From contig JBBIUB010000002.1 in assembly GCA_037440465.1 (NCBI GenBank), positions 9,705-73,704 of the forward strand: DNA of 64,000 nucleotides. Reading direction: 5' to 3'. The position numbers were made by a program, and so were the translations under genes. The notes beneath the pieces are model-generated. The model worked only from the letters and a program-made list of their open reading frames with translations, did no database searches and had not been told where the DNA came from. This document shows positions 1 through 64,000 of the stretch, in pieces. Every line of letters begins with the position of its first letter. Position 1 is the stretch's first letter. The stretch comes from Coprothermobacterota bacterium (lineage in GTDB: Bacteria > Coprothermobacterota > HKB111).

Positions 1-329
1 ACCGCCTGTTTTTTGATAAAGGACGAGACAATTTCTTAATAGAACAAATAACTCATTTGGCACTTCTATGGGTTGAATCGAAGCCTTCTTACTAATCTCG
101 CTTAACAGAGAATCCTGTTTATATCTATCAAGAAAAAGATCTACCTTCCTAAACTCTTCCCAAGCTTCTCTAACTAATTCTTTATCCCTGCTATTATATA
201 TGGTTACTCCGGCATAAGTGTCCATTGTTATATCTCTGTAAACAACATTCCCGGTTTTTACACAAAAAAACCAAACAAAAAAAACAATAATAAGACTTAT
301 CAGCAGGATATATTTAAATATTCTCCGCA
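1..329 (-). CDS. apbE: FAD:protein FMN transferase ApbE family, N-terminal part (gene continues beyond window start)
   Basis: Minus-strand reading from ATG at 329 with GGGAG 4 nt upstream gives MRAVRRIFKYILLISLIIVFFVWFFC (signal/TM) then ...DKELVREAWEEFRKVDLFLDRYKQDSLLSEISKKA...LLRNCLVLYQKTGG. The TGG(AFD) ApbE signature region is recognisable. Lies at the end of the rnf array. Confidence 0.6.
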
Positions 330-1319
330 CAGCTCGCATCTCCCGACAGAATCAACCTTCATCGAGACAACCTTAAAACCCACTCTCTCTATCACCGCTT
401 TCTTGCATCTGGGACAAATTGTATCTTCTCCCCCTTCAATATGAATATTACCAAGATAAACAAACAATAAACCTTCTTCATAACCAATTTCTCTTCCTTT
501 GATAAGGATAGTAGTTGGAGTAGCAGGAAAGTGAGAAAGGTGATAATAAGGAAAAAAACGGGTTATATGCCAGGGGGTAGTATGCCCCAGTTCTTTTTTT
601 ATAAACTTGCTTATTTCTCTTAATTCCTTTTCACCATCATTAACAGTAGGAATAACATTTGTAACCACTTCTACATGCTTCCCTTTTTCTCTGGCGAGAA
701 CAGATGATCTCAATGGTATTGCAACCTCAGATAAACCTGTAATAAATTGAAAAGAATCTCTAAAAAATGCTTTTATATCTATTCGATACACATCTATGAA
801 AGGTAAAAGTTCTTTAAGTGGGGCTTCATTAATAAAACCATTGGTAACCATAACCGTGTAAAATCCTTTTTCTTTAAGCATTGGAGCACTTTCCATAATA
901 TAATCCCACCATATAGTTGGCTCATTATATGTCCAGGCCACACCCTGAGAATCAGTTTCTTTAGCAATTTGTACTAAAGTCTCAGGTTTTATTCTTTTTG
1001 TATTTACTTCTTCCAGAATAGATTGAGATAGCTCCCAGTTCTGGCAATGCTTACACCGCAAGTTGCATCCTACAGAACCTAAGGAAAGGACATTACTACC
1101 TGGTTTGTAATGGAAAACAGGTTTCTTCTCAATTGGGTCCACAGCTATTGAGGCTACAAGTTCATAAACCAAAGAAATTAAAACCCCCTCTCTATTTTTA
1201 CGTGTACCACAAACCCCTCTTTTTCCAGGATCCAACTTACATTTAATAGGGCAAAGGAGACATCTGACTTTCTCTGAAGTCAGTTTTTCATAATGAGTAA
1301 CTTTCTTCAAGATGTTCAA
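300..1319 (-). CDS. amrS: AmmeMemoRadiSam system radical SAM enzyme
   Basis: 339 aa with canonical CNLRCKHC (CxxxCxxC) radical SAM motif plus an N-terminal Cys cluster. Adjacent to AMMECR1 and Memo-like genes. Confidence 0.8.
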   Translation of the reverse strand: MNILKKVTHYEKLTSEKVRCLLCPIKCKLDPGKRGVCGTRKNREGVLISLVYELVASIAVDPIEKKPVFHYKPGSNVLSLGSVGCNLRCKHCQNWELSQSILEEVNTKRIKPETLVQIAKETDSQGVAWTYNEPTIWWDYIMESAPMLKEKGFYTVMVTNGFINEAPLKELLPFIDVYRIDIKAFFRDSFQFITGLSEVAIPLRSSVLAREKGKHVEVVTNVIPTVNDGEKELREISKFIKKELGHTTPWHITRFFPYYHLSHFPATPTTILIKGREIGYEEGLLFVYLGNIHIEGGEDTICPRCKKAVIERVGFKVVSMKVDSVGRCELCGEYLNISC

Positions 1320-1329
1320 GTCTTCGAAA

Positions 1330-1863
1330 TCAGTGATACCTTGTTACTTCAAAGCGATATATCTTAACTTCTTCACTTCCCAAATCTGCTTTTAACCTGG
1401 CTATCTCTAATTGCTTATCAACTGTATCTATACCTTCTATATCAGGAAGAAGAAGCCCTTTCTTGCCCCTCCCTTCTAATAAAACTCCATACCTCTTAGG
1501 ATCCAATTCTTCCTTTGAGTAAACAAATTCCAGGGGTTCCAAAACATCTACAGAATAGGTGAGTTCGTCTAACTCCTCAACACTAACTGGCAAAAACCGT
1601 GGGTCAAGAGTAACTGCTTTAATAGCATTATCAATAACTTCTAAAACCAGATTCTCCCTGGTCGGGACTATCGTTCCTATGCAACCCCTTAATTTTCCTT
1701 TATGCTTCAAAGTAACAAAACATGCATTCTTTTTAGAGGTATATTCTTTCATGTCAGGATGGGATACTTCCTCGTACCTTTTCCCCTCTTTAACATGAAA
1801 TTCGATTACCTCTTTAGCTAATTTAACTAAAGGATGCATTCTGGCTAACTGAAATACTTCCAA
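1330..1863 (-). CDS. amrA: AMMECR1 domain protein (AmmeMemoRadiSam system protein A)
   Basis: 177 aa; the CFVTLKHKGKLRGCIGT motif is typical of AMMECR1. Confidence 0.8.
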   Translation of the reverse strand: MEVFQLARMHPLVKLAKEVIEFHVKEGKRYEEVSHPDMKEYTSKKNACFVTLKHKGKLRGCIGTIVPTRENLVLEVIDNAIKAVTLDPRFLPVSVEELDELTYSVDVLEPLEFVYSKEELDPKRYGVLLEGRGKKGLLLPDIEGIDTVDKQLEIARLKADLGSEEVKIYRFEVTRYH

Positions 1864-2629
1864 CTAAATAACCAACTCCAAAGGGTCCCTCATATGAATA
1901 GAGCTTAGTATTTATTTGCTCTCCAGTGAAAAATCCCAGAACTGCGAGTAGAGGTCTAAATCCACACTCAGCAGCATGTTCCAGAATATCTTTATCCATT
2001 TCCAGAAGAATATTCTTATTACCAGTGCTAAAGAAATCAGATATATATTTGTCAAACACTTTCCCTCTTATATCATATCCTGCTGGAGCACTATGTGTAA
2101 GACAATGGGAGAGGTCACCACTTGCCAAAAAAAGAATATTTCTCCCCAGCTCCTTTGCTATACTATCAATTACTCTACCTATTTCCTTGGAATACTCTGA
2201 ATCGTTCCAGCATATACCACTTGCAACTATTTTTCCTTTTATCCCTTTTTTCTGAAGAAAATACAACGGAACCAGTACCCCGTGGTCAAGAGGTTTATCT
2301 TTAATTGCTTCAAATTTAATTTTTCCATTAAAAGAAAAGAGTTTATTTAAAAACTCTTCATCAGAGTAAGCTTTTAGAGAAAACCCTGAGATTCCAAAAT
2401 GCGAAAAATCTCCACTTAATACCTTCTGCGAATAAACATTGATACTTTCAATACCTGCTGGTGCATGTGGACTAACAATCAAGATAGTATCAAAAGATAT
2501 ATCTTTTATATCATTAAGAGCATTGTCGATTCCTCCTAATGTGTTCTCAACACGCTTCAAGTAATTTTTACCAATTTCATCAATTATTATAGGAGGATGC
2601 GGAAACAATAAACCAACTTTATGATACAC
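1823..2629 (-). CDS. amrB: AmmeMemoRadiSam system protein B (MEMO1/extradiol dioxygenase class III-like)
   Basis: 268 aa Memo-like fold. Position in the Amme-Memo-RadicalSAM trio. Confidence 0.7.
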   Translation of the reverse strand: MYHKVGLLFPHPPIIIDEIGKNYLKRVENTLGGIDNALNDIKDISFDTILIVSPHAPAGIESINVYSQKVLSGDFSHFGISGFSLKAYSDEEFLNKLFSFNGKIKFEAIKDKPLDHGVLVPLYFLQKKGIKGKIVASGICWNDSEYSKEIGRVIDSIAKELGRNILFLASGDLSHCLTHSAPAGYDIRGKVFDKYISDFFSTGNKNILLEMDKDILEHAAECGFRPLLAVLGFFTGEQINTKLYSYEGPFGVGYLVGSISVSQNASFS

Positions 2630-3452
2630 AGGTCGATTCAGTTACCTCCATATACTGTACAATAGTATGTGTAGGGCATTTCTCAACGCAAGTCCCACAA
2701 TTATCACAGAGATTGTAGTCTATAATAGCTAAATTGCCAAGTATAGGATCTAAATGTATTGCACCTTTTGGGCAATTTTTAACACATACTCCGCATTTAA
2801 TACAACCAACTTTACATGCTTTTCTAACATCAGGTCCTCTTTGTACAGATGCACATGTAATTACTGTTCTTTTTTCTTTATCAATTAAAGTTATTACATT
2901 TCTCGGACAGCTACTTACACAAAGCCCACAAGAAGTACACTTCTCTTCGTTTATGAATGGCAGACCAGTCTCAACCATTGTAATAGCCTCAAAAGGACAA
3001 GCTAATTCGCAATCTCCAAGACCCAAGCAGCTATATATGCATTGCTTAAAACCACCAGAGATTTGAGAAGCAGCTTTGCATGAATATATACCTTCATATT
3101 TAGCTCTAACAACTGCATTTTCCTTATCTCCCTGGCATTTCATTCTTGCTGTCCTGGGAAGTATGACTTGTGCCTTTATTCCCATTATCTGAGAAATCTC
3201 ACCAGCTATTTTTGCTCCTCCTACAGTACATTTTGTGGGAACTGCTTCGCCATTAACAATGGCTTCAGATAGTTGTCGGCAACCAGGAAATCCACATGCA
3301 CCACAATTTGCTCCAGGGAGAAGGGCTAAAATATGTTCAAGCTTAGGGTCTTCTTCTACTCTGAATTTAAGAGAAAAAAGAGCAAGACCAGCTCCAAAAA
3401 CCAAGCCTAAACCACCAGCAATTAATGCACCTTTTAATATATTCGCCAGCAT
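2619..3452 (-). CDS. rnfB: Rnf complex subunit B (polyferredoxin type)
   Basis: N-terminal TM plus CGACGFPGC Fe-S domain, then multiple CxxCxxCxxxCP 4Fe-4S motifs. Last gene of rnfCDGEAB. Confidence 0.9.
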   Translation of the reverse strand: MLANILKGALIAGGLGLVFGAGLALFSLKFRVEEDPKLEHILALLPGANCGACGFPGCRQLSEAIVNGEAVPTKCTVGGAKIAGEISQIMGIKAQVILPRTARMKCQGDKENAVVRAKYEGIYSCKAASQISGGFKQCIYSCLGLGDCELACPFEAITMVETGLPFINEEKCTSCGLCVSSCPRNVITLIDKEKRTVITCASVQRGPDVRKACKVGCIKCGVCVKNCPKGAIHLDPILGNLAIIDYNLCDNCGTCVEKCPTHTIVQYMEVTESTCVS

Positions 3453-3466
3453 ATCCAGCTCTCCTT

Positions 3467-4054
3467 TTATTTAGCCATTCCAGAAAAACCCATAAAAGCT
3501 ATTGATAATAATGCAGTCATAATAAATACTATTGGATAACCACTCAAGGGAGCTGGAACATTACTATTTTTTATTCTCTCTCTAAGATTTGCAAGCAGGA
3601 ATAGTGCCAGGACATAGCCCAAAGCTACTCCTGCTGAACTAACTACAGCTTTTATTAAAGTATATCCTTCTCTCTGGTTTATAAAGGTAACGCCTAATAT
3701 CGCACAATTTGTAGTAATTAATGGTAGATAAATACCCATGACTCTATAAAGAGATGGAACACTCTTACGTAGATAAAGTTCTACAAGTTGAACAAGAGAC
3801 GCTATAACAAGAATAAAAGTTAGGGTGCTGAGGTAAGTCAGACCGAAGGGTATGAGAAGTAAGTTATTCAAAAACCAGGTAACCGCACCTGCTAAAACCA
3901 TAACAAATGTTACTGCCCAGCTCATTCCCAATGCAGCTCCAATGTCAGTTGTCATTCCTACATAAGAGCAAAGTGCCAAAAATCTCATTAAAACTATATT
4001 ATTAACCAGAAGAGCAGCTATAAAAAGGTTAAGAAGATCCATGTTGATGGCCAC
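3467..4054 (-). CDS. rnfA: Rnf complex subunit A
   Basis: 195 aa polytopic membrane protein of the RnfA/NqrE type. Confidence 0.85.
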   Translation of the reverse strand: MAINMDLLNLFIAALLVNNIVLMRFLALCSYVGMTTDIGAALGMSWAVTFVMVLAGAVTWFLNNLLLIPFGLTYLSTLTFILVIASLVQLVELYLRKSVPSLYRVMGIYLPLITTNCAILGVTFINQREGYTLIKAVVSSAGVALGYVLALFLLANLRERIKNSNVPAPLSGYPIVFIMTALLSIAFMGFSGMAK

Positions 4055-4655
4055 CTCCCGCTCCTTTCTTTTTAAATATCGTATTAAAAATTGAAATCAT
4101 AAGTCCGATCGTGAAAAATGCACCAGGAGGTAAAATCATAATTAAAGCTGGCTCAAAGTTAGAAGGAACCACTGGATAACCTAAGATAGTCCCATTACCT
4201 AAAAGCTCTCTTATTCCTGAAAGAATGAATAATGTAAGGATAAAACCAGCTCCTATACCTATAGCATCAACAATTGACCATACTGTGCTTTGACGAGAAG
4301 CAAATGCTTCTGCTCTTCCCATTACTATACAATTCACAACAATAAGAGGAATAAATATTCCAAGTGCTTTGTGTAAGGGAGGAAAATAAGCAGCCATAAT
4401 TAAATCAGTTATAGTAACAAATGTAGCAATTACTATGATAAATACGGGTATTCTAATCTCTTTAGGAACCCATCTCCTTATTATTGATATTGTTAGATTG
4501 GACCCTAAAAGAACAAAAGTTGTAGCCAACCCCATTCCAACCCCATTAAGGATTGTAATTGAAACAGCAAGAACAGGGCACAGACCTAACATTAATTTTA
4601 GAACAGCATTTTCTTCAACTATCCCATTTACAAAGACATTCCAAAGATTTTTCAT
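4029..4655 (-). CDS. rnfE: Rnf complex subunit E
   Basis: 208 aa; LGLCPVLAV motif typical of RnfE/NqrD. Confidence 0.85.
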   Translation of the reverse strand: MKNLWNVFVNGIVEENAVLKLMLGLCPVLAVSITILNGVGMGLATTFVLLGSNLTISIIRRWVPKEIRIPVFIIVIATFVTITDLIMAAYFPPLHKALGIFIPLIVVNCIVMGRAEAFASRQSTVWSIVDAIGIGAGFILTLFILSGIRELLGNGTILGYPVVPSNFEPALIMILPPGAFFTIGLMISIFNTIFKKKGAGGGHQHGSS

Positions 4656-5215
4656 TTTAGCCAGACCTCCTTATTCTGAAGAATAAGTGTTGCAGCTTTC
4701 TGAACAGCTTTAGTAACAGCTACCGATGATTTAGTAGCCCCAGTTATAGCTTCAATATCTGTCTTTACTTCAAAGGGGTCTCTTAAAGATTTCCCGGTAA
4801 AACGATTAAGAAAATCGACACCAGTAATTTTAGAACCCAACCCGGGAGTTTCTTTGTGCTCTACAACCTTAATGCCCACAATCTTCTCTTCTTTAGTGAT
4901 TCCAACTAAAATAAGTATTGGACCTCCGTAACCTACAACTTCAACCTTAGCTACTAATCCTTTCCTTAACTCTTCATCATCAAAACCAATATATATCTCT
5001 TTTATTTTTACAATCTTATCAAGACGAACTGGCTCAAAACCTTCAAGAAGATGAAAATCAGCTGCTGATGGGAAAACCTCAGTAAGTAAATTTTTTATTT
5101 CATCAGATTTGGCTTGTTCGATAATAGGTTCAGTCTGATGATAAACAAGCGATAAGGAGCCTGAGGCTATAATGCTAGCAAACATTAGTATAAAACCATG
5201 TTTTACAACATTCAT
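4652..5215 (-). CDS. rnfG: Rnf complex subunit G (FMN-binding)
   Basis: 187 aa; N-terminal TM and FMN_bind motif ITGATKSS (the flavinylated Thr). Confidence 0.85.
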   Translation of the reverse strand: MNVVKHGFILMFASIIASGSLSLVYHQTEPIIEQAKSDEIKNLLTEVFPSAADFHLLEGFEPVRLDKIVKIKEIYIGFDDEELRKGLVAKVEVVGYGGPILILVGITKEEKIVGIKVVEHKETPGLGSKITGVDFLNRFTGKSLRDPFEVKTDIEAITGATKSSVAVTKAVQKAATLILQNKEVWLK

Positions 5216-6150
5216 TTTTTCACCTCACCAAACTTCCTTGGTAAAGTAACTCTTTCAATTATTGGAGAAAATGCATTCATTATCAAAATTGCATAGGTAA
5301 CACCTTCTGGATACCCTCCAAAAGCTCTAATAATCAGAGTGAGAATTCCACAACCTAATCCAAAGATTAATCTTCCTTTTGAAGTAACAGGACTTGTCAC
5401 ATAATCTGTAGCCATGAAAAAAGCTCCCAGCATAACTCCACCAGCTAAAATCTCAATAACTGGATCCCTTCCCAATAAAAGGCTAAGAATGGCCATGCTT
5501 CCCAAATATGAAACAGGGATATACCATTCGATGGTTCTCGTCATAAGCAAATATATACCTCCAATAAGAATAAGTAAAGCTGAAGTTTCACCAATTGAAC
5601 CAGATACATTTCCATAGAATAAATCCCAGTATGAAGGTAGTTTATCAACTCCATCTTTTAACAATGCAAGTGGTGTGGCCGTTGTTAGACTTTCAAATGG
5701 AGTAATAAAAGTTGTTATATGCACCGGCCAGGACACACTTAGGACAGCTCTTCCTATAAGTGCAGGGTTAAAGGGATTTTGACCTAAACCACCGAAAAAC
5801 TCTTTAGCTACGATAATGGCAATCCCACTACCTACAACAGGAATCCACCATGGTACTGAAGGTGGCAAGGTTAATCCAAGAAGAATACCCGTTACAACCC
5901 CGCTTGAATAAGTTCCGGGGATTATTTTTCTCTTAAATACTCTTAATATAAGAAATTCAAAAACAATAGCTGAAACAGTAGATAGACCTACCACACGTAA
6001 AAAATTAACTATTCCAAAGAAATAAACTGCAGCAATCATAACAGGGATTAAGCCGATGATGACTCTCCTCATAATTTTATTTGGATTAAGATCTGTACGA
6101 AAATGAGGAGAAGGCGAGATTACAATTTTAGTATTAAATTCACTGGACAC
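5212..6150 (-). CDS. rnfD: Rnf complex subunit D
   Basis: 312 aa NqrB/RnfD-type polytopic membrane protein. Confidence 0.9.
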   Translation of the reverse strand: MSSEFNTKIVISPSPHFRTDLNPNKIMRRVIIGLIPVMIAAVYFFGIVNFLRVVGLSTVSAIVFEFLILRVFKRKIIPGTYSSGVVTGILLGLTLPPSVPWWIPVVGSGIAIIVAKEFFGGLGQNPFNPALIGRAVLSVSWPVHITTFITPFESLTTATPLALLKDGVDKLPSYWDLFYGNVSGSIGETSALLILIGGIYLLMTRTIEWYIPVSYLGSMAILSLLLGRDPVIEILAGGVMLGAFFMATDYVTSPVTSKGRLIFGLGCGILTLIIRAFGGYPEGVTYAILIMNAFSPIIERVTLPRKFGEVKK

Positions 6151-6162
6151 AATTATTACCTC

Positions 6163-7461
6163 CTAAGCCTTAGTGCTAACTTTTCTTCTTTTGAAAATCT
6201 CTGACTTGGCTACCTTAACATAATGAACTAAAGGAATTGAGGCTGGGCATGCATAAGTACAACTACCACACTCAAAACAGTCAAGAGCTCCGAAATACTC
6301 AGCTTTTGAATAGTCTTCAATTTTAGTGTTCAATGCTATATATAAAGGCATTAACCTGAGGGGACAGACTTTCACGCACCTACCGCATCTAATACACTCA
6401 CCTTGCATGAATTCATCTTTTTTTCTTAAAAAGAGAACACCAGAAGTGCCTTTAATAATTGGGACATCGAGAGATGACTGTGTTATCCCGGTCATCGGCC
6501 CTCCTGTTACAACTTTATATGGTTCTTCAGGTAATTTAATGTAATTATCAGAAACATCTTTGATAAGTGTTCCGAGTGTTACCATTGCATTGGCAGGTTC
6601 TTTAATTAAATCTCCTGATATAGTAATAACTCTTTCTGTAAGAACCTTTCCTTCAAGGATTGCTTCAGTAAGACAAATAGCAGTAGAAACATTACTGACC
6701 ACTACTCCAACATCCATAGGAAGTCCGCCTCTGGGTACTTCTCTCTTTAGAAGAGTCTTTATTAGTACCTTCTCTGCACCTTGAGGATATTTTGAAGGAA
6801 GAATAGATACCTTAATAGCTTCTTCAGCTTTTACAGACTCATTCATAATTGTAATAGCATCTTTTTTATTATCTTCTATTGCAATTATCCCATTTCTTGC
6901 TCCAACAGCTTTCATCATTAATTTAAGACCAAGAATAATTTTATTAGATTTCTCCAGCATCTGTCTGTGGTCAACAGTAAGATAAGGTTCGCATTCTGCG
7001 CCATTTATAATAACTACTTCAACAGGTTTGTTGGGGTTTAGTTTTACTGCTGTGGGGAATGCAGCTCCACCTAAACCAACCAATCCAGCTTCTCTTGACC
7101 TTGATGAAATTTCCTGTGGAGAAATATTCATTCCCAGAGGTTTAAGCTTTAATTCTTCAAAGTCACCTTCTCCTTCAATAATGACAGATTCTATCTCTCG
7201 ACCAAGTGTAGGGTGCATCCAAGGGGAAATCGCTTTAATCTTACCGCTGATAGAAGCATGAATGGGAGCAAAAACATACTGGGTTGAATCACCTATAACC
7301 TGGCCTTTTGTAACCATGTCACCAACTTTGACAATAGGCTGAGCTAAGGCTCCTGTATGTTGCTGTAAAGGAAGAACTACCAATTTAGGAACTGGTAACT
7401 GTGAAATTGGTTTTTGACAGGTTATTTTTAATTCTGGTGGTCGTAATTCATGATAGGACAT
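6163..7461 (-). CDS. rnfC: Rnf complex subunit C
   Basis: 432 aa; GGAAFPT NADH-binding region and two C-terminal CxxCxxCxxxCP motifs. Confidence 0.9.
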   Translation of the reverse strand: MSYHELRPPELKITCQKPISQLPVPKLVVLPLQQHTGALAQPIVKVGDMVTKGQVIGDSTQYVFAPIHASISGKIKAISPWMHPTLGREIESVIIEGEGDFEELKLKPLGMNISPQEISSRSREAGLVGLGGAAFPTAVKLNPNKPVEVVIINGAECEPYLTVDHRQMLEKSNKIILGLKLMMKAVGARNGIIAIEDNKKDAITIMNESVKAEEAIKVSILPSKYPQGAEKVLIKTLLKREVPRGGLPMDVGVVVSNVSTAICLTEAILEGKVLTERVITISGDLIKEPANAMVTLGTLIKDVSDNYIKLPEEPYKVVTGGPMTGITQSSLDVPIIKGTSGVLFLRKKDEFMQGECIRCGRCVKVCPLRLMPLYIALNTKIEDYSKAEYFGALDCFECGSCTYACPASIPLVHYVKVAKSEIFKRRKVSTKA

Positions 7462-8188
7462 CGTATTTCCTCCTAATATATCTATCTTCTTCTGTCTTAA
7501 AAATATACAGTAATCCTTCCCAGTTTAATTCATTTAGATAAACCTGAGTGAGATTAGGCTCAAGATCAGAAATGTCATGAGCATCAGAAAAACATACCAT
7601 TTTTAAGTGTTTCGGGATTTTCACTTTCAATGTTCCATGAGATGACATCTCTACTCCTTCAATATTCAAGCCTGGGGGTATAAAACCCAGCTGGGAGAAA
7701 ATACTAAAAGAAGATCTATTGACATGAGCTAACAAAATGAAAGTATTATATTCCCTGGCTTTTGAAATAATCTCTTCTAAAGAAAGATTAACAGAAGGCA
7801 TAAGTAACCTTTTTTCTATTGATTTAACCATATCTTTTTCATTAACAATAATCTGGGGTTTTACTGCATCTACATCATCAAAAATAACAGGTAAATGCTT
7901 CCGTAAGAGAACCTCAAATCTCAAAGCTTCTAAATAATTCTTAAAATATATCAGCAGATGAACCTCTTCTCTGGACTGTACTTCAATACCTGGTAAAACT
8001 TGAATATCATATTTCTTCCCGGCTTCACAAAAAGCAGGATAATTTCTTATTGAATGATGATCGGTTATGCCAATCATATCCAAGCCCATTGTTTTGGCTT
8101 TAGAGATAATTTTCCTTGGACTCATATCCCAGGTTGAACAAGGCGAAAGAACAGAATGGATATGAAGATCTATGTTGTACCATCGCAA
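7448..8188 (-). CDS. PHP domain phosphoesterase (HfsC-like)
   Basis: N-terminal DLHIHSVLSPCS and ITDHHS PHP metal-binding motifs. Confidence 0.75.
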   Translation of the reverse strand: MRWYNIDLHIHSVLSPCSTWDMSPRKIISKAKTMGLDMIGITDHHSIRNYPAFCEAGKKYDIQVLPGIEVQSREEVHLLIYFKNYLEALRFEVLLRKHLPVIFDDVDAVKPQIIVNEKDMVKSIEKRLLMPSVNLSLEEIISKAREYNTFILLAHVNRSSFSIFSQLGFIPPGLNIEGVEMSSHGTLKVKIPKHLKMVCFSDAHDISDLEPNLTQVYLNELNWEGLLYIFKTEEDRYIRRKYDVLS

Positions 8189-8529
8189 GGAAGAGTTCCC
8201 CTTATACCAAAAGAATAAAGCTTCCCAATAAGCTCAAATGCAGAGAAAGAAGTTATTAAAATAGATATATTTTCTTCTTTTGCTTTGTTAATTACGTCCT
8301 CTCCGACTTCATGGTTTGAAGCAATAATAACTGCAGATACCTTGCAAAGCGAAGCTACAGCAATTACATTCATATGTGTTTGAATAGTAATCCAAATGTC
8401 ACCTTCTTTGGCACAGCCCATGACATAGCTCAAGAGGTCAGATACAATACCTTTTTTTACTTCAACCTCAAGATCTCCTTCATTTACTAAATCTAAACCA
8501 ATATTTTTAATAATTTCTCTAAGAACCAA
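8170..8529 (-). CDS. DRTGG domain protein
   Basis: 119 aa, similar to the DRTGG paralog at 10760..11113. Embedded in the Hfs-like module. Confidence 0.6.
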   Translation of the reverse strand: MVLREIIKNIGLDLVNEGDLEVEVKKGIVSDLLSYVMGCAKEGDIWITIQTHMNVIAVASLCKVSAVIIASNHEVGEDVINKAKEENISILITSFSAFELIGKLYSFGIRGTLPCDGTT

Positions 8530-9825
8530 CTATTTCACCTCCCTTGATTTAAAACGAACTGAAGAAGGCCCAAGGTGTGATAAATCTCTAACATCTTCAG
8601 CCAATTTTTTCAGTTTGTCTCTTAGAACAAAAATACAATCTGTTATATAAGACCAACCAAGTACTACATCTTCAGCAAAAGCCCGACAAGTTGGAGCGCC
8701 ACAAGCTCCACAATCTATACCTGGTAAGGTTTCAAGAATATGTTCTAACTCTTCCATTTTTCTCATAGAAACATCAATATCATCATCTAACCTTAAAACA
8801 GGTCTTGCTGTAATCTCCTTAGTTAGATTAAACTTTCCAGATTCATACATTGATAATATCTCATCTTTTAAATCATGTGGTATAGTATTTTTTAGTTTAC
8901 TTCTAATATTTTTAAGATTAAAGTCTATTACATGAGTAGAGAGAGCATTAAGTACACCACCAGCACAACCATTACGACATGCCCATAACTCAAGATAATT
9001 AATTGATGCAAAATGACGGGTTTCTACCTCATGGAGAACTTCTGAAACCTCACTTATATAACAAATATTTATACCACTGTATGTTGGTAAGAAATCAGCA
9101 AGCCAATCTCCATCAGCTCCAAGTAACCCTCTGCTTAAGCCATCTCCATTAGTATTTTCAAAAAAGCGTTTGGCTAAATGATAAACATGACTGATGGGGA
9201 TAACATAGTTAATTTGCGAGAAATCCACACCCAAAGGTGTTTTTACAGAAGTAACCTGTGCAGGACAGGATACAAGAAGAGCTACTTGAAATTCTCTATT
9301 CATCTCTTTTACAATTCGAGCTCCTACTTCCCATGGCGAGTCAAGTTTAACCATAAACTGAAGAATATCTGGAAATCTTACTGATAGAAAGCGAGGAATG
9401 CTCGGGCATATTAAAGGAATAAACTTTTGGTTACTTCTATTTTTCATAAAATAGTCTGATAGAAATAAGGGATAAGCTTCAAAAATCATATTAAGATCGA
9501 AAGACCCTTTAAAACCCAGCGATTTGATAAATTTATCCATGACATCAAAAGGAGGTGGTGGGTTAAAATGAGCGTAGAATACAGGAGGAATTAGAACTAT
9601 GGTATTGCTTTTTTCAGGAACAGAAGATAAAGAATCAAATAAAACACCATGGGCTTTATAAGGACATGCTTTTACACACTCTCCACAATCTACACAACGG
9701 ACTGGCAGGATTCGAGCTTTTCCCTCCATAACCCTGATAGACTCAGTAGGGCAATGACGTACACAATGTGTGCACCCCCTGCATATACTTTCTTCCATTA
9801 TTATTGAATGCATATACCCTTTCAA
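8530..9825 (-). CDS. [FeFe]-hydrogenase-like sensory protein (HydS/HfsB-like) with C-terminal RnfB-type Fe-S domain
   Basis: Two N-terminal 4Fe-4S ferredoxin motifs (CRGCTHCVRHCP, CVDCGECVKACP). H-cluster-like L3 motif ELWACRNGCAGG and L2-like VSCP present, but L1 TSCCP is replaced by ICPS. C-terminal LPGIDCGACGAPTC domain. Confidence 0.7.
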   Translation of the reverse strand: MKGYMHSIIMEESICRGCTHCVRHCPTESIRVMEGKARILPVRCVDCGECVKACPYKAHGVLFDSLSSVPEKSNTIVLIPPVFYAHFNPPPPFDVMDKFIKSLGFKGSFDLNMIFEAYPLFLSDYFMKNRSNQKFIPLICPSIPRFLSVRFPDILQFMVKLDSPWEVGARIVKEMNREFQVALLVSCPAQVTSVKTPLGVDFSQINYVIPISHVYHLAKRFFENTNGDGLSRGLLGADGDWLADFLPTYSGINICYISEVSEVLHEVETRHFASINYLELWACRNGCAGGVLNALSTHVIDFNLKNIRSKLKNTIPHDLKDEILSMYESGKFNLTKEITARPVLRLDDDIDVSMRKMEELEHILETLPGIDCGACGAPTCRAFAEDVVLGWSYITDCIFVLRDKLKKLAEDVRDLSHLGPSSVRFKSREVK

Positions 9826-9882
9826 TTCATCTACCTCCCTAAATAAACAATAGCTTTTAGTCTGGTTTCTACAATCTCCCTT

Positions 9883-10779
9883 CTAATAAGAGGTGTTGGG
9901 GTTGTGTTTCCCTAAACGAACTATGGCTCTAAGCTTGGTTCCTACCCCCACTCTACTATCTATTTTGAACTCATCAGAATTTTTTTTGATATTTGATAAA
10001 CCCATACCAGCTCCAAATCCCATTTCACGAATATAATCAGGAGCAGTACTGAACCCCTCTTGGATTGCCAGACTGATATCAGGAATACCAGGTCCTTTAT
10101 CTTCTGCCAGAATCTCTATTTTATCTGTATTTATGTTTGCTTTAAGAACACCTTTATCGGCATAAATAACAATATTCATCTCTGCTTCATAAGCGATAAT
10201 CCCAATTCTGCGAAGTTGATCTGGGGAAATTGATAGCTTCTGAAGGGATTTTCTTAATTGTAAAGCAGCGTTACCAGCGTGGGTAAAATCTTTTCCGAGA
10301 ATCGGGTAGGCATAACTTATTATTCCCTCCGAAGAGGCTTCATTCTTAGACTCTTGTTGGTCAAATACCTCTTGCAGAAAGGAAAATAAAGACCACCAGT
10401 ATATCATACCTATTACCTTAAAATCATCGTCCACAACAGGTAGTCTGCCAAACTTAAATCTGTTCATATCGCGAAGAGCATCAAGCAAAGTATAATGTTT
10501 TGTAACAAATTTAGCAGGTGTACTCATATATTTACTTACAGGTGCTTCTAAATCCTTATTCTCCAGGCAGTTGATAAGATCACTCATAGAAAGAATACCG
10601 AGAAGATGACCATCATCATCAGTGGTCGGGATGCCATCAAGCCTTCTAAGTCGCATCAATTCTTTAGCATGACGCATTTGCCAATAAGGAGTAACCCGGG
10701 GTATATTCTTCACCATGGCTTTTTCAACATTCAAAGAAAGCGTATCTTTTTCTATATCTTTATGCACCTTTGATTCCAC
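9883..10779 (-). CDS. CBS pair + GHKL ATPase (anti-sigma factor type Ser/Thr kinase; HfsD-like)
   Basis: N-terminal CBS pair; C-terminal half with RsbW/SpoIIAB-like ATPase features (GFGAGMGL G-box). Confidence 0.65.
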   Translation of the reverse strand: MESKVHKDIEKDTLSLNVEKAMVKNIPRVTPYWQMRHAKELMRLRRLDGIPTTDDDGHLLGILSMSDLINCLENKDLEAPVSKYMSTPAKFVTKHYTLLDALRDMNRFKFGRLPVVDDDFKVIGMIYWWSLFSFLQEVFDQQESKNEASSEGIISYAYPILGKDFTHAGNAALQLRKSLQKLSISPDQLRRIGIIAYEAEMNIVIYADKGVLKANINTDKIEILAEDKGPGIPDISLAIQEGFSTAPDYIREMGFGAGMGLSNIKKNSDEFKIDSRVGVGTKLRAIVRLGKHNPNTSY

Positions 10780-11113
10780 AATAGTAGAGAATTCCGCATG
10801 TTTCGTATAGTGATTTATTAGTTAAAATGAGTGGAATATCCAAATCTTTAACTAAATTAACCACCGAATCATCAGGCTTTTTACCACCTACAAGAACAAT
10901 AGCGATCATATCCATCATCTCAGCGGTCCTGACCATTTGAGGGCTACATAAAGCAGTTATTAAAAGAGCTCCTGATGTTGGAGAAGCTAAAACATCACTC
11001 ATAAGATCTGCAGCCCAAGCCCTTTCAACCTCGATACCAAGGCTTACGCTACAATGAAATATTTTACCATCTATCTTTGCAATTATTTGATTGAGTTTCA
11101 AGGTCATCCTCAC
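10760..11113 (-). CDS. DRTGG domain protein
   Basis: 117 aa paralog of 8170..8529. Its predicted start overlaps the valS 3' end by 50 nt. Confidence 0.55.
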   Translation of the reverse strand: MRMTLKLNQIIAKIDGKIFHCSVSLGIEVERAWAADLMSDVLASPTSGALLITALCSPQMVRTAEMMDMIAIVLVGGKKPDDSVVNLVKDLDIPLILTNKSLYETCGILYYCGIKGA

Positions 11114-13745
11114 CTAAATAGTTTATTATTTCTTCTATCTTATTAACTTGTTTTTCTAAATCCATAGCTTTTAACTTATAATCCTCCACAGTTTGAGGAT
11201 TCGCTTTCTCAATAAACATCTGGTTTGCAAGATCCTTTTGAATTTTATTTAGATCTTCTCTTAACTTTAATAACATTTCACTTAAGCGATTCTTTTCTTC
11301 ATTAAGATCTACTAAACCTTTTAGATTGACAAATATTGATGTTCCCCTTACAACCTGGGTAGCTGTATGTTTAGGTAATGTATCTAATTCGCAAGTTATC
11401 TTAAGCTCCTGCACTCCTGCTAATGCATTTATTACAGGTGAACCTTCAATAAGAGTTTCATATTCAAAAGCATCTGTTGGGTGCAAAATAACACTTATTT
11501 TTTTATCTGGCTTTATCTTGAAAAGACTTTTTATATTCCTCAACGCAGTAACCGCATCAAATATATATGATACTTTATTAATAGAACTCTCAGATTCTGA
11601 GATAGGAATTTCTTTTACCCATTTTTGTTTTATCAAAGGCACTTTCTCTTCAGGATAAAGGTTATGAAAAATATGTTCGGTAATAAACGGAATAACAGGA
11701 TGAAGCATAACGAGAATGGTTTTCAAAACATAACGGAGAATTGATGAAGTATCTGCTGTTTCCTTTTTAAGTTTTGCAATTTCAATATACCAATCACAAT
11801 AATCTTTCCAGAAGAAATCTTCTAATACTTTAATATAATTACTAAAATCAAAAGCTTCGAGTTTTTTATTGGCTTCTTTAACTACTCTGGATAAACGGGT
11901 TAAAATGAACTGGTCAAAAATATCAAGGTTTGAAGAACTTTGAAAAAGGTCTTCTCCATTATTTTCCTTTGTTACGGAAATTACAAATCGAGAAGCATTC
12001 CATAGTTTATTCATAAAATTTCTACTATGAATTAGATAGGGCTTTCTCAAAGTAATATCTTGCCCCCCAAGAGTATTCAAAGAAGACAGGGTAAACCGTA
12101 AGGCATCAGTACCATATTCATCTGCTAATGCCAGCGGATCTAAGACATTACCCAATGATTTTGACATTTTCCTACCTTTTTCATCTCTAACAAGTCCATG
12201 TATGTATACATATTTAAATGGCGGTTTATTTGTAAGTTCGAGCCCACTCATTATCATTCTTGAAACCCAGAAGGTTATAATATCGTAACCAGTAACCAAC
12301 ACGGTCGTTGGGTAAAAATATTTTAAATCTTCTGTATCAGATGGCCAGTGAAAAACTGAAAAGGGCCAGAGTGCAGAGCTAAACCAGGTATCTAAGACAT
12401 CTTCAACTTTCTTGAGCTCACCGGAACAACATTTAGGACAGTTAATAGGTTCGGTCTGTTGAACCAATAATTCGCCACAAGGTTCACAAATCCAGGCGGG
12501 TATTCTATGGCCCCACCATAATTGGCGCGATATGCACCAGTCTTTAAGATTTTCCATCCAATCTAAATATACCTTAGTCCATTTTTCAGGGATAAAGATA
12601 ATCTCACCATCGCGCACCTTCTCTATAGCTGCCTTTTTAATCTCATTAACTTTCAAAAACCATTGTTCTGAGAGTAATGGTTCAATTAAAGTGTCGCACC
12701 TGCTGCATCTTCCTGGAGAATAGAGATAAGGCTTTTCTTCTAAAATGCGTCCTTCAGATTTAAGGTTACTTATTACTTTTTCTCTGGCTTCCAGGACTTT
12801 AAGACCAGAATATTCTTTTCCACCATTTTCAGTTATCAACCCATCAACACCTACAACAGATATAAGATCCAGGTTATGCCTCTGACTGATATCATAATCT
12901 AAGAAGTCGTGTGCTGGAGTTACCTTTACTACCCCAGTTCCAAAATTAGGGTCTACATCTTCATCAGCTACTATCGGAAGTATTCTACCGATTAGAGGAA
13001 GTATTGCATACTTACCTTTAAGAGATTTATACCTTCCATCTTCGGGATGAACCGCTAAGGCTGTGTCACCCAACATCGTCTCGGGACGTGACGTGGCTAC
13101 ACTTACTTCTCCTCCATCCTCAAGAGAGTAAAGAATATGATAAAGAATACCGTTAGTTTCCTCTTTTTCAACTTCTATATCAGAAATTGCGGTGGAGCAC
13201 CTCGGGCACCAGTTTATTAAATATTTTCCTCTATATATATATCCTTTCTCATACATCCTTACAAAAAATTTTATAACAGCCCTGGAGCAGATTTCATCCA
13301 TGGTGAACCTTTCTCTGCTCCAGTCACAGGAAGCTCCCAACCTTTTGATTTGAGAGGTAATTATCCTACTATATCTTTCTCTGAACTCCTGCATCCGCTC
13401 TAAAAAGGCTTCATGGCCAATCTGTGTTCTATGGATTCCCTCTTTACTTAGCTCTTCTTCAACGACATTCTGTGCAGCTATGCCGGCATGGTCAAGACCG
13501 GGCACCCAGAGAGTTGGCTTACCTTTCATGCGGTTGTAACGAATTAATATATCCTGCAAAGTAATATCCAGGGCGTGCCCCAGATGAAGAGAACCTGTAA
13601 CGTTAAGTGGGGGTATAACTATTACGAATGGAGTAACACCTTCCTTTATTTCAGGCAAGAAGTAATTCCCTCCTTCCCAAAAGAAGTACCATTTATCCTC
13701 AATATCTTTATGATTATAACGTGTAGATAACTGCATATTGCTCAC
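11064..13745 (-). CDS. valS: valine--tRNA ligase
   Basis: 893 aa class I aaRS with HLGH-type HIGH (PPLNVTGSLHLGHAL) and KMSKS (KMSKSLGN) motifs, the ValRS editing domain and a C-terminal coiled coil. Confidence 0.95.
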   Translation of the reverse strand: MSNMQLSTRYNHKDIEDKWYFFWEGGNYFLPEIKEGVTPFVIVIPPLNVTGSLHLGHALDITLQDILIRYNRMKGKPTLWVPGLDHAGIAAQNVVEEELSKEGIHRTQIGHEAFLERMQEFRERYSRIITSQIKRLGASCDWSRERFTMDEICSRAVIKFFVRMYEKGYIYRGKYLINWCPRCSTAISDIEVEKEETNGILYHILYSLEDGGEVSVATSRPETMLGDTALAVHPEDGRYKSLKGKYAILPLIGRILPIVADEDVDPNFGTGVVKVTPAHDFLDYDISQRHNLDLISVVGVDGLITENGGKEYSGLKVLEAREKVISNLKSEGRILEEKPYLYSPGRCSRCDTLIEPLLSEQWFLKVNEIKKAAIEKVRDGEIIFIPEKWTKVYLDWMENLKDWCISRQLWWGHRIPAWICEPCGELLVQQTEPINCPKCCSGELKKVEDVLDTWFSSALWPFSVFHWPSDTEDLKYFYPTTVLVTGYDIITFWVSRMIMSGLELTNKPPFKYVYIHGLVRDEKGRKMSKSLGNVLDPLALADEYGTDALRFTLSSLNTLGGQDITLRKPYLIHSRNFMNKLWNASRFVISVTKENNGEDLFQSSSNLDIFDQFILTRLSRVVKEANKKLEAFDFSNYIKVLEDFFWKDYCDWYIEIAKLKKETADTSSILRYVLKTILVMLHPVIPFITEHIFHNLYPEEKVPLIKQKWVKEIPISESESSINKVSYIFDAVTALRNIKSLFKIKPDKKISVILHPTDAFEYETLIEGSPVINALAGVQELKITCELDTLPKHTATQVVRGTSIFVNLKGLVDLNEEKNRLSEMLLKLREDLNKIQKDLANQMFIEKANPQTVEDYKLKAMDLEKQVNKIEEIINYLGEDDLETQSNNCKDRW

Positions 13746-13781
13746 CTCATAGTTTTCTTTAATTTAATAATAATACTACAA

Positions 13782-14426
13782 TCAAAACATCATTTGCCAC
13801 TTAGCAACTTCTTTCAATATTTGGTAGTACATATACATACGGTAAGCAAAACCTTTTTTAAACCCTATTTTTTCTTCTTTTGTTACCTGAGATGAACCTT
13901 TTAGAAATACAACTTTTTCTTTTAACCCTAATTTCCTTACAAGTAAATATAGAAGAGTCTCAAAGGCATAACCTTTATGCTGAAGTTTGTCTTTATACTC
14001 CAGTATAATCCTTTTTCTAATACCTCTTTGCCCTGAGAGAAAAGGAGTAAGCCATTGAGCCAGGGTAGTATTAAGTCTACCACCCAGAAATATGCCCAGA
14101 GTAGTATCAGCAGTTCCATTGATAATTGGATAGAGCATTTCATTGATGTGTTCTTTAGTTAGCCCTATCAAGTCTGCATCAATTAATAAAACTATTTCAT
14201 AAATACTGAGTTTAACCCCTGCAATGATGGCATCACTCTTCCCCTTATTTAAACAAAGGGTTACAACATTTGCACCGTGATAATTTGCTACTTCTGATGT
14301 TTTATCAGTTGAGCCATCGCTTACTACAATAACCTCTCCAACAAAAAAAGAGGAAAATGCGGCATCTATAACATGTCCAACCCGTGGCTCCTCGTTATAT
14401 GCTGGTATTACTACTGAAACCTTCAA
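13782..14426 (-). CDS. glycosyltransferase family 2 (dolichyl-phosphate sugar synthase-like)
   Basis: MKVSVVIPAYNEE start, then VIVVSDGSTD and DAD-like motifs. Confidence 0.7.
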   Translation of the reverse strand: MKVSVVIPAYNEEPRVGHVIDAAFSSFFVGEVIVVSDGSTDKTSEVANYHGANVVTLCLNKGKSDAIIAGVKLSIYEIVLLIDADLIGLTKEHINEMLYPIINGTADTTLGIFLGGRLNTTLAQWLTPFLSGQRGIRKRIILEYKDKLQHKGYAFETLLYLLVRKLGLKEKVVFLKGSSQVTKEEKIGFKKGFAYRMYMYYQILKEVAKWQMMF

Positions 14427-15450
14427 ACAATACCTCCTGTAGATAAGCTAAGGCATTTTCTTCTGTCATAATACCTATATTTTTCCCCTTCATAAAAAAA
14501 AGAAGACCCTCTTTAGTTCCAGCTAACCCAATATCTGCTTCTCTCGCTTCGCCGGGACCGTTAATCTCACAACCCATAACTGCAATTTTTACTGGCTTCT
14601 TCACATCTTTTGATATTTCCTTGATAACCATGGCCAGATGTAAGATGTCTATTCTTTTTCTCCCACATCCAGGACATGAAATTAAATTAACACCAATTTC
14701 ATTTAAACCAAGGCTTCTTAGAAGATGAACACCAACCTCAACTTCTCTGAGTGCCCCATCTGTAAGAGAAACTCTTATTGTATCCCCTATTCCCAAAAGT
14801 AGTAGATGACCTATACCCAGAACAGATTTAACTACACCCTGGAGACCAAACCCAGCCTCTGTTAATCCAATGTGAAGAGGGTAGTCCGTTAGAGAAGAAA
14901 TAGCTTTATATATATCAATACTTCGATTTACATCAGAGTCTTTCACTGAAATCATAAGTGATCTCTGCCCAACTCCCTCCATAACTTCAACTGCCCTTAA
15001 GGTTTCTTCCTCCATTGCTTTAATTAAGCTTCTATTTTTCAAAGGGAGAGACCCTGAGTTAAGCCCAATACGTACAGAAACACCATAATCCAATGTAGCT
15101 TTTCCAATATCCTTTAAACCTTTTAAAGGGGTATTACCTGGATTTACTCTAACCATAGCAAAACCTTTTTTTGCTGACTGAATCCCCAAATTTGGATTAA
15201 TGTGAACATCAGCTATCACAGGTAAAAAAACTTTATCTTTTATCTTTGAAAAGGTTTCAACTTCATCAAGTGTATTTACTGCAACTCTTTGAATGTTAGC
15301 ACCAGCCAATCTAACTTGAGTAGTCTCTTCAAGAAAAGTATTAATATTATCAAGACTTGACCTTGACATTGTTTCAATTAATATAGGGCTTCTTTCCCCG
15401 ACTGAAATACCCCCTAATTTAATCTTTTGACTTTTTCTCTTTTCAATCAC
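14395..15450 (-). CDS. ispG: 4-hydroxy-3-methylbut-2-en-1-yl diphosphate synthase (flavodoxin)
   Basis: 351 aa GcpE family. TIM-barrel N-terminus and C-terminal CPGCGR Fe-S motif (LISCPGCGRK). Confidence 0.9.
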   Translation of the reverse strand: MIEKRKSQKIKLGGISVGERSPILIETMSRSSLDNINTFLEETTQVRLAGANIQRVAVNTLDEVETFSKIKDKVFLPVIADVHINPNLGIQSAKKGFAMVRVNPGNTPLKGLKDIGKATLDYGVSVRIGLNSGSLPLKNRSLIKAMEEETLRAVEVMEGVGQRSLMISVKDSDVNRSIDIYKAISSLTDYPLHIGLTEAGFGLQGVVKSVLGIGHLLLLGIGDTIRVSLTDGALREVEVGVHLLRSLGLNEIGVNLISCPGCGRKRIDILHLAMVIKEISKDVKKPVKIAVMGCEINGPGEAREADIGLAGTKEGLLFFMKGKNIGIMTEENALAYLQEVLFEGFSSNTSI

Positions 15451-16448
15451 TTAAAGAAGAGACCTTTAAGCTCCCTTAGAGAAACTACAGCCAGAATGGA
15501 CATTAAAAAAACAAAACCTATAAGATTAACAATTCCCAATACTCTCGGGTTTGGGCGTTTTTTAGTAATAGACTCATAAATAAAAGTGATAACATAACCA
15601 CCATCAAGCGCAGGGAAAGGAAAGAGATTAATTGTAGCAAGGTTAGCACTTAATAAAGCCATAATGAAGAGAAGGTATAGTATTCCAGCTCCGTAAGCTC
15701 TACTAACAACCTGAGCAATTCCCACTGGACCAAGAAGCTCAAGTGGGGTTCCTTTGATTATATAAGATAAAATAGCTCCTATAATAGAGATGGAGGCAGA
15801 TGCTGTTCTTAGGAAGCCAAGATAAATTGCTGATATTGGAGATGTTTTTTGAAATGCTGGGAAAACTCCTATCATTCCAACTTGTCTTACTGAATCAAGG
15901 GTCGGGACTATCTTTACTTGAATAATTTCATCATTTCTATTAATTGTAAAAATAAGCTCCTTTTCAGGATTATCATTTACAATACTGACTAATTCCTTCC
16001 ATGATTGAACATCTTTACCATCTATTGCAACAACTGTATCTCCAGGCTTTAATCCTGCTTGTTGAGCAGGCATTCCTGAAACAAAGCCACTAATAGTGGT
16101 AGTAGGATTTAAGGGGTCACCATATATAAGGATTACACAAAACAAAATAAAAGATAAAATATAGTTCATGAAAGAACCACCTAATACCACTTTCATCCGT
16201 GACCAGGGAGAACCAGCAATAAAACCAGTCTCTTCTTCAAAAAGTCCTTCCACCTTAGCATAACCACCAAAAGGTATCATGCCAATAGAAAAAACAGTTT
16301 CGGCTTTTTTAGTTTTATATATAGCTGGACCAAGGCCAATCGAGAATCTGCTTACCTTGAAACCTTCTTTTTTTGCTAATAAGAAATGCCCAAACTCATG
16401 AATGCCCACTAATAACCCAAAAACAAATAATACAGCTAATATATTCAC
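15447..16448 (-). CDS. rseP: RIP zinc metalloprotease RseP (site-2 protease, M50)
   Basis: HEFGHF zinc motif near the N-terminus, a central PDZ domain and a C-terminal LDGG motif. Confidence 0.9.
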   Translation of the reverse strand: MNILAVLFVFGLLVGIHEFGHFLLAKKEGFKVSRFSIGLGPAIYKTKKAETVFSIGMIPFGGYAKVEGLFEEETGFIAGSPWSRMKVVLGGSFMNYILSFILFCVILIYGDPLNPTTTISGFVSGMPAQQAGLKPGDTVVAIDGKDVQSWKELVSIVNDNPEKELIFTINRNDEIIQVKIVPTLDSVRQVGMIGVFPAFQKTSPISAIYLGFLRTASASISIIGAILSYIIKGTPLELLGPVGIAQVVSRAYGAGILYLLFIMALLSANLATINLFPFPALDGGYVITFIYESITKKRPNPRVLGIVNLIGFVFLMSILAVVSLRELKGLFFK

Positions 16449-17248
16449 ATTAATGCCTTATTAATAATTTTTGTAAATAGATAAAAGCCAAGAAACACAA
16501 AAACCAGGCTATCAATACGGTCCAAAAAACCACCGTGACCAGGTAAGAGGTTTGAAGAATCTTTTATACCATATGCTCTCTTTATAAAGGATTCGCACAA
16601 ATCTCCCAGTGTAGCCAGCGGAGCTGTCAAAATTGCCAGTAATAATTTAATAAAATTATCGTTAATTTGAAAATAAGATCCAATTAATAGTGAGACAACT
16701 ATTACTATAAGAACTCCTCCAATAAATCCTTCCCAGCTTTTTTTTGGTGAAACATTAGGTGATAAAGGGTGTTTACTCCATATTTTTCCAATGAAATATG
16801 AACCTGAATCAAAACTCCAGGTTAGAATAAAAGCCATAAGAGCAAGGTTAGAATCCACCATTTTTAGCAAAAGAATAAAAGGTAAAAGAAAACCAAGATA
16901 CAACAATCCTGCCATAAATTGCCCCAGAATATTTTTCCCTTCTGGTGGTATTGTAGAGAAAAAAAGACTTATCAGTATTATCACGGCACTAATCGCCCAT
17001 AAGATAGGACTCAAATCATTTCTTTGAATGAATAATAGATATAGGTTAACTTCGAAGACCATGAACCCTGATAATACTAAAAGGGAAGGTATCTTTATCC
17101 CTCCCATTTTGCTTATTTCCCACCATGTTATTCCAAGAACTATGGCTAAAAGAGAGTATAAAATACGACTATCAGGATGCCATACTGCAAATAGAACTAA
17201 CGGGCCTAATAAAAGTGCTGTTCCTATTCTTTGAGTAAGTTCCCTCAC
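16445..17248 (-). CDS. cdsA: phosphatidate cytidylyltransferase
   Basis: 267 aa polytopic protein of the CTP_transf_1 type, directly downstream of frr. Confidence 0.85.
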   Translation of the reverse strand: MRELTQRIGTALLLGPLVLFAVWHPDSRILYSLLAIVLGITWWEISKMGGIKIPSLLVLSGFMVFEVNLYLLFIQRNDLSPILWAISAVIILISLFFSTIPPEGKNILGQFMAGLLYLGFLLPFILLLKMVDSNLALMAFILTWSFDSGSYFIGKIWSKHPLSPNVSPKKSWEGFIGGVLIVIVVSLLIGSYFQINDNFIKLLLAILTAPLATLGDLCESFIKRAYGIKDSSNLLPGHGGFLDRIDSLVFVFLGFYLFTKIINKALM

Positions 17249-17805
17249 GACACCTCCATTATCTCCTTTTCTTTAGCTTTTTGCACATCATCTGCTATCA
17301 AGATATATTTATCTGTCAGTTTTTGTATCATCTCTTGAATTCTATAAGAAAGGTCTTCAGATAATTTACCTTTTGTTTGAGCATCTTTTAAATGCTCATT
17401 CTGATTTCTCCTAATAGATCGGATAGCTACTCTGGAATCTTCAACTTCCCTATGGACAAATTTAACAAGTTCTTTTCTTCTTTCTTCTGATAAAGGAGGA
17501 AAAACCAGTCGGATATTATTTCCATCATTAGCTGGAGTTATTCCTAATTCTGATTTTAAGATAGCTTTTTCGACTTCTTTCAATAAAGTTTTATCCCATG
17601 GTTGGATTAGGAGAGTACGCGAATCAAGAGTTGTAACCTGGCAGAGTTGAAGTAAAGGCGTTGGTACATCATAATACATAACAGTTATTTTTTCTAATAA
17701 ACGAGGATTAACTCTCCCTGCTCTTATAAGTGAAAGATTTTCTTTAAGCTTCAATATGGACTTATTCATAAGTACTTCTGTTTCATCAAGAATTTCCTTT
17801 TCCAC
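17245..17805 (-). CDS. frr: ribosome recycling factor
   Basis: 186 aa; RRF family; position pyrH-frr. Confidence 0.9.
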   Translation of the reverse strand: MEKEILDETEVLMNKSILKLKENLSLIRAGRVNPRLLEKITVMYYDVPTPLLQLCQVTTLDSRTLLIQPWDKTLLKEVEKAILKSELGITPANDGNNIRLVFPPLSEERRKELVKFVHREVEDSRVAIRSIRRNQNEHLKDAQTKGKLSEDLSYRIQEMIQKLTDKYILIADDVQKAKEKEIMEVS

Positions 17806-17810
17806 TTATA

Positions 17811-18542
17811 TCACCTCTCTTCCCCTATCTTCGTGCCGATATTTTCACCCATAATAACTTTTGTTATGTTTTGAGGGTCATCTATGTTAAAAACAATAAT
17901 TTTAAGTTTATGGTCTCGTGAAAGTGAAACAGCTGTTGCATCTATAGCATTTAGAGTCCTTGCAAGGATTTCTGTGTATGATATTTCATCATATTTATAT
18001 GCATTTAGTTCAATATTTGGATCAGCTGTGTAAACACCATCTACTTTATTTTTTGCCATTAACAAGGCGTCAGCTCCAATTTCTACAGCCCTCAAGGCAG
18101 CCGCAGTATCTGTAGTAAAGAACGGATTGCCAGTTCCAGCTGCAAAAATTACTATTCTTCCCTTCTCTAAATGTCGGATTGCTCTTCTTAAAATAAATGG
18201 TTCTGCTACTTCTCTCATTTCTATTGCTGTTAGAACCCTTGTTTGGATTCCTTTTCCTTCCAGTACACCCTGGAGGGCAAGGGCATTAATTACTGTAGAT
18301 AGAATACCCATGTAGTCAGAGGTAGCTCTACTAATACCAAATTCATCTCCTTGTTTACCACGCCAAAGGTTACCACCACCCACAACTATTCCAACCTCTA
18401 CTCCCATTTTAGAAAGATCAACTATTGAAGCAGCAATTCCTTGGAGTGTATCGTGATGTATACCGCTTTCTTTTGACCCAGAAAAAGCTTCCCCACTTAG
18501 CTTTAGTACTATTCTCTTAAACAAAGGTATTTTAGTTTTCAT
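17811..18542 (-). CDS. pyrH: UMP kinase
   Basis: 243 aa; KLSGEAF and VVGGGN motifs. Confidence 0.95.
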   Translation of the reverse strand: MKTKIPLFKRIVLKLSGEAFSGSKESGIHHDTLQGIAASIVDLSKMGVEVGIVVGGGNLWRGKQGDEFGISRATSDYMGILSTVINALALQGVLEGKGIQTRVLTAIEMREVAEPFILRRAIRHLEKGRIVIFAAGTGNPFFTTDTAAALRAVEIGADALLMAKNKVDGVYTADPNIELNAYKYDEISYTEILARTLNAIDATAVSLSRDHKLKIIVFNIDDPQNITKVIMGENIGTKIGEER

Positions 18543-19128
18543 TAGCCTTAAAACGTATAAATCTCTTAATAATTATATTTTCACCAGTCCTGGCAATAAC
18601 TTCTTTTATTAGATCTTCAATCTTTTTATTGTTATCTTTAATAAATACTTGTTCAAGTAGACAGCTGTTTTTATAGAAATTTTCTACTTTCCCATGGGCA
18701 ATCTTTTCTAAAACATCAGGAGGCCTGCCTTCTGTTTCAGCTTGAGCTTTATATATTGCAAGTTCCTTTTCAATTACTTCAGTGGGAACATCCCCTCTCG
18801 AAATATAAACAGGAGTCATTGCTGTTATCTGAAGAGCAATATCTTTAGCCAAGTCTCTAAATTCTGGGGTTCTTGCCACAAAATCAGTTTCACAACTAAG
18901 CTCTAACATCACCCCGACCTGTCTGTCATGATGAATATAGGCTTCTATTATTCCTGCTTTAGTTAATCTTGACATCTTTTTTATTGCCTGGGTTAAACCT
19001 TTCTTTCTTAAGAGTTCTGCAGCTTTATTTATATCACCATCCATTTCTTCCAGAGTTTTTTTACAATCAAGAAATCCCGCTCCAGTCATTTCTCTTAATG
19101 TTTTTACCTGTTCTGATGTAACGATCAT
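18532..19128 (-). CDS. tsf: translation elongation factor Ts
   Basis: 198 aa; the LRE.TGAG..DCKKAL N-terminal motif. Confidence 0.95.
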
Positions 19129-19925
19129 ATAATAGAATCCTCCTCTTTTACTATATAATCATCCTCGGTAATCACAGTCTCTAATGAAATTATCTCTTCT
19201 ATTTCTTCAGGCCTGTCTTCTTTTGTAGTTCCTTCTAATTGAAGACCTTGCCTTCCTTCAATAATTGCATCAGCCATAAGACTTAAAATTAATCTTATAG
19301 CTCTAATGGCATCATCATTACCTGGTATGGGGATGGTTACTCCTGTTGGGTCACAGTTTGTATCAACTAAAGCAATTACAGGTATGTTTAATTTGTTTGC
19401 TTCTCTTATGGCTATCTCTTCTTTTTTTACATCAACTACTACTATAGTTTTCGGTATTTCTTCCATACCCAGAACCCCTGTAAGATTCCTTTCTAATTTC
19501 TTTAAAACAGTCATCTGGTGTTGGCGTTCTTGTATAGGAAGACGATTAATTTCACCATTATTTACTATTTCTCTTAATGTTTTTAGTTTTTCTATCCTGC
19601 TTCTAATGGTAGTAAAATTTGTTAGAAGTCCACCTAACCACCTTTCATTTACATAAAAGGCTCCTGCTTTTTGTGCTTCTTCAGAAACTGCGCCTTGTGC
19701 CTGCCTTTTGGTTCCTACAAAAAGAACTGAACCCCCGGAAGATGAGATATCTTTTATAAATGAATATGCTTCTTCTACTTTTCTCTTGGTGATTTGAAGG
19801 TCAATAATGTGAATACCATTTCTCTCTGAAAAAATAAAACTCTTCATTCTTGGTTCCCATCTCCGAGTCTGATGTCCGAAGTGAACCCCTGCTTCCAGCA
19901 ATTGTTTAAGTGTTACAACGCTCAA
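19125..19925 (-). CDS. rpsB: 30S ribosomal protein S2
   Basis: 266 aa; [15 protein letters not shown] signature. Confidence 0.95.
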
Positions 19926-20209
19926 AAAAGTACCTCCTTAAGGTTTTTTAGCCTCCACTTTTTTCTTTTTTTCCTGTTGCGGTTTTTACAAAACCGACCT
20001 AACAAGAAAATCTAAAAGTGTGCGTTTTGTTTAATAGTATAACACGAAGTTTCAAAATTAGTGAACTGTAAGGATTCAAGGGGTGAATCTTCGAATCCTA
20101 CTCTTTAAGGTGTTCAGTAAAAAGAACCTGCCTGGGCTCTATTTTCAGAAGGAGGGGGTGAGAGAGGAGGTGGTATAGGGAAGAACCCAGGCAGGATAAT
20201 AGTTATAAA

Positions 20210-20494
20210 TTATGATGATGAAGGTACGATTGTAACTCTCTTTTTATCCTGTGCAAACCTCTCATATTTAACTTCACCATCTTTCAAAGCAAAAAGAGTA
20301 TAATCTTTACCCTGACCAACGTTTTCTCCAGGATTCATTTTGCTTCCTCGCTGTCTGACTAGAATTGCACCAGCTCTAACTGTTTGCCCAGCATGCAATT
20401 TCACTCCGAGATACTTAGGGTTAGAATCTCTTCCATTGGAAGTACTTCCTCCGCCTTTTTTATGGGCAAATAATTGTAAATTCCATCTTTTCAT
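20210..20494 (-). CDS. rpmA: 50S ribosomal protein L27 (with N-terminal Prp-cleavable extension)
   Basis: [18 protein letters not shown]: the AHKKGGGST core is preceded by a 9-residue extension ending in F. prp lies immediately upstream. Confidence 0.95.
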
Positions 20495-20817
20495 TTAAAT
20501 AAACCCCTCAATTTTATAAGTTTTATACACTTGAATTCCTTTGCTAACTTCTCTACACTTTTAGCATATGACTCAAAAGCATAAACCACTTCTCTGGCTT
20601 TCTCTGCCGGTATTGTGGTAAGGTTAATTTTCGTTCTACCTGATAATATTATACCACGCACTTCAATTTTTAATACATCCTTCAGCCCGAAAAAAAGGTT
20701 TTGTGTTAATGCAGATACAGTAGTACATACCAACCTTTCTTTTAGCGAAGAACCGCAATGACCCCTGATAACTACCCAGGCACTATCAGTATTTAAATAA
20801 ACTTTTACCTTAACCAA
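20491..20817 (-). CDS. prp: ribosomal-processing cysteine protease Prp
   Basis: 108 aa between rplU and rpmA; conserved His/Cys of the Prp family (GHCGSS). Confidence 0.85.
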
Positions 20818-20820
20818 TCC

Positions 20821-21135
20821 TTAACTCTTTATTTCCTCAACTTTGACAAGAGTGTAAGGATCTCTGTAACCGTATTTTCTTCTATAGTCAATCTTATTTT
20901 TATATTTGAAAACTACTATTTTTTTATCTCTGCCATGCTTAATAATCTTCATTTGCACAGATGCTCCATCAATATAAGGATTACCTGTTTTAATTTCTCC
21001 ATCATTACCCACGAGCAAAACTTTATCCCACTCAACTGTTTCCTTTTCCAAAAAAGAAGAGGTGTATGGTAACTTATAAATCTTCTGAGGAGATACTTTT
21101 ATCTGTCTCCCTCGTATCTCTATAACAGCATACAT
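20821..21135 (-). CDS. rplU: 50S ribosomal protein L21
   Basis: 104 aa; MYAVIEIRGRQIKV start typical of L21. Confidence 0.95.
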   Translation of the reverse strand: MYAVIEIRGRQIKVSPQKIYKLPYTSSFLEKETVEWDKVLLVGNDGEIKTGNPYIDGASVQMKIIKHGRDKKIVVFKYKNKIDYRRKYGYRDPYTLVKVEEIKS

Positions 21136-21247
21136 ATATTTAATCCTCCCAGGTTTCTTTTAGAAAATTTCAAAAAACTTTCAATAAATAAATATTTATA
21201 ACTTTAAAATTATAACACAAAAAGAATTTAAACCGACAATTTCTTTT

Positions 21248-22135
21248 TTATAAGAGCAAACCCTTCGCAACCATTACTACCTTTCCACCAACTTGCACTT
21301 CTATCCCATCTTCTTCCTCCTGGGCTTTCAAATAAAGCAAAGATGGTCTCCTAATCTCGTAACCCTGTTCAACACATAAATTGATTTTATTTGCTCCGAA
21401 GTAGCAATGCTTAACCAGATATCCGGCCAGGCAACCATTGGCACTTCCAGTAGCTGGATCTTCTGGCACGCCATAGTAATCAGCAAAAACTCTAACACTC
21501 AAATCATTTTCTTTATCATACGTTCCTGTGGAGAATATCAGTAAGGTTTTAGCGTGAGTATTTTTAACCAGCTCAAAATATTTTTCTTTGTCAACCCTGG
21601 CTTTCCTTAATAACTCCAGGTTTTTCAAAGGAATTATAATAGAAGGTAATCCTGTAGATACCTCTTGTATGGGAAACCTATTGTCAATATCATCCTGGTT
21701 AAGACTTAGTACTAATGAAATTAAATCAGGAGAAAAAATAGTTCCAAAAGATGGTGGTATCTGTTTCATCCATAGAATTTCTAAATCTATTTTATACCGC
21801 TCAAAAGAAACTGGTATTTGCCCTATTTTAAGGTTCAAGATAAGGCTATCAACCTGTTTTTTAATTATCTCATTTCTAATAATAAAAGCTGTACCTAAAA
21901 CAGGATGTCCAGCAAAAGGTATTTCTTCATTAGGAGTAAAGATACGAACATCATACCCACTATCTCTCGTTTCATCCGAAAGGATGAAGGTAGTTTCAGA
22001 AAAGTTTATCTCTCTAGCGATTTTTTGCATCTCGGTATCAGATAAAGTTGCAGCATTTCTTAAAACCAAAAGTTGATTACCTGCATATTTTTTTTCAGCA
22101 AATACATCTAAAATATAAAAGTCGCAATTCTTCAT
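21248..22135 (-). CDS. PhzF family isomerase
   Basis: 295 aa; the N-terminal FYILDVFAEKKYAGNQLLV region is typical of the PhzF/YddE family. Confidence 0.75.
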   Translation of the reverse strand: MKNCDFYILDVFAEKKYAGNQLLVLRNAATLSDTEMQKIAREINFSETTFILSDETRDSGYDVRIFTPNEEIPFAGHPVLGTAFIIRNEIIKKQVDSLILNLKIGQIPVSFERYKIDLEILWMKQIPPSFGTIFSPDLISLVLSLNQDDIDNRFPIQEVSTGLPSIIIPLKNLELLRKARVDKEKYFELVKNTHAKTLLIFSTGTYDKENDLSVRVFADYYGVPEDPATGSANGCLAGYLVKHCYFGANKINLCVEQGYEIRRPSLLYLKAQEEEDGIEVQVGGKVVMVAKGLLL

Positions 22136-22310
22136 TTTTTATATTCCAAACTTACTTTTAGCACTCCCTTATGCTAAAATATCCTAATCATCCCAAAGCA
22201 TTCAGAAGCTCCATTAATCAATGAGTTGTTTATTCATAATAATTTTTTAAGTTATAAATAAACTTTTTTGCGTGTTAAGTGATTACTTTGTCTCTCAAAT
22301 GTTATATATT

Positions 22311-22811
22311 TTATGGCTTCTCAGAAAGGTACTGTTTAGCAGTATAACCTTCAAATACTTTAGCGTCTTTATCGGTATAACGAACTTTAAACCATTCAGC
22401 CCCTTCTTCTAAAACCGTCACTTTTGAACCTTTTGGCATAACAACCAGGATTTCAAAGGTGCTTCCAGCGCCTTTTCTGAGGTTCAAGTTAACGGTAGTA
22501 TACCTCTCTGTTACCCTGGGCGGAATAGTTGGTTCTGTTACTGGAGGAGTTACTTCTTCCCAGGGCTTGCTGTTAATAAAATTATCCAGAGAGTCTACTT
22601 TATCACTAAGAGAGGCGATATCGCTTCTTAAATTTTTTACGGTTCCAGCTAACCCCCTGGTGCCATGTACATTCCAGAATGTAACTATCAACATAACCAC
22701 AACCAACACAATTAGAATCAGATTTACCCAGGAAGGACCTTTCTTTTCAGCAGCCTTGAATAAATCTTCATCATCAAAATCCGTTGTATTACTTTCATTA
22801 AAAAAACTCAT
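22311..22811 (-). CDS. membrane-anchored SH3b domain protein
   Basis: N-terminal TM helix, proline-rich linker, and a C-terminal SH3_3-like region (NLNLRKGAGSTFEIL...WFKVRY). Confidence 0.55.
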   Translation of the reverse strand: MSFFNESNTTDFDDEDLFKAAEKKGPSWVNLILIVLVVVMLIVTFWNVHGTRGLAGTVKNLRSDIASLSDKVDSLDNFINSKPWEEVTPPVTEPTIPPRVTERYTTVNLNLRKGAGSTFEILVVMPKGSKVTVLEEGAEWFKVRYTDKDAKVFEGYTAKQYLSEKP

Positions 22812-22830
22812 AAATATTCACCTCCTTAAA

Positions 22831-24183
22831 TTAACTTAAAAATTCTTTCTCTGCAATACCAATAGAGTCATCAAGGATATTTATTACCCTGTCAATCTGT
22901 TCATTGGTTACCACAAGAGGGGGTGCTATATATGTCTTATCTACTGAAGCACGGCAGAGGTAAAGACCTCTTTCCCATGCAAGTTGTTCTATCTTGAAGG
23001 CAAACCTGTAGGAACTGGGAATTTTTTTACGGGTGTTTTTATCAGCTACATACTCTAAGGTAGTTAGAAGACCCATTCCCCTTATGTCTCCAACAGTTTT
23101 ATGTTTCTTAAGAGTCTGGAGTCCCTCCATGAGATATAAACCCATTTCACTTGCTCTCTCTGGTAATTTATCTTCGATTAATACTTCTATGTTCTTCAAG
23201 GCTGCAGTTGTAGAAAGAGTATGTCCACCAAATGTAAGTCCATGGACAAACATATAATCTTCAAATGTTTCACCTAAACTATCACTTGCCAGCACAGCTC
23301 CAAGTGGTGCATAACCAGAGGTCAAGCCCTTCGCAAGTACTATAATATCCGGTTTTAACCCGAATATATTTGAAGCAAAAAGAGACCCCAGTCTTCCAAA
23401 AGCATTTACAACTTCATCTGCAATAAGGAGTACCCCATAGTTCTTTGTGATTTCTTCTACTCGCTTAAGATAACCAGGTGGTGGTAAGATTGAACCCAGA
23501 GCATTCATGACTGGTTCAAGAATTACTGCGGCAACAGTTTTGGGTCCTTCCCACTCTATAGCCTGCGCTATAGCTTCAGCACACTCCAGTTTACAGAAAA
23601 CAGGTTCCTGTCCAAATTCACAACGATAACAGTAAGGTGGGGGAACATGATGAAAACCAGGCACGAGTGGCTCAAAGGGTTGTCTATAAACCCTTATTCC
23701 TGTAGCACTCAAGGCCCCCAAAGTAACGCCATGGTAGGACTCTTTTCGAGAGATTATTTTATAGCGCCCACTTTGACCTTTAAGCTGGAAGTACTGTCTA
23801 CTCATCTTGATAGCTGTTTCTACAGCCTCAGAACCTCCACTAACGAAAAATACTCTGTTTAAATTAGCAGGGGCAATTTCCTTTAATTTTGCTGCAGCCA
23901 GAATAGCTGGTATGTTAGAATACCCACCAAAAAGAGAAGCATATCCTATTTTTTCTGATTGTTCCTTTATAGCATCTACAATCTCCCTTCTTCCATGCCC
24001 AACATTAACAACCCAGAGCATAGACAATCCATCTATATACTCATTCCCATCAATATCCTGTATTATTGCACCATCACCATCTACAATAATTTTTGATCCC
24101 TTTTCTTTGACTTCTTTCATCGATGTATAATGATGCCAGAGAGTTTCCCTGGCCTCATATGCTAAGAAATCTTTATCTTTCAT
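22831..24183 (-). CDS. class III (omega) aminotransferase, PLP-dependent
   Basis: 450 aa; class-III fold with the PLP lysine region IIVLAKGLTSGYAPLGA. Confidence 0.8.
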   Translation of the reverse strand: MKDKDFLAYEARETLWHHYTSMKEVKEKGSKIIVDGDGAIIQDIDGNEYIDGLSMLWVVNVGHGRREIVDAIKEQSEKIGYASLFGGYSNIPAILAAAKLKEIAPANLNRVFFVSGGSEAVETAIKMSRQYFQLKGQSGRYKIISRKESYHGVTLGALSATGIRVYRQPFEPLVPGFHHVPPPYCYRCEFGQEPVFCKLECAEAIAQAIEWEGPKTVAAVILEPVMNALGSILPPPGYLKRVEEITKNYGVLLIADEVVNAFGRLGSLFASNIFGLKPDIIVLAKGLTSGYAPLGAVLASDSLGETFEDYMFVHGLTFGGHTLSTTAALKNIEVLIEDKLPERASEMGLYLMEGLQTLKKHKTVGDIRGMGLLTTLEYVADKNTRKKIPSSYRFAFKIEQLAWERGLYLCRASVDKTYIAPPLVVTNEQIDRVINILDDSIGIAEKEFLS

Positions 24184-24228
24184 TAATTCCTCCCAGAAAA
24201 AAGCATAATAGCTTCAATATCTTTACTA

Positions 24229-25062
24229 TTATAGAAGCTTCTCCAGCTCATCACGAGATATGCTGTAAGTATGATCTTTAGATGGAAAATCTCCACTCTC
24301 TACTTCTTTTTTGTAACTCTGCAAGGCTGATAGGATAACTTCTGCCAGATTAGCATATTTCTTAACAAATTTTGGTGTGAACAATTCAAAAATACCCAGA
24401 AGGTCATTCACGATTAATAACTGACCATCGCAGTATTTTCCTGCACCAATACCAATAATAGGTATTATTGCTCTTTCCGCAATAATCTTTCCTACCTCCT
24501 CGGGAATTGCCTCCAGAAGAATGGAAAAAGCACCTGCTTCTTCAAGAGCTTTAGCATCATCAATAATAGCCTTTGCTGTTTCTGCTGTTTTACCCTGAGC
24601 AACAAAACCACCAAGCTGCGTGATAGATTGAGGAGTAAGCCCAATATGACCCATAACAGGTATGCCAGCTTTTACTATTCCATCTACAATATGAGCTACC
24701 CTTGCACCACCCTCAAGTTTAATAGCATCAGCACCACCTTCCTTAACAAACCTTCCAGCATTCCATATGGCGTCTTCAACATTTCTATGATAAGCCATAA
24801 AAGGCATGTCGCCTATCACAAGTGGGCTCTTTGCTCCTCTACTGACAGCTTTTGTATGATGAATCATCTCGTCCATAGTAACAGGTAAGGTATTGCTGTA
24901 CCCAAGAACAACCATCCCGAGAGAATCTCCTACCAGAACAATGTCAATGCCTGTCTTCTCCATAAAGCAAGCAGTGGGATAATCATAACAGGTAAGCATT
25001 ACTATCTTCTTGCCTTCCTGTTTTTTCTTTATTAAATCAGGTATCGTAATCTTCTTTACCAT
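24229..25062 (-). CDS. panB: 3-methyl-2-oxobutanoate hydroxymethyltransferase
   Basis: 277 aa; KKIVMLTCYDY, GDSLGMV and KLEGG motifs. Confidence 0.9.
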   Translation of the reverse strand: MVKKITIPDLIKKKQEGKKIVMLTCYDYPTACFMEKTGIDIVLVGDSLGMVVLGYSNTLPVTMDEMIHHTKAVSRGAKSPLVIGDMPFMAYHRNVEDAIWNAGRFVKEGGADAIKLEGGARVAHIVDGIVKAGIPVMGHIGLTPQSITQLGGFVAQGKTAETAKAIIDDAKALEEAGAFSILLEAIPEEVGKIIAERAIIPIIGIGAGKYCDGQLLIVNDLLGIFELFTPKFVKKYANLAEVILSALQSYKKEVESGDFPSKDHTYSISRDELEKLL

Positions 25063-25071
25063 TTCTGCCTC

Positions 25072-26004
25072 CTAAGGTTTTGGAATAGCAAGATCTACAG
25101 GTCCTTGTGGAGAAAGTTTTAAATCAGGAGCTGTCCTCTCTATAAGCTCTCTAATGATTTCTGCTTGCTTTACTTTTTCTCTTGCCAGAAATGACAGAGA
25201 ATCAGGGCTAACCCAGGGTTTATATAAAGCTCCTACTCCTGCTCCAGGTTCAATCTTTAAGTAACATGGAGAACATACCCTTCCAAGCTCTCCTCCCTCC
25301 CAGAAACGGTTAAAACCACCCATAGAATCAAATAGATAGATATGCAGGTCCATAGGTATCTTTACAGCTTTACGAATAGAAGCCAGCATTGGTAAAGACA
25401 TATCAGCTACAGGATTAAATGTATTCGCTCCAAGCGTCTCCAGAACCTTTGCGCCAGCTGCATTAGCATGCCCTGCGAAGATAGAAACCTTAAAAGTGGT
25501 CTCTTTCGGTATATCACCTTCTGCTCGCATTTTGCTCAAAAGATTAAGAAGTCCTTCATCCCAGATTAAAAATCCCCTGAACCCAGCTTCAATGCAACGA
25601 AAGATGTCAGCTATTATATAGGAAAGGTTATCAGAACCTCTTACTCTAAGGCCAGATAACGCTCCTTCGGGAGTAGCGATCTGTCTTCCTTGATCCCATA
25701 AAGACCTGGGTCCAGGTGTTACTATCACTTCTATTCTGGTATCGTGTGCCATTTGAGCAAAATCCTTTAACTCCTGTTTAGATAGAAGAGTTGCACCCAT
25801 CACCATGCCAATAACTCTGTGAACGGGAACTTTCTGTTTGTTCATCTCATCTATCATAGCCTCAAGGGTAGAAGAACGTTCTATTCCTGAAATTTCTATG
25901 CGATAGTGAGCACCATCCGGAAAAGTGTAAGGAGAATTTGATAACTCATAAGCGTCTCTTCCCGGTATTCCGTATTTTTCCATCAATCTTCTGATGTACT
26001 CCAT
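25072..26004 (-). CDS. conserved hypothetical protein (possible TIM-barrel / PEP-hydrolase-like fold)
   Basis: 310 aa ORF, tightly linked (10 nt) to panB. No motif I can assign with confidence. Confidence 0.35.
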   Translation of the reverse strand: MEYIRRLMEKYGIPGRDAYELSNSPYTFPDGAHYRIEISGIERSSTLEAMIDEMNKQKVPVHRVIGMVMGATLLSKQELKDFAQMAHDTRIEVIVTPGPRSLWDQGRQIATPEGALSGLRVRGSDNLSYIIADIFRCIEAGFRGFLIWDEGLLNLLSKMRAEGDIPKETTFKVSIFAGHANAAGAKVLETLGANTFNPVADMSLPMLASIRKAVKIPMDLHIYLFDSMGGFNRFWEGGELGRVCSPCYLKIEPGAGVGALYKPWVSPDSLSFLAREKVKQAEIIRELIERTAPDLKLSPQGPVDLAIPKP

Positions 26005-26109
26005 AAATATTCTTCCTCCTTATAATCAGGAAAATTTTATCTACTATGGAATTATACCAGATGTGATTAATATTATTTTTTAGAATTAGAAAAGGCTTCT
26101 TTTAAAAAA

Positions 26110-26185
26110 TGGTACCCCCAAGCGGATTCGAACCGCTGCCGCGGCCTTGAAAGGGCCGTGTCCTAGGCCTCTAGACGATGGGGGC
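26110..26185 (-). tRNA. tRNA-Glu (TTC)
   Basis: Reverse complement GCCCCCATCGTCTAGAGGCCTAGGACACGGCCCTTTCAAGGCCGCGGCAGCGGTTCGAATCCGCTTGGGGGTACCA gives a cloverleaf with anticodon TTC and a D-arm typical of tRNA-Glu. CCA is encoded. Confidence 0.9.
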
Positions 26186-26199
26186 ACAAAATTAATTAT

Positions 26200-26274
26200 A
26201 TGGTGGGCCCACCTGGACTTGAACCAGGAACCTTCCGGTTATGAGCCGGTGGCTCTGCCATTGAGCTATAGGCC
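26200..26274 (-). tRNA. tRNA-Met (CAT; elongator-type, tRNA-Ile2 not excluded)
   Basis: Reverse complement GGGCCTATAGCTCAATGGCAGAGCCACCGGCTCATAACCGG...TTCAAGTCCAGGTGGGCCCACCA; anticodon CAT; encoded CCA. Confidence 0.85.
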
Positions 26275-26286
26275 CACTATCAATAA

Positions 26287-26362
26287 ATGGCTGCTCGGGC
26301 AGGACTTGAACCTGCAACCAGACGGTTAACAGCCGCCCGCTCTACCAATTGAGCTACCGAGC
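26287..26362 (-). tRNA. tRNA-Asn (GTT)
   Basis: Reverse complement TGCTCGGTAGCTCAATTGGTAGAGCGGGCGGCTGTTAACCGTC...GGTTCAAGTCCTGCCCGAGCAGCCA; anticodon GTT. Confidence 0.9.
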
Positions 26363-26432
26363 AATCTTACTAAATATTATATCATATGCCTTTTAGTGAA
26401 TTGTCAATGGTTTAATACCTCATTAAGAATGT

Positions 26433-26461
26433 TTGACAGGGTATTAAATTTATGCTATCTT
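26433..26461 (+). promoter_or_regulatory. sigma-70-like promoter for the methyltransferase gene
   Basis: TTGACA at 26433, a 17-nt spacer, TATCTT at 26456. AGGAGG RBS 7 nt before the ATG at 26484. Confidence 0.4.
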
Positions 26462-26483
26462 AAAAAAAAATATAGGAGGATAT

Positions 26484-27230
26484 ATGGTGTTAGATTTTGA
26501 TGATTTCTATGGTGAAGACTATCTTAATATATATGGCCCTGACCTGGATCAACGAACCCAGGTTGAGGTTGAGTTTATAGATTCTACATTAAATTTGGAA
26601 CCCCAAGCAAAGATTCTTGATCTATTTTGCGGATATGGTAGGCATGCTCTACTACTGGGTAAACTGGGATATGAAGTAGTAGGTGTCGATACATCTCAGT
26701 ATTTGATTGATATAGGTATAAAAAAAATAGAAACTGCCAGATTGAGTCAGAAAATTTCTTTACTAAAAAAGAAGAAAGATGAGATAGGTTTTAATAATGA
26801 ATTTGATGCTGTTATCAATATGTATACCAGTTTTGGTTTTTACGAAGATGATGAAGACAATTTTTCCCTTCTAAAAAAAGCCTATGATGCTTTAAAGCCA
26901 GGAGGAAAATTTCTGTTAGATGTTGTTAATAGGGAAAGAGTAGTATCTCAACCCAGGTTTAAAAACTGGGAAGAGCGAAACGAAAGTCTTTTTTTATTGG
27001 AAGCTTACGACTTTAATTATTTGAGGGGTCGTGCTATTACTAGAAGAATAATATTAGATAAAGGTGTAAGGAAAGAAGGCTATATTTCTATAAGGCTTTA
27101 CACCTTAGCTGAACTAAAAATGGCTTTAGAAGCAGCAGGTTTTAATGTAGAGAAAGTATATGGTGGTTATAACGGGAACCTTTTCACAAATCTTTCTCCC
27201 CGAATGATACCCTTATGCATTAAAACTTGA
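26484..27230 (+). CDS. class I SAM-dependent methyltransferase (paralog of 50376..51122)
   Basis: 248 aa; motif I ILDLFCGYGRH; post-I acidic VVGVD; FDAVINMYTSFG. Confidence 0.8.
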   Translation: MVLDFDDFYGEDYLNIYGPDLDQRTQVEVEFIDSTLNLEPQAKILDLFCGYGRHALLLGKLGYEVVGVDTSQYLIDIGIKKIETARLSQKISLLKKKKDEIGFNNEFDAVINMYTSFGFYEDDEDNFSLLKKAYDALKPGGKFLLDVVNRERVVSQPRFKNWEERNESLFLLEAYDFNYLRGRAITRRIILDKGVRKEGYISIRLYTLAELKMALEAAGFNVEKVYGGYNGNLFTNLSPRMIPLCIKT

Positions 27231-27255
27231 AATTATATTATAAATATATGAAATT

Positions 27256-28035
27256 CTAACTGCTTCTTCTGATCTGTATTATTTCTGCAAGAATAGAAAT
27301 AGCTATTTCTGTTGGTGTTATAGCACCTATAGAAATACCAATTGGTGTCTTAACTTGAGATAGCTTATCTTCAGGAATCCCTGAGTTAGTGAGGTTATAT
27401 ATAATCTCTCTCGCTTTTTGACGACTGGCAATCATTCCCAAGTATTTCGGTAAAACGGGCTTCCGTAATATGATTTCTAATATAGATTGGTCAAAACCGT
27501 GACTCCGTGTTGCTATCACTATATACATTCTTTCATTGTCTATATCAAGGTTATGAGCTGTTACCATCATATCGCCATGAATAAAATTAACCTCAGAAGA
27601 GAAATGCTCATCAGTTAGGAGTTCTTTTCTATCATCAATGACTATTACCTTAAAGCCAAGATTAAGAGCTATTTTAGACACAGCTTGACCTATGTGACCA
27701 CTACCAAAGATATATAGCTTATCAATAAATCCCATAGGTTCAATAAATACTGCCATACTACCACCACATAACATACCCAGGCTCTCAAGAGCTATCTCTA
27801 AATACTTAGATTCTTTTAACTCTATACACTTAAAACTTTCTTCTATCACCCTGGATTCTATAGCTCCCCCTCCTACCGTTCCAGATGAACTGCCATCAGG
27901 GTAAATCAACATTTTAAAACCTGTTTTCCCTGGTGCGCCTTCAACCCCTCTTATTACTGTAGCCAAAGCAAAAGGAATCCCAGATTCAAGATTTCCAAGA
28001 ATCTCTTCATAAAGCCTTTTGTCATTTGCTTGCAT
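27256..28035 (-). CDS. XdhC/CoxI family molybdenum-hydroxylase accessory protein
   Basis: 259 aa; XdhC_CoxI N-domain and Rossmann-like C-domain (LYIFGSGHIGQAV). Confidence 0.8.
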   Translation of the reverse strand: MQANDKRLYEEILGNLESGIPFALATVIRGVEGAPGKTGFKMLIYPDGSSSGTVGGGAIESRVIEESFKCIELKESKYLEIALESLGMLCGGSMAVFIEPMGFIDKLYIFGSGHIGQAVSKIALNLGFKVIVIDDRKELLTDEHFSSEVNFIHGDMMVTAHNLDIDNERMYIVIATRSHGFDQSILEIILRKPVLPKYLGMIASRQKAREIIYNLTNSGIPEDKLSQVKTPIGISIGAITPTEIAISILAEIIQIRRSS

Positions 28036-28037
28036 TT

Positions 28038-28658
28038 CTAATTATCCCCTTTCTTGAAATTTATTAATCTTTCGTATTCAACTGGTGTATCCAGGTCCAT
28101 GAGAACCTTTTCATCTTGAACTTCTACTTCCACAATAAAATCAGAATGTCTGTTCAACAAATCTCTAAGTGTATCTTTCTCATTATCAAGAGAAAGAACC
28201 TCACTCCTGAGTTTGTTATTAAACAGTAACGGATGCCCTCTTCTTTTTTTAAAAACAGGGGCAACTATAAGCGAAGTTAAAGGAGAAAAAACATCACTAA
28301 GACTAACTAACCACTTTGACTGTATAAATGGTTGATCTCCCAGAATTACATAGAAACCATCAATATCTTCTCTTAATGCTCTAACTCCAGTCTGCACTGA
28401 AGAAAGCATTCCCTTTTTGTAAGAAGGGTTAAAGACAACCTTAATTCCCAACTCTTTAATCACTGGACCAAGAATGCTCAAAATAATATTTTTATCAAAA
28501 CCAAGAACTAAAATTATTTCTGAAATACCTGAATAGTATAATGTATTCAAAATCCTACTTCCAATTGGCTTGTTATCCCAGGGAAGAAGGATTTTATTCT
28601 TCCCCATTCGCGTTGATTTACCAGCAGCTAAAACTACTGCTCCTAAATTATTTAACAT
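28038..28658 (-). CDS. mocA: molybdenum cofactor cytidylyltransferase (MobA-like NTP transferase)
   Basis: 206 aa; GAVVLAAGKSTRMG nucleotide-binding loop. Confidence 0.8.
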   Translation of the reverse strand: MLNNLGAVVLAAGKSTRMGKNKILLPWDNKPIGSRILNTLYYSGISEIILVLGFDKNIILSILGPVIKELGIKVVFNPSYKKGMLSSVQTGVRALREDIDGFYVILGDQPFIQSKWLVSLSDVFSPLTSLIVAPVFKKRRGHPLLFNNKLRSEVLSLDNEKDTLRDLLNRHSDFIVEVEVQDEKVLMDLDTPVEYERLINFKKGDN

Positions 28659-28782
28659 AAATCCCCTTTTTTATGAGTCTCTTAACTATATGATATTAAA
28701 AGTGGTTTCATTAAAAATGCTAACACAAATTAACTACTCCCTTATAATACATAAAAAATACTGAAAGATTTCATATATAATC

Positions 28783-28813
28783 CAAAAAAATTGGCGGGAT
28801 TTTACTCCCGCCA
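28783..28813 (-). terminator. rho-independent terminator downstream of the permease gene
   Basis: On the minus strand, GGCGGGAGUAAAAUCCCGCC hairpin followed by AAUUUUUUU, 35 nt after the stop at 28850. Confidence 0.6.
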
Positions 28814-28849
28814 AATAATTATTTTAATAAAAGTTCATCCTAAATATTG

Positions 28850-30268
28850 TTAGGACTTAACTCCCCGCTCTTCCAGGGTACCAGGAATAAGGTTATCTAA
28901 AACTAAGCCACATAAAGCTCCAACAGCCATTCCGGTGCTTAGGAGCCGATTGAGAATGTCAGCAATCCACTGGGGGTCAAATGCTATGGGGTTATTTCCA
29001 ACCCACTGAGGAACCCCTAAACCCATGAGGAAAGCAAAACCAATAATTAATAAGTTCCTTTGAGAAGTAAGGTCGGCTCTTCCCAGAATCATGATTCCAA
29101 TAGCTCCAATTACGCCGAAGAGAGCAATATAAGCGCCACCAATGATAGGTGAGGGTATAGTAGCAATAAGAGCACCAAGTTTACCAATAAGGCTCATGAT
29201 TATCAAAAGAATTGCACCTGTTCCAACAACATACCTTGAAGCAACTCCTGTGATTCCTACAAGACCAATGTTTTCTGAATAACTGGTCGTACCAACGCCA
29301 CCGAAAATACCGCTAATCATGCAACCCAAGCCTTCTGAACCAATACCTCTATTTATCTTTTGTGGAGTTGGATCATCAAGTCCAGCAGCATAAGATATTG
29401 AGTGATAATCACCAAAAGATTCAATCATTGAAGCAAAATATGCTGCCAAAATAGCAAAGAAAAAGGTAATATCAAAGACTGGCCTACCATAACGGAATGG
29501 GATTGGCAAATTAACCCAGTTAGCGTCACCAATAGGAGCAAGGTTAATAAAAGCTGCATGCCCTTCTTTAAACACACCCATAAAAGTTAAGAGAAGGCAG
29601 ACAACATACATAAGAGCAATAGAGGATATTACAGATATAAGACGCATCCTTTCACCGAGTAACATGGAAAAAACAAAAATACCCGCTACAACAAGAATAG
29701 CAACAGGCCAGAAGCTCCCTGCGGTACCTACAGCCACAGGTGCTAGACCAAAACCAATCAGCATTATGGTCGGTCCAATAACTATAGGTGTGATAACTTT
29801 CCTTAAAAGTCCAATTAGACCACCATAGCCTACTACAAGCTCAACTAAGCTACCCGATATTAGAGCTCCAGAAATAGCTTGCATTACATAATTAACTCCC
29901 CGTTCTTTGGTGGCTGCAACAATAGCCATAACTGCAGGTATAAAAGAAAAGCTCGAACCCTGAACAATGGGTAACCCACTTCCTATTAAAGATAATTGTA
30001 GTAAAGTGGCAATACCCATAACCAGATAAACAGAGTTTACAAAAACACCAATTTGGACTTTATCCATTCCAATAGCAGGACCAAAAATTAAGGGGACAAG
30101 TGTAGTAGCTCCAAACAAAGTTAAAACATGCTGAAACCCACCTACTATCATAAAGCTGAGAGGTGGTTTGTAATCTACTGGCATAATAACTTTCCTATTA
30201 GGCATATAAAACCTCCTTAAATAATGGATTAAAAAATAATTAAGCCTATTTCTCTTCCCTTTTCTCAC
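28850..30268 (-). CDS. NCS2 family nucleobase (xanthine/uracil) permease
   Basis: 472 aa polytopic; NCS2 signature region. 23-nt overlap with the xdh molybdopterin subunit. Confidence 0.85.
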   Translation of the reverse strand: MRKGKRNRLNYFLIHYLRRFYMPNRKVIMPVDYKPPLSFMIVGGFQHVLTLFGATTLVPLIFGPAIGMDKVQIGVFVNSVYLVMGIATLLQLSLIGSGLPIVQGSSFSFIPAVMAIVAATKERGVNYVMQAISGALISGSLVELVVGYGGLIGLLRKVITPIVIGPTIMLIGFGLAPVAVGTAGSFWPVAILVVAGIFVFSMLLGERMRLISVISSIALMYVVCLLLTFMGVFKEGHAAFINLAPIGDANWVNLPIPFRYGRPVFDITFFFAILAAYFASMIESFGDYHSISYAAGLDDPTPQKINRGIGSEGLGCMISGIFGGVGTTSYSENIGLVGITGVASRYVVGTGAILLIIMSLIGKLGALIATIPSPIIGGAYIALFGVIGAIGIMILGRADLTSQRNLLIIGFAFLMGLGVPQWVGNNPIAFDPQWIADILNRLLSTGMAVGALCGLVLDNLIPGTLEERGVKS

Positions 30269-32642
30269 CTCCTTTTTCTTTTATTGCACTTAAGACTCCC
30301 TCTGGACTTAAAGGAAGTCTCTTTATGCGAACACCAATGGCATCATATACTGCATTAGCTATAGCCGCTGCTGTTGGTATCATTGGATGTTCTCCAATTC
30401 CTCGAGCTCCAAAAGGTCCATCATGTTCTGGAGCTTCAATAATATTAGAAACGATATCTGAAGGCACATCAAGTGAAGTAGCTATTTTATAGTCAGTGAA
30501 AGAAGGGTTTAGTGTTTTTCCATGCTGGTCAAATTTGAGTTCTTCAAAAAGAGCTGAACTTAATCCCTGAACAAGCCCCCCTTCCATCTGCCTTTTTACC
30601 TGTAGAGGATTAATTGCTTTACCAACATCAAAAGCAGAGGCTGCTTTGAGAACTTTTATTACTCCAGTTTCTGTATCTACCTCCACTTCTACTGCTTGTG
30701 CGCCAGTAGTAAAATGAACCACTGGTTTTCTCCCCTGACCAGTCTCAGGATCTACAGGAGTAACATCTGGTGGAACAAACATGCCATGCCCCATAATCGG
30801 ACCTCCTTCAAGCTTTCCATCAGGCATCCTTATCCCATATATTGCCACATTCTTAAGTGCTATCTTCTTTGTAGGGTCACTAAGACAAACAACATGACCA
30901 TTAATAAGATACAGGTCTTTGCTATTAACCTCCCAGGATTTACTCAGGAGTGCAAAAACCTGATCTTTTATATCCTGACAAGCTTTAAGAAGAGCATTAC
31001 CAGTGGACCAGGTTAGACGACTGGCTACAGTTTGCCATTCATATGGATTTCTATCTGTGTCTGGAGATAATACCTTTATCTTCTCGGGGTGGATGGTTAA
31101 TGCTTCAGCAGCTATCTGGGTTAAAACAGTATGATACCCTTGTCCTATTTCCATTCCAGAAGCAAGGATATTTATAGAACCATCTTCATTGAATTTAACA
31201 AAGACTGAAGAGCCTGCATCAGGTGGCATAGCTGGTGCCTTCCACATAGCAGCAATACCTTTTCCTCTCACCTTAACAGGACTTTTACATACTTCTTTCT
31301 CCTTCATGTTTAAGGTGGTAGCCACAGTTAGAATGCAATCCGAGAGTCCTGTGGGGTGCATTTTATTGCCTGTAAGGGTTTCTGCTCCTCCTCTTAGGGC
31401 ATTCAACAAGCGAAACTCAACAGGGTCCATGCCAAGCTTAACTGCTGCTTCATCCATATGAGATTCAATGGCAAAGTGAATCTCGGACATACCAAATCCT
31501 CTATAAGGACCTCCTACAGGATGGTTTGTATAAATGCAATATGTATCAGATTTAACATTGGGAATCTCATATGGGCCAGAAGAAGAATAACCAGATGCCC
31601 TTGTTATATTCACTCCATATTCAGTGTAAGCACCTCCAGCCCAATAGTATTTAACCTCCAGAGCTTGGATTTTACCATCTTTTTTTACCCCCATTTTTAC
31701 GAAAGCCTTGAGGGCCTGTCTGACGAATGTACCAAAAAACTCTTCTTCCCTGGTCATCCTGAGTTTCACAGGGTATCCAAGAACTTTCATTGCTAAGGGA
31801 ACAAGACAAGCTTCTATGGTAACTCCTGCTTTAGAACCAAATCCTCCACCGAGATAAGGGGTTATTACTCTCACTTTACTTTGAGGTAATCCAAAAGCCT
31901 GAGCTATAAGATTCCTTTGAGCAAAGGGGGATTGGGAAGAAGTCCAAAGGGTTACATTTCTTCTAAAATCAACTTCTGCGATAGCTACATGGGTTTCTAT
32001 AGTAGAGTGCTGTATATGGGGAACTTGATAGGAATCTTCAATTATTATGTCAGAATTCTTAAAACCCTCTTCCAAATTCCCTTTTCTCACCTTGAAATGG
32101 TTACTGATATTAGTACCAGGTACTGGATAGATAAAGTCAGAATGAGGATATCTCCCTAAGTCTGGATGAATTATTGGAGCTTCAGGCCTTGCTCCCAATA
32201 CTGGGTCAAAAACTGTTGGAAGTTCCTTATACTCTACCTCTATAAGCTCTAATGCTTCCTCTGCAATCTCTTCAGAGATAGCAGCCACTCCAGCTACTGG
32301 CTCACCAATAAATCTAACCCGGTCAACTGCGTAAAGGTTCCTATCCTTAAGATAAAGACCAATTAAATATGGAAAATCAGTGCCAGTAACTACTGCCTTG
32401 ACTCCAGGTAGGCTTAGGGCTCTCTTTGTGTCGATATTGATTATCTTACCGTGGGAAACAGGACTTCTTTTTAGTTTAGCGTGAAGAAGTTTGGGTCCAA
32501 ACTGTAAGTCATCAGTATATTTTGCTTCACCAGTAACTTTTTCCCAAGCATCTACCCTGGGTATGTCTTTTCCAATCCAGGAAAATTCTTCTTTAACTAT
32601 CTCTAATTCAATTGTTTCTTCTTTTATTTTATCGGAAGACAT
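30246..32642 (-). CDS. xanthine dehydrogenase family molybdopterin-binding subunit
   Basis: 798 aa; Ald_Xan_dh a/b hammerhead plus MoCo-binding domains (GGGFGSK, catalytic E in GEP). Confidence 0.9.
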   Translation of the reverse strand: MSSDKIKEETIELEIVKEEFSWIGKDIPRVDAWEKVTGEAKYTDDLQFGPKLLHAKLKRSPVSHGKIINIDTKRALSLPGVKAVVTGTDFPYLIGLYLKDRNLYAVDRVRFIGEPVAGVAAISEEIAEEALELIEVEYKELPTVFDPVLGARPEAPIIHPDLGRYPHSDFIYPVPGTNISNHFKVRKGNLEEGFKNSDIIIEDSYQVPHIQHSTIETHVAIAEVDFRRNVTLWTSSQSPFAQRNLIAQAFGLPQSKVRVITPYLGGGFGSKAGVTIEACLVPLAMKVLGYPVKLRMTREEEFFGTFVRQALKAFVKMGVKKDGKIQALEVKYYWAGGAYTEYGVNITRASGYSSSGPYEIPNVKSDTYCIYTNHPVGGPYRGFGMSEIHFAIESHMDEAAVKLGMDPVEFRLLNALRGGAETLTGNKMHPTGLSDCILTVATTLNMKEKEVCKSPVKVRGKGIAAMWKAPAMPPDAGSSVFVKFNEDGSINILASGMEIGQGYHTVLTQIAAEALTIHPEKIKVLSPDTDRNPYEWQTVASRLTWSTGNALLKACQDIKDQVFALLSKSWEVNSKDLYLINGHVVCLSDPTKKIALKNVAIYGIRMPDGKLEGGPIMGHGMFVPPDVTPVDPETGQGRKPVVHFTTGAQAVEVEVDTETGVIKVLKAASAFDVGKAINPLQVKRQMEGGLVQGLSSALFEELKFDQHGKTLNPSFTDYKIATSLDVPSDIVSNIIEAPEHDGPFGARGIGEHPMIPTAAAIANAVYDAIGVRIKRLPLSPEGVLSAIKEKGGEKREEK

Positions 32643-32651
32643 TTTCCACCC

Positions 32652-33122
32652 CTACTTAGAAAGTATGTTTGCAGCATGACGAGTTGCTTCTACAATAGCT
32701 ACATATCCTGTACAACGACATATATTGCCAGCAATAGTTTCTTGGATTTCCTCTTCTGAAGGGTCAGGATTTCTCTTCAAGAGAACTGATAAAGATAAAA
32801 TCATCCCTGGTGTGCAAAAACCACACTGAACAGCACCTTTTTCAATAAAAGCCTCCTGAAGAGGGTGCAATTTTCCATCTTTTACCAATCCTTCTACGGT
32901 AATTATTCTTTTCCCATCTATCTCTATAGCCAGAACCAGACATGAGTTTACTGGTTCATCGTTCAAAATAACGGTACAGGCTCCACATTCTCCTTTACCA
33001 CAACCATATTTAGGGCTTGTAATTCCAATCTTATTTCGTAATACTTCTAAAAGAGTCTCCCATGGAAAAACCTCAAGATTGTAGTTTTCTCCATTAACCA
33101 TGAAATGAATACTTTTTCTCAT
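32652..33122 (-). CDS. xanthine dehydrogenase family [2Fe-2S] subunit
   Basis: Two 2Fe-2S motifs (CGKGECGACTV; CGFCTPG). Start moved to the internal ATG (MRKSIHFMVNG), which overlaps the upstream stop as ATGA. Confidence 0.85.
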   Translation of the reverse strand: MRKSIHFMVNGENYNLEVFPWETLLEVLRNKIGITSPKYGCGKGECGACTVILNDEPVNSCLVLAIEIDGKRIITVEGLVKDGKLHPLQEAFIEKGAVQCGFCTPGMILSLSVLLKRNPDPSEEEIQETIAGNICRCTGYVAIVEATRHAANILSK

Positions 33123-33997
33123 ATAACTACCTCTCTCAAAAGCAATAACTTCTCCCATGCTTTTAATAAAGCTCTTTTTGTGAATACTTTGCACATCTCC
33201 AGACGATATTGCCTGGAAGAACGCACATCATCTATAGGTGATACTTCTTCAAGAATCAGGGGAAGTCCTTCTTCAACTAATTCTGAGGTCAAAACTTTAT
33301 GACGCAGATAATTTTCAATCTTTGTAGCTCTAATTGGAGTAGGAGCAACAGCCCCCAAAGCAACTCTGTATTCAAAGCCGGAGGGAGTATCAAGAACTAA
33401 AGCTGCAACTCCAACTACTGCTAAATCTACTGCGGCTCTTCTTCCAAGCTTCAGGTATATGGACATATGGGAATATCTTGGATGTGAAATAAATATTTCT
33501 TTAACTAATTCGCCTGGTTTCAAAACATTCAATCGAGGTCCTTTAATGAAAGAAGACAATTTTATTCTTCTCTCCCCATCAAGTCCAATCGTTAAAACCT
33601 CACTATCATAGCATAGAAGAATTGGAACCATATCAGCTGAAGGTACAGAGCTAACAAGATTTCCAGTAAGGGTCCCTCTTGCACGAACCTGATATGAACC
33701 AACTGATGAAGCAGCTTCCTTTAATCCAGGAAAATAATTGCCAATATTTAAAGAGTTAGATATTTCGTTTAAAGTTGTTAAGCTTCCAATGTGTATTCCT
33801 TTATCATTATAAATAAGAGTTTTTAACTCGGAGATTTCTTTTATGTCTATAACATATCTGGGTTGTTCAAGCTTTTCTTTCATCCTGACTATCAGGTCTG
33901 TCCCACCATTTAAGTAAGCTCCACCTTCTCCAAGTTTTCTGGTTATATCAAGGGCTTCTCTAATGTTAGAAGGTCTATAATAATCAAATTCTTTCAC
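33119..33997 (-). CDS. xanthine dehydrogenase family FAD-binding subunit
   Basis: 292 aa CO-dehydrogenase flavoprotein-like subunit (AYLNGGTDL). Confidence 0.85.
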   Translation of the reverse strand: MKEFDYYRPSNIREALDITRKLGEGGAYLNGGTDLIVRMKEKLEQPRYVIDIKEISELKTLIYNDKGIHIGSLTTLNEISNSLNIGNYFPGLKEAASSVGSYQVRARGTLTGNLVSSVPSADMVPILLCYDSEVLTIGLDGERRIKLSSFIKGPRLNVLKPGELVKEIFISHPRYSHMSIYLKLGRRAAVDLAVVGVAALVLDTPSGFEYRVALGAVAPTPIRATKIENYLRHKVLTSELVEEGLPLILEEVSPIDDVRSSRQYRLEMCKVFTKRALLKAWEKLLLLREVVI

Positions 33998-34014
33998 AGG
34001 CTTCCCTACCTTTT

Positions 34015-34842
34015 TTATTCCTTCTTAACAAAAGCTACCAATCGACAGAAGGCAGCTTCACCTCCAACAAACCTCCAGGGGAAGCAACCAACATAAACCC
34101 TTTGGTTAAGGATTTTGTCTATTTCTCCTCCAATATTCTCAAGATGGAAAATACCATACTTGAAAAGACCATAATGGGTAGTTTGATAATCATCCTCAGG
34201 AAATATCTCCTCAAGAGTCTTCCCCAGCTTTTTTTCAGCTTCTTTAGCTAAATCTGGTCTTACTTTTCTTATTACTGTATTCATTGGGTGGTCGGTTGAA
34301 CCAGCATCTATTGCCATCCAGGAAATCTTTCTCTCAAGGACAAATCTGGTGAATTCTGCTGTGGGACCCGGATGTTTAATAAAATATTTGGTTTCATCTG
34401 GAACACATTCTCCATACCAGTTACCGGGATAATATTTATGGTAACCGGTATTGATTATAAGAATATCTCCTTCTTTAATTTTTATCCCAGATTTCTTCTC
34501 CCATTCTTCAAAATGCTCAGGTGAATATATTTCATAATCACCAATACCAAACTGTGATAAATCAACTACCACTGCTGTACCAAAAAGCTTGTTAATAGGT
34601 ATTTGAGCAACATCTTGACCATTGGTAATGAAATGAAGTGGGGCATCAATATGGGTACCTACATGAAGAGTAGTTGAAATATGTTGACCTCCTACTCTAT
34701 CAAAAGCTACTCTTTTTATCCACTTTATTATTGGTCCTTCATAGGTGGCAAATGCTGGTGTGTGTACACCCCAATCTTGTGTGAGGTCAAGTAGCTTTAC
34801 TCCTTTTAAGTCCTCAAATTCTTCCATATATTCCTCCTTCAT
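34015..34842 (-). CDS. cyclase family protein (kynurenine formamidase-like metal amidohydrolase)
   Basis: HVGTHIDAPLHF signature of the putative-cyclase family. Confidence 0.75.
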   Translation of the reverse strand: MKEEYMEEFEDLKGVKLLDLTQDWGVHTPAFATYEGPIIKWIKRVAFDRVGGQHISTTLHVGTHIDAPLHFITNGQDVAQIPINKLFGTAVVVDLSQFGIGDYEIYSPEHFEEWEKKSGIKIKEGDILIINTGYHKYYPGNWYGECVPDETKYFIKHPGPTAEFTRFVLERKISWMAIDAGSTDHPMNTVIRKVRPDLAKEAEKKLGKTLEEIFPEDDYQTTHYGLFKYGIFHLENIGGEIDKILNQRVYVGCFPWRFVGGEAAFCRLVAFVKKE

Positions 34843-35087
34843 ATTTAAATATTTAAGGTTCTTCTCAAATTATGTCGTTAAACAGGGTTCAAGGGTACAA
34901 GAATTCAAGGATTCGAGGGTTCAAGTGAAAATCTTAAAAATACAACTTCTTGACTGCTTGAACCTTTCAGATAAGACCTCTGCCTAACCTTTAATTCTTT
35001 GTAGTTATTATGCATTTTACTGGACTCCTTGACTCCTTAGCCCCTTGAATACTTTCAATTCATAATCATTTCAGTTTAACAACTAAT

Positions 35088-36479
35088 TTAAGGTGATCCA
35101 TATTTTCTTACAAAAGCCCACCCTGCCATTTCAAAGGCTGTGATAGGTAAACGGATAATTCCAGCACCCACCTGCCCAACTCCTGGATTTTTGTGAGCTA
35201 CTCCAGTATTCAAAATAGGAGTAATGCCAGTCTTTATAACTTTTAATATATCAATACCGAGAGGTGTTCCCCTGAAATTTAAATAGGGGATAGTAAATAC
35301 CTCGTTTAATGAATGAGTAATCTCATACATATCTAAATTATGGTCCATAGCATCTTTAGGTGTACCACCAATAAACTGCACTATAGCAGGAGCAGAAGCA
35401 AGTGCAAATCCACCCAGGCCTAAAGTTTCCATAATTGCAGAATCTCCCAGGTCCGGGTTAGCATCTTCCTCAGTATATCCTGGAAAGAAAAGAACATCAG
35501 GGATAGCTGCTTCAGATACAAACCACTCCTTATCCAAACCACTCACCCTAATGCCAAAATCCGTTCCATTTCGGGCTATCACATTAACAATTGATGAATA
35601 ATCAACTCTTTCAGCAGGTTCCAGGCAGGATTTAGAAGCGCCCATAGCAAGATTCAAAAAGAAGTGGTCGTTACTATCAATAAACTTCAATAATTCCTCT
35701 CCCTCTGCGACACTTCTGGATACATGAAGAATAGAGGGTGCTATGATTCTGAAAAATAGAGATGTGGCAGCTCTATTTCTGTTATGTAGCTCATCACCCA
35801 TGTGCAAAGCTTGGCTCATAACATTCTTAAGGTTAATATCCCCCAACTCATCTATTGCTTTTGACAGAACTGGGTAAAGAACATTCTCCATCCACTTTAA
35901 CCTTTCAATTACCTCCTGGCTATAAGCACCGAACCTCAATGCTTTACCCAGGCCTTCATTTTGAGTAACATACACCATATTTCCAAAAGTATTGTTTTTA
36001 ATTATAAAGACAGGCATAGATGGTGAGATTACTCCAGCCATTGGACCTACAGCATGATAATGATGAGTTGGTTCAAAGCGAATATCCCCTGAAGAAGCCA
36101 TCTCCCAGGCGTCTTTTTCTTTAGAAGTCCATCCCTCATAAAGAATAGCACCTATTATTGCTCCTTTCAAAGGTCCACACATTCTATCCCAGGTAATTGG
36201 TGGACCAGCATGAAGAAGGAATTTACCTCCAAAGCCTGGTATTATTTCCGATGCTCTACCCATACCCCAAAGATTGGGTTTTGCTGAAAGGATAATATCA
36301 ATAACCTTATTATTAGCTTCCTCAATTATCTTAATAGGTAATTTTCTGAGGTTATTAAGAAGTTCTTTATCAAGAGATGGTGGTCTAAAATCTACCTCAA
36401 CTACTTCAATGCCCTGGCTTTCTAAATCTCTGGCAAAAGCCTTAAGACCTATATTTATAACTTTAAGCTTGCTCCACAT
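35088..36479 (-). CDS. DUF1116 protein (YlbE/AllG-like oxamate carbamoyltransferase subunit)
   Basis: 463 aa; co-located with FdrA and DUF2877 genes, as in the E. coli fdrA-ylbE-ylbF cluster. Confidence 0.6.
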   Translation of the reverse strand: MWSKLKVINIGLKAFARDLESQGIEVVEVDFRPPSLDKELLNNLRKLPIKIIEEANNKVIDIILSAKPNLWGMGRASEIIPGFGGKFLLHAGPPITWDRMCGPLKGAIIGAILYEGWTSKEKDAWEMASSGDIRFEPTHHYHAVGPMAGVISPSMPVFIIKNNTFGNMVYVTQNEGLGKALRFGAYSQEVIERLKWMENVLYPVLSKAIDELGDINLKNVMSQALHMGDELHNRNRAATSLFFRIIAPSILHVSRSVAEGEELLKFIDSNDHFFLNLAMGASKSCLEPAERVDYSSIVNVIARNGTDFGIRVSGLDKEWFVSEAAIPDVLFFPGYTEEDANPDLGDSAIMETLGLGGFALASAPAIVQFIGGTPKDAMDHNLDMYEITHSLNEVFTIPYLNFRGTPLGIDILKVIKTGITPILNTGVAHKNPGVGQVGAGIIRLPITAFEMAGWAFVRKYGSP

Positions 36480-38013
36480 TTAAACTCCTTATAACCTTGC
36501 CTGCAAAAAAACTAACTTCTCTATTACTCTTGAAACATAGTGCACCTGCTTCTTCCAATGCTTTTTCTATCATATTCTTGTTCTGAATATCTTCGTGAGT
36601 ACCACATATATGAACTACAGGCAAGACTTTTCCCTTACATTCATAAATTAGGGGTAAGATTTCTTTCAGAGGTTCCATGGGTGCGCCATAACCAAGTATA
36701 AGGTCAAAAAAGATGATAGCTACATCTTCATCTTTAATCTCCCTGGATATTCTGTTTACTCGAAAAGTGTAATCAATAATAGGATGAAGGCGTCCAACAG
36801 TAAACTCGTCTTCACCGAGATCAATAATAGTATTATTAATACTTTTAACCCCCTGAATTTTGAACTCTTTAGAAAGTGGGGTATTAGAATAAACTTCTCC
36901 AATAAGACCTTTTAAAACAAGAAGTGCTTCATAAGCCAGTGTTCCGCCTGTAAAAAGACCCCTTAAATATCTTCTTTTACCAGAAATCTTCTTAGCCTCC
37001 TCAAAAGCTCTGGAAGAGATTTCATCCTCTCTTTTTTTCAAATAATCCTTTACATTTGTGGGGTTTTCCTTTCGTGTTAATGTTAGAGATAATAATGCTG
37101 CCTCTTCTAAAGACTCAGACCAGAAAAGATTAGAAGGAAGATCTGGTGGAATCGTATCTCCCAAAAAACAAACAACTACAGGTTTTTTTACTTTTCCTGC
37201 CTGTTCAAAAATCATGGAAGATACTTCTGGGTCGGGAGGTTTAGATATAAGCATAACAACTTCTGTATTATTATCAGAGGAAAGGAATTGGAGACCCATG
37301 AGAGTAGTAATGCCACCTACCTTAATATTTAAATCTCTACCACCCGTACCAATAGCGTGAGAAATCCCACCACTATAATCAGAGATGATGGAAGATACTT
37401 CCTGAATTCCTGTACCAGCTGCAGCTACTATTCCTATAGAACCTTTCCTTATCTTATTTGAAAATGCTATGCCAACCCCTCCTATAATGGCAGTACCAGC
37501 ATCTGGACCCATTAAAAAGAGTCTTCTATCAAAAGCCATTTTTTTTAATTTAGCTTCTTCATCCAGAGGAACATGATCTGAGAAAAGAAATACATTTAAT
37601 CCTTTTTCAAGTAATTCATGAGTAACCTCGTAAGCAAAACGCCCTGATACCGAAACAATAGCCAGATTTAAGTCTGGTATAGCCTTCAAAGCCGAACTTA
37701 TACTCCTTGGCTTGTGTATACTTTCTTCTTCTCTTGATTTTTTTCTTATTAAGAGTGAACACCCTTCATTAAGTGCTTTGGAAGTTGATTCTTTATCTTC
37801 TCCTTTTACTACCAGTATTAAATCCGAAGGTTTAGCCTTTTTGAATTCTTCAAGGAACATACCTGCTTCCTCTAAGAGTTTTACATTACTTTCTGTACCC
37901 ATATACAGAGCAGCTTCTATTACTCCAGGCATGGAAGATACCTGCTTGGATATAAGCATTAAAGTAGCGGAATCAAAGTAACTACCCTGTTTAATTATTC
38001 CTTCTACCCACAT
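36463..38013 (-). CDS. fdrA: FdrA family protein (AllF-like; succinyl-CoA synthetase-like fold)
   Basis: 516 aa; N-terminal KQGSYFDSATLM and CoA-binding/ligase-like domains. Confidence 0.7.
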   Translation of the reverse strand: MWVEGIIKQGSYFDSATLMLISKQVSSMPGVIEAALYMGTESNVKLLEEAGMFLEEFKKAKPSDLILVVKGEDKESTSKALNEGCSLLIRKKSREEESIHKPRSISSALKAIPDLNLAIVSVSGRFAYEVTHELLEKGLNVFLFSDHVPLDEEAKLKKMAFDRRLFLMGPDAGTAIIGGVGIAFSNKIRKGSIGIVAAAGTGIQEVSSIISDYSGGISHAIGTGGRDLNIKVGGITTLMGLQFLSSDNNTEVVMLISKPPDPEVSSMIFEQAGKVKKPVVVCFLGDTIPPDLPSNLFWSESLEEAALLSLTLTRKENPTNVKDYLKKREDEISSRAFEEAKKISGKRRYLRGLFTGGTLAYEALLVLKGLIGEVYSNTPLSKEFKIQGVKSINNTIIDLGEDEFTVGRLHPIIDYTFRVNRISREIKDEDVAIIFFDLILGYGAPMEPLKEILPLIYECKGKVLPVVHICGTHEDIQNKNMIEKALEEAGALCFKSNREVSFFAGKVIRSLNVEQA

Positions 38014-38878
38014 AATTCCTCACAAAGCATAAGCTAAAATAAAATCCTGTTAGAAAGTCAGCACCAGACGAGTGACCTATTTTTATAACCTGGAGAATAC
38101 TTGTCTCCAGAGTAGTTATATCATATGTAAATAAATTATTCACCATAACTCTGACAAATCTTCCAGCTAATCCAGCATAGGCTTCTTCAAGGAAATGGTA
38201 ACTAATTTTATTAGTCAGATTTTTAGCTAACGTAAGGATAGTTTGGCTTAAAGAAGAAAATTCATAAAAAAATATATTAAAAGAAAGGCTAAAGATACGA
38301 AGTCCCAGGATAAAACCTGACAGAAAATCATCACCTGATGGAGTTAAGCCTTCTCCTAACCCCAGTAGCAAAGTTACTCCAGTTTTCTGTTGCTTTTTAT
38401 CTAATTTAAAGAGGTGAACTAACCCAGATGATGCTTTTTTTAGTATATGAGAATTCTCTTCTTTTAGAAGTAGCGGTGTCAGGCCTCCAGGATAAGCATC
38501 TCTAAGAAGAATAAGCCTTATAAGTTCAAGGCCCTTTTCAAGATCTGAAAGAGGTTTTTCTTGAATATCAACTCTTGGATTATAAAAGGAATAATTACTA
38601 CATTCCAACTTTTCATAATTGGTAATCAAAAAACCATTCTCTCTGATGAAATGATCGCCAACCTTGTAATTTAAAAATGGTTTATCTTGAATTTCGCAGT
38701 TCAAAAGAAAACTTCGAGCACCGTCAGAGTAGTTTCTAGCTCTCACTTCCACTAATTTCTCATCCGAAGTCTCCAGATATAAAACACCTGGAAATACACT
38801 GTAAACAGTTGAGTAACCACCAACAGGTAAAAGATCTAGTGCTTCCCGGCTAACTGATACTACTCTTTTCAGACTCAC
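37991..38878 (-). CDS. DUF2877 protein (YlbF/AllH-like)
   Basis: 295 aa; third member of the FdrA/DUF1116/DUF2877 triad. Confidence 0.5.
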   Translation of the reverse strand: MSLKRVVSVSREALDLLPVGGYSTVYSVFPGVLYLETSDEKLVEVRARNYSDGARSFLLNCEIQDKPFLNYKVGDHFIRENGFLITNYEKLECSNYSFYNPRVDIQEKPLSDLEKGLELIRLILLRDAYPGGLTPLLLKEENSHILKKASSGLVHLFKLDKKQQKTGVTLLLGLGEGLTPSGDDFLSGFILGLRIFSLSFNIFFYEFSSLSQTILTLAKNLTNKISYHFLEEAYAGLAGRFVRVMVNNLFTYDITTLETSILQVIKIGHSSGADFLTGFYFSLCFVRNYVGRRNN

Positions 38879-39750
38879 TCAGGGTTCCTTCTTTTATATG
38901 TAGGGAAAGGACTTTTCGCTGACTTAAGGATAAGTTTTCCATAAGCATCCAGATTACGGTCTTCAAGATGATTATAAACCATCGGTGCCTTAGAACCATA
39001 TGAAACATATCTCAAAGGATCAGGATCCAGTTCACAAGCAATGACATCCTCCCCTCCTCTTGCTTGAGCTAACTTTTGAGCAATAGGGTTTACTATCATG
39101 CTGTGTCCGTAGTGATAATTACCTGAAGCATCAAGGCCTACTGCGTTTGTGGCTAATAAATATATGTGATTATCAAATGCCCTTGCTCTATTTGTAAGAT
39201 CCCATATTTCAAAGCTTCTTAGAAATGCTGAGGGTCTTACTATTATTTCTGCTCCTTGCAAAGCCATAATTCTTGCAAGTTCTGGGAAATCACCATCATA
39301 ACAAATAATAATACCTATTTTTGCTAAGCGAGTATTAAAAACAGGTACCTGAAAGCCTGCTTTTACATTTTTTTCTGTTGGGAAAGGATGGGTTTTTCTG
39401 TAAGTACCAACTATTCTGCCATTATCATCAATTAAAACTGCAGAATTATAAACTTCCTCTTTGTTATGCCCTTTTTCATAAAAAGGAAGGACAATATGCA
39501 CTCGGAGACTTTTACACATATCACAAATTTCATCAGTTAGATTGCCAGGAATATCAGTAGCTAATTCGTAAAGCTCACTTATTCCAAGATCAGGAGCGAA
39601 AGAGGTTACTATAGTCTCAGGAAGTACTATTAAATCTGCATTAAATTCATCCTTCACTTTTCTAACAGAGCTCTTTATTTTGATTATGTTCTCTGTAATC
39701 CTAAGAGGCAATGAATTCATCTGTATACAGGCAGCTATAAATCTTTCCAT
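38875..39750 (-). CDS. carbon-nitrogen hydrolase family amidase/nitrilase
   Basis: E-K-C triad context: LIVLPE, YRKTHPF, GIIICYD. Confidence 0.8.
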   Translation of the reverse strand: MERFIAACIQMNSLPLRITENIIKIKSSVRKVKDEFNADLIVLPETIVTSFAPDLGISELYELATDIPGNLTDEICDMCKSLRVHIVLPFYEKGHNKEEVYNSAVLIDDNGRIVGTYRKTHPFPTEKNVKAGFQVPVFNTRLAKIGIIICYDGDFPELARIMALQGAEIIVRPSAFLRSFEIWDLTNRARAFDNHIYLLATNAVGLDASGNYHYGHSMIVNPIAQKLAQARGGEDVIACELDPDPLRYVSYGSKAPMVYNHLEDRNLDAYGKLILKSAKSPFPTYKRRNPE

Positions 39751-40934
39751 CCTACTACCCCCTTCTCTTTGAGTTCACTTAAGTATTCATCATCAAAACC
39801 CAAAAGATTAGATAGAGCTTCACGAGTATGCTGACCAAGATAAGGAGCTGGCATCCGGGGACCAGTCTGAGTTTGAGAAAGCTTGAAGGGAGACCCAACA
39901 GTTTTATAAGGTCCCACTAATGAATGTTCCATTTCTACTATCATCTGACGAGAAATCACCTGTTGGTCTTTAACAACTTCCTTTATAGTATTTATAGGAC
40001 CGTACGGTATACCATTTTTCTCAAAAATGTTACTCCATTCCTTATATGTCTTTTTCTGGAAAACCTTCTCCAATTCCGGAATTAAAATGTGTTTATTCAA
40101 TGTACGTTGGTAGTTATTGGAGAATAAAAGGTTCTTTGTCAGATCTTCTCTCCCAATTACCTGGCAGAATTCCAGCCAGAGTTTTTCGCTCCCAAGAGGA
40201 AGTATTATGTAATTGTCTTTTGTCTTAAAGGCTTGAAAAGGGGTTATAGAAGGATGAGAGGTTCCTAAAGGTTCTGGTACTACACCTTCAATATAATATC
40301 TGGTTATAGCATTCTCTAAAAGATACACCATTCCATCCAGCATGCCATAATCTAACCTTTGTCCCAAACCTGTTTTTTCTTTATAATAAAGTGCGCCCAG
40401 GATTCCTATGGCTGCATGGTGACCTGCGATTAAATCACCAATGGAGATACCTACCCTTACTGGTTGACCGTTAGGTTCTCCTGTAATACTCATTAAACCA
40501 CTTGTTCCTTGTACAACCATGTCATATGAAGGTTTATCCTTATAGGGTCCCGTATGACCAAAACCTGAAATAGAAGCATAAATAATCCTGGGATTTTCCT
40601 TTCTTATTTCCTCATAGCCAAGACCTAATTTTTCTAAAGTGCCAGGACGGAAGTTCTCAACAATCACATCAGATATACGGCTTAATCTCTTTACTATATT
40701 AACTCCTATAACTGTTTTAATGTTTACTACAACACTTTTTTTATTACGATTAATGCTCATAAAATAAGCACTTTCATCTTTAATAAAAGGACCGTAGGTG
40801 CGAGCACCATCTCCTCCTGGTGGTTCAATCTTAATAACTTCTGCTCCCATATCACCGAGAATCATCGTACAGAATGGACCTGCCAGGATATGACTTAAAT
40901 CAAGTATTCTCAAGCCATACAGGGTTCCAGTCAT
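39735..40934 (-). CDS. CaiB/BaiF family (class III) CoA-transferase
   Basis: N-terminal LRILDLSHILAGPFCTMILGDMGAEVIKIE, typical of the family. Confidence 0.85.
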   Translation of the reverse strand: MTGTLYGLRILDLSHILAGPFCTMILGDMGAEVIKIEPPGGDGARTYGPFIKDESAYFMSINRNKKSVVVNIKTVIGVNIVKRLSRISDVIVENFRPGTLEKLGLGYEEIRKENPRIIYASISGFGHTGPYKDKPSYDMVVQGTSGLMSITGEPNGQPVRVGISIGDLIAGHHAAIGILGALYYKEKTGLGQRLDYGMLDGMVYLLENAITRYYIEGVVPEPLGTSHPSITPFQAFKTKDNYIILPLGSEKLWLEFCQVIGREDLTKNLLFSNNYQRTLNKHILIPELEKVFQKKTYKEWSNIFEKNGIPYGPINTIKEVVKDQQVISRQMIVEMEHSLVGPYKTVGSPFKLSQTQTGPRMPAPYLGQHTREALSNLLGFDDEYLSELKEKGVVGWKDL

Positions 40935-41192
40935 TAATTACCTCCATTCAAAATAATTATATAATAACAAAGGTTGATATAAATAAATCGTTAAAATCGT
41001 TAAATTAGAAAGTAAGAATATACTCATACTATCATAAAATAATAATCAACTATTATTTTTATTGGAATATTCAAAGTTATTTTAACAGGATATAAAAAAT
41101 CTTCTAACGATGTTCCCACTATTTACCTTTCAACAAGATAATAATATGCTAAAATTCATTTGAGTAAATCATAAACAAGGAAGGTATATCCA

Positions 41193-43598
41193 GTGAGAAA
41201 ACTTAAATTCTTTGAAGTAACTTGTAGGAGCAACCCGAAAGACTTTGATTTCAAAACAACAAAAGAAGTCAGTCCTCTTGAAGGAACAATTGGACAGGAT
41301 AGAGCTCTTAATTCTATAGAAATCGCCCTTAACATGAAAACTAAAGGGTTTAACATTTACTTAGCTGGGCCAAGAGGGATTGGTAAGACTTTTACTATAA
41401 AAGCATTTCTTTCTGAAAAAGCAGCAAAAGAGACAATTCCTGAAGATATTATTTATGTTTATAACTTCAAAAAAACTGATAGCCCAAGACCTATTATACT
41501 TAAAACGGGTAAGGGAAAAGTCCTAGCTAAAGCTATGGAAAGTTTCTCAAAAGAGTTGAAAGACAAAATGCCTCAGTTGTTTGAAGGCGAGGAATACGAC
41601 CGTAAACGACTTGAAATTATTTCTAAAGCCCAGAAAGAAAAAGATGAAACCCTCCACCAAGCACAAAATATAGCTCGAACAGAGGGATTCTTACTCCAAA
41701 TGAATCAACAGGGTGTATTCATCGTTCCAACTAAAAACGGAACACCACTTTCTGCAGATATTTTTCAGTCTCTTCCAGATGATGAAAAAAAAGTCTGGGA
41801 AGATAAATACAAAATAATTAACGAAGAGGTAGGTAAAGTTATAAGAACTATCAAGAAAATAGATAAAGAACTTTCTGAAAAACTCCAGCAACTGGATGCA
41901 GATGTTCTAAAAATTACTCTTAACCATCTCCTTTTAGAAATTAGAACAGAATTCTCCTCAGAAAAAGATGTCCTTGCTTACTTACTTGAAGTAGAAGAAA
42001 ATATATTAAACAATATAATTGAATTAAAAACCCAGAAAGATACAACAATACCCTCTCCTACATCATTTCTTTTACCTGCAACTGACCCTTATTCCCGTTA
42101 CCAGATTAATTTAGTAGTAGACAATTCATACTCCCAGGGAGCCCCGGTAATTTTCGAAAACAATCCTACATATTACAATTTAATTGGAAGAATTGAGTTC
42201 AAATCAAATTTTGGTGTGGCAACTACAAGCTTTGACCTCATTAAAGCAGGCTCTTTATTAAAAGCCAATGGTGGATACCTGGTAATCCAGGCTTCAGATG
42301 TCTTGAGAAATCCTTTCTCATGGGAAGCTCTTAAAAAATCTTTGAATAACGAAGAGTTAATAATTGAAAATATTGGAGAACAGTTAAGGATAGACCCTGT
42401 AGTTACTCTCAAACCTGAACCTATTCCCTTAAAGGTAGAAGTAATATTAATGGGAAGTCTACAGCTATATTATTTACTCTATTATTATGATGAAGACTTC
42501 AAGAAGCTCTTCAAGATAAGAGCTGATTTTGACACTGAGATGGTAAGAAATACAGAACATATAAAAAAGTACGCTTCCTTTATAAGAGCAAGGGTTGACG
42601 AAGAGAATTTAAATCATTTTGATAAAAATGCCGTAGCTGTTATAGTTGATTATGGTTCTCGTCTTGCAGAAAATCAGGAAAAGCTTTCAACAAAATTCAG
42701 TGAAATAGCAGATATCATATCCGAAGCTAATTATTGGGCTTCCAGGGAAGGTAGTAAAATCATAAAAAAACAACATGTTGAGAAAGCAATGGAGGAAAAA
42801 ATATATCGTTCCAACCTCATTGAGATGAAAATCCAGGAATTCATCGAAAATGGTACTATCCTATTGGATACTACAGGAGCAAAAGTTGGACAGGTTAATG
42901 GAATTTCTATTTTAACTTTTGGTGACTACTCTTTTGGAAAACCAACACGAATAACTGCATCAGTATCTTTAGGTTCTCGTGGAATAGTTAATATTGAACG
43001 AGAAGTAGAAATGAGTGGTAGACTCCACAGTAAAGGTGTCATGATTGTTTCAGGTTATCTAAGGGAACTGTTTGCCAAGGAAAAGCCTTTATCTCTAACT
43101 GCTACTCTTGTTTTTGAGCAACTATACGAAGAGATAGAAGGAGATAGCGCCTCCAGTGCTGAACTTTATGCTCTTCTTTCAGCTATATCAGGTATCCCAT
43201 TAAAGCAAAATTTAGCTGTAACTGGCTCTGTTAACCAAAAAGGAGAGATTCAACCTATAGGTGGAGTAACCAAAAAAATAGAAGGCTTCTTTGATGCTTG
43301 TAAAGTTAAAGGTTTAACCGGTGATCAAGGTGTAATCATACCCCATCAGAACATCAAAAACCTGGTCCTAAAAGAAGAAGTTGTCAATCTTATTAAAAAA
43401 AGCCAATTTCACATCTATTCGATAAAAAATATTAATGAAGGTATTGAGTTATTAACAGACGTTAGAGCAGGAGAGAAAGATACTAACGGAAACTATCCAG
43501 AAGGAACAGTTTACCATTTAATCAATAAAAATCTTACTAAAATGGCAGATCTTCTTAAAGGGCGCGAAGAAAAGGAAAAAACACCCGATAATCAGTAA
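41193..43598 (+). CDS. Lon-related ATP-dependent protease (AAA+ ATPase + S16 Lon protease domain; LonC/lon_rel-like)
   Basis: Walker A LAGPRGIGKT. C-terminal Lon protease domain with catalytic Ser region EGDSASSAELYA and Lys region GGVTKKIEG. No TM segments. Confidence 0.8.
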   Translation: MRKLKFFEVTCRSNPKDFDFKTTKEVSPLEGTIGQDRALNSIEIALNMKTKGFNIYLAGPRGIGKTFTIKAFLSEKAAKETIPEDIIYVYNFKKTDSPRPIILKTGKGKVLAKAMESFSKELKDKMPQLFEGEEYDRKRLEIISKAQKEKDETLHQAQNIARTEGFLLQMNQQGVFIVPTKNGTPLSADIFQSLPDDEKKVWEDKYKIINEEVGKVIRTIKKIDKELSEKLQQLDADVLKITLNHLLLEIRTEFSSEKDVLAYLLEVEENILNNIIELKTQKDTTIPSPTSFLLPATDPYSRYQINLVVDNSYSQGAPVIFENNPTYYNLIGRIEFKSNFGVATTSFDLIKAGSLLKANGGYLVIQASDVLRNPFSWEALKKSLNNEELIIENIGEQLRIDPVVTLKPEPIPLKVEVILMGSLQLYYLLYYYDEDFKKLFKIRADFDTEMVRNTEHIKKYASFIRARVDEENLNHFDKNAVAVIVDYGSRLAENQEKLSTKFSEIADIISEANYWASREGSKIIKKQHVEKAMEEKIYRSNLIEMKIQEFIENGTILLDTTGAKVGQVNGISILTFGDYSFGKPTRITASVSLGSRGIVNIEREVEMSGRLHSKGVMIVSGYLRELFAKEKPLSLTATLVFEQLYEEIEGDSASSAELYALLSAISGIPLKQNLAVTGSVNQKGEIQPIGGVTKKIEGFFDACKVKGLTGDQGVIIPHQNIKNLVLKEEVVNLIKKSQFHIYSIKNINEGIELLTDVRAGEKDTNGNYPEGTVYHLINKNLTKMADLLKGREEKEKTPDNQ

Positions 43599-44794
43599 CG
43601 CCAGAAAGCACCTATGCCTCCATAAGTCATTAATACCTCTGAAGCTTCTCCTCCCAATATCTCCAGTTTAATTTTGTGTTTTCTAATTAAAAGGGGCAAA
43701 AAAGTTTTTATTGACCCCCTTGCAAAAACCTCAGAACCACAAAAAGAACAAGGACCTGATTTATCTTTCTCAAGGTTAAAACATAATTTGCACTCTCGTA
43801 AACTAACTTTTATCTGCCTTGAAATAATTACCGTGTCAGCCTTCCCATCTTTTAGTGTTTTTAGAGAAGAATCCAAGCCTACACCGGCTAAATTACCAGT
43901 AGCAGATCTTTCTAGAAGTAGTTCCACTATTTTTTTCTCTCTCTCCCTCTCGTACTCCCAGAATACAGCTAATGAAGTATCAAGCACTTCTTTAGGTGGA
44001 GCGTAAAGAGGTATTGCTACTCTACCAACAACCATTACCTCTTTATTTTTACTAAGCAGTTTAAGATATCTATCTTGAATAATTTCAGACCCACCAAGAA
44101 CTATTTCATTTATATTGTAATTTTTCTTTAACTGACTAAAAAATGATGTTGTCTCTTTATAAAATCTCTGAGTATTTGCTTCTACCCTATCAACAAAAGC
44201 TTCAACTCTATCTCCACCTCCCATTGCTCCTCTTGTAATACCATCCCTGGGAGAAGAAGGAGGCATCAGACGTTGCTTGCGCCAATCAGTTGTCTCTAAG
44301 CCTAAATCAAAAGATTTGATCATTTCAACTCTATTAAGCTGTATTCTAAGGAACTCTACCTTTGTGGCATCCACAAATATCACACCATAAGGACGATATT
44401 CTTCCAAAAGCCATATAATCTGACCAATACTGGGTTTCCCAAAAGATACTTCTTTTTCTACACCAACTTGCAAGGTTATTACTTCTTTGAGAACTTCTCC
44501 TACAAATATAATAGCTGACTTTTCTTTAAAAAGAGTGCCTTCAACTATTAATTGGGCTTTCTCTTCGACTTTTTCAAAGTAAGGAAGGTCATCTCTGGAT
44601 ATTTTTTTCTTCAAATCCTTTAATGCTCCCTTCAGCCATATTTGTGATGCAGTTCTTCCTCCATCAGATACAGAGGAGTCGGTATTTAGGTAAATAGTTA
44701 AAACCTTGTCTTCACTGGAATTTAAGAGTTCCTCTAACTTTGAAGTTTCTATCATGGTCCTCACCTCGCAGTTCTTTTTATTAGCATACCACAT
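43592..44794 (-). CDS. baeRF family protein: eRF1/Pelota-like domains 2-3 with C-terminal zinc ribbon
   Basis: RNase-H-like central domain (GVIFVDATKVEFLRI). eRF1 domain-3-like ATGNLAGVGLDSSLKTLKDGKADTVIISRQI. CKLC...CSFC zinc ribbon. A likely start is the internal MIETSKL. Converges on the Lon-like gene with a 7-nt 3' overlap. Confidence 0.55.
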   Translation of the reverse strand: MWYANKKNCEVRTMIETSKLEELLNSSEDKVLTIYLNTDSSVSDGGRTASQIWLKGALKDLKKKISRDDLPYFEKVEEKAQLIVEGTLFKEKSAIIFVGEVLKEVITLQVGVEKEVSFGKPSIGQIIWLLEEYRPYGVIFVDATKVEFLRIQLNRVEMIKSFDLGLETTDWRKQRLMPPSSPRDGITRGAMGGGDRVEAFVDRVEANTQRFYKETTSFFSQLKKNYNINEIVLGGSEIIQDRYLKLLSKNKEVMVVGRVAIPLYAPPKEVLDTSLAVFWEYEREREKKIVELLLERSATGNLAGVGLDSSLKTLKDGKADTVIISRQIKVSLRECKLCFNLEKDKSGPCSFCGSEVFARGSIKTFLPLLIRKHKIKLEILGGEASEVLMTYGGIGAFWRY

Positions 44795-44799
44795 TATAA

Positions 44800-46557
44800 A
44801 TGTATAATATTTATACTATGAAAACGTTATCAGGTTTTCTTAAAGAGCATTTGCGAGAATTCTTTTTTGGAATTCTTTTTCTAATAGCAGTAGACCTTGT
44901 GCAACTCTTAATACCTCAGGTTCTAAGAAGAGCCACAGATGAACTAAGATCAATGTCCATAACCACAGCAACTCTTCTCAGGTATGCCATGTTATTAGCG
45001 ATTCTGGCAATAGTTATGGTTATTTTACGTTTTGCCTGGAGAAATTTAATTTGGGGTACCTCCAGAAAAATAGAAAAAAAATTGAGAGAGCAATATTTTC
45101 AAAAATTACAAACTATGGATATGAAATATTTTAACTATCATAAAATTGGCGACTTGATGGCTTTAGCAACTAATGACATCAATGCTGTCAGGATGAGCCT
45201 TGGTGAAGGATTGCTTCTCATCACTGACGCTATTTTTATGATCTCTCTCGGTGCTTATTTTTTGGCAGGAATCAATAGTAAACTATTTATCAGCGTCTTT
45301 CTTCCTCTTCCATTAATAACAATAACAGTACTATTTTTTGGGAAGGCAATACACGAACGATTCAAAAGGGCTCAAGAAGGCTTTGCTCAGCTAACTTCAA
45401 GGGTGCAAGAATCAATAACAGGTATAAGAGTGGTAAAAGCCTACGGACAAGAAGAAGGAGAAATAGATAATTTCAAAGAAACAGCAGGCGACCTTGTTAA
45501 TAGAAATATGGAGCTTGCAAGGATTGGAGGCATTTTCACCCCTCTGGTTCAATATCTCTCTTCGCTTTGTTTATTTATAACTTTAATCTATGGAGGAAGA
45601 TTAACTATCCTCGGAGAGATCACTTTGGGTGATTTTATAGCCTTCCATGCCTATCTTGGTCTTTTAACCTGGCCTATGATGGCTATGGGTTGGGTAGTTA
45701 ACATCCTGCAAAGAGGAAAAGCTTCTCTTCAAAGACTAAACGAAGTATTTACCGAAATCCCTTATATTAAAGATAAAGAAGATGCAGTAAAAATGATTGG
45801 ACCAATCAAAGGGGATTTAGAATTTCATAATGTGACTTTTAGATACCCTGAGAGAGACAAACCAGCCTTATTAAATATCTCATTTAAACTAAAGGCAGGC
45901 GATATTCTGGGGGTTGTTGGTAAGCTTGGTAGTGGAAAAACCACTCTTTTAAACCTTATTCCTCGACTTTACGATATAGAACAAGGAGAAATCTTTTTAG
46001 ATGGTATAGAACTAAGAAAAATAGCTTTACAAAGCCTTAGAAAGATAGTAAGTTTTATACCACAAGAAAGCTTCCTCTTCTCAGATAGTATTCGAGAGAA
46101 TATATGCTTTTCAGATCCTTATGGAAGCAAAGAAAAGGCCATAGAATTAATTAAAACAGTTCATATTTATGAAGAAATCTCAAACATGCCACAGGGTATA
46201 GATACAATAGTGGGAGAAAGAGGAATAACCCTCTCAGGTGGACAGAAACAGAGGGTGGCTATTGCCCGAGCTCTTTATAGTGAACCTAAAATATTAATCT
46301 TTGACGATGCCTTTTCTTCTCTTGACTACCACACAGAAGAAGAGATTATCAAAGAGATGATTAAGTTAAAATACACTGCCATCATCTCTTCTCACCGATT
46401 ATCCTGCCTTAAGTATGCCAGGGAAATAATTGTTCTGGATGAAGGTGAAATAATTGAACAAGGAAATCACGAAGAACTAATATCAAATGATGGGTTTTAT
46501 GCACATCTCTACCGTTTACAGCAACTGGAGTTGGAAGAATCTCCAGAAGAGGTTTGA
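44800..46557 (+). CDS. ABC transporter permease/ATP-binding protein (MdlA-type exporter)
   Basis: Six-TM domain plus NBD with Walker A GKLGSGKTT, signature LSGGQKQR and Walker B ILIFDD. Confidence 0.85.
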   Translation: MYNIYTMKTLSGFLKEHLREFFFGILFLIAVDLVQLLIPQVLRRATDELRSMSITTATLLRYAMLLAILAIVMVILRFAWRNLIWGTSRKIEKKLREQYFQKLQTMDMKYFNYHKIGDLMALATNDINAVRMSLGEGLLLITDAIFMISLGAYFLAGINSKLFISVFLPLPLITITVLFFGKAIHERFKRAQEGFAQLTSRVQESITGIRVVKAYGQEEGEIDNFKETAGDLVNRNMELARIGGIFTPLVQYLSSLCLFITLIYGGRLTILGEITLGDFIAFHAYLGLLTWPMMAMGWVVNILQRGKASLQRLNEVFTEIPYIKDKEDAVKMIGPIKGDLEFHNVTFRYPERDKPALLNISFKLKAGDILGVVGKLGSGKTTLLNLIPRLYDIEQGEIFLDGIELRKIALQSLRKIVSFIPQESFLFSDSIRENICFSDPYGSKEKAIELIKTVHIYEEISNMPQGIDTIVGERGITLSGGQKQRVAIARALYSEPKILIFDDAFSSLDYHTEEEIIKEMIKLKYTAIISSHRLSCLKYAREIIVLDEGEIIEQGNHEELISNDGFYAHLYRLQQLELEESPEEV

Positions 46558-46558
46558 C

Positions 46559-48517
46559 ATGTGTCCTCCTGATGACCTGGAAGTAGAAAGGAAAGCACCC
46601 GACTTGCGCTTAATAAAAAACCTTCTTGTATTTGCGCGTCCATATGTAAAAACGATACTTATTGCTTTTATTATTATTGCTCTTACCACAGGCCTGGAGC
46701 TTCTTTTACCTTACCTTATAAAGATAGGTATAGATAGGTATATTAATCCACATAAAATTATAGAAAAGGCAAGCTATTATGAAATTAGCTCAGAAATCTT
46801 TCAGGAATTATCCAGTAAAGAACCATTTCTATTAATACGAATTGAAGAATCTCTTAAGCATGTAGAAGGAAAAATGTACTTACCTACTGAAGTACTTAAC
46901 AGCCTGAGTAGTGCTGAGATATCAATATTAAGGCGTACAGACCTTTCCCGCATAAACTTGATAGCCCTGCTATTTTTATTAACTATCTCTTTGAATTTCT
47001 TTTTGAACTACGCTCATATAATCATTTTAAATATTGCAAGCCAGAAGATTATTTACGACTTAAGAGTAAAAATATTTACTCATCTACAAGCTCTACCCTT
47101 TGCTTTCTTTGATAGAAATCCGGTGGGAAGGTTGGTTACTAGAGTAACCAACGATACAGATGCCATTCAAGAAATGTTCAGCAATGTCATAATAGCCCTT
47201 TTAAAAGATTTTCTGCTGGTATTTGGAATTATTATTGTCATGATATCCTTAAATTTAAAATTAGGTATCGTTTCCATTTCATTACTGCCTTTGGTTATTA
47301 TCCTAACAGTAACATTCCGCTTGAAAGCTCGAGAAATTTATCGTATGGTCAGGACAAGACTTGCCAGAATCAATGCTTATATAGCAGAAAATATCTCAGG
47401 GATAAAGATAACCCAACTCTTCCTGCGAGAAAATGAAAACCTTAAAAGATTTAAGGTAATAAATAGTGATTACTACAAAGCTACTATACTCAATCTAAGG
47501 CTTAATTCTATCTATAGGCCCTTGATAAATGCTGTTAGCTCTCTAACCTTAGCTTTATTGATATATTATGGCGGAGGAGAAATAATAAAGGAAAAAGTAG
47601 AATTTGGTCTTCTCTTTGTCTTCATTTCCTATATTCAGACCCTTTTCAGACCTATCCAGGATATGGCAGAAAAATATGATTTACTTCAAGGTGCTATGGC
47701 TTCTTCGGAGAGAGTTTTTGCTCTCCTTGGAGAATCTATTCCAATAACTGATATAAAAAATCCAATTTCTCTAAAGGAAGCTGTTGGTTCTATTGAAATA
47801 AAAGATGTTTGGTTCGCTTATGAAAAAGAAGATTGGGTTCTAAAAGGTGTCTCATTCAATGTACGACCTGGGGAAAGCGTAGGAATAGTTGGAATGACAG
47901 GAGCTGGAAAAACATCAATAATCAATCTTCTATGTCGGTTTTACGAGCCACAGAAGGGTGAGATATTAATTGATGGCATTGACATCAAAAAGATTGCTCT
48001 AAAAGATCTAAGACACAACATCGCTGTGATACTACAGGATGTATTTTTATTTGCTACTGATATAAAAGGAAACATACGTCTTAACAACAGGGATATTTCT
48101 GATGAAGAGGTCATGGAAGCAGCTTCCAGGGTACAAGCTCACAAATTTATTGAAGACTTACCTAACGGTTATAGCGAAAAAGTAGAAGAGGGAGGTTCAA
48201 CTCTCTCCGCAGGTCAGAGACAGTTAATCTCCTTTGCAAGAGCCCTGGTTTTTAATCCTCGAGTCTTAATTTTAGACGAAGCTACATCTAATATAGATTC
48301 GGCCACTGAAGTACTTATCACCGAAGCTCTAAAGGTCCTTATAAAAGGAAGAACCAGTATTATCATTGCACATCGTCTCTCAACCCTTGAAAATGTAGAT
48401 AGAATAATAATCCTTAGTAAAGGTAAAATAGTGGAAACCGGAACACATAGAGAACTAATGGCTGCAAAAGGTCTATACTATCATCTTTATACCGTTCAAA
48501 AGATGCAGGTGGTATAA
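46559..48517 (+). CDS. ABC transporter permease/ATP-binding protein (MdlB-type exporter) with enlarged first extracytoplasmic loop
   Basis: Start taken at the ATG 1 nt after the upstream TGA. NBD has GMTGAGKTS, LSAGQRQL and ILILDE. About 80 extra residues between TM1 and TM2. Confidence 0.8.
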   Translation: MCPPDDLEVERKAPDLRLIKNLLVFARPYVKTILIAFIIIALTTGLELLLPYLIKIGIDRYINPHKIIEKASYYEISSEIFQELSSKEPFLLIRIEESLKHVEGKMYLPTEVLNSLSSAEISILRRTDLSRINLIALLFLLTISLNFFLNYAHIIILNIASQKIIYDLRVKIFTHLQALPFAFFDRNPVGRLVTRVTNDTDAIQEMFSNVIIALLKDFLLVFGIIIVMISLNLKLGIVSISLLPLVIILTVTFRLKAREIYRMVRTRLARINAYIAENISGIKITQLFLRENENLKRFKVINSDYYKATILNLRLNSIYRPLINAVSSLTLALLIYYGGGEIIKEKVEFGLLFVFISYIQTLFRPIQDMAEKYDLLQGAMASSERVFALLGESIPITDIKNPISLKEAVGSIEIKDVWFAYEKEDWVLKGVSFNVRPGESVGIVGMTGAGKTSIINLLCRFYEPQKGEILIDGIDIKKIALKDLRHNIAVILQDVFLFATDIKGNIRLNNRDISDEEVMEAASRVQAHKFIEDLPNGYSEKVEEGGSTLSAGQRQLISFARALVFNPRVLILDEATSNIDSATEVLITEALKVLIKGRTSIIIAHRLSTLENVDRIIILSKGKIVETGTHRELMAAKGLYYHLYTVQKMQVV

Positions 48518-48519
48518 AA

Positions 48520-49500
48520 GTGAACTTTATTACAAAAATCCTTTTAAAAGGCCGTTCAATTAAAAATCCAGAAAGCAAGTCTATACTTGGCTACTGGGAA
48601 GCAGGAATAAGTATAGTACTTAACCTGATTATTTCCTTCGTTAAGTTCTACCTTGGTTTTTTAACAGGAAGTATTGCCTTAAAAGGAGATGCTCTCCACA
48701 CTCTCTCAGATACCCTTACTTCGTTAGTGGTTTTAGTTGGTATAAAATTATCCTCTATACCTCCTGATAAGGAACATCCTCACGGTCATGGCCGCATGGA
48801 ATGGCTCTCCAGTTTAGCTATCGCTCTTCTTCTTGTTGTAACCGGAACAAGTTTATTCTTGACTTCCTATAAAAGAATCAGCTCACCATCAATACAAGAA
48901 ATTCCGGGAACTATATTTATATTTATCCTTCTATTCTTTTCTCTTCTAAAAGAGCTCCTGTTCCGCTTATCCTTTTTCTGGGGAAAAAACGCAGAAATCA
49001 GCTCTCTTATAGGTGATGCTTACCACCATAGAACCGATGCATTTGCTTCTCTTTTGGTAATTACAGGCCTTTTACTTCAGAGGTTCAATTTCATTTTCTT
49101 AGATGGTGTCCTTGGTATAATAATATCCTTTTTCATAATAAAGGTTGGTTTTGATATAGTCCTATCTTCAACAAGCCTTCTTTTAGGGAAGAAAGGTAAT
49201 GCTACAGACTTAGAAATAATTGAAGAGTTGGTTTTCGAAATCAACGGTGTAAAAGAAGTTCATAAGATAGAAATACACGATTTTGGTAATTTCAAAGATA
49301 TTTCCCTCCATATACTCTTGAATGGCAAAATTCCCCTTGACGAAGCTCACAATATTGCCCAAGAAGTTGAAGATAAGATCAAAAAGGTGTTTTTCCTTTC
49401 CCATATAACTGTCCACACAGAACCTTACAATTTAAAACAGGATTCAAGGAGTCAAGGGGTCGGGGGGTCGAGCGAAAACCACAACATTTTATTGGACTAA
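48520..49500 (+). CDS. cation diffusion facilitator family transporter
   Basis: Six-TM CDF core with the HTLSDT and HHRTDAF metal-site motifs and a cytoplasmic C-domain. The final 20 codons run through a dispersed repeat. Confidence 0.8.
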   Translation: MNFITKILLKGRSIKNPESKSILGYWEAGISIVLNLIISFVKFYLGFLTGSIALKGDALHTLSDTLTSLVVLVGIKLSSIPPDKEHPHGHGRMEWLSSLAIALLLVVTGTSLFLTSYKRISSPSIQEIPGTIFIFILLFFSLLKELLFRLSFFWGKNAEISSLIGDAYHHRTDAFASLLVITGLLLQRFNFIFLDGVLGIIISFFIIKVGFDIVLSSTSLLLGKKGNATDLEIIEELVFEINGVKEVHKIEIHDFGNFKDISLHILLNGKIPLDEAHNIAQEVEDKIKKVFFLSHITVHTEPYNLKQDSRSQGVGGSSENHNILLD

Positions 49501-49539
49501 GTCTTATAATATTAAAAACTCGCCTTGGAGGTATTTAAA

Positions 49540-50349
49540 ATGAAATTCTATATATCTATTGATTGGGAAGGCATTTCAGGAGTTGTATCCTGGGAACAGC
49601 AGGATGATATAAAATCCCCATCCTACTTAGAAACAAGGAAGAGGATGACCCGAGAAGCTAATGCTGTTATTGAAGGCCTTTTTGAAGGAGGAGCTTCTTA
49701 TGTTTTAATAAACGATTCTCATGGCTATATGACAAATATTCTCATAGATGAATTAGATCCAAGAGCTGAGCTAATTATGGGCTCTCCAAAACCGTACTCC
49801 ATGGTAGAAGGTTTGAACTCGGAATTTGATGGAGCAATCCTGTTGGGTTACCACCCGCGAGCAGGAACAGAAAAAGGTATCTTAGACCATACTTATTCTA
49901 GTGCAAGTATATATGAACTGAGAGTCAATGGTGAACCATTTTCGGAAGGAGACTTGAATGGATGTTATGCAGGTTCTCTGGGAGTTCCCATAGTATTAGT
50001 CTCTGGCGATAGGGCTGCAGTTAATGACCTCCAAAAAAGGTTTAAAGGAGCTTTAGGAGTGATAACAAAAGTTGCTGTTAGCAGAAGTGCTGCTCGTTTA
50101 ATACATCCACAAAAAGCTTATGAAGAGTTAAAGAACAAAGCCAGACAAGTAGTAAGCTTAACACCCACAATTTTACCAGTAACACCTAAACATCCAATAA
50201 CCTTAGAGATAGATTTTGTTAACTCCCAAAAAGCTGAAAGTGCCACAATTCTTCCTGAATCAGAAAGAATGGGTCCAAGGACTGTTAAGATAACTGCCCC
50301 TGATATGGTAACAGCTTACCGTAGATTTCTCGTTCTCCTCAGGTTATAA
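49540..50349 (+). CDS. M55 family metallopeptidase (D-aminopeptidase DppA-like)
   Basis: MKFYISIDWEGISGV N-terminus typical of M55. Start placed at the ATG with GGAGG 8 nt upstream, not the TTG of the ORF track. Confidence 0.8.
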   Translation: MKFYISIDWEGISGVVSWEQQDDIKSPSYLETRKRMTREANAVIEGLFEGGASYVLINDSHGYMTNILIDELDPRAELIMGSPKPYSMVEGLNSEFDGAILLGYHPRAGTEKGILDHTYSSASIYELRVNGEPFSEGDLNGCYAGSLGVPIVLVSGDRAAVNDLQKRFKGALGVITKVAVSRSAARLIHPQKAYEELKNKARQVVSLTPTILPVTPKHPITLEIDFVNSQKAESATILPESERMGPRTVKITAPDMVTAYRRFLVLLRL

Positions 50350-50375
50350 CAAGTGTAAGTTAGTGAGAGATAATT

Positions 50376-51122
50376 ATGGCTATTTTCGAATTTGACAAGG
50401 TTTTCAATCCTGAAGATTATTTTTATATCTATTCTCCAATGATCACCATTGAGAGGAGCTTGCTACAGGCTGATTTCATCATTCAAGCTCTTGAACTCGT
50501 AAAAGGAGTAAAAGTACTGGACCTTTGTTGTGGCCATGGACGTATAAGCAATCTTTTAGCTGAAAGAGGTTATGCCATTGTGGGGTTAGATGCCTCAAAT
50601 AGCTTCCTCAAGATTGCCAGAGAAGAGGCTAAGAAACTCAGATTAAAGATAACTTATCTACAAGGAGATATGAGGAAAATCCCCTTCAAAGAAGAATTTG
50701 ACGCAATCATAAATATCTTTACTAGCTTCGGTTATTTCTCCGATGAAGAGAACTCCAAGGTTCTAAAAGGGGTAAGCAAAGCACTGAAACCTGAAGGTAA
50801 ATTTCTAATTGATGTAGTGAACAGAGATTGGGTGCTTAAAAATTTTCTACCTTACATAGCATCACCACGGGGAGAGGATTATGTGGTAGAAATAAACACT
50901 TTTGATGCCCTCACCTCCATTAATCTGACGGAAAGGATATTGTTTAAGGAAGGTAAGGTCAAAAAAACAAAATTCTTCGTCAGAATGTATACTTATACAG
51001 AATTAAAATATCTCCTGTCCCAGGTAGGCTTAAGGGTTATAGCCTCCTACGGCGGATTTAAAATGGAAGAGCCATTTTCTTTGGACTCCAGAAGGATGAT
51101 ATTAATCTCCCAAAAGGAGTAA
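50376..51122 (+). CDS. class I SAM-dependent methyltransferase (paralog of 26484..27230)
   Basis: 248 aa; VLDLCCGHGRIS motif I; FDAIINIFTSFG. Collinear with, and about 40% identical by eye to, the other copy. Confidence 0.8.
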   Translation: MAIFEFDKVFNPEDYFYIYSPMITIERSLLQADFIIQALELVKGVKVLDLCCGHGRISNLLAERGYAIVGLDASNSFLKIAREEAKKLRLKITYLQGDMRKIPFKEEFDAIINIFTSFGYFSDEENSKVLKGVSKALKPEGKFLIDVVNRDWVLKNFLPYIASPRGEDYVVEINTFDALTSINLTERILFKEGKVKKTKFFVRMYTYTELKYLLSQVGLRVIASYGGFKMEEPFSLDSRRMILISQKE

Positions 51123-51151
51123 AAAATCCTAAGAATTAAAACTGAGGAAGT

Positions 51152-51958
51152 TTAATTTAATACTGAACCAACAAGTTCCTTAAGCTTATGAATACTATCC
51201 TTAAGTTCTTTTAATGGATCTTTAAAAGAAAAAATCTCTAATATAGCAGTGCCTTTAAACCCTTTAAGGAAATCTCTGTATTCTTCATAAGGGATAGAAC
51301 CCTGCCCTACTGGTAGATGTTCATCAGCAAAACCATGGTTATCATGAAGATGGAGGTGAACTATGTCATCTTTTAAAATATCAAGACTTTCCTTAATATC
51401 TTTTGCTATATATCCATGTCCAAAATCAAAGGTAACTTTTAAATTAGAATCATAAGTAGAAAGTAGTTTTTTCATCTTATCGGGTTTGTTCACCACCCAG
51501 GTATTCTCTACACCCAGATTCTCCACAGCCAGAATAATCCTATATTTTGAGCTAACTTCATTAAGTTCCGAAAGTAACTTTTCCATTCTTTCTCGTGCAG
51601 CATTTAATATTGGCCCATAAGAAATGGGTGCAGAGGCGGGGTGAAATACAGCTACTTTTGCGCCTACCTCTGAAGCAAATTCGAGGGCTATTAAATTTTC
51701 TTCCCGTGTTAACTTATAAATTCCATCATTTAAACTTCCGGTGTTGAGGTCTAATGCTGGAAGATGAATAGATAAATCCACTCCTTCTTGATCTTTAACT
51801 ATACGAATATCTCTGGCTTTTTCTTTGAAGGGAGTATCTCCAAAAAAGAGAAAATCACCAAAAATCTCCACTAATCCAACGCCCAGTTTCCTGGCTTCTC
51901 GGATAGCTTCTGTAACCTTAAGATGTCCTGTAGCAAGTGCAGAAACTCCTAACTTCAT
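51152..51958 (-). CDS. sugar phosphate isomerase/epimerase (xylose isomerase-like TIM barrel)
   Basis: 268 aa; AP_endonuc_2-type TIM barrel with the HLHLHDNHG metal-binding region. Confidence 0.7.
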   Translation of the reverse strand: MKLGVSALATGHLKVTEAIREARKLGVGLVEIFGDFLFFGDTPFKEKARDIRIVKDQEGVDLSIHLPALDLNTGSLNDGIYKLTREENLIALEFASEVGAKVAVFHPASAPISYGPILNAARERMEKLLSELNEVSSKYRIILAVENLGVENTWVVNKPDKMKKLLSTYDSNLKVTFDFGHGYIAKDIKESLDILKDDIVHLHLHDNHGFADEHLPVGQGSIPYEEYRDFLKGFKGTAILEIFSFKDPLKELKDSIHKLKELVGSVLN

Positions 51959-51998
51959 TGAAATATCCTCCTTTTTAGTGTGGGTTTTATCCTGAATC

Positions 51999-52087
51999 TG
52001 GTGCCGGGGGTGGGAATCGAACCCACACGAGGTTTACCCTCAGCGGATTTTAAGTCCGCTGCGTCTGCCTAATTCCGCCACCCCGGC
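51999..52087 (-). tRNA. tRNA-Leu (TAA)
   Basis: Reverse complement GCCGGGGTGGCGGAATTAGGCAGACGCAGCGGACTTAAAATCCGCTGAGGGTAAACCTCGTGTGGGTTCGATTCCCACCCCCGGCACCA: class II tRNA with a long variable arm and anticodon TAA. Confidence 0.9.
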
Positions 52088-52093
52088 TATTGG

Positions 52094-52169
52094 TGGAGGC
52101 GAGGGCCGGATTTGAACCGGCGAATAGCGATTTTGCAGACCGCCGCCTTAGCCACTTGGCTACCTCGCC
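52094..52169 (-). tRNA. tRNA-Cys (GCA)
   Basis: Reverse complement GGCGAGGTAGCCAAGTGGCTAAGGCGGCGGTCTGCAAAATCGC...GGTTCAAATCCGGCCCTCGCCTCCA; anticodon GCA; discriminator U. Confidence 0.9.
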
Positions 52170-52200
52170 TTCTTCCTTATAATTATATACTAAAACTCCA

Positions 52201-52640
52201 AAATCACTGACAATTTTTCAGGTGTAAGCGTCCATAACCTAATGGACTTTTGAGCATCTTGAATAAAGGTATCTATATAATACCTTAAGGGAGATAAACC
52301 AGCAAGGGATTTATGGGGCTTTTTGGTGTTGTACCAGATAAGATACTCCAGCAAGCCTTTGTTGAATTCTTCGGTATCATAGAGCTCATTTAAGTGTTAG
52401 TTAACCTACTGTTCCTGTAAGGTTCTGTGGAATCTTTTAATATGAGCGTTACTCTGGGGATGTCTGGGGTAATTATGGAAGTGTAGGAACTCCATGATAC
52501 AGAGTCTCTCCAATACAACCTGTCTTTGAGGATTCTCTTCATTGTTCAGGAGCTTCTTGAGCTTCCTTAAGTTACTGTATAAAAGGAGAGACGAGAGATT
52601 GGTATTCCAATATGTTTCAAAACTTCTGCAGGAAGTGGGT
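52201..52640 (-). pseudogene. IS481/IS3-type transposase (integrase-core C-terminal region), frameshifted remnant
   Basis: Minus-strand frames give ...LHFHNYPRHPQSNAHIKRFHRTLQEQ* and, in another frame, EYLIWYNTKKPHKSLAGLSPLRYYIDTF.... This is the conserved ERFnRTLKeE / WYNteRPHssL tail of DDE integrase-core transposases. Stops and frameshifts are present and no intact N-terminal HTH or DDE region. Confidence 0.7.
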
Positions 52641-52861
52641 CATTTCAGCATTATGGTTGGTTCAAGGTCTAAAAAGAATAGATCCTGAAATAAATTCAGG
52701 ATGACAACAATAAAATATATTCCGCTTATCATCATTTCTTAAAAGGCAGAGAAAGTGTGGGAGTGTAATTATGTGTATTATTAAATAGTTGAGGTTAGCC
52801 CGTAGGTTGATAATTAAATTACCTTAAACTTCAGAAAAATGGTAAAAAAGGGAGGAAAAGG

Positions 52862-53263
52862 ATGGTTGCGTTAGAAATTTTTTTAAATACCACCACCCGT
52901 ACCGAGGCAGTGGACATAACCCCCAGAATAGAGGCGATACTGGAGCGTGAAATGGTAAAGGAGGGTCTATGTTTCATATATGTCCCCCACACTACTGCTG
53001 CAATCACTATAAACGAAAATGCTGATCCCTCGGTGATGAAAGACTTCATGCAGAAAATGGAAGAGTTGGTACCATGGACAGCTAAATATTCACATACTGA
53101 AAGTAACTCTGCGGCTCATATCAAAGCCATTCTTTGTGGTAGTAGTGTTACGGTGGTAATAAAGGGTGGAGAGCTCTTGTTGGGTCGGTGGCAGGGTGTA
53201 TTCTTTATGGAATTTGATGGACCAAGAAAACGAAAAGTATATATAAAAATAATAAAGGGATAA
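52862..53263 (+). CDS. yjbQ: YjbQ family secondary thiamine-phosphate synthase enzyme (UPF0047)
   Basis: 133 aa; EIFLNTTTRTEAVDITPRIE...CFIYVPHTTAAITINEN matches the YjbQ family. GGAGG RBS. Confidence 0.8.
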   Translation: MVALEIFLNTTTRTEAVDITPRIEAILEREMVKEGLCFIYVPHTTAAITINENADPSVMKDFMQKMEELVPWTAKYSHTESNSAAHIKAILCGSSVTVVIKGGELLLGRWQGVFFMEFDGPRKRKVYIKIIKG

Positions 53264-53292
53264 CCCTTTAATTTTTATTAGGGGTTTAAAAT

Positions 53293-53367
53293 TGGAGCGG
53301 GAAACGGGATTCGAACCCGCGACCCTCAGCTTGGGAAGCTGATGCTCTACCGCTAAGCTACTCCCGC
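53293..53367 (-). tRNA. tRNA-Gly (CCC)
   Basis: Reverse complement GCGGGAGTAGCTTAGCGGTAGAGCATCAGCTTCCCAAGCTGAGGGTCGCGGGTTCGAATCCCGTTTCCCGCTCCA; anticodon CCC. Confidence 0.9.
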
Positions 53368-53375
53368 ACAATAGA

Positions 53376-53451
53376 TGGTGCCGAGGGACGGAATTGAACC
53401 GCCGACGCAGGGATTTTCAGTCCCTCGCTCTACCGACTGAGCTACCTCGGC
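53376..53451 (-). tRNA. tRNA-Phe (GAA)
   Basis: Reverse complement GCCGAGGTAGCTCAGTCGGTAGAGCGAGGGACTGAAAATCCCTGCGTCGGCGGTTCAATTCCGTCCCTCGGCACCA; anticodon GAA. Confidence 0.9.
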
Positions 53452-53531
53452 AACATTAGTTATTATAACATCTCATAACAATATTTCAAGCACGATGTTA
53501 AATTATAAAAATTGATGGATAATTGATGCTA

Positions 53532-53789
53532 CTATTTATCTATAATTTTATAAACTATATCCTCCTCCATCACTCTTTCTTCCACTTTAAGACCAAAAGA
53601 ATCACCAACTTTAACTTCATCAATGTTTTTATGCTCTATTTGCATAGAAGTAATAACCTGAGTAAGATCTGTTCTTCTGCCTTCTATCCGAATAGTATCA
53701 CCTAACTTTAATGGAACATACAATACATCTACTACAGCTACCCCAATCCGGTTGAAATAATGTTTAACCTTGCCAGCTTTTACCTCCAT
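53532..53789 (-). CDS. small hypothetical protein (EF-Tu domain-2-like beta-barrel suspected)
   Basis: 85 aa ORF with coding-like composition; no diagnostic motif. Confidence 0.4.
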   Translation of the reverse strand: MEVKAGKVKHYFNRIGVAVVDVLYVPLKLGDTIRIEGRRTDLTQVITSMQIEHKNIDEVKVGDSFGLKVEERVMEEDIVYKIIDK

Positions 53790-53824
53790 AATATTACCTC
53801 CCTCTACGCTCTTCTAAAAAAGAG

Positions 53825-54274
53825 TTAAAATAGCTTTCTTACCATCATGCAGATAGCAGGATGGTATGTTTGAAGAATTTCTCCGCCCTTCCCATTAACT
53901 TTCTCGCATTTTTTTAGACTTGACTCCCAGGTTTTTAATAACTCTTTTACCTCTAAACCTTTTTCTGCCACTTCCCTCATACCTGAGCTCCATTGCAACT
54001 CATAAGGAAGCTCAATGACTAACCTTAAATCACCATGACCTGTTATCTCTATATCTATTAAATTATCAAACTCCTTCCTAAGAGCTTCTGTTAGTATAAC
54101 TGCAAGGTTTTTTGGTATTTGCTGATATAATTTATCTTGATACATACCAGCTCTATTCTCTCTTTTAGACCGCTTCAGGAGCGTAACTCTATCTATAATT
54201 CCTTCTTCAATTGTAGGGTCATAACCATTTTCTTCTATCTCGTAAGAAATTCCCAGGATATCAACAGTTTTCAT
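53825..54274 (-). CDS. hypothetical protein
   Basis: 149 aa ORF with a coding-like codon pattern; no recognisable motif. Confidence 0.4.
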   Translation of the reverse strand: MKTVDILGISYEIEENGYDPTIEEGIIDRVTLLKRSKRENRAGMYQDKLYQQIPKNLAVILTEALRKEFDNLIDIEITGHGDLRLVIELPYELQWSSGMREVAEKGLEVKELLKTWESSLKKCEKVNGKGGEILQTYHPAICMMVRKLF

Positions 54275-54389
54275 AAACCCTCCTTATTTTATTATATATT
54301 CCAACTAGGTCATCCCTCGTTGGTTTCATTGGAGCTTACCTCATAAATCTTTCATTATTAACAACTTCTTCTACAAATTCCCCACTTGT

Positions 54390-54822
54390 CACTACTAAGG
54401 TTGCTTTCGACTTCTCTTAAATCGAAGGAAACACCGAAAGTTTCATTTAACACCAGAAGCCCAGTAGCAAGATCCTTAAACCCTAATAATTTCTGGGCTT
54501 TAAGTTATTTATCTTTAATAAAGTTACCTTTATTAACTGCAACTTCAAAATTATTTTTTAAAATACCTGAGTCCTTCAAGTGCATCTATATCACTTATGG
54601 GAGTAACATCGTTAGAAAAATAGCCTTCAAGTAGGTGTGATAGTGTATCTATTCCCGTGTTAATTATAATATTATCAGGAAGATTCATTGAAAGCTCAGG
54701 GTCAATAAGAGAGACTACTGGTAATATTTTTGCAGATACTTTGGATACCTTTTTTATTTTCTACACCTTCTTTGATGTTCTTCAGGCTGGGGTTAGGTTC
54801 AGCCATCTTCTTCCTCCTAATA
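54390..54822 (-). pseudogene. iron-containing alcohol dehydrogenase remnant (frameshifted)
   Basis: Minus-strand frames give MAEPNPSLKNIKEGVENKKG...* and then ...SLIDPELSMNLPDNIIINTGIDTLSHLLEGYFSN.... This is the Fe-ADH metal-site motif (TG.DALSH..E.Y.S). The reading is broken by frameshifts and stops. Confidence 0.6.
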
Positions 54823-54874
54823 GATTAATCTTTTATTAAATTATATAACATTATGCCTATGATATAATTTCCCC

Positions 54875-55969
54875 ATGATTGAAATATTTAATCTAAAAAA
54901 TACTTCGTTAGATAATGCTATTGATTCTATCCTAAGCCCTATATATTCGAAAGTAAGAGGAGTAGAGGTTCTTTTAAAACCAAATATATTGGGTGCTTAT
55001 CCGCCAGAAAAGGCTGTAACAACTCATCCCGACCTTATAAGAACTTTATATAGAAAGCTTAAAGATATGGGTGCTAAACCAATTGTAGGAGATTCTCCAG
55101 GGGGAACAGTAACTGACCCCAACATGGCAGCAAAGATATCAGGAATATATGATGCATGTGAAGGCAATTTCATTAATCTAACTGGTGATATTGTTGAAAT
55201 AAACCTTCCAAAAAACCCGAAAATTCCTAAAATATGGGTTTCAAGAAAGTACTTAGAATCACCATTCGTAATTAATATTCCTAAGATGAAAACCCATAGC
55301 TTAACTATAATAACTGGAGCAATAAAAAACCTTTACGGTATTATTCCAGGTAATTTCAAACTACGCCTTCATTCAGAAGCACCAACACTTGAAGAATTCT
55401 CAAGGTTGCTTGCAGACATCTATGAAATAAGACCACCAGATTTAAATATTATGGAAGCCATTCTTGCTATGGAGGGTGAGGGACCAGCTCACGGGCAACC
55501 AAAAGAAGTTGGTTTAATTATAAGTTCAGAAAATGCTGTAGAACTTGATGCTATCACTTCACAAATAATGGGAATACCTCCGATTAGAGTTGCCCATCTT
55601 AGAATTGCCCATCAAAGAGGATTAGGTGATATTGAACCAGCAAAAATAACTATTTCAGGGACAATATTAAAAATTCCTTCGTTTAAACCCCCATCAGCTC
55701 TCAAAAGTTTTTTAGAAAAAACCTTGAATCGTTATGCTCGTATTTTGACTTTAACACCCGAATTAAACTTTGAAAAATGTTCAAAGTGTGGAGATTGTAC
55801 CCAGAATTGTCCCCGAAACGCGATTGAACTATTGCCTTATCCCAAGATAAATAGTAAGCTTTGTATATCCTGTTTTGTTTGTGCTGAAACCTGTCCTAAG
55901 GGTGCTCTAATTATTCCTACAGTAAAGAAAGAAATGTTAAATCGTATAAGAAGGAGGATTTTGAAATAA
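54875..55969 (+). CDS. DUF362 domain protein with C-terminal 2x[4Fe-4S] ferredoxin domain
   Basis: VLLKPNILG DUF362 hallmark; C-terminal CSKCGDCTQNCP and CISCFVCAETCP. Confidence 0.75.
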   Translation: MIEIFNLKNTSLDNAIDSILSPIYSKVRGVEVLLKPNILGAYPPEKAVTTHPDLIRTLYRKLKDMGAKPIVGDSPGGTVTDPNMAAKISGIYDACEGNFINLTGDIVEINLPKNPKIPKIWVSRKYLESPFVINIPKMKTHSLTIITGAIKNLYGIIPGNFKLRLHSEAPTLEEFSRLLADIYEIRPPDLNIMEAILAMEGEGPAHGQPKEVGLIISSENAVELDAITSQIMGIPPIRVAHLRIAHQRGLGDIEPAKITISGTILKIPSFKPPSALKSFLEKTLNRYARILTLTPELNFEKCSKCGDCTQNCPRNAIELLPYPKINSKLCISCFVCAETCPKGALIIPTVKKEMLNRIRRRILK

Positions 55970-56844
55970 TGAATATATCTCTAATCGTAAATCCAGTGGC
56001 TGCAGCTGGAAAAGCTAAGAAAATGGGAAGTCCAGCAGCAAAAATGTTAGAAGAAAAAGGTTGTAATATAGAATATTTAGTAAGCCAATACCCTGGTCAC
56101 CCAATGAAACTATCTTATGAAGCATTAAACAAAGGAGCTGATATCATTGTTGCTGCTGGAGGGGATGGAACTGTATCAGAAGTTGCAAATTCTCTTGTGG
56201 GAACCAAAACTCCTTTAGGAATCCTTCCTTTTGGCAGGGGAAACGATATATCAATGAGCTTAGACATTCCATCTGATCTTGATAAAGCTGTAGATATTAT
56301 TTTATCAAGAAAAATAAGAACCATAGATGTAGGTAAGGTTAAAGACAGGTACTTCCTGGGGATAGGAGGTGCGGGTTTTGATGGTGAGGTAGTTAATCTG
56401 GCTAATCGATATCGTTCGCTTCTCCCCTCGCCTTTCCTGGCTTATATAGTAGGTATGGTAGTAGAGCTTATTATGTTCACTCCCAGAGTTATTACAGTCG
56501 ATATTGATGGTGACAGGCATGATTTCAAGGCATATATGGTTATGGTTGGAAATGGTCCCCAGTATGGTGGAGGAATGATAGCTTTACCAGGTGCTTCTTT
56601 GGTTGATGGAGAACTTGATATATGTATAATAAAAGATATAACAAAATTAGATTTCTTAAAGACCTTCCCCAAGGTATTTAAAGGTAACCATATCTATCAC
56701 CCAGGGGTTGCTATTTTAAAAGGAAAAAAGATAACCCTTTCCTCTGAATCACAATTATTTACTCATGCAGATGGAGAAATCCTGGGTCATCTTCCATCTA
56801 CTTTTGAAGTATTACCAGCTAAACTTAATGTAGTTTCACCTTGA
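55969..56844 (+). CDS. diacylglycerol kinase family lipid kinase (YegS/DagK type)
   Basis: IVAAGGDGTVSEVAN catalytic motif; start overlaps the DUF362 stop as ATAATG. Confidence 0.8.
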   Translation: MNISLIVNPVAAAGKAKKMGSPAAKMLEEKGCNIEYLVSQYPGHPMKLSYEALNKGADIIVAAGGDGTVSEVANSLVGTKTPLGILPFGRGNDISMSLDIPSDLDKAVDIILSRKIRTIDVGKVKDRYFLGIGGAGFDGEVVNLANRYRSLLPSPFLAYIVGMVVELIMFTPRVITVDIDGDRHDFKAYMVMVGNGPQYGGGMIALPGASLVDGELDICIIKDITKLDFLKTFPKVFKGNHIYHPGVAILKGKKITLSSESQLFTHADGEILGHLPSTFEVLPAKLNVVSP

Positions 56845-56846
56845 AT

Positions 56847-58367
56847 TTATAAAGATATACCAGGTTCTTTATAAACTACTTTTCCCCTGGTTATTGTCAT
56901 TAATGGATTTAAATGAAGTATATCTTTCTGGGGTATCTTAAAGGGGTCTTCTTCTAAAATCACTAAATCACCAGCTTTGCCTAATTCAAGTGTACCCCCT
57001 TTTCTCTCTGAACCAACAGCATACCAACCATTAATAGTAAATATTTTTAATGCTTCTTTAAGTGTGATTCTTTCTTCTTCGTTTGGGTGATTGATGGCTG
57101 AAAAAATACCCAGGAAGGGGTCTATGGGGGTGACAAAGGAGTCTGAGCCACCTGCTACCGTTAATCCTTTATCTAAGATTCTTCTAAAAGGATTTGTCAG
57201 TTTGTGCCTTTCTCCTAACCTTTTCTGATACATTTTGCCTTCTCCACCCCATAAATATTCAAAAGTAGGTTGCATGCTTAAGGTAACGCCAAGCTTTGCT
57301 GCAAGATTAATATGTTCTTCTGTAGGAAGTTCAAAATGCTCAATTCTATGCCTTAAATGGTGATAAGGAAATTTCTTATAAGCTAAAGAGTAGGCTTTAA
57401 GCGCCTCGTCAATAGCATGATCACCAATTGCATGTAATGCCATCTGAAGATTCATGCTATGAGCTTCTACAACAAAACCCTGTAATCTTTTTGGATCAAA
57501 ATACAACACTCCTCTACTATCGGAATCTGAATATGGTTCTTTCAATGCAGCAGTATGAGAACTAAAAGAACCATCTACAAGTAAACATCCTCCTATCCTC
57601 CGTAATCCCAGTTCAACTACATGTCTGATATTAGTTGTCTGATAATAGAGAGTAGTTCTTATAGGGAGGTTCTTCTGGATTTTTAAAAAAGCATCTATAC
57701 TAGCTGGAGGTGAAGTAAAACCCCCCTCTAATGCATGCACAAAAGTAACGCCTTTTTTTAATATGCTTTTGGAAAATTCTTTCAATAGTACTGAAATCTC
57801 ATTAACAGAATACTCATTATAAAACTTTGAAATTGCCTGGCTGTATTCTTCTCTCATCAATAGGTTGGAATTTGTATGAGAAGTATCTTTACCTATAGTT
57901 TTAAGACCTTTAGAGTTTGTAATTGCTGAGTGTCCGTCCCGCCTCGTTATTAAGACAGGTTTCATTGGCGAAGCTTCGTCTATTTCCTCTAAAGTTGGCA
58001 ATACTTCTCCAAAGCGGGAAGGGTCCATGCCCCATCCAAGAACGACTTTACAATTGCTATCTTTTGCTGTTTCTCTTACCTTTATAAGAATTTCTTGGGG
58101 GGAATTAGCAGATAAAAGGCTAATCTCCTGACTTTTGAGGGCACTCATTACAAGATGAACATGAGAATCAACAAACCCAGGAAAAACTACTTTACCCTTT
58201 ATGTCGATAAAATCCCCGCCCTCTCCAACCAGCTTTGCTGATAGAGAATCTCCTAAAAAAACAATAGTTCCCTTCTCTATTACAATAGCTTGAACCGGCT
58301 CATGAGAGCTAATAGGGTATATTACTCCGTTTAATAAAGTAAGCTTTTGCTTATTGTTAAAGCTCAC
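56847..58367 (-). CDS. amidohydrolase family protein (Amidohydro_3 / YtcJ-like)
   Basis: 506 aa; metal-binding HVH near the N-terminus (GFVDSHVHL) and a C-terminal amidohydrolase fold. Confidence 0.7.
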   Translation of the reverse strand: MSFNNKQKLTLLNGVIYPISSHEPVQAIVIEKGTIVFLGDSLSAKLVGEGGDFIDIKGKVVFPGFVDSHVHLVMSALKSQEISLLSANSPQEILIKVRETAKDSNCKVVLGWGMDPSRFGEVLPTLEEIDEASPMKPVLITRRDGHSAITNSKGLKTIGKDTSHTNSNLLMREEYSQAISKFYNEYSVNEISVLLKEFSKSILKKGVTFVHALEGGFTSPPASIDAFLKIQKNLPIRTTLYYQTTNIRHVVELGLRRIGGCLLVDGSFSSHTAALKEPYSDSDSRGVLYFDPKRLQGFVVEAHSMNLQMALHAIGDHAIDEALKAYSLAYKKFPYHHLRHRIEHFELPTEEHINLAAKLGVTLSMQPTFEYLWGGEGKMYQKRLGERHKLTNPFRRILDKGLTVAGGSDSFVTPIDPFLGIFSAINHPNEEERITLKEALKIFTINGWYAVGSERKGGTLELGKAGDLVILEEDPFKIPQKDILHLNPLMTITRGKVVYKEPGISL

Positions 58368-58377
58368 TTATGTTTAC

Positions 58378-58539
58378 TTACCTTTTCCTTTTCTCTTTCC
58401 TTCTCTTGAGGACAGATGGGGGATCAAAATATTCGTGCTTCTTTATATCTTTAAAAATCCCTTCCTTTTCACACTGTTTTCTGAACCTTTTAACCAGGTT
58501 ATCTACACTTTCATTATCTTTTTTAACAACTTCCGGCAT
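58378..58539 (-). CDS. rpsU: 30S ribosomal protein S21
   Basis: Not in the ORF track (53 aa). Minus-strand ATG at 58539 with GGGAGGT SD. Translation MPEVVKKDNESVDNLVKRFRKQCEKEGIFKDIKKHEYFDPPSVLKRRKEKRKR aligns to bacterial S21 (MPVIKVRENE...RFKRSCEKAG...). Confidence 0.85.
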   Translation of the reverse strand: MPEVVKKDNESVDNLVKRFRKQCEKEGIFKDIKKHEYFDPPSVLKRRKEKRKR

Positions 58540-58695
58540 TCACCCTGACCTCCCTTCTTTTTGGAGTCTATTTCATTATTTAAAATATTATTTTTTTAAG
58601 AAATAAAAAGGGTTGATTAACAGATAGCTCAACAACTTCTGTAGCAACCATTTTTTGCCTTTAAAATATACCATAAAAAAACGGAAAATACAAGT

Positions 58696-59676
58696 TTATT
58701 GTTTAGGAGGTGGTAATTCAAGAAGATAGACCGTCACATATCTTCTACCAAATTTTTTCAATTCAGAGAGAGAGTTAAAGAAGAATAAATCAATTCTATT
58801 TCCCTTTATTAATCTCCCCGTATCAGCAGCAATTGCATAACCATAATTTTCAACATAAAGTTTACTACCAAGTGGTATCACCTTTGGGTCAACTGCTACG
58901 AGACCATAACGGACTCTTTTCCCTGATGCTGTTATCCAGCTGGGGACATGGCGATCAACAGTAGGTGGTCCATAAGCAGTAGCTAACATATCAAATTCCC
59001 GTAAATGTCCACCTCTAAAAACCGCAACACCATCAGCATAAATCTTGGGTTTTGGTGGAGTAATTATTTTCTCTGATATTATCTGTTCTTCTGATAATTT
59101 ACCTTCAATATATACTTTTCTGATAACCAATTCTTTTACTCCAGCTCGCCCTAAATCCCAAACTACAGTTTTACCTTTTTCTACTTCAGGATTAACAATA
59201 TATTTATGAGGAATTGAAATTGTTTTTTTAACAGTTACATATTGTTCTTCTACTCTAAAAATAGAAATATTATTTATTTTTGAACTTGAAAGTTTGGTAT
59301 CAAGACTCGGGGTAACTTTATCTAAAGGTTTGATAACTAACCCCATAGACTCTATGGTATCTTCCACTGTTTTTTCTTGCGTAAAAAAAGACAGTCGCTT
59401 TCCATCTACCTGTATATAAACGAATGGAAGTTTATTTTTTGAAGCGAGTATTACCCCACCAAGTTCTTCAATGTTATGACCTGAAAGTCTGTAATTTTCT
59501 ATAATTTTATCTCTACTACCAACTCTATAGCTCAATACTATTTTCCCAGCATCATCAATACAAGCAAATATAAAAGAGTACCGGGTGTAAAGAAATAACA
59601 TTAGAACGACAATAGAAAAATAAACAATAGCTAATATGTTTGCTTTCAGGGTTTTCTTATTAAAACCTTCAGCCAT
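58696..59676 (-). CDS. 3D domain (RlpA/MltA-like double-psi beta-barrel) protein with N-terminal membrane anchor (YabE/YoaR-like)
   Basis: N-terminal TM; C-terminal 3D-domain region AVDPKVIPLGSKLYVENYGYAIAADTGRLIKGNRIDLFF. Confidence 0.65.
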   Translation of the reverse strand: MAEGFNKKTLKANILAIVYFSIVVLMLFLYTRYSFIFACIDDAGKIVLSYRVGSRDKIIENYRLSGHNIEELGGVILASKNKLPFVYIQVDGKRLSFFTQEKTVEDTIESMGLVIKPLDKVTPSLDTKLSSSKINNISIFRVEEQYVTVKKTISIPHKYIVNPEVEKGKTVVWDLGRAGVKELVIRKVYIEGKLSEEQIISEKIITPPKPKIYADGVAVFRGGHLREFDMLATAYGPPTVDRHVPSWITASGKRVRYGLVAVDPKVIPLGSKLYVENYGYAIAADTGRLIKGNRIDLFFFNSLSELKKFGRRYVTVYLLELPPPKQ

Positions 59677-59799
59677 GCGATAATTTTAACACCTTTTTAA
59701 AACAAAGTCAAGCAGTAAAAAATATTCTGTATATCATATTTATTAAAATTATTGATTATGTTAGAAACATATTTATTAACAACCTTACAAAAAGTTAAG

Positions 59800-61686
59800 T
59801 CAGGACAGTTTTTTATTGAGTTCTGATTTAGGAAAAATTTTTACTGCTTTATACACTTCAGGACACACTTCTAGACAATTTCCACATTTACTGCACTTAG
59901 TTTGGTTAATTTCTTTTATTCCTCTATCATTTGTAAAAATAGATTTTGTAGGACATTTGAGAACGCAATGTTCACAACCACGATAACATTTTTCAGGGAT
60001 TATGTAGTAAAAAATCAGATCTCTGCAAACAAGAGCAGGACACCGTTGTTCAAGGATATGAGCTTCATATTCACTCCTAAAATACTTTAGGGTAGTTAAA
60101 ACTGGGTTTGGTGCTGTCTTCCCCAGCCCACACAAAGAACCATCTTTTATATCATCTGCAAGAATATTTAAAACATTAAGATCATCAAGGGTAGCTTCGC
60201 CTTTAGAAATCCCTTCCAGAATATAATACATCTGGCTAAGTCCAACCCTGCAAAAAGAACATTTGCCACAACTTTCATTCTTCAGAAATTTAAGAAAATA
60301 TTTAGCTACATCAACCATACAAGTCTCTTCGTCCATTACTATTAGACCACCAGAACCAAGCATAGAACCAAAAACTTGGAGGGAATCAAAATCTACAGGA
60401 GTATCAATATATTCAGAAGGTATGCAACCACCTGAAGGACCTCCAATTTGAACACCCTTTAGTCTCTTCCCTTCTCTAACTCCACCACCAAGGTAGTAAA
60501 CTACTTCTCTAAGGGTCGTTCCCATCTCGACTTCTACAAGCCCTGGGTTAGCAACCTTCCCTGCAAGAGAAAAAACCGCTGTTCCCTTGCTATTCTGAGT
60601 CCCCATACTCGAAAACCATTCCGCTCCATTAGAGATTATGGAAGGGATGCATGAAAAAGTTTTAACATTGTTTATTAAAGTTGGTTCACCAAAGAGACCA
60701 AATTCTGCAGAACGAGGAGGTTTTACTCTTGGCATAGGTCTTTTTCCTTCAATAGAAGAAATGAGAGCGGATGATTCACCACAAACAAAAGCACCACCAC
60801 CGGGTATTATTTCTATGTCAAAATCAAAACCACTTTCCAGTATATCTTTTCCCAATAGAACATTGTTTCTTGCCTGTTCAATTGCAACTTTAAAGCGGTG
60901 AATTGCCAGGGGGTATTCAAGTCTAATGTAGATGTACCCCTTACTTGCCCTTAAAGCATAAGCAGATATGACCATACCTTCAATAACTTGATGAGGACAA
61001 CTCTCTAAAACTACTCTGTCCATAAAAGCACCAGGATCACCTTCATCAGCATTACAGATTACATTTCTATTTTTCCCAGGAGCTTTTAGTGAAGCTTCCA
61101 TCTTTACCCCTGTTGGAAACCCAGCTCCTCCTAACCCTCTAAGATGTGAGTTTTTTATCTCTCTTATTACCTCTTCCTGCCTCATATTAAATGCTTTACT
61201 CAAACCTTCGTAGCCACCCAGAGCAATATATGAATAGATACTTTCTGGTTCTATATAACCAGCATATCTTAAGATAATTCTTTTTTCCAAATCAAATCGT
61301 TCAAGCTCTGGAATATATGGAGGTGTAGCTACTCCCCCTTCTAAAGTACCCAAAACTAAATCAAAACAGAGATCATCTTCCTGAAGATATTGGCGTACAA
61401 GGCGTGGTACATCTTCTTCTGAAATATTTTTATAGACAATAGACGGGTTGTCTCCCTTTGATATAACTACTAATGGCTCAGCATAACATAAACCCAGGCA
61501 ACCTACCTGAAGAACCTCTGCTTCTATATTACTTTTTTCTAATTCGTCCTTAAAAGTAGCAATAACCTCTCTGGCTCCTACTGCCACGCCACAGGTTGCT
61601 GCGCCAACGAGAATCCTGGTGTTTTTATTATTTTTATGAATTAACCATTTTTCCTGAGCCAAGCTCTTAAGTTGAGGATATTTCAT
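59800..61686 (-). CDS. NADH-binding flavoprotein subunit, NuoF/HydB/HndC type
   Basis: 628 aa. N-terminal thioredoxin-like 2Fe-2S domain, a NuoF core (GLRGLGGAGFPTGVKM FMN site; ADEGDPGAFMDR NAD site), and two C-terminal CxxCxxCxxxCP motifs. Confidence 0.85.
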   Translation of the reverse strand: MKYPQLKSLAQEKWLIHKNNKNTRILVGAATCGVAVGAREVIATFKDELEKSNIEAEVLQVGCLGLCYAEPLVVISKGDNPSIVYKNISEEDVPRLVRQYLQEDDLCFDLVLGTLEGGVATPPYIPELERFDLEKRIILRYAGYIEPESIYSYIALGGYEGLSKAFNMRQEEVIREIKNSHLRGLGGAGFPTGVKMEASLKAPGKNRNVICNADEGDPGAFMDRVVLESCPHQVIEGMVISAYALRASKGYIYIRLEYPLAIHRFKVAIEQARNNVLLGKDILESGFDFDIEIIPGGGAFVCGESSALISSIEGKRPMPRVKPPRSAEFGLFGEPTLINNVKTFSCIPSIISNGAEWFSSMGTQNSKGTAVFSLAGKVANPGLVEVEMGTTLREVVYYLGGGVREGKRLKGVQIGGPSGGCIPSEYIDTPVDFDSLQVFGSMLGSGGLIVMDEETCMVDVAKYFLKFLKNESCGKCSFCRVGLSQMYYILEGISKGEATLDDLNVLNILADDIKDGSLCGLGKTAPNPVLTTLKYFRSEYEAHILEQRCPALVCRDLIFYYIIPEKCYRGCEHCVLKCPTKSIFTNDRGIKEINQTKCSKCGNCLEVCPEVYKAVKIFPKSELNKKLS

Positions 61687-62125
61687 CTTTTAAGTTAACA
61701 AGTACTTCTTCTACTTTGCCTGGGCTCATACGGGGGTAAAGATCACCCTTAATATCAACTACTGGAGCTTTAGTACAACATCCAAAGCAAGCAGCATGAT
61801 CCAGACCGAAAACTTTATCTTCAGCAACTTCTCCTGTCTTTATATTTAGCTCTCTTTCAAAAGCTTCTAATATAAGCTGCCCACCAGCTAAATGACAAGC
61901 TGTACCCAAACAAACTGTTACAGGGTATAAACCCTGGGGTTTACTCCTGAAACGCTTATAAAAGGTTACAGCTCCGAAAACATCTGAAGCTGCGATACCA
62001 AGAAAATCAGCCAGCCTGAGCATATTCTCAGTTGAAATATAGCCCAGGCTGTTCTGAATATCCTGAAGAATAAGGATCAGGTTCTTTCTGTCCTTTTTAT
62101 ATCCTTTAAAAATTTCTTCAAGCAA
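61667..62125 (-). CDS. NuoE/HydC-type thioredoxin-like [2Fe-2S] ferredoxin subunit
   Basis: 152 aa; CLGTACHLAG and CFGCCTKAP cysteine motifs. Confidence 0.85.
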   Translation of the reverse strand: MLEEIFKGYKKDRKNLILILQDIQNSLGYISTENMLRLADFLGIAASDVFGAVTFYKRFRSKPQGLYPVTVCLGTACHLAGGQLILEAFERELNIKTGEVAEDKVFGLDHAACFGCCTKAPVVDIKGDLYPRMSPGKVEEVLVNLKDEISST

Positions 62126-62132
62126 TTATACC

Positions 62133-63497
62133 CTATCTTCTCCACTTCTCTATCATCCTGGGGAGGAAGGTAGGTATGTCTTCTGCTGCTTTGGGACCAA
62201 CTATAACTTCCCATCCTGGTAGCTCATCCTCTATTTCACCTTTGATTCTTGCTGCCAACCCAGGAATAATTAGTCTCTTTTTACTTACTTTCTCTTCAAT
62301 ACCACTTTTTTTAATAAATGGACCAATTGTCTCCCCGATGAATTTTCCAGTAGACCAGGCAGCCAATACACAAAGCCCATCAACTCCCTTCACGCATAGA
62401 TATGCTGGAATCCTACTTCCTTCAACTTCTCCTGCCACTGCAAAGTAAGTTAGTGCAAAGTTTGTCGTAATCAAAACCGGAGAGTTTTCATCAGGAGTAC
62501 CTATCTCATAAACTTTTTCCTCCACAGCTAGTGGAACTCTTGGATCAGTATAAATGTTCTGCCTTTGAACTAAAAGAGGGTAGAGGGCATCTTGATCAAG
62601 GTCTTTAAGAACGATAATTGAGGCATATTTAACTACCAGGGCAGAAGCCAAAAGAGATTCCTCTTCTTTAGACTGTTTAGATAAAGGTAAAAGTGAGATA
62701 ATTGGGTAACCTAAAGGTCTGAAGGCATATTTAAGAGCTGCTCTTCTGATTAATGTATAATCTTGAATAGCTTCAATAAGGTTCTCGGGTTCTGTATCCA
62801 ACACCAACTCGGTTATACCAGATTCCTTCAACCTGATTGTTAGAGATATTACTTCATCTAAACCTTTTCCCTTAACAACTACCGGTGTTGGCTTATCTTT
62901 TAATCTTGGTAAAGCAACTTCAATATTCTCTTTATTTATGGAATATAAAAGTGGTCTCCAGTTAAATATCAGGTCTCTTGCTTCAAATAAAACTTCTATA
63001 TCATCACACATAAGAATTAATGGGAAACCTTCTTCAGCTATTCTCTTTACGAGGTTAAGGTATCTTTCCTTGTTACCACTCTCATGTTTTAACATTACAA
63101 GATCAGCTCTAAGCTTAAGTCCTACTCGTTCAAACTGGAACTCTTTAAGTTTATTAACTTTGCTATTAACAGAATCATCTGTTTCTTTATCAGAGATTAA
63201 CACAGCAATTCCTGGTTGACGATAAAAGGTTTTTTCATGTCTGAACATGACTTCTTCCTCGCCTATGCTTAGAACTTGCTCTCCATAGCCAAAAGCAACC
63301 AATTTTATAGGAGGAGCAATAACCTCAGCCAGCTCTTCCTTAACTTCAACTGGAAGATAAGGACATTTATCGACAGAAACACCGCCTCCAGCAAGTTTCA
63401 TGGCAAAAGCAAAACAGGTTGGATAGCCACATTCTTTACAATTTTTTTTCCCCCCATCGGGCAATATTTTTTGAATATCAGAGGCTTTTATAGGCAC
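62133..63497 (-). CDS. acsC: corrinoid iron-sulfur protein large subunit (acetyl-CoA synthase complex gamma subunit)
   Basis: 454 aa; N-terminal 4Fe-4S motif KNCKECGYPTCFAFAMKLAGGGVSVDKCPY, characteristic of AcsC/CdhE. Confidence 0.75.
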   Translation of the reverse strand: MPIKASDIQKILPDGGKKNCKECGYPTCFAFAMKLAGGGVSVDKCPYLPVEVKEELAEVIAPPIKLVAFGYGEQVLSIGEEEVMFRHEKTFYRQPGIAVLISDKETDDSVNSKVNKLKEFQFERVGLKLRADLVMLKHESGNKERYLNLVKRIAEEGFPLILMCDDIEVLFEARDLIFNWRPLLYSINKENIEVALPRLKDKPTPVVVKGKGLDEVISLTIRLKESGITELVLDTEPENLIEAIQDYTLIRRAALKYAFRPLGYPIISLLPLSKQSKEEESLLASALVVKYASIIVLKDLDQDALYPLLVQRQNIYTDPRVPLAVEEKVYEIGTPDENSPVLITTNFALTYFAVAGEVEGSRIPAYLCVKGVDGLCVLAAWSTGKFIGETIGPFIKKSGIEEKVSKKRLIIPGLAARIKGEIEDELPGWEVIVGPKAAEDIPTFLPRMIEKWRR

Positions 63498-63512
63498 TAC
63501 TTTCTCCTTTTT

Positions 63513-64000
63513 TTAAGCACCAGTTACCAATGGATGGCCAACTTTCTGTAAGAATTCAATTAGCTCATCAACATTAGAAACATCTTCTTCGGTAGCTATT
63601 TTTTCATAGAAGTCCTCAGGAATAGCATCCTTAACAGCATCTTTTATTGCTTTGGGTATCCAGACAACTCTCTTAACGCCACCATCTGTTTTTAAGAATT
63701 TGGGGGATCTAAGGTATGATATTGCCATACCTACATACCCTTCCTGCTGTCTTCCACCGCTGGCTTCTCCAGCCATGGAAGAGAAAGGATTGCCTATAAC
63801 TGTTTCACCAGCATAGTCACGATGCACTATTCCAAAACCATCAACTTCAGGAATATAGAAGCATATAGCCTGGAAACAACCGCAAGAAGTATGGGGGTTT
63901 TCAAGGGCGCTGTGCAGACAGAACACTGAATTTGTACCAAGTGATTTCTCTGCCACCACCTCATTTACACCACTGTAAATGAACTTTTCGGGATCTAGAA
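63513..64000 (-). CDS. acsB: acetyl-CoA synthase (ACS alpha / CdhC) C-terminal part; gene continues beyond the window end
   Basis: Reading frame is open to the window edge (the ORF-track start is only a GTG). Contains SCGCFQAI, matching the Cys-Gly-Cys A-cluster ligand motif about 120 residues from the C-terminus. Confidence 0.65.
   Translation of the reverse strand, partial: LDPEKFIYSGVNEVVAEKSLGTNSVFCLHSALENPHTSCGCFQAICFYIPEVDGFGIVHRDYAGETVIGNPFSSMAGEASGGRQQEGYVGMAISYLRSPKFLKTDGGVKRVVWIPKAIKDAVKDAIPEDFYEKIATEEDVSNVDELIEFLQKVGHPLVTGA

Follow-up and report, generated by a model that had tools for sequence, protein, structure and literature searches.

The stretch of DNA analysed here (64,000 nucleotides of contig JBBIUB010000002.1 from a Coprothermobacterota bacterium, hereafter the window) raises the question of why a set of genes resembling a hydrogenase-based sensor should stand directly before the genes of the Rnf complex, and whether it controls that complex. 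The initial annotation had described five genes running from valS into rnfC as an Hfs-like regulatory module, through which the sensing of H2 or redox state would control Rnf or be co-regulated with it. The reading favoured here, with a probability of roughly 0.55, is that the five genes constitute a conserved signalling cassette around a putative sensory [FeFe]-hydrogenase of group D, which was left beside rnf, is co-transcribed with it and has undergone a change in its sensing input. That the cassette controls Rnf is plausible but unproven. Judged from its sequence, the cassette is of a kind already known, and the rnf linkage, a pair of CBS domains and an altered H-cluster pocket are the differences of this lineage.

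Read from the window, the five cassette genes and the rnf genes are all encoded on the minus strand, at the coordinates earlier assigned to them, in the order valS, DRTGG1, CBS-CBS-GHKL ATPase, [FeFe]-hydrogenase-like (HydS-like) gene, DRTGG2, PHP and rnfCDGEAB. The valyl-tRNA synthetase gene valS (11064..13745, minus strand) is an ORF of 893 aa with 47% identity to the ValS of loci L008 and L056, while its orthologues in the related loci L001 and L004 carry the domains tRNA-synt_1, Anticodon_1 and Val_tRNA-synt_C. It overlaps DRTGG1 (10760..11113) by 38-50 nt, depending on the choice of start codon; comparison with relatives suggests that DRTGG1 probably starts at a TTG at 11101, which would give a protein of 113 aa, the length found in those relatives. 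DRTGG1 overlaps the gene of the kinase-like protein (9883..10779) by 20 nt, and a 57 nt gap with an AGGGAGG ribosome-binding site leads to the HydS-like gene (8530..9825), whose TAG stop abuts the TTG start of DRTGG2 (8170..8529). DRTGG2 overlaps the PHP gene (7448..8188) by 19 nt, and PHP and rnfC (6163..7461) overlap by exactly 14 nt (ATGTCCTATCATGA), with the rnfC start codon lying inside the PHP gene. Gene content, order, tight packing, the unbroken run into rnfC and the 14-nt overlap were therefore borne out by the sequence and by Pfam and NCBIfam matches.

A scan of the sequence detected no promoter or terminator at the junction separating PHP from rnfC; promoter- and terminator-like matches did not exceed their frequency in shuffled sequence and fell at none of the junctions, and no Rfam element was found near the cassette-rnf junctions. 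On this gene arrangement, the cassette and rnf very likely share a transcript, since no hyd genes intervene between PHP and rnfC, which overlap. The overlap itself proves little, because overlaps occur at 15 of the 22 junctions of the rpsB-to-radical-SAM array, some of them between unrelated genes, and are thus the local norm rather than special to the module. In addition, rnf may have a promoter of its own internal to the PHP gene.

All six subunit genes of the Rnf complex are present in one operon. Two were identified through NCBIfam, namely rnfC (TIGR01945, 483 bits; Pfam RnfC_N and Complex1_51K) and rnfB (2619..3452; TIGR01944, 110.7 bits against a cutoff of 68.7; NF005503, 232.8 bits), the latter of the long polyferredoxin type with Pfam FeS and several Fer4 domains. 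The remaining four, also on the minus strand, were identified by comparison with Pfam-annotated genes in L001 and L004, to which they are 48-87% identical: rnfD (5212..6150) shares 68-79% with genes annotated NQR2_RnfD_RnfE, rnfG (4652..5215) 48-60% with FMN_bind genes, and rnfE (4029..4655) and rnfA (3467..4054) 75-79% and 81-87%, respectively, with Rnf-Nqr genes.

The HydS-like protein is matched in Pfam by a Fer4 dicluster, Fe_hyd_lg_C (33.1 bits, cutoff 22.1) and the PF04060 FeS domain (49.6 bits). Fe_hyd_lg_C is matched only weakly and in part (E 6e-8, over positions 28-152 of the 245 in the profile), whereas other group D proteins give full-length matches at E 1e-30. The cysteine motifs are invariant over 137 homologues. 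They comprise two N-terminal [4Fe-4S] motifs (C15, C18, C21, C25 and C44, C47, C50, C54), four H-cluster cysteines (C140, C187, C283 and C287, equivalent to CpI C300, C355, C499 and C503), which are also shared with a group A3 HydA, and a C-terminal Cx2Cx4Cx16C motif (C372-GA-C375-GAPT-C380, then 16 residues and C397). The proton-relay cysteine (CpI C299) is absent, I139 preceding C140 where other group D proteins mostly have Ala or Ser. No PAS domain was matched in Pfam at E <= 0.01, and the protein ends about 30 residues past the C-terminal cluster. A confident AlphaFold model (pLDDT 86) retrieved only [FeFe]-hydrogenases as top Foldseek matches (E 7e-16, TM about 0.6). The C-terminal motif together with the lack of PAS corresponds to the published definition of M2e, or group D (PMC8163306). 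The protein has, by domain content and motifs, the group D (M2e, TamHydS-type) architecture, with a putative H-cluster and putative H2 reactivity; the "Hfs-like" label originally given to the module was not upheld, as HfsB/HydS proteins belong to the group C hydrogenases, for which a PAS domain is the defining feature (PMC5707799, PMC8163306). Within group D, TamHydS from Thermoanaerobacter mathranii is the member that has been characterised (PMC8163306, PMC13104023), and the group has been called functionally undefined, with interaction partners unknown (PMC11216029, PMC13104023).

The partners encoded beside it are small signalling-type proteins. DRTGG1 is a single small domain that scores slightly below the Pfam gathering score (22.9 bits, E 7.6e-5, against 25.2) and shares 52% identity (E 2e-28) with the DRTGG half of a DRTGG-GHKL fusion in the Firmicute cassette L002; DRTGG2 (26.1 bits, with a weak Hpr_kinase_N match) is 53% identical to the DRTGG2 of the same cassette. 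The kinase-like protein, a SpoIIAB/RsbW-like kinase-type ATPase, matches CBS twice in Pfam (71.9 bits), along with HATPase_c (30.3 bits) and HATPase_c_2 (27.7 bits, cutoff 27.4), and its top NCBIfam match is SpoIIAB (E 2e-11), at 43.9 bits far under the cutoff of 135. Its ATP-binding boxes N, G1 and G2 are present (EAEMN, DKGPG and GFGAGMG), and its GHKL part shares 56% identity with the L002 counterpart; the CBS pair occurs in this clade only. The PHP-family phosphoesterase (Pfam PHP, 46.2 bits, E 8e-12; 34% identity to the PHP of L002) has readable metal-binding motifs (H9-x-H11, D43-H44-H45, E69, LAHVN and SDAHD), so that the catalytic motifs of both the GHKL and PHP proteins are intact at the sequence level. 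No PP2C domain was found in the five cassette proteins with Pfam and NCBIfam, and no STAS or sigma-factor domain among the scanned neighbours in the window, L001 and L004. The cassette has no DNA-binding domain and no identified phospho-acceptor.

Comparison with other genomes places this arrangement in context. The same gene order recurs in about 140 loci, and fusions of adjacent pairs have been seen as DRTGG with GHKL (many Firmicutes), GHKL with HydS, and HydS with DRTGG (DRTGG2 on the HydS C-terminus in P0014); from both, the cassette is, on genomic grounds, a unit. It is adjoined by hydABC in 57 of 80 genome loci, the typical neighbouring operon being hydC-HATPase-x-hydB-hydA. Outside the clade, rnf directly adjoins the cassette in none of these 80, nor in any of the approximately 140 loci overall. 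Direct linkage is restricted to the window and its close relatives L001, L004 and L085, where PHP and rnfC overlap by 11, 8 and 11 nt, respectively. Neighbourhood comparison thereby supports the conservation of the module-rnf linkage among relatives that the initial annotation would require; the clade has three full loci at 56-70% identity, and two relatives are labelled candidate division WS2. The whole 20-kb array, a block from rpsB to ApbE, is however syntenic in L001 and L004, so that conserved linkage sets apart neither the pairing of cassette and rnf nor Rnf as a target. In a few Firmicutes (L008, L026 and L056) the cassette is followed by hydCBA and then, after hydA, by rnfCDGEAB, and L045 has the order cassette-hydCB-rnf without hydA, with a hairpin and an AT-rich spacer between the cassette-hydCB unit and rnf. 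In nine non-WS2 loci, valS lies a few kb upstream of the cassette. We infer that hyd genes were lost or moved in the present lineage, leaving the cassette fused to rnf.

In the same lineage, as the alignments indicate, the CBS pair has been joined to the kinase-like protein and the H-domain has undergone remodelling. The H-cluster pocket of the window protein is altered at Q190, S186 and G236. At the position of CpI K358, Gln is found in every clade member (Q190 in the window) against Lys in 125 of 132 other homologues; at that of P354, Ser or Thr (S186 in the window) against Pro in 125 of 132; and a near-invariant Trp, present in 130 of the 132, is replaced throughout the clade. Both CpI residues contact or shape the [2Fe] site (PMC10147833), and conservation extending even to sensory hydrogenases has been reported for residues that stabilise the [2Fe] cofactor through hydrogen bonds (PMC10055695). 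With the K358 equivalent changed to Gln, even H2 as the signal is uncertain. Identity to the L002 reference falls to 24-30% in the clade H-domain, against a median of 44-49% in others, and stays at 54-60% in the C-terminal FeS domain (median of others 58%); by this measure the H-domain has diverged selectively. Such changes bear on a rather unlikely alternative, in which the protein is a neo-functionalised Fe-S sensor whose H-domain lacks the [2Fe] subcluster, and in which ferredoxin or redox state, not H2, is sensed via the [4Fe-4S] clusters. It is compatible with the favoured cassette reading and refines its input. The eukaryotic Nar1/NARFL proteins, which are cytosolic Fe-S assembly factors, are hydrogenase-like proteins that retain only Fe-S clusters; they share with the window protein the H-domain fold, the kept cluster cysteines and the non-conservation of [2Fe]-contacting residues, but lack the C-terminal PF04060 cluster as well as any partner of the kinase, DRTGG or PHP kind. 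Loss of the subcluster would agree with the pocket replacements, the selective divergence, the weak and partial H-domain match and the least confident internal stretch of the model (about residues 221-240), which includes part of the pocket. It would also agree with the lack of hydA or recognisable hydE/F/G in the 64-kb window, although this is a small part of the genome and maturase genes may lie elsewhere; a hydC/hydB-like pair without adjoining hydA is present at 59.8-62.1 kb. Against it, the four H-cluster cysteines are strictly kept, and Gln, which is seen in 2 of 132 hyd-linked homologues as well, could still hydrogen-bond a cyanide ligand.

A more serious possibility, although still an unlikely one, is that the cassette is a passive neighbour, left by rnf when hydABC was lost or relocated in a compact genome, and that it acts elsewhere (on a hydrogenase or a global redox response) or is a relic. 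Given the cassette-hydCBA-rnf order of L008, L026 and L056 and the upstream valS of the nine non-WS2 loci, one deletion from the Firmicute order would suffice to yield the window arrangement. The frequent overlaps between unrelated genes and the wholly syntenic rpsB-to-ApbE block point the same way, as do standalone cassettes beside unrelated genes, seen in loci with room on both sides, which indicate that the cassette needs no adjacent target. A relic is harder to reconcile with five intact genes that have kept all Fe-S cysteines and catalytic motifs in clade members only 56% identical, which argues that the cassette is not decaying, and both the lineage-specific CBS pair and the coordinated changes in the pocket suggest that it was adapted to a new role, not that it drifted. 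A role as an active hydrogenase, passing electrons to and from Rnf or ferredoxin and with its neighbours as accessories, is very unlikely: PF04060 is also the N-terminal domain of RnfB, and TamHydS turns over H2 at low rates (PMC8163306), but genes of the kinase, DRTGG and PHP types always accompany the gene and in some genomes are fused with it, the proton-relay cysteine is missing, the pocket is degraded further in this clade and a true catalytic HydABC adjoins the cassette in most genomes. An Hfs-type (group C) H2-sensing module is scarcely credible, despite the common theme of an [FeFe]-hydrogenase-like protein beside a SpoIIAB-like kinase-type ATPase; it was ruled out at the domain level by the lack of PAS in the Pfam search, and a PHP phosphoesterase stands in place of PP2C.

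If the favoured reading of a signalling cassette is followed, the Fe-S/H-cluster protein would report H2 or the ferredoxin pool's redox state, while the CBS pair would report adenine-nucleotide status. Both inputs could modulate the GHKL kinase, complexed with the two DRTGG proteins, and the resulting phosphorylation state, reset by the PHP phosphoesterase, would tune a redox complex, which would be HydABC in Firmicutes and, to judge by position, Rnf in this lineage. Speculatively, the NuoF-like NADH/FMN domain PF01512, common to HydB and RnfC, is a conceivable shared target. Rnf may accordingly have its own redox or energy sensor in this lineage. A stronger version is doubtful: that the cassette has been rewired as a dedicated Rnf controller, with Fe-S redox sensing instead of H2 sensing, adenylate sensing by CBS and gating of Rnf through phosphorylation on DRTGG or the NuoF-like RnfC. 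Were it true, Rnf would have its first described regulator that is dedicated to it and acts post-translationally, and the signalling partners long sought for group D hydrogenases would be named.

Several known systems share parts of this design. PP2C phosphatases and Ser/Thr kinases are the partners of Hfs and group C HydS, and SpoIIAB-SpoIIAA-SpoIIE and RsbW-RsbV are partner-switching modules. Like the latter, the cassette sets a small GHKL ATPase, putatively of Ser-kinase type, beside single-domain proteins of small size and an enzyme resembling a phosphatase, but the window locus lacks the STAS antagonist, PP2C phosphatase and sigma factor; by analogy, phosphate might be accepted by the DRTGG proteins and removed by PHP. 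HfsABCD of Thermoanaerobacterium saccharolyticum and the group C HydS of Thermotoga maritima and Ruminococcus albus likewise place a sensor and phospho-signalling genes near fermentative redox genes (PMC5707799, PMC10055695), with an N-terminal Fe-S domain and an extra C-terminal cluster; they differ in their C-terminal PAS, the cassette having DRTGG and PHP without PAS or PP2C. TamHydS and group D share with the window protein the two N-terminal [4Fe-4S] motifs, the H-domain with four cluster cysteines, the missing proton-relay cysteine, the Cx2Cx4Cx16C cluster and the lack of PAS. They differ in their usual, though not obligatory, neighbour, the bifurcating group A3 hydABC (PMC8163306), where the window has rnfCDGEAB, and the window protein stands apart in its unusually diverged H-domain, with the K358 and P354 equivalents and the near-invariant Trp replaced, and in a kinase-like partner with a CBS pair. 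The regulatory [NiFe]-hydrogenase HoxBC-HoxJ-HoxA of Cupriavidus necator also pairs a low-activity hydrogenase with a kinase to report H2 (PMC5707799), but belongs to an unrelated hydrogenase class, relies on a histidine kinase and response regulator of the classical type, and has hydrogenase genes as its transcriptional target.

The array on the minus strand runs from valS (11064-13745) through a cassette of five genes into the rnf genes. The cassette encodes a DRTGG protein of 117 aa (DRTGG1, 10760-11113), a protein of 298 aa that combines a pair of CBS domains with a GHKL ATPase domain (9883-10779), an [FeFe]-hydrogenase-like protein of 431 aa, here termed HydS-like (8530-9825), a second DRTGG protein of 119 aa (DRTGG2, 8170-8529) and a PHP phosphoesterase of 246 aa (7448-8188), and is followed by rnfC (6163-7461) and then by rnfD, rnfG, rnfE, rnfA and rnfB, in that order, ending at 2619. 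This gene order and its tight packing, as proposed in the initial annotation, were confirmed by the sequence together with Pfam and NCBIfam matches; DRTGG1 falls just below the Pfam gathering threshold and shares 52% identity with the DRTGG domain encoded by its Firmicute homologue. DRTGG1 overlaps valS by 38-50 nt, depending on the start codon, and the kinase gene by 20 nt. A 57-nt gap containing an AGGGAGG ribosome-binding site precedes the HydS-like gene, the stop codon of which abuts the start codon of DRTGG2, and DRTGG2 overlaps the PHP gene by 19 nt. The 14-nt overlap claimed earlier for PHP and rnfC is exact, as read from the sequence. A promoter or terminator separating these two genes was looked for and none was found above the shuffled expectation, promoter- and terminator-like matches showing no enrichment relative to shuffled sequence and none occurring at the cassette junctions or before rnfC. 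An Rfam scan detected no RNA leader or element at the cassette or rnfC, its only matches being tRNAs elsewhere in the window. Beyond rnfB, the array continues unbroken into an AmmeMemoRadiSam trio (Memo/LigB-like, AMMECR1 and radical SAM; 300-2629, minus strand), which in two related loci (L001 and L004) is followed by a gene for an ApbE flavin transferase, an enzyme relevant to Rnf maturation.

Gene overlap is a general feature of this compact genome region, occurring at 15 of the 22 junctions between rpsB (19925) and the radical-SAM gene (300), including unrelated pairs such as frr/cdsA, rseP/ispG and ispG/glycosyltransferase. Being so common across the array, overlap supports co-transcription but does not by itself establish a functional link. 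Co-transcription of the cassette with rnf is highly likely, given the overlapping genes, the lack of a terminator between them and the conservation of the overlap in related loci.

The cassette had been labelled Hfs-like, a near miss in which the theme was right and the family different. In group C, the partners of HfsB and HydS are PP2C phosphatases. The HfsB and HydS proteins of Thermotoga and Ruminococcus belong to this group, of which the PAS domain is the defining feature (PMC5707799), whereas a Pfam scan found no PAS domain on the HydS-like protein. With neither PAS nor PP2C in the cassette, an Hfs identity was rejected on domain content. The HydS-like protein carries two [4Fe-4S] motifs at its N-terminus, followed by an H-domain in which C140, C187, C283 and C287 align with the H-cluster ligands of group A3 HydA and are invariant among 137 homologues. 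The proton-relay cysteine is missing, with I139 in its place, and a C-terminal C372-x2-C375-x4-C380-x16-C397 motif sits in a PF04060 domain. AlphaFold, run with 22 homologues, gave a confident model (pLDDT 86, pTM 0.84), for which the top structural matches are [FeFe]-hydrogenases without exception (E ~1e-15, TM ~0.6). These features are those by which the M2e subclass, or group D, has been defined, with TamHydS as the sole characterised member (PMC8163306); the C-terminal cluster motif and the lack of PAS are common to both proteins. By its architecture, the HydS-like protein is thus assigned to M2e/group D.

A search of 5.8 billion proteins returned homologues in the thousands; among those with a name, the closest (56% identity) belong to metagenome-assembled genomes (MAGs) labelled candidate division WS2. 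The neighbourhoods of a Tepidanaerobacteraceae MAG and of another metagenome contig show the order DRTGG(-)GHKL, HydS, DRTGG, PHP, followed in both by hydC, a small HATPase, a 124-aa protein (x124), hydB and hydA; a Rex gene lies ahead of the cassette in only one of the two, the Firmicute reference locus L002. Using seeds from these neighbourhoods, 80 species-level genome loci were listed and annotated by BLAST. The hydC/B/A genes adjoin the cassette in 57 of the 80 (39 downstream on the same strand, approximately 15 divergent). Hyd genes are lacking beside the remaining 23, about half of which end at a contig edge, while the loci that extend far enough show the cassette on its own, flanked by unrelated genes. 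None of the 80 has rnf directly after PHP, and 63 further metagenome loci include hyd genes in 30 and rnf in none. WS2 genomes are not among the 80 loci, and the count for the rnf-linked clade comes from L001, L004 and a metagenome scan. In three loci, rnf lies downstream of a cassette-hydCBA arrangement, immediately after hydA in two of them (L008 and L026) and some 4 kb beyond it in L056. A possible transitional order between hyd-linked and rnf-linked loci occurs in an uncultured Clostridiaceae MAG (L045, CAYPBK010000042.1, 11880-20592), where the cassette is followed by hydC, the small HATPase, x124, hydB and rnfCDGEAB; a 495-nt AT-rich spacer with a hairpin separates hydB from rnfC, and neither hydA nor a remnant of it was found between them. 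Furthermore, nine loci outside the WS2-like clade (L008, L023, L035, L036, L048, L056, L060, L111 and L145), drawn from metagenome contigs and several Firmicute families, have valS on the upstream side of the cassette at a distance of 4-7 kb, which indicates that the valS-cassette neighbourhood predates this lineage. A divergent subgroup of metagenome loci (L121-L135 and L147; 25-29% identity) has just DRTGG, GHKL and HydS, with no DRTGG2, PHP or hyd genes detected nearby.

Among the matches listed, the cassette is linked directly to rnf in no loci other than the window and those closely related to it, namely L001 (a WS2-labelled MAG, 56% identity), L004 (a Logan assembly, 70%) and L085 (a metagenome contig, 56%); a fourth, metagenomic locus of the same clade, L086, ends before rnf. 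Two of the clade loci were added by a metagenome scan with the clade alignment, a single-protein query having found none. The linkage is kept in all three full relative loci, each with the order valS-DRTGG-CBS/GHKL-HydS-DRTGG-PHP-rnfC and with PHP/rnfC overlaps of 11 nt (L001), 8 nt (L004) and 11 nt (L085). Every clade member has the CBS pair on its GHKL protein, a feature that ~140 other loci all lack. The active-site pocket is also altered. All clade members carry Gln at the position of CpI K358, a residue that contacts the distal cyanide of the [2Fe] subcluster (PMC10147833), where 132 other homologues have Lys (125), Arg (5) or Gln (2); the P354 equivalent is Ser/Thr in the clade as opposed to Pro in 125 of the 132, and a Trp found in 130 of them is Gly/Ala. 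When compared to the L002 reference, the H-domain of the clade is 24-30% identical, as against a median of 44-49% and a 5th percentile of 35-36% for 84 hyd-linked homologues. The window protein has a weak and partial Pfam H-domain match (E 6e-8), other group D proteins matching at full length (E 1e-30). The C-terminal FeS domain, at 54-60% identity versus a median of 58%, and the partner proteins (DRTGG ~50%, GHKL 52-58%) are conserved, so that the change is, judging from these alignments, confined to the sensing domain and spares the signalling scaffold. The clade protein may have lost the ability to bind the [2Fe] subcluster, and its signal may be redox state instead of H2. The cassette family is present in public genomes, and descriptions of its hydrogenase class already exist; what is new is the version linked to rnf, with a CBS pair and an altered pocket.

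Group D [FeFe]-hydrogenases have been called functionally undefined (PMC11216029), and the newest TamHydS paper regards the identification of interaction partners as a critical, key open task (PMC13104023). The comparative data name candidate partners, as DRTGG, GHKL ATPase, HydS, DRTGG and PHP share their order across ~140 loci. Every adjacent pair that contains HydS, as well as the DRTGG-GHKL pair, is seen as a fusion somewhere: DRTGG with GHKL in L002 (7177-7986, 269 aa), GHKL with HydS in the homologues P0031, P0073 and P0118 (~590 aa) and HydS with DRTGG in P0014 (578 aa). In the window, the N, G1 and G2 boxes of the GHKL domain and the His/Asp/Glu metal motifs of the PHP protein are intact. 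In the searchable open-access literature, DRTGG or PHP proteins are not discussed together with hydrogenases, and nothing relevant was found on candidate division WS2 metabolism. As a working model, the HydS-like Fe-S/H-cluster protein, together with the CBS pair here, would modulate a SpoIIAB-like kinase within a complex, the state of which PHP would reset. It is speculative that the cassette acts on the redox complex encoded beside it; HydB and RnfC share a NuoF-like PF01512 domain.

Elsewhere in the window, a hydC-like gene (NuoE-type, 61667-62125) and a hydB-like gene (NuoF-type, 59800-61686; 51% identity to Firmicute HydB), the latter carrying a fused small x124-like domain, lie on the minus strand directly downstream of acetyl-CoA synthase/corrinoid genes, namely the C-terminal part of acsB at the window edge and cdhD/corrinoid Fe-S protein (59800-63959 for the whole group). 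The Wood-Ljungdahl cluster seems to have this diaphorase pair appended to it. There is no hydA beside the pair, the next gene encoding a G5/3D-domain protein, and the 64-kb window contains neither a second HydA-like gene nor recognisable hydE, hydF or hydG. Taken together, the isolated pair and the missing genes make the organism look like a Wood-Ljungdahl/Rnf anaerobe with a dismantled hydABC-type operon.

The locus can be seen as a natural experiment in which the HydABC neighbour has been replaced by Rnf, the sensor remodelled and a putative adenylate-binding CBS pair added. Should Rnf be a target of the cassette, the lineage would reveal in what way Rnf-based energy conservation is tuned in anaerobes. 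The main rival sees in the rnf adjacency no more than a possible deletion scar within an array that is compact and syntenic, and this is what the locus would be if Rnf is not a target; the cassette-hydCBA order with rnf downstream (L008, L026 and L056) and the overlap of unrelated genes speak for this explanation, and the CBS pair and pocket changes of the clade speak against it. A dedicated redox/energy-charge regulator of Rnf is considered unlikely, with a probability of roughly 15%. A review of RNF and NQR describes no dedicated rnf regulator of such a kind (PMC12174285), and to a specialist the rnf-linked variant would be a useful lead rather than a surprise.

Further genes lie in other parts of the window. 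A purine/oxamate-catabolism-like block (27256-40934, minus strand) comprises XdhC, a MobA-like protein, a xanthine/uracil permease, a cyclase, AllG, an FdrA-like CoA ligase, AllH, a CN-hydrolase and a family III CoA-transferase, along with the large subunit (30246-32642) and FAD subunit (33119-33997) of a molybdenum hydroxylase. A gene for a LonC/LonB-like AAA protease (41193-43598, plus strand) converges with one for a bacterial archaeo-eukaryotic release-factor-like protein (baeRF-like, 43592-44794, minus strand), the two overlapping by 7 nt, and an ABC-transporter gene fills the 1.7 kb from 44.8 to 46.5 kb.

Follow-up and report, generated by a model that had tools for sequence, protein, structure and literature searches.

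We propose, with a probability of roughly 0.6, that an operon in a 64,000-nucleotide stretch of Coprothermobacterota DNA (the window) encodes an anaerobic oxidative breakdown of pyrimidines, in which uracil would be converted through barbiturate to ureidomalonate, ureidomalonate to carbamoyl phosphate and malonamate, and malonamate through malonate to malonyl-CoA. The basis of every proposed step is homology and gene neighbourhood. An earlier note on this DNA had read the same genes as a possible route from xanthine to oxamate, which is probably wrong, or to a CoA-activated intermediate, a guess that fits the evidence. It had also stated that this is not a described pathway, and indeed a full-text literature search found no paper on the gene combination or on the route proposed here, which is probably an undescribed variant of the oxidative pyrimidine pathway.

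The cluster comprises 12 co-directional genes spanning positions 27256-40934 (Table 1). All of the open reading frames are present, and in a profile search 12 of 12 products matched the families that the earlier note had named, FdrA, DUF1116 and DUF2877 among them, well above the Pfam cut-offs. The first gene of the operon, encoding the CoA-transferase, is separated by a 259-nt AT-rich gap from a divergent LonC-like gene, and the strong terminator-like hairpin at the other end of the main gene series suggests that the MocA and XdhC genes form a small transcription unit of their own. Two genes probably start later than their longest open reading frames would indicate. The permease probably starts at ATG 30205, which is preceded by a GGAGG-like site and gives a protein of the same length as in the relative L001; for the [2Fe-2S] subunit the likely start is ATG 33122, which has a GGAGG-like GAGAGAGG site upstream and makes the gene overlap the FAD gene by 4 nt (the L001 counterpart encodes 158 aa). 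The cluster had been called an island, a term that we would drop, as its GC content is that of its flanks, no mobility genes were seen, and synteny with L001 (71% identical) extends into the flanks (LonC-like protease, baeRF, ABC transporter, methyltransferase). A regulator, a cytosine deaminase and a malonate or malonyl-CoA decarboxylase are absent from the window, which, like the absence of carbamate kinase, counts against the proposed route. Searches of the window by tblastn with E. coli AllB, AllC, AllD, AllE, AllK and YahI gave no match, with a working positive control, and so bear out the earlier observation that it lacks genes for allantoinase, ureidoglycolate handling and carbamate kinase.

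Table 1. Features of the cluster, in the order of transcription (window positions)
Feature	Coordinates	Strand	Remarks
Promoter-like site TTTATA-16-TATAAT	40956..40983	-	upstream of CoA-transferase gene; 10/12 consensus matches, consensus scan only
Class-III (CaiB/Frc-type) CoA-transferase; proposed malonate:acyl-CoA CoA-transferase	39735..40934	-	PF02515 (CoA_transf_3), 431 bits, full length
Nitrilase-superfamily amidase; proposed malonamate amidohydrolase	38875..39750	-	PF00795 (CN_hydrolase), 175 bits
DUF2877/AllH/YahE-like triad subunit	37991..38878	-	PF11392, 79 bits, residues 171-282
FdrA/AllF/YahF-like triad subunit, succinyl-CoA-synthetase-alpha-like	36463..38013	-	PF00549 + PF02629 (Ligase_CoA + CoA_binding)
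DUF1116/AllG/YahG-like triad subunit	35088..36479	-	PF06545, 307 bits
Cyclase-family metal-dependent amidohydrolase; proposed barbiturate ring-opening hydrolase	34015..34842	-	PF04199, 132 bits
FAD subunit, Mo hydroxylase	33119..33997	-	PF00941 + PF03450 (FAD_binding_5/CO_deh_flav_C)
[2Fe-2S] subunit, Mo hydroxylase	32652..33122	-	PF01799 + PF00111 (Fer2_2/Fer2); start revised from 33194
Molybdopterin subunit; proposed uracil/thymine dehydrogenase (C6 hydroxylase)	30246..32642	-	PF01315/PF02738/PF20256 (Ald_Xan_dh_C/MoCoBD_1/MoCoBD_2)
NCS2 nucleobase permease	28850..30205	-	PF00860 (Xan_ur_permease), 272 bits; start revised from 30268
Terminator-like hairpin 3' of permease gene	28791..28814	-	9-bp stem, 6 G-C pairs, then TTTTTTT; consensus match only
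MocA-like molybdenum cofactor cytidylyltransferase	28038..28658	-	PF12804 (NTP_transf_3), 121 bits; TIGR03310 MocA/YgfJ, 156 bits (cut-off 186)
XdhC-family molybdenum cofactor insertion/maturation factor	27256..28035	-	PF02625 + PF13478 (XdhC_CoxI/XdhC_C); NF045664 XdhC_rel_AOR, 213 bits, and TIGR02964, 112 bits, both below cut-off

In the proposed route the NCS2 permease would import uracil and/or thymine, with cytosine entering after deamination in some relatives, and the three-subunit molybdenum hydroxylase, matured by MocA and XdhC, would hydroxylate C6 to give barbiturate (or 5-methylbarbiturate). The cyclase-family metallo-amidohydrolase, in place of the unrelated AtzD-type barbiturase, would then open the ring to ureidomalonate (N-malonylurea), which the FdrA/DUF1116/DUF2877 triad would cleave with phosphate to carbamoyl phosphate and malonamate. 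A carbamate kinase encoded outside the window would make ATP from the carbamoyl phosphate, the CN-hydrolase would deamidate malonamate to malonate, and the CoA-transferase would yield malonyl-CoA, although cleavage, deamidation and CoA transfer may occur in another order. Lastly, a decarboxylase encoded outside the window, but within the cluster in relatives, would convert malonyl-CoA to acetyl-CoA.

Features of the individual hydrolases and of the transferase are consistent with these roles. The cyclase-family protein carries the metal motif HxGTHxDxPxH at residues 60-70 (H60 to H70), and among solved proteins it is related to kynurenine formamidase and to isatin hydrolase, a member of the cyclase family that hydrolyses a cyclic amide. 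The CN-hydrolase has the motifs LPE45, RK119TH and C150YD (Glu45/Lys119/Cys150), and among solved proteins it is closest to formamidase, aliphatic amidase and the Nit2/Nit3 omega-amidases, which act on monoamides of dicarboxylates. At other loci an amidase-signature enzyme stands in for it, a non-orthologous displacement; the best solved relative of that enzyme is malonamidase E2 (154 bits), malonamate amidase having been predicted before the search. The top NCBIfam matches of the CoA-transferase, all below cut-off, are without exception to enzymes of dicarboxylates (succinate-glutarate, oxalate, mesaconate), and its orthologues, found in 13 of 80 homologous loci, mostly adjoin an amidase gene.

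We compared about 80 homologous loci, 33 of them well-flanked (8 kb or more on each side). The core, consisting of the triad, the cyclase and the molybdenum hydroxylase, is conserved in at least ten named lineages. The DUF1116/AllG subunit is 50-71% identical to cluster-linked orthologues of many phyla, in lineages that include Thermotogaceae, Cloacimonadota, Elusimicrobia, Verrucomicrobiota, Chloroflexota, Bacillota, Halanaerobiales, Acidobacteriota, Bacteroidota, Spirochaetota and others. The cyclase and the molybdenum subunit each occur in 29/33 well-flanked loci, and a cyclase orthologue lies at most 1.5 kb downstream of AllG in 44 of the 64 loci with enough sequence. Since the same core gene order is found again in distant lineages, the arrangement, judged by this comparison, is not due to chance. 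A second common "tail" downstream of the core, in which C8, an unknown protein of ~230 aa, occurs with thiolase-like and DUF35 proteins, is left unexplained by the pyrimidine model.

The genes that accompany the core in relatives (accessory permease, cytosine-deaminase-like, decarboxylase, carbamate kinase and amidase genes) argue for a pyrimidine route and not for one from xanthine through oxalurate to oxamate. Malonate is implied as a product by genes for malonate decarboxylase (Mdc), in a full set, or for an Mmd-type (methyl)malonyl-CoA decarboxylase that pumps Na+. Locus L030 encodes a malonate decarboxylase with alpha (887 bits, cut-off 789), acyl carrier protein (94, cut-off 84) and gamma (271, cut-off 237) components, together with MdcG, MdcB and a Na+-pump beta subunit; MdcA homologues are also present in L040 and L063, and the clusters of L043, L069 and L075 contain an MmdA-type carboxyltransferase (901 bits, cut-off 999) with biotin carrier, OadG-like and Na+-pump beta genes. 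Carbamoyl phosphate is likewise implied by a carbamate kinase gene that flanks several loci (6 by clustering, 5 by tblastn), that of L069 scoring 433 bits against an arcC cut-off of 358. Cytosine-deaminase-like genes occur after the cyclase gene in L088 (394 bits, cut-off 438) and in the L002 cluster (280 bits). The related loci thus suggest that the operon degrades uracil or thymine to malonyl-CoA, with ATP made via carbamoyl phosphate.

The permease of the window is of ambiguous substrate type by BLAST, with RutG (130 bits), UraA (127) and XanQ (125) about equal; among NCBIfam models it scores best on the xanthine permease subfamily pbuX (263 bits, cut-off 414), and its TM10 motif SYSENIG has Glu, as in UraA and RutG, not the Gln of XanQ. 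The permeases of most other homologous clusters are clearly UraA/RutG-like and not XanQ-like: that of L085 is 52% identical to UraA (436 bits, versus 73 to XanQ), that of L032 is 46% identical to RutG, and those of L030, L040, L066 and L069 show 41-43% identity to UraA. We note that cluster permeases are nevertheless spread over several NCS2 subfamilies, that the identity of the substrate is read only from neighbouring permease, deaminase and decarboxylase genes, and that an MmdA-type decarboxylase would suit both malonyl-CoA and the methylmalonyl-CoA derived from thymine. The same enzyme logic might therefore act on another ureide ring (thymine only, a modified or 5-substituted uracil, 4,6-dihydroxypyrimidine, orotate or a hydantoin-type compound), with an N-acylurea still being made and phosphorolysed by the triad and a dicarboxylate being CoA-activated. 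We regard this as unlikely, however, as an MdcA above its equivalog cut-off specifies malonate, the UraA-like permeases of L032 and L085 retain Glu241, His245 and Glu290, and the presence of cytosine-deaminase-like genes suggests that the pyrimidines are unmodified.

A purine route that begins with xanthine dehydrogenase and leads to an oxamate carbamoyltransferase of the AllFGH type, which converts oxalurate to oxamate and carbamoyl phosphate, with oxamate passing through oxalate to oxalyl-CoA, appears quite improbable. It would account for the membership of the triad in the AllF, AllG and AllH Pfam families, the 318 bits of the CoA-transferase on the CoA:oxalate transferase model, the pbuX match of the permease and the second molybdenum hydroxylase adjoining the L002 cluster. 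Some link to purines is possible, given PucR-family regulators in some relatives and the nearby selenium-dependent molybdenum cofactor and reductive-urate genes in L066 and L072. The molybdopterin subunit, however, lies under all NCBIfam equivalog cut-offs (XdhA 535 versus 916, PucD 438 versus 784), the molybdenum subunits are also far below the XdhB cut-off, and the FAD subunit is below every equivalog cut-off. The signature GGGFGxKAG / YRGFG / GEH, common to all molybdopterin-subunit orthologues of the clusters, differs from the active-site motifs of E. coli XdhA and XdhD, whose Gln is Ala in 45/45 cluster orthologues; xanthine is thus not favoured as the substrate. No route known to us leads from urate to oxalurate unless allantoinase, AllC, AllD and AllE take part, and homologues of these are absent from the window and from the 80 loci; nor was oxalyl-CoA decarboxylase seen among recurrent neighbours, and biotin-type or MdcA-type malonate and malonyl-CoA decarboxylases would make no sense for oxalate.

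A molybdenum enzyme acting on a CoA thioester, like 4-hydroxybenzoyl-CoA reductase, with the CoA-transferase acting first and the remaining genes processing a CoA-bound heteroaromatic acid (e.g. nicotinate-like or hydroxypyrimidine carboxylate), would suit a CoA-transferase gene at the head of the operon and a large subunit whose best solved relative (alpha subunit, 368 bits) and best NCBIfam model (559 bits) are both HcrA, but is very improbable, as 559 is far below the cut-off of 995, the FAD subunit (292 aa) does not fit HcrB, the beta model (107 versus 405), and the CoA-transferase, present in only 7/33 well-flanked loci against 29/33 for the molybdenum enzyme, lies distally in relatives, beside the amidase.

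For the cleavage of ureidomalonate in the pyrimidine route, AllFGH of E. coli is the model; ureidomalonate is the CH2-extended homologue of oxalurate, the AllFGH substrate, which is one carbon shorter. The FdrA-like subunit scores 428.6 bits on the NCBIfam FdrA subfamily (cut-off 433), and across 69 homologues its His410 and some 60 further residues reach a conservation of at least 97%. Identities to AllFGH are 34% (AllF), 44% (AllG) and 30% (AllH), and those to the uncharacterised E. coli paralogue YahEFG are 40% (YahF), 44% (YahG) and 33% (YahE), so that by identity the triad is equidistant from the two, which counts against the purine route. AllFGH has been found by experiment to be an N-acylurea phosphorylase, converting oxalurate and Pi to carbamoyl phosphate and oxamate (PMC11326118), and in gene order and sizes the triad resembles the Yah set.

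We propose, at a probability of about 0.6, that the twelve-gene operon encodes an anaerobic oxidative route for pyrimidines in which uracil or thymine would be converted by way of barbiturate, ureidomalonate, malonamate and malonate to malonyl-CoA. In this model, which is drawn from gene content, uracil or thymine would be taken up by the permease and hydroxylated at C6 by the molybdenum (Mo) enzyme to give barbiturate, whose ring would be opened to ureidomalonate by the cyclase-family hydrolase. Isatin hydrolase, also of the cyclase family, provides a precedent for the hydrolysis of a cyclic amide. The DUF2877, FdrA-like and DUF1116 proteins (the triad) would then cleave ureidomalonate, an N-acylurea, by phosphorolysis to carbamoyl phosphate and malonamate, in direct analogy to the reaction of AllFGH with oxalurate. 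Carbamate kinase would use the carbamoyl phosphate to make ATP, the amidase would hydrolyse malonamate to malonate, and the CoA-transferase would form malonyl-CoA, to be decarboxylated to acetyl-CoA; the data do not settle the order in which the amidase, CoA-transferase and triad would act. We found no homologues of AllB, AllC, AllD, AllE or AllK in the window, in keeping with the earlier note, which had reported allantoin genes and carbamate kinase to be missing, and no genes for malonate or malonyl-CoA decarboxylase are present in it. The genes for the ATP-forming step and for the final decarboxylation must thus lie elsewhere.

The twelve ORFs follow one another with short gaps or overlaps in the transcription order class III CoA-transferase, CN-hydrolase, DUF2877/AllH, FdrA-like protein, DUF1116/AllG, cyclase-family hydrolase, FAD, 2Fe-2S and Mo-pterin subunits, NCS2 permease, MocA-like cytidylyltransferase and XdhC-like maturation factor, and Pfam and NCBIfam bear out every one of the gene families that the earlier note had named. 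Complete motifs are present in the CN-hydrolase (catalytic E45/K119/C150) and in the cyclase-family protein (metal-binding HxGTHxDxPxH), and better start sites were found for the 2Fe-2S subunit and permease genes. A promoter-like sequence lies 5' of the first gene and a strong terminator-like hairpin lies 3' of the permease gene, so that MocA and XdhC may be a transcription unit of their own. Rfam matched no riboswitch or other known RNA in the operon, the only hits in the window being tRNAs. We note that a 245-nt spacer separates the DUF1116 and cyclase genes and contains five tandem CTTGAAYY octamers, which base-pair with CAAGGRGY repeats lying upstream of them to form a long but imperfect hairpin (-54 kcal/mol, z = -2.6; 6 matches to the repeat pattern versus 0.5 expected). 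In L001, a locus from a 71%-identical relative, the spacer is absent and the two genes abut. It may have arisen by insertion of a small repeat element, or may act in mRNA processing or stability.

Coordinates of the features discussed, in the window and in homologous loci
Feature	Sequence	Positions	Strand
Operon	window	27256-40934	minus
Mo hydroxylase genes	window	30246-33997	minus
Better start, permease gene	window	30205	minus
Better start, 2Fe-2S subunit gene	window	33122	minus
Cyclase-family hydrolase gene	window	34015-34842	minus
Spacer	window	34843-35087	minus
CTTGAAYY octamers	window	34888-34925	minus
Triad genes	window	35088-38878	minus
LonC-like protease and baeRF genes	window	41193-44794	plus; minus
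Rnf-type operon	window	2619-7461	
ValRS gene	window	11064-13745	
Class III aminotransferase gene	window	22831-24183	
panB	window	24229-25062	
310-aa ORF	window	25072-26004	minus
Three tRNA genes	window	26113-26363	
NuoF-like and CdhD/AcsD-like genes	window	59800-63497	
Second Mo hydroxylase and amidohydrolase genes	L002	1-3693	
C8 example	L059	12315-14517	
C8 example	L010	12202-12939	
C8 example	L043	7518-8246	
yqeB and yqeC	L066	4380-7406	
yqeB and yqeC	L072	871-3361	
yahD-yahJ, E. coli K-12 (L008)	NC_000913	335280-342507	

Scanning one genome for each GTDB species gave 593 confirmed matches; 80 loci were kept, and context look-ups were added. A core gene set, [DUF2877]-FdrA-DUF1116-cyclase plus FAD-FeS-Mo, was found in Thermotogaceae, Cloacimonadota, Elusimicrobiota, Verrucomicrobiota, Chloroflexota, Bacillota, Halanaerobiales, Acidobacteriota, Bacteroidota, Spirochaetota, Bdellovibrionota, a Synergistota-like Acetomicrobium bin and others. 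Among the 33 loci flanked on each side by 8 kb or more, the cyclase and the Mo subunit each occur in 29 and the FdrA-like protein in 31; these counts rest on tblastn, as ORF-based calling in high-GC loci gave spurious antisense ORFs (clusters C9, C14, C17 and C28). Judged by its gene neighbourhoods, the cluster is widespread and internally coherent. Its recurrent neighbours in relatives are genes related to pyrimidines and malonate. The NCS2 permeases encoded alongside the core resemble UraA/RutG (up to 52% identity to UraA, with bit scores 3- to 6-fold above those for XanQ) and some retain the uracil-binding residues Glu241, His245 and Glu290; the permease of the window is of a divergent type that scores equally against RutG, UraA and XanQ and has a TM10 motif with the UraA-type Glu. 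Cytosine-deaminase-like genes lie within the cluster in two loci (L088 and L002), and carbamate kinase is found in the flanks of several, with one copy (L069) above the arcC cut-off. In Halanaerobiales loci the cluster itself includes a Na+-translocating (methyl)malonyl-CoA decarboxylase of the Mmd type, one locus (L030) has a complete malonate decarboxylase set with several subunits above equivalog cut-offs, and two others (L040 and L063) have MdcA homologues. In many loci an amidase-signature enzyme takes the place of the CN-hydrolase, and its closest solved relative is malonamidase E2 (a moderate 154 bits); malonamate hydrolysis had been predicted beforehand. The CN-hydrolase of the window itself resembles short-chain amidases and omega-amidases. 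On balance, if narrowly, we favour the view that the cluster represents a hitherto undescribed, widespread module for pyrimidine fermentation in anaerobes both cultured and uncultured, in which a Mo hydroxylase, a cyclase 'barbiturase' and an ATP-yielding, ureidomalonate-specific triad would be combined with the decarboxylation of CoA- or ACP-bound malonate, coupled in some lineages to Na+ pumping. Oceanirhabdus sp. W0125-5 (L059) is one of the cultured carriers.

A family of proteins of about 230 aa, C8, is present in 20 of the 80 loci, often followed by thiolase-like and DUF35/zinc-ribbon proteins, and hardly ever occurs together with either amidase. Sister loci of Halanaerobiales have it where the pair of CoA-transferase and CN-hydrolase would otherwise be. 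This alternative tail, the second common one, does not fit the model. C8 has no match among Pfam, NCBIfam or PDB profiles. To regard its RGLRIGA motif as GNAT-like is a guess, and that C8 might turn malonamate straight into malonyl-CoA is speculation.

The earlier note had taken the Mo hydroxylase for a xanthine dehydrogenase within a purine route. Three adjacent genes do carry the Mo-pterin, FAD and 2x[2Fe-2S] Pfam domains of an XDH-type subunit set, and the three-subunit build and the MocA- and XdhC-type maturation genes are shared with E. coli XdhABC and Bacillus subtilis PucABCDE. Nevertheless, the Mo subunits fall far under all the curated NCBIfam equivalog cut-offs for XdhA, PucD, XdhB, HcrA, CODH and aldehyde oxidoreductases: the large subunit scores 535 against a cut-off of 916 for XdhA (NF007426), 551 against 780 for NF043082 and 438 against 784 for PucD, and the score for XdhB (TIGR02965) is 298 against 850. 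Among solved structures the large subunit is closest to 4-hydroxybenzoyl-CoA reductase, with a modest score of 368 bits; the window subunits differ from this enzyme in scoring below the cut-offs for HcrA (559 versus 995) and HcrC (171 versus 258) and in matching HcrB only in two fragments (107 versus 405), with the extra Fe-S insertion specific to HcrB not found. In an alignment that included E. coli XdhA and XdhD, the window's large subunit and all 45 cluster-linked orthologues proved to have a private signature, GGGFGxKAG / YRGFG / GEH, that retains the catalytic Glu in GEH and the Arg in YRGFG. The residue after GGGFGxK, which we take to correspond to Glu802 of bovine XDH, is Ala in the window protein and in 45 of 45 orthologues, whereas it is Gln in both E. 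coli proteins (GGGFGNKQD in XdhA). Given the scores below cut-off, the exchange of Gln for Ala and the absence of purine-catabolic genes among the window ORFs scanned, we do not retain the assignment as xanthine dehydrogenase, and consider the enzyme a candidate uracil/thymine dehydrogenase. We also note that the Acetomicrobium-like locus L002 has, just upstream of the cluster, a second, two-gene Mo hydroxylase with the motif GGGFGGKSD, unlike the cluster type, together with a cytosine-deaminase-like amidohydrolase, and that a divergent gene for a PucR-family regulator lies between these genes and the cluster.

PucR-family regulators are found near some homologous clusters, and reductive-urate genes lie near those of an Alkaliphilus MAG (L066) and Clostridium bowmanii (L072). 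In both of these loci YqeB and YqeC, which serve selenium-dependent maturation of the Mo cofactor and score above equivalog cut-offs, adjoin the cluster; in C. bowmanii they stand beside a diaminopropionate ammonia-lyase gene and a dihydropyrimidinase-like gene of the reductive urate pathway. In the window, the Mo-cofactor genes are limited to those for MocA and XdhC. Selenium may be required by some versions of the hydroxylase, and because of these regulators and neighbours a link to purines stays conceivable.

The triad genes are adjacent and overlapping, and their products belong, as the first reading had it, to the FdrA (Ligase_CoA/CoA_binding, 87+30 bits), DUF1116 (AllG, PF06545, 307 bits) and DUF2877 (AllH, PF11392, 79 bits) families. 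The FdrA-like protein scores 428.6 bits against a cut-off of 433 in the NCBIfam FdrA subfamily model, and the other two subunits match no NCBIfam model. That the triad is an orthologue of the AllFGH oxamate carbamoyltransferase does not hold: identities are 34/44/30% to E. coli AllF/G/H and 40/44/33% to YahF/G/E, and gene order and subunit sizes are Yah-like. Since these identities are low and AllG orthologues linked to such clusters in other phyla share 50-71% identity with that of the window, the triad is, by its sequence relationships, a third, well-conserved subfamily distinct from AllFGH. AllC, AllD and AllE homologues are found in none of the 80 homologous loci.

The reductive urate pathway and nicotinate-type fermentation were rejected, their signature genes being missing from the conserved gene set. 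A mobile island was likewise rejected, in view of composition and conserved flanks: the cluster had been called an island, a term left unsupported by uniform GC in the window and by flanks syntenic in L001. On one side lies a divergent pair, made up of a LonC-like AAA+/Lon protease (801 aa) and a convergently encoded eRF1-like protein of the bacterial type (baeRF family 10/5, 400 aa), and this pair borders the operon in L001 as well; on the other lie a methyltransferase and three tRNA genes. These tRNA genes are upstream of a 310-aa ORF without Pfam or NCBIfam match, itself directly upstream of panB and a class III aminotransferase gene. Elsewhere, the window has the genes of an ordinary strict-anaerobe chromosome, with ValRS, IspG, RpsB, a complete Rnf-type operon (RnfC/D/G/E/A/B-like) and, at the opposite end from it, a NuoF-like flavoprotein and a CdhD/AcsD-like corrinoid Fe-S protein. 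The Rnf, NuoF-like and CdhD/AcsD-like genes are markers of a strictly anaerobic, ferredoxin-based and possibly acetogenic metabolism. ValRS is 64% identical to that of a candidate division WS2 MAG, 48-49% to those of Bacillota and below 50% to any named one, and the source organism is akin to candidate division WS2.

Pyrimidine breakdown is usually credited to the reductive (Pyd) or Rut pathways. To our knowledge the oxidative barbiturate route is limited to a few aerobic actinomycetes, and we are aware of no gene or sequence assigned to its first enzyme, EC 1.17.99.4. Open-access papers and bioRxiv preprints yielded no description of the cluster, in agreement with the view that this is not a described pathway, though subscription journals could hold one. 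If our model holds, the Mo hydroxylase would supply genes for EC 1.17.99.4, pyrimidines would have a third anaerobic option, and many anaerobic lineages would have an oxidative route that yields ATP from carbamoyl phosphate, some of them also gaining a sodium gradient from decarboxylation of (methyl)malonyl-CoA or malonate. The recently solved AllFGH enzyme would become one of a family of N-acylurea phosphorylases with differing substrates, and there would be a first functional lead both for E. coli yahEFG-yahI-yahJ and for C8, which would replace the pair of amidase and CoA-transferase. Under the model, specific roles would also go to several large families whose present annotation is merely generic (DUF1116, DUF2877, 'putative cyclase' and 'xanthine dehydrogenase family protein').

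The cluster differs from both AllFGH-dependent allantoin fermentation and the reductive urate pathway (PMC12507026). E. coli AllFGH, also called oxamic transcarbamylase, which cleaves oxalurate by phosphorolysis to oxamate and carbamoyl phosphate, consists of the same three families (PMC11326118); the reaction type would be alike, giving carbamoyl phosphate and an amide, and AllFGH is coupled to carbamate kinase, as in relatives of the window cluster. Its gene order, however, is F-G-H rather than H-F-G, its subunit sizes are unlike, and its substrate is oxalurate where ours would be ureidomalonate; the window triad has genes for a Mo hydroxylase and a cyclase-family hydrolase as its partners, with no allantoin genes or allK nearby. 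A survey from 2025 reports that AllFGHK homologues adjoin biuret hydrolase in nitrifiers (PMC12625717), which fits the triad as a modular N-acylurea phosphorylase with several substrates. E. coli YahEFG has the gene order of the window and near-identical sizes (287/515/472 versus 295/516/463 aa), and its bit scores to the window triad are slightly above those of AllFGH, although identity is only 33-44%. In E. coli K-12, yahEFG lies beside yahI (carbamate kinase-like) and yahJ (cytosine-deaminase-like amidohydrolase) but the locus lacks genes for a Mo hydroxylase, cyclase, amidase or CoA-transferase. Because accessory genes of these two kinds are also recruited by some relatives of the window cluster, a pyrimidine-derived N-acylurea may, by analogy, be processed by the yah locus too. 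The reductive uric-acid cluster XdhD-YgfK-SsnA-YgeWXY-HyuA resembles ours in pursuing anaerobic nucleobase catabolism around an XDH-family enzyme, with ring-opening amidohydrolases, a carbamoyltransferase and carbamate kinase (PMC12507026). YgfK, SsnA, YgeW, YgeX and YgeY are absent here, and its OTCase-fold carbamoyltransferase and pyruvate end product contrast with an FdrA-type enzyme and, as proposed, malonyl-CoA. Malonamidase E2 of Bradyrhizobium japonicum (PDB 1OCK and others) converts malonamate to malonate and NH3, the step we propose, but the amidase of the window is a member of the nitrilase superfamily, to which malonamidase E2 is unrelated.

The aerobic oxidative pyrimidine pathway of Rhodococcus and Mycobacterium comprises uracil/thymine dehydrogenase (EC 1.17.99.4), barbiturase (EC 3.5.2.1) and ureidomalonase (EC 3.5.1.95). 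The latter two enzymes are named in PMC4051656 and PMC3758960. Barbiturate, ureidomalonate and the end product malonate would be common to both routes; for malonate, the indirect support comes from the malonate decarboxylase and Mmd-type decarboxylase genes of homologous loci. No AtzD/TrzD-type barbiturase (cyanuric-acid-hydrolase family) was matched among the scanned ORFs of the operon or window, and the non-homologous cyclase-family hydrolase, at a conserved position, would replace it. The aerobic pathway hydrolyses the ureido group to urea, whereas the window route would cleave it by energy-conserving phosphorolysis, would add malonamate, an amidase and a CoA-transferase, and would operate in hosts that are strict anaerobes. 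The predicted chemistry thus resembles that of the aerobic pathway, with a non-homologous ring opening and a phosphorolytic cleavage of the ureide.

Follow-up and report, generated by a model that had tools for sequence, protein, structure and literature searches.

Convergent genes for a LonC-type protease and a three-domain protein of the baeRF-1/Balon clade

Results

Gene layout and the convergent junction

The window (the 64,000-nt stretch of contig JBBIUB010000002.1 that was analysed) contains two open reading frames that, as the initial annotation had claimed, overlap at their 3' ends:

41193..43598, forward strand: Lon gene, 801 aa, GTG start, predicted LonC-subfamily Lon-like protease
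43592..44755, reverse strand: baeRF gene, predicted baeRF-1/Balon clade, 387 aa plus stop; the open reading frame reaches 44794
43592..43598, no strand: convergent overlap of both stop regions, 7 nt, read from sequence
44761..44767, reverse strand: Shine-Dalgarno-like GAGGTGA, 5 nt upstream of the ATG at 44755, read from sequence

The Lon stop codon (TAA) lies at 43596-98, and the TGA that ends the baeRF gene occupies 43592-94 on the reverse strand. The baeRF reading frame was first listed as 43592..44794 on the reverse strand, with 400 aa. Translation most likely begins instead at ATG 44755 (MIETSK..., 387 aa), because GAGGTGA lies just upstream and a length of 387 aa is shared by five of the six closest homologues.

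In relatives, the two genes lie anywhere between 1 nt apart and overlapping by about 41 nt. The window itself has four convergent junctions, with spacings of +25, -7, +29 and +2 nt; since all four are equally tight, compaction alone explains the overlap, and 7 nt is nothing special in this genome. The genes converge, so they do not form an operon and are not co-transcribed. Their neighbours are metabolic and transporter genes (a CoA-transferase, a nitrilase, an ABC exporter), and GC content is fairly uniform over the window (0.33-0.41), with no dip at the locus.

LonC features of the 801-residue protein

Five motifs could be placed in the Lon protein:

41367..41390, forward strand: Walker A GPRGIGKT (residues 59-66), whose canonical form the closest relatives share
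42270..42296, forward strand: degenerate Walker B GGYLVIQAS, residues 360-368, aligned with GGYLILDA of MtaLonC
43140..43154, forward strand: catalytic serine motif GDSAS (Ser652), aligned with the MtaLonC active site
43275..43277, forward strand: catalytic Lys695 in KKIEG, invariant in the family alignment and aligned with the lysine of ...AKVEG in MtaLonC
43299..43322, forward strand: LonC-specific insertion CKVKGLTG, residues 703-710, consensus CX3GLX(G/E)

Pfam recognises LonC_helical, AAA_32, LonB_AAA-LID and Lon_C domains, and the top PDB sequence match is LonC of Meiothermus taiwanensis (4fwd, E 3.5e-90). In a 12-sequence family alignment G650, D651, S652 and A653 are invariant, and EGDSAS around Ser652 agrees with the LonB-like (E/D)GDSA active-site consensus of LonC; the catalytic lysine of MtaLonC is named K625 (PMC3391209). 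Within the CKVKGLTG insertion the family alignment shows no variation at C703, G707 and G710 and hardly any at L708, and CX3GLX(G/E), located between alpha3 and beta9, is unique to LonC (PMC3391209). The overall architecture is also that of LonC: the AAA-like module carries a large helical insertion, the LonA N-domain is absent, and no transmembrane segment is predicted (maximum KD19 1.36).

Non-canonical Walker motifs are a further LonC trait. Here Walker B is degenerate and Walker A canonical, while elsewhere in the family Walker A carries K-to-R or T-to-N changes. The Walker B Asp position is occupied by Gln, and the Glu is missing; among 12 aligned family members, this position is Q in nine, N in two and D in one. 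The characterised members MtaLonC and TTC1975 have no ATPase activity and degrade unfolded substrates independently of ATP (PMC3391209); LonC biochemistry is also reported in PMC13069640. The Pfam architecture, the 4fwd match, the CX3GLXG insertion, the Ser-Lys dyad, the Asp-to-Gln change in Walker B and the published biochemistry together assign the protein to the LonC subfamily of Lon-like proteases. The S16 Ser-Lys domain and intact Walker A described in the initial annotation are thus in place, but its label of a processive AAA+ protease does not hold, given the degenerate Walker B and a subfamily whose characterised members have no ATPase activity: with Gln in place of the Walker B aspartate, ATP-driven processive unfolding is doubtful. 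More than 4000 homologues were found at E<=1e-20, LonC being very widespread on its own.

Family and predicted fold of the 387-residue protein

The product of the reverse-strand gene had been described as an eRF1/Pelota-like baeRF protein, and profile searches agree, with scores above the gathering thresholds of both Pfam baeRF_family10 (PF18854; 62.8 bits, E 5.7e-17, threshold 27.1) and baeRF_family5 (PF18846; 56.7 bits, E 3.5e-15, threshold 27.0). The choice between these two models is ambiguous. The top NCBIfam match is NF052288, the MSMEG_1130 family ribosome hibernation factor (E 1.6e-13), at 50.5 bits, which does not reach the equivalog cut-off of 480 bits, and the score against TIGR03676 (classical aRF1/eRF1) is 24.5 bits, below the 234.7 cut-off. 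The A4 family profile matches PDB Balon 8v9j_z (MSMEG_1130) over its full length (E 3e-26, positions 16-385), aRF1 over partial length (E 2.4e-13), Rv2629 (E 1.4e-7) and P. urativorans Balon (E 5e-7).

The AF2 model (pLDDT 87.4, pTM 0.81) has the three-domain aeRF1/Pelota fold (N, M, C). Foldseek comparison with the PDB matched it to Balon, aRF1, eRF1 and Pelota (E 1e-22 to 1e-6), with two MSMEG_1130 Balon entries ranked first (TM 0.70-0.74) and chains of P. urativorans Balon and Rv2629 also among the top nine (Balon TM range 0.62-0.74), so the structural check bears out the proposed fold. The protein contains neither the stop-codon motif NIKS nor YxCxxxF or GGQ, and it also lacks the glutamine of GGxSQ; the PADLOC defence search returned zero matches for it. 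Balon has an HP motif for the decoding centre and a bL27-trap loop, for which the text of the Balon paper gives no residue positions; in A4 the helical hairpin of the N-domain has no conserved HP dipeptide at its tip. Together, the Pfam scores, the best NCBIfam model, the A4 profile, the AF2 and Foldseek results and the lack of NIKS and the GGQ glutamine identify the 387-aa protein as a member of the bacterial baeRF-1/Balon clade with a predicted three-domain aeRF1 fold.

The GG loop and the zinc ribbon

Three features could be placed in the baeRF protein:

44213..44272, reverse strand: GGQ-equivalent loop, residues 162-181 (...PPSSPRDGITRGAMGGG, then D), collinear with the aRF1 GGQ loop
43811..43903, reverse strand: start of the C-terminal eRF1_3-like domain, aligned with the start of aRF1 domain 3
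43739..43792, reverse strand: Cys4 zinc ribbon (C322, C325, C336, C339; 387-aa numbering), inserted in the C-terminal domain

The second of these is the eRF1-domain-3-like signature ATGNLAGVGLDSSLKTLKDGKADTVIISRQI (ATGNLAGVGL...ISRQI) pointed out initially, which is indeed present. At the GGQ position the protein reads GGD, followed by RVEAF; within its subfamily the residue after GG is D, N, S or T and never Q. P165, P166, S167, P169, G176, G180 and G181 of this loop are invariant in seven sequences (A1), and residues 162-180 have pLDDT <50 in the AF2 model, as a disordered 19-residue loop. The family-10 protein of another locus, L050, carries GGRSQ, whereas the protein in the window has no Gln in that register.

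The four ribbon cysteines are invariant in A1, and all four are found in 128 of 155 aligned sequences (149 nearest representative clusters plus six reference proteins). About 48 residues beyond the ribbon complete the C-terminal domain; the CxxC...CxxC ribbon first noted is therefore real but not terminal, since it is inserted inside that domain. Its counterparts in the alignment are the zinc ribbon of aRF1 and, in Msmeg1130, a segment without Cys. [quoted passage not shown] A two-strand insert has been described as possibly a degenerate zinc ribbon, and baeRF family 10 was picked out as potentially active, with a conserved catalytic-loop Gln (Burroughs and Aravind, 2019, PMC6514570).

Neighbourhood across genomes

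The adjacency of Lon and baeRF genes is kept in five relatives only, all from one small bacterial lineage (candidate division WS2 / 'Lithacetigena-Psychracetigena'), which share a five-gene synteny of M55 peptidase, two ABC genes, baeRF and Lon. With one lineage and a wider synteny, all direct adjacency counts as a single evolutionary event. At L002 different genes lie on the far side of Lon and the Lon-baeRF junction is intact; the junction has therefore survived at least one far-side rearrangement, and some selection for adjacency is possible. Around baeRF orthologues with 34-40% identity (L007, L088, L089/L090, L091) no Lon was found within 6-10 kb.

We also looked from the Lon side, at the best 80 of at least 590 LonC loci (metagenomes; 576 kb of flanks), with baeRF relatives in genomes sought by pattern. 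Only one of these 80 loci has any baeRF. At that locus, L050, the baeRF precedes LonC by about 4 kb in a cluster of baeRF, DAC, FtsH, LonC and Hsp20 that all lie on one strand. Downstream neighbours of LonC (n=73, from the best 80 of at least 590 loci) are heterogeneous, no family occurring more than three times. Elsewhere (L092 and L093) a baeRF immediately follows genes for DnaJ and an HtrA-type protease, and Hsp20, DnaK and DnaJ are the reported gene neighbours of Balon (PMC10901736); no RaiA/HPF neighbour was seen near the baeRF gene. At most, the adjacency reflects a tendency of Balon-type genes to adjoin proteostasis or stress genes.

Discussion

Our preferred reading, to which we give a probability of about 0.6 as a whole, is that the locus combines two stress or housekeeping genes of known families, each transcribed on its own, and is not a dedicated two-component system, and that their tail-to-tail adjacency arose once in the WS2/'Lithacetigena-Psychracetigena' lineage and was inherited inside a larger syntenic block. 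Since the two genes adjoin each other in just one small bacterial lineage, the most likely view is that they are ordinary stress genes rather than a new system with two parts; both proteins are further members of known families. Going by its homologues MtaLonC and TTC1975, the LonC-type protein would assemble into a hexameric chamber in which Ser652 and Lys695 form the dyad. Its intact P-loop probably binds nucleotide. With neither the Asp nor the Glu in Walker B, ATP is most likely left unhydrolysed, so that the protein would degrade polypeptides that are unfolded or unstructured; it may also serve as a holdase. The baeRF protein would most likely dock in the ribosomal A site of stressed or starved cells and act there, without catalysis, as a hibernation or occlusion factor like Balon, Msmeg1130 and Rv2629, a Balon-like function that we infer by extrapolation across about 16% identity. 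These three hibernation factors are characterised structurally and functionally (PMC10901736), Balon since 2024, and the initial description of baeRF proteins as almost unstudied is out of date. The strongly conserved, aRF1-length GG loop would be unexpected for a purely passive A-site plug, which counts against the hibernation reading.

The initial annotation had proposed a dedicated pair, with the baeRF recognising stalled ribosomes and the Lon-like protease degrading the nascent chain, or a variant of it in translation-targeted biological conflict. Balon can bind ribosomes still holding peptidyl-tRNA (PMC10901736), and the adjacency is shared by six genomes or contigs, whose baeRFs are 52-100% identical, and extends across the breakpoint beyond Lon; L050, with its FtsH and Hsp20, is an independent LonC locus, and the baeRFs downstream of DnaJ and an HtrA-type protease fit as well. 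The genes nevertheless converge and overlap, which excludes an operon, and their direct adjacency amounts to one event in one lineage. Four contexts of the 34-40% identical orthologues have adequate flanks and no Lon, baeRF is absent from 79 of the 80 LonC loci (best 80 of at least 590), LonC is very widespread alone, and the baeRF protein lacks the catalytic Gln for chain release. The conflict variant finds no defence match for baeRF and a marginal BrxL match for Lon in PADLOC. We regard a dedicated pair as improbable.

It is likewise unlikely that the baeRF protein is a catalytically active rescue factor, rather than a hibernation factor, whose GGD loop would reach the PTC for peptidyl-tRNA hydrolysis. 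In bacterial release factors, many substitutions of the GGQ glutamine lower hydrolysis without abolishing it. The loop is collinear with that of aRF1, retains the two glycines and shows high conservation across the subfamily, whereas the structurally characterised Msmeg1130 has most of its GG loop deleted, and baeRF family 10 is the one singled out as potentially active (PMC6514570). However, the subfamily never has Q after GG, the GGxSQ register holds no Gln of the kind seen in GGRSQ of L050, no motif for stop-codon or empty-A-site recognition was found, and the overall profile is nearest to non-catalytic Balon.

A regulatory link, in which LonC clears free baeRF after dormancy or overlapping transcripts make expression mutually exclusive, is a purely inferential idea that we consider quite improbable. 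The 3' overlap has no terminator-like site between the genes and persists in most relatives, LonC degrades unstructured proteins (PMC3391209), and the baeRF protein has its disordered 19-residue loop. Yet compaction suffices for four equally tight junctions, conservation does not extend beyond one lineage, and our literature search found no Balon-Lon connection.

Very unlikely, too, is that the subfamily with zinc ribbon and conserved GG is an aRF1-to-Balon intermediate in evolution and function whose aRF1-length loop enters the PTC and releases the nascent chain or processes it in some other way, with the adjacent ATP-independent LonC clearing the unfolded product; if true, this would be a bacterial, tmRNA-independent route of rescue and degradation on stalled or stressed ribosomes in a WS2/Lithacetigena-like lineage. 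Finally, an orphan BrxL-type anti-phage defence protease is hardly credible for the Lon-like gene: the PADLOC BrxL match is weak (E 3.2e-4, 17 bits) and covers only residues 624-743, part of the protease domain, while the Pfam architecture and the E 3.5e-90 match say LonC, the neighbours are metabolic and transporter genes without a GC dip, and no brx/pgl genes lie nearby, in keeping with the earlier statement that the protein is not BREX. LonC-specific features effectively refute a BrxL identity.

Comparison with known systems

With LonC (MEROPS S16 subfamily C; MtaLonC and Thermus thermophilus TTC1975) the 801-aa protein shares the order of domains (N-terminal P-loop segment, helical insertion, AAA_32, LID, Lon_C protease). 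Common to both are also a Ser-Lys dyad and the CX3GLXG insertion, a Walker B that is degenerate, and the lack of a transmembrane segment. The 801-aa protein differs in its fully canonical Walker A (GPRGIGKT, versus GPPSLGKH in MtaLonC) and in also losing the Walker B Asp (to Gln), and identity is only moderate, with a poorly conserved helical insertion.

The baeRF protein passes both gathering thresholds of the baeRF-1 families (Burroughs and Aravind, 2019; PF18854, PF18846) and has their three-domain architecture and retained zinc ribbon; unlike family 10, it lacks the highlighted catalytic Gln, and the reported HPF neighbourhood is absent here. Like Balon (P. urativorans Balon, Msmeg1130, Rv2629; PDB 8rd8, 8v9j, 8v9k), it is a predicted three-domain bacterial aeRF1 homologue without NIKS and the GGQ glutamine, its C-terminus is Balon-like (...LRY/WRY), and its relatives adjoin chaperone, protease and Hsp20 genes. 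Unlike Balon, to which it is only about 16% identical and whose NCBIfam equivalog cut-off lies far above its score, it has no identifiable HP motif or bL27 trap, and no RaiA/HPF neighbour; where Balon has a Cys-less, EF-Tu-contacting beta-hairpin it carries a Cys4 zinc ribbon, and where Msmeg1130 has most of the loop deleted it keeps an aRF1-length loop with a conserved GG. aRF1/eRF1 (e.g. PDB 4af1) differ from it in having NIKS, YxCxxxF and GGQ for GGD, as the TIGR03676 score reflects (24.5 versus 234.7 bits), and, as a bacterium, its host would have RF1/RF2 of its own. Alignment with aRF1 nonetheless covers the middle and C-terminal domains (E 2.4e-13); loop length, the GG and the position of the ribbon inside domain 3 agree as well, and the aRF1-length GG loop and Cys4 zinc ribbon are ancestral aRF1 features that the baeRF protein has kept.

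Two convergent genes and their 3' junction

The two genes analyzed here lie tail to tail on opposite strands:

41193..43598, plus strand: Lon-like ORF (LonC), 801 aa
43592..44794, minus strand: release-factor-like ORF (baeRF), 400 aa as called

The initial annotation had reported two ORFs with overlapping 3' ends, and both are present. The Lon-like gene stops at TAA (43596-98) and baeRF at TGA (reverse complement of 43592-94); read from the sequence, the convergent genes overlap by 7 nt. This overlap is unremarkable and typical of the window, because its four convergent junctions are spaced by +25, -7, +29 and +2 nt. No terminator-like site was found at the junction, and the counts of consensus promoters and terminators matched the shuffle expectation with no special element at the 3' overlap, so that an intrinsic terminator or other special element there was rejected. 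Antisense interference between the convergent transcripts is one proposal for this arrangement. The baeRF start is most likely the ATG at 44755 (MIETSK...), giving 387 aa, the form to which residue numbers below refer; this ATG is preceded at 5 nt by the Shine-Dalgarno sequence GAGGTGA, and the 387-aa length and the start position recur in five of the six closest homologues.

The window as a whole has a low GC content (0.33-0.41); its GC skew is strongly negative as far as about 45 kb, and the minus strand carries nearly every gene in the first 41 kb. Genes for a family III CoA-transferase, a CN_hydrolase/nitrilase, and AllH-, AllF- (Ligase_CoA) and AllG-like proteins occupy 35088..40934 (minus strand), labeled from the Pfam labels of 46-79% identical genes in a related locus (L001); by these labels the cluster looks like one for allantoin/oxamate-type catabolism. 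Rfam (gathering thresholds) and tRNA scans of the window returned only seven tRNAs, none of them near the LonC-baeRF locus:

26110..26363, minus strand: tRNA cluster Glu-Met-Asn (tRNA scan)
51999..52169, minus strand: tRNA cluster Leu-Cys (tRNA scan)
53293..53451, minus strand: tRNA cluster Gly-Phe (tRNA scan)

The Lon-like protein

The Lon-like protein carries the Pfam domains LonC_helical, AAA_32, LonB_AAA-LID and Lon_C, and its best solved relative is Meiothermus taiwanensis LonC, or 'TTC1975 peptidase' (4fwd, E 3.5e-90), with archaeal LonB at 7.5e-29 and LonA at about 1e-4, the last over the protease domain only. A 12-member LonC family alignment shows no variation at the GDSA serine motif (Ser652) or at Lys695, and CKVKGLTG at 703-710 fits the CX3GLX(G/E) insertion that is unique to LonC as defined by Liao et al. 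(PMC3391209). Because these LonC features are present and the PADLOC match to BrxL is marginal and partial, we rejected a BREX/BrxL reading, in agreement with the earlier placement of the protein outside BREX; judged by its sequence it is an ordinary LonC and not a BREX orphan. The family is very large (more than 4000 matches at E<=1e-20) and taxonomically broad, with approximately 50% identical members in Armatimonadota, Chloroflexota, Nitrospirota, Caldisericia and Bacillota.

The Walker A motif was rightly described as intact: GPRGIGKT is canonical in this LonC and its closest relatives, with Lys to Arg or Thr to Asn replacements elsewhere in the family. The Walker B position, which aligns with GGYLILDA of MtaLonC, reads GGYLVIQAS, with Gln in place of Asp and no following Glu; among the 12 aligned members the residue is Gln in nine, Asn in two and Asp in one. 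MtaLonC and TTC1975 bind nucleotide, show no ATPase activity and degrade only unfolded substrates (PMC3391209), and a chaperone function for LonC has since been added (PMC13069640). With a degenerate Walker B and no ATPase activity in the characterized LonCs (PMC3391209), calling the protein a 'processive AAA+ protease' is unjustified. We would instead expect a hexameric Ser-Lys protease that binds ATP without hydrolyzing it and clears unfolded proteins.

The release-factor-like protein has a Balon-like fold

The fold of the second protein had been compared to eRF1/Pelota, and profile, AlphaFold2 and Foldseek results together confirm that claim. Two Pfam models, baeRF_family10 (62.8 bits) and baeRF_family5 (56.7 bits), exceed their gathering thresholds. 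Among NCBIfam models, the MSMEG_1130 (Balon) ribosome hibernation factor family ranks first (E 1.6e-13, with a score far below the equivalog cut-off), followed by aRF1 (E 1e-5). With a profile built from 36 homologues, the M. smegmatis Balon chain 8v9j_z is matched along its entire length (E 3e-26) and aRF1 4af1 in the M and C domains only (2.4e-13); Rv2629 and P. urativorans Balon are matched too. From the same alignment AlphaFold2 gave a confident model (pLDDT 87.4, pTM 0.81) with a single disordered stretch at residues 162-180. In a Foldseek search of the PDB, two MSMEG_1130 Balon entries ranked first (E 1e-22, TM 0.70-0.74), P. urativorans Balon and Rv2629 chains were among the top nine matches (TM 0.62-0.68), and aRF1, eRF1 and Pelota ranked below the Balons with lower TM values, because their domain orientations differ.

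The nearest characterized relatives of baeRF are thus the Balon hibernation factors (PMC10901736), and the remark that baeRF families are almost unstudied is out of date, the hibernation role of Balon/baeRF-1 having been known since 2024. The close family has few members (a single-sequence search gave seven proteins, a profile search 36), within a superfamily of 7879 representative clusters at E<=1e-3.

The LonC-baeRF adjacency belongs to one lineage

A convergent Lon gene directly adjoins baeRF in five related loci (L001, L002, L004, L005 and L006; baeRF identity 52-62%), whose source labels include Candidatus Psychracetigena, Candidatus Lithacetigena/candidate division WS2 and a MAG labeled Coprothermobacterota. 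Taken together, the closest relatives of LonC and baeRF are no more than 52-64% identical and are labeled candidate division WS2, Ca. Lithacetigena and Ca. Psychracetigena; the window itself probably comes from another genus or family of that candidate phylum. Divergent from baeRF, on the side away from Lon, lies a pair of genes for heterodimeric-type ABC exporters (ABC_membrane with ABC_tran), followed by one for a cation-diffusion facilitator and one for an M55 peptidase (44800..50349, plus strand). The exporter pair and the M55 peptidase adjoin baeRF in all close relatives with enough sequence on that side, the too-short L005 contig being left out of the comparison; their adjacency is therefore as conserved as that of Lon. 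Multidrug exporters have been noted among Balon neighbors (PMC10901736). Since the same contigs conserve these genes as well, the LonC-baeRF adjacency is part of an inherited synteny in one lineage. On the far side of Lon the genes of L002 are different, which means that at least one rearrangement left the junction intact.

No Lon gene was found within 6-10 kb of the 34-40% identical subfamily orthologues in L007 (Fraserbacteria), L088, L091 and L089/L090 (Bacteroidota), which share the length of baeRF, its ribbon and a ...FWRY or ...LWRY C-terminus. Locus L003 is uninformative for pairing, as its contig stops about 400 bp past baeRF in sequence with tRNA-like-looking translations. A pattern-based scan of the genome collection for baeRF relatives returned four loci.

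From the Lon side, all ORFs of 80 metagenomic LonC loci (the best 80 of at least 590, 42-49% identical and with flanks totaling 576 kb) were searched with three HMMs of increasing breadth, and only one of these 80 loci, L050, contained a baeRF, of family 10 and about 4 kb upstream of LonC. The 73 immediate downstream neighbors of LonC were heterogeneous, no Pfam family occurring more than three times. Weak baeRF-HMM matches downstream of LonC in four loci were considered as truncated baeRFs and rejected: Pfam identifies a double zinc ribbon plus HTH, and the matches arose from Cys motifs only. The corresponding gene, for a protein of about 185 aa, lies immediately convergent downstream of LonC (L027:8447-9001, L045:3547-4107, L047:2877-3452 and L057:4455-4994) and may be a lineage-specific LonC neighbor; two of the four proteins match an HTH weakly at the C-terminus.

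The initial annotation had suggested an uncharacterized pair for ribosome rescue and nascent-chain degradation, or for translation-targeted conflict. A conserved Lon-baeRF neighborhood was looked for and rejected: we find adjacency only in one syntenic lineage plus co-occurrence at about 4 kb in L050; with Lon-less orthologues, and 79 of the 80 sampled LonC loci lacking baeRF, a dedicated functional pair has no support beyond that lineage. A protease-substrate relationship between LonC and baeRF can be proposed; a literature search found no published link between Balon and Lon. That LonC and baeRF form a system is not a defensible reading; a general placement of baeRF among stress genes is.

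baeRF genes among proteostasis and stress genes

In L050:726-10259 a mostly same-strand series encodes baeRF, a PGPGW membrane protein, a DacZ-type diadenylate cyclase, FtsH, LonC, Hsp20 and an M50/CBS protease, with one small opposite-strand ORF between the cyclase and FtsH. More distant ribbon-bearing baeRF relatives, in L092:3802-7101 and L093:3747-7101, come directly after genes for DnaJ and an HtrA-like trypsin-PDZ protease. All three genes share one strand and follow a divergent GAF/response-regulator pair, an arrangement kept in two unrelated contigs; Hsp20 is close by in L093. Both contexts agree with the report of Balon genes in stress-response operons with Hsp20, DnaK and DnaJ (PMC10901736), and a tendency of baeRF genes to lie among genes for proteostasis and stress is a defensible generalization. 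Their recurrence near LonC, FtsH, HtrA, DnaJ and Hsp20 merits a statistical survey. The gene for ThiI (tRNA 4-thiouridine synthase, THUMP plus rhodanese) is another translation-related neighbor: in Fraserbacteria-like contigs it is without exception the divergent partner of the baeRF orthologue (L003:6473-9272, L007:8349-11134, L088:6364-9146 and L091:4349-7155).

Comparison with aRF1 and Balon

Both genes are further members of already known families; family membership, fold and motif states are shown, and the domain-level interpretation was right. The finding mostly closes the lead, leaving an ordinary LonC and a Balon/baeRF-1-clade protein, of which the latter departs from its studied relatives in two motifs.

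A motif search of baeRF found no NIKS, YxCxxxF or GGQ. The disordered stretch at 162-180 is its GGQ-equivalent loop and aligns residue for residue with that of aRF1 (W...P...G...GGQ), with GGD at the GGQ position and GG[D/N/S/T] in relatives. A catalytic GGQ or GGxSQ is ruled out, the glutamine being missing from both registers, whereas the L050 protein has a VLRF1-like, Gln-containing GGRSQ loop. In Msmeg1130 most of the GG loop is deleted, while the window's subfamily keeps the loop as long as in aRF1, its prolines and glycines strongly conserved; such conservation could be proposed to reflect residual catalytic or PTC-probing activity. We favor a non-catalytic Balon-like factor, which would dock in the A site under stress.

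The CxxC...CxxC ribbon had been placed at the terminus; it is present, but C322, C325, C336 and C339 form an insertion within the C-terminal domain. The zinc ribbon of aRF1 aligns with it, as does a segment of Msmeg1130 that has no cysteines. All four cysteines occur in 128 of 155 aligned Balon-relative sequences (the 149 nearest representative clusters at 50% identity, together with six reference proteins); a zinc ribbon is common in this part of the family. Many Balon relatives, including the window's baeRF, have thus retained the ancestral aRF1 ribbon. Burroughs and Aravind considered the two-strand insert of many baeRF families possibly a degenerate ribbon (PMC6514570), and Balon contacts EF-Tu through a unique beta-hairpin inserted in its C-terminal domain (PMC10901736); the ribbon of baeRF would be placed at that surface. 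Ribbon-bearing forms and those that keep the GG loop could reveal by what route a release factor turned into one for hibernation, and whether an intact ribbon changes the recognition of EF-Tu.
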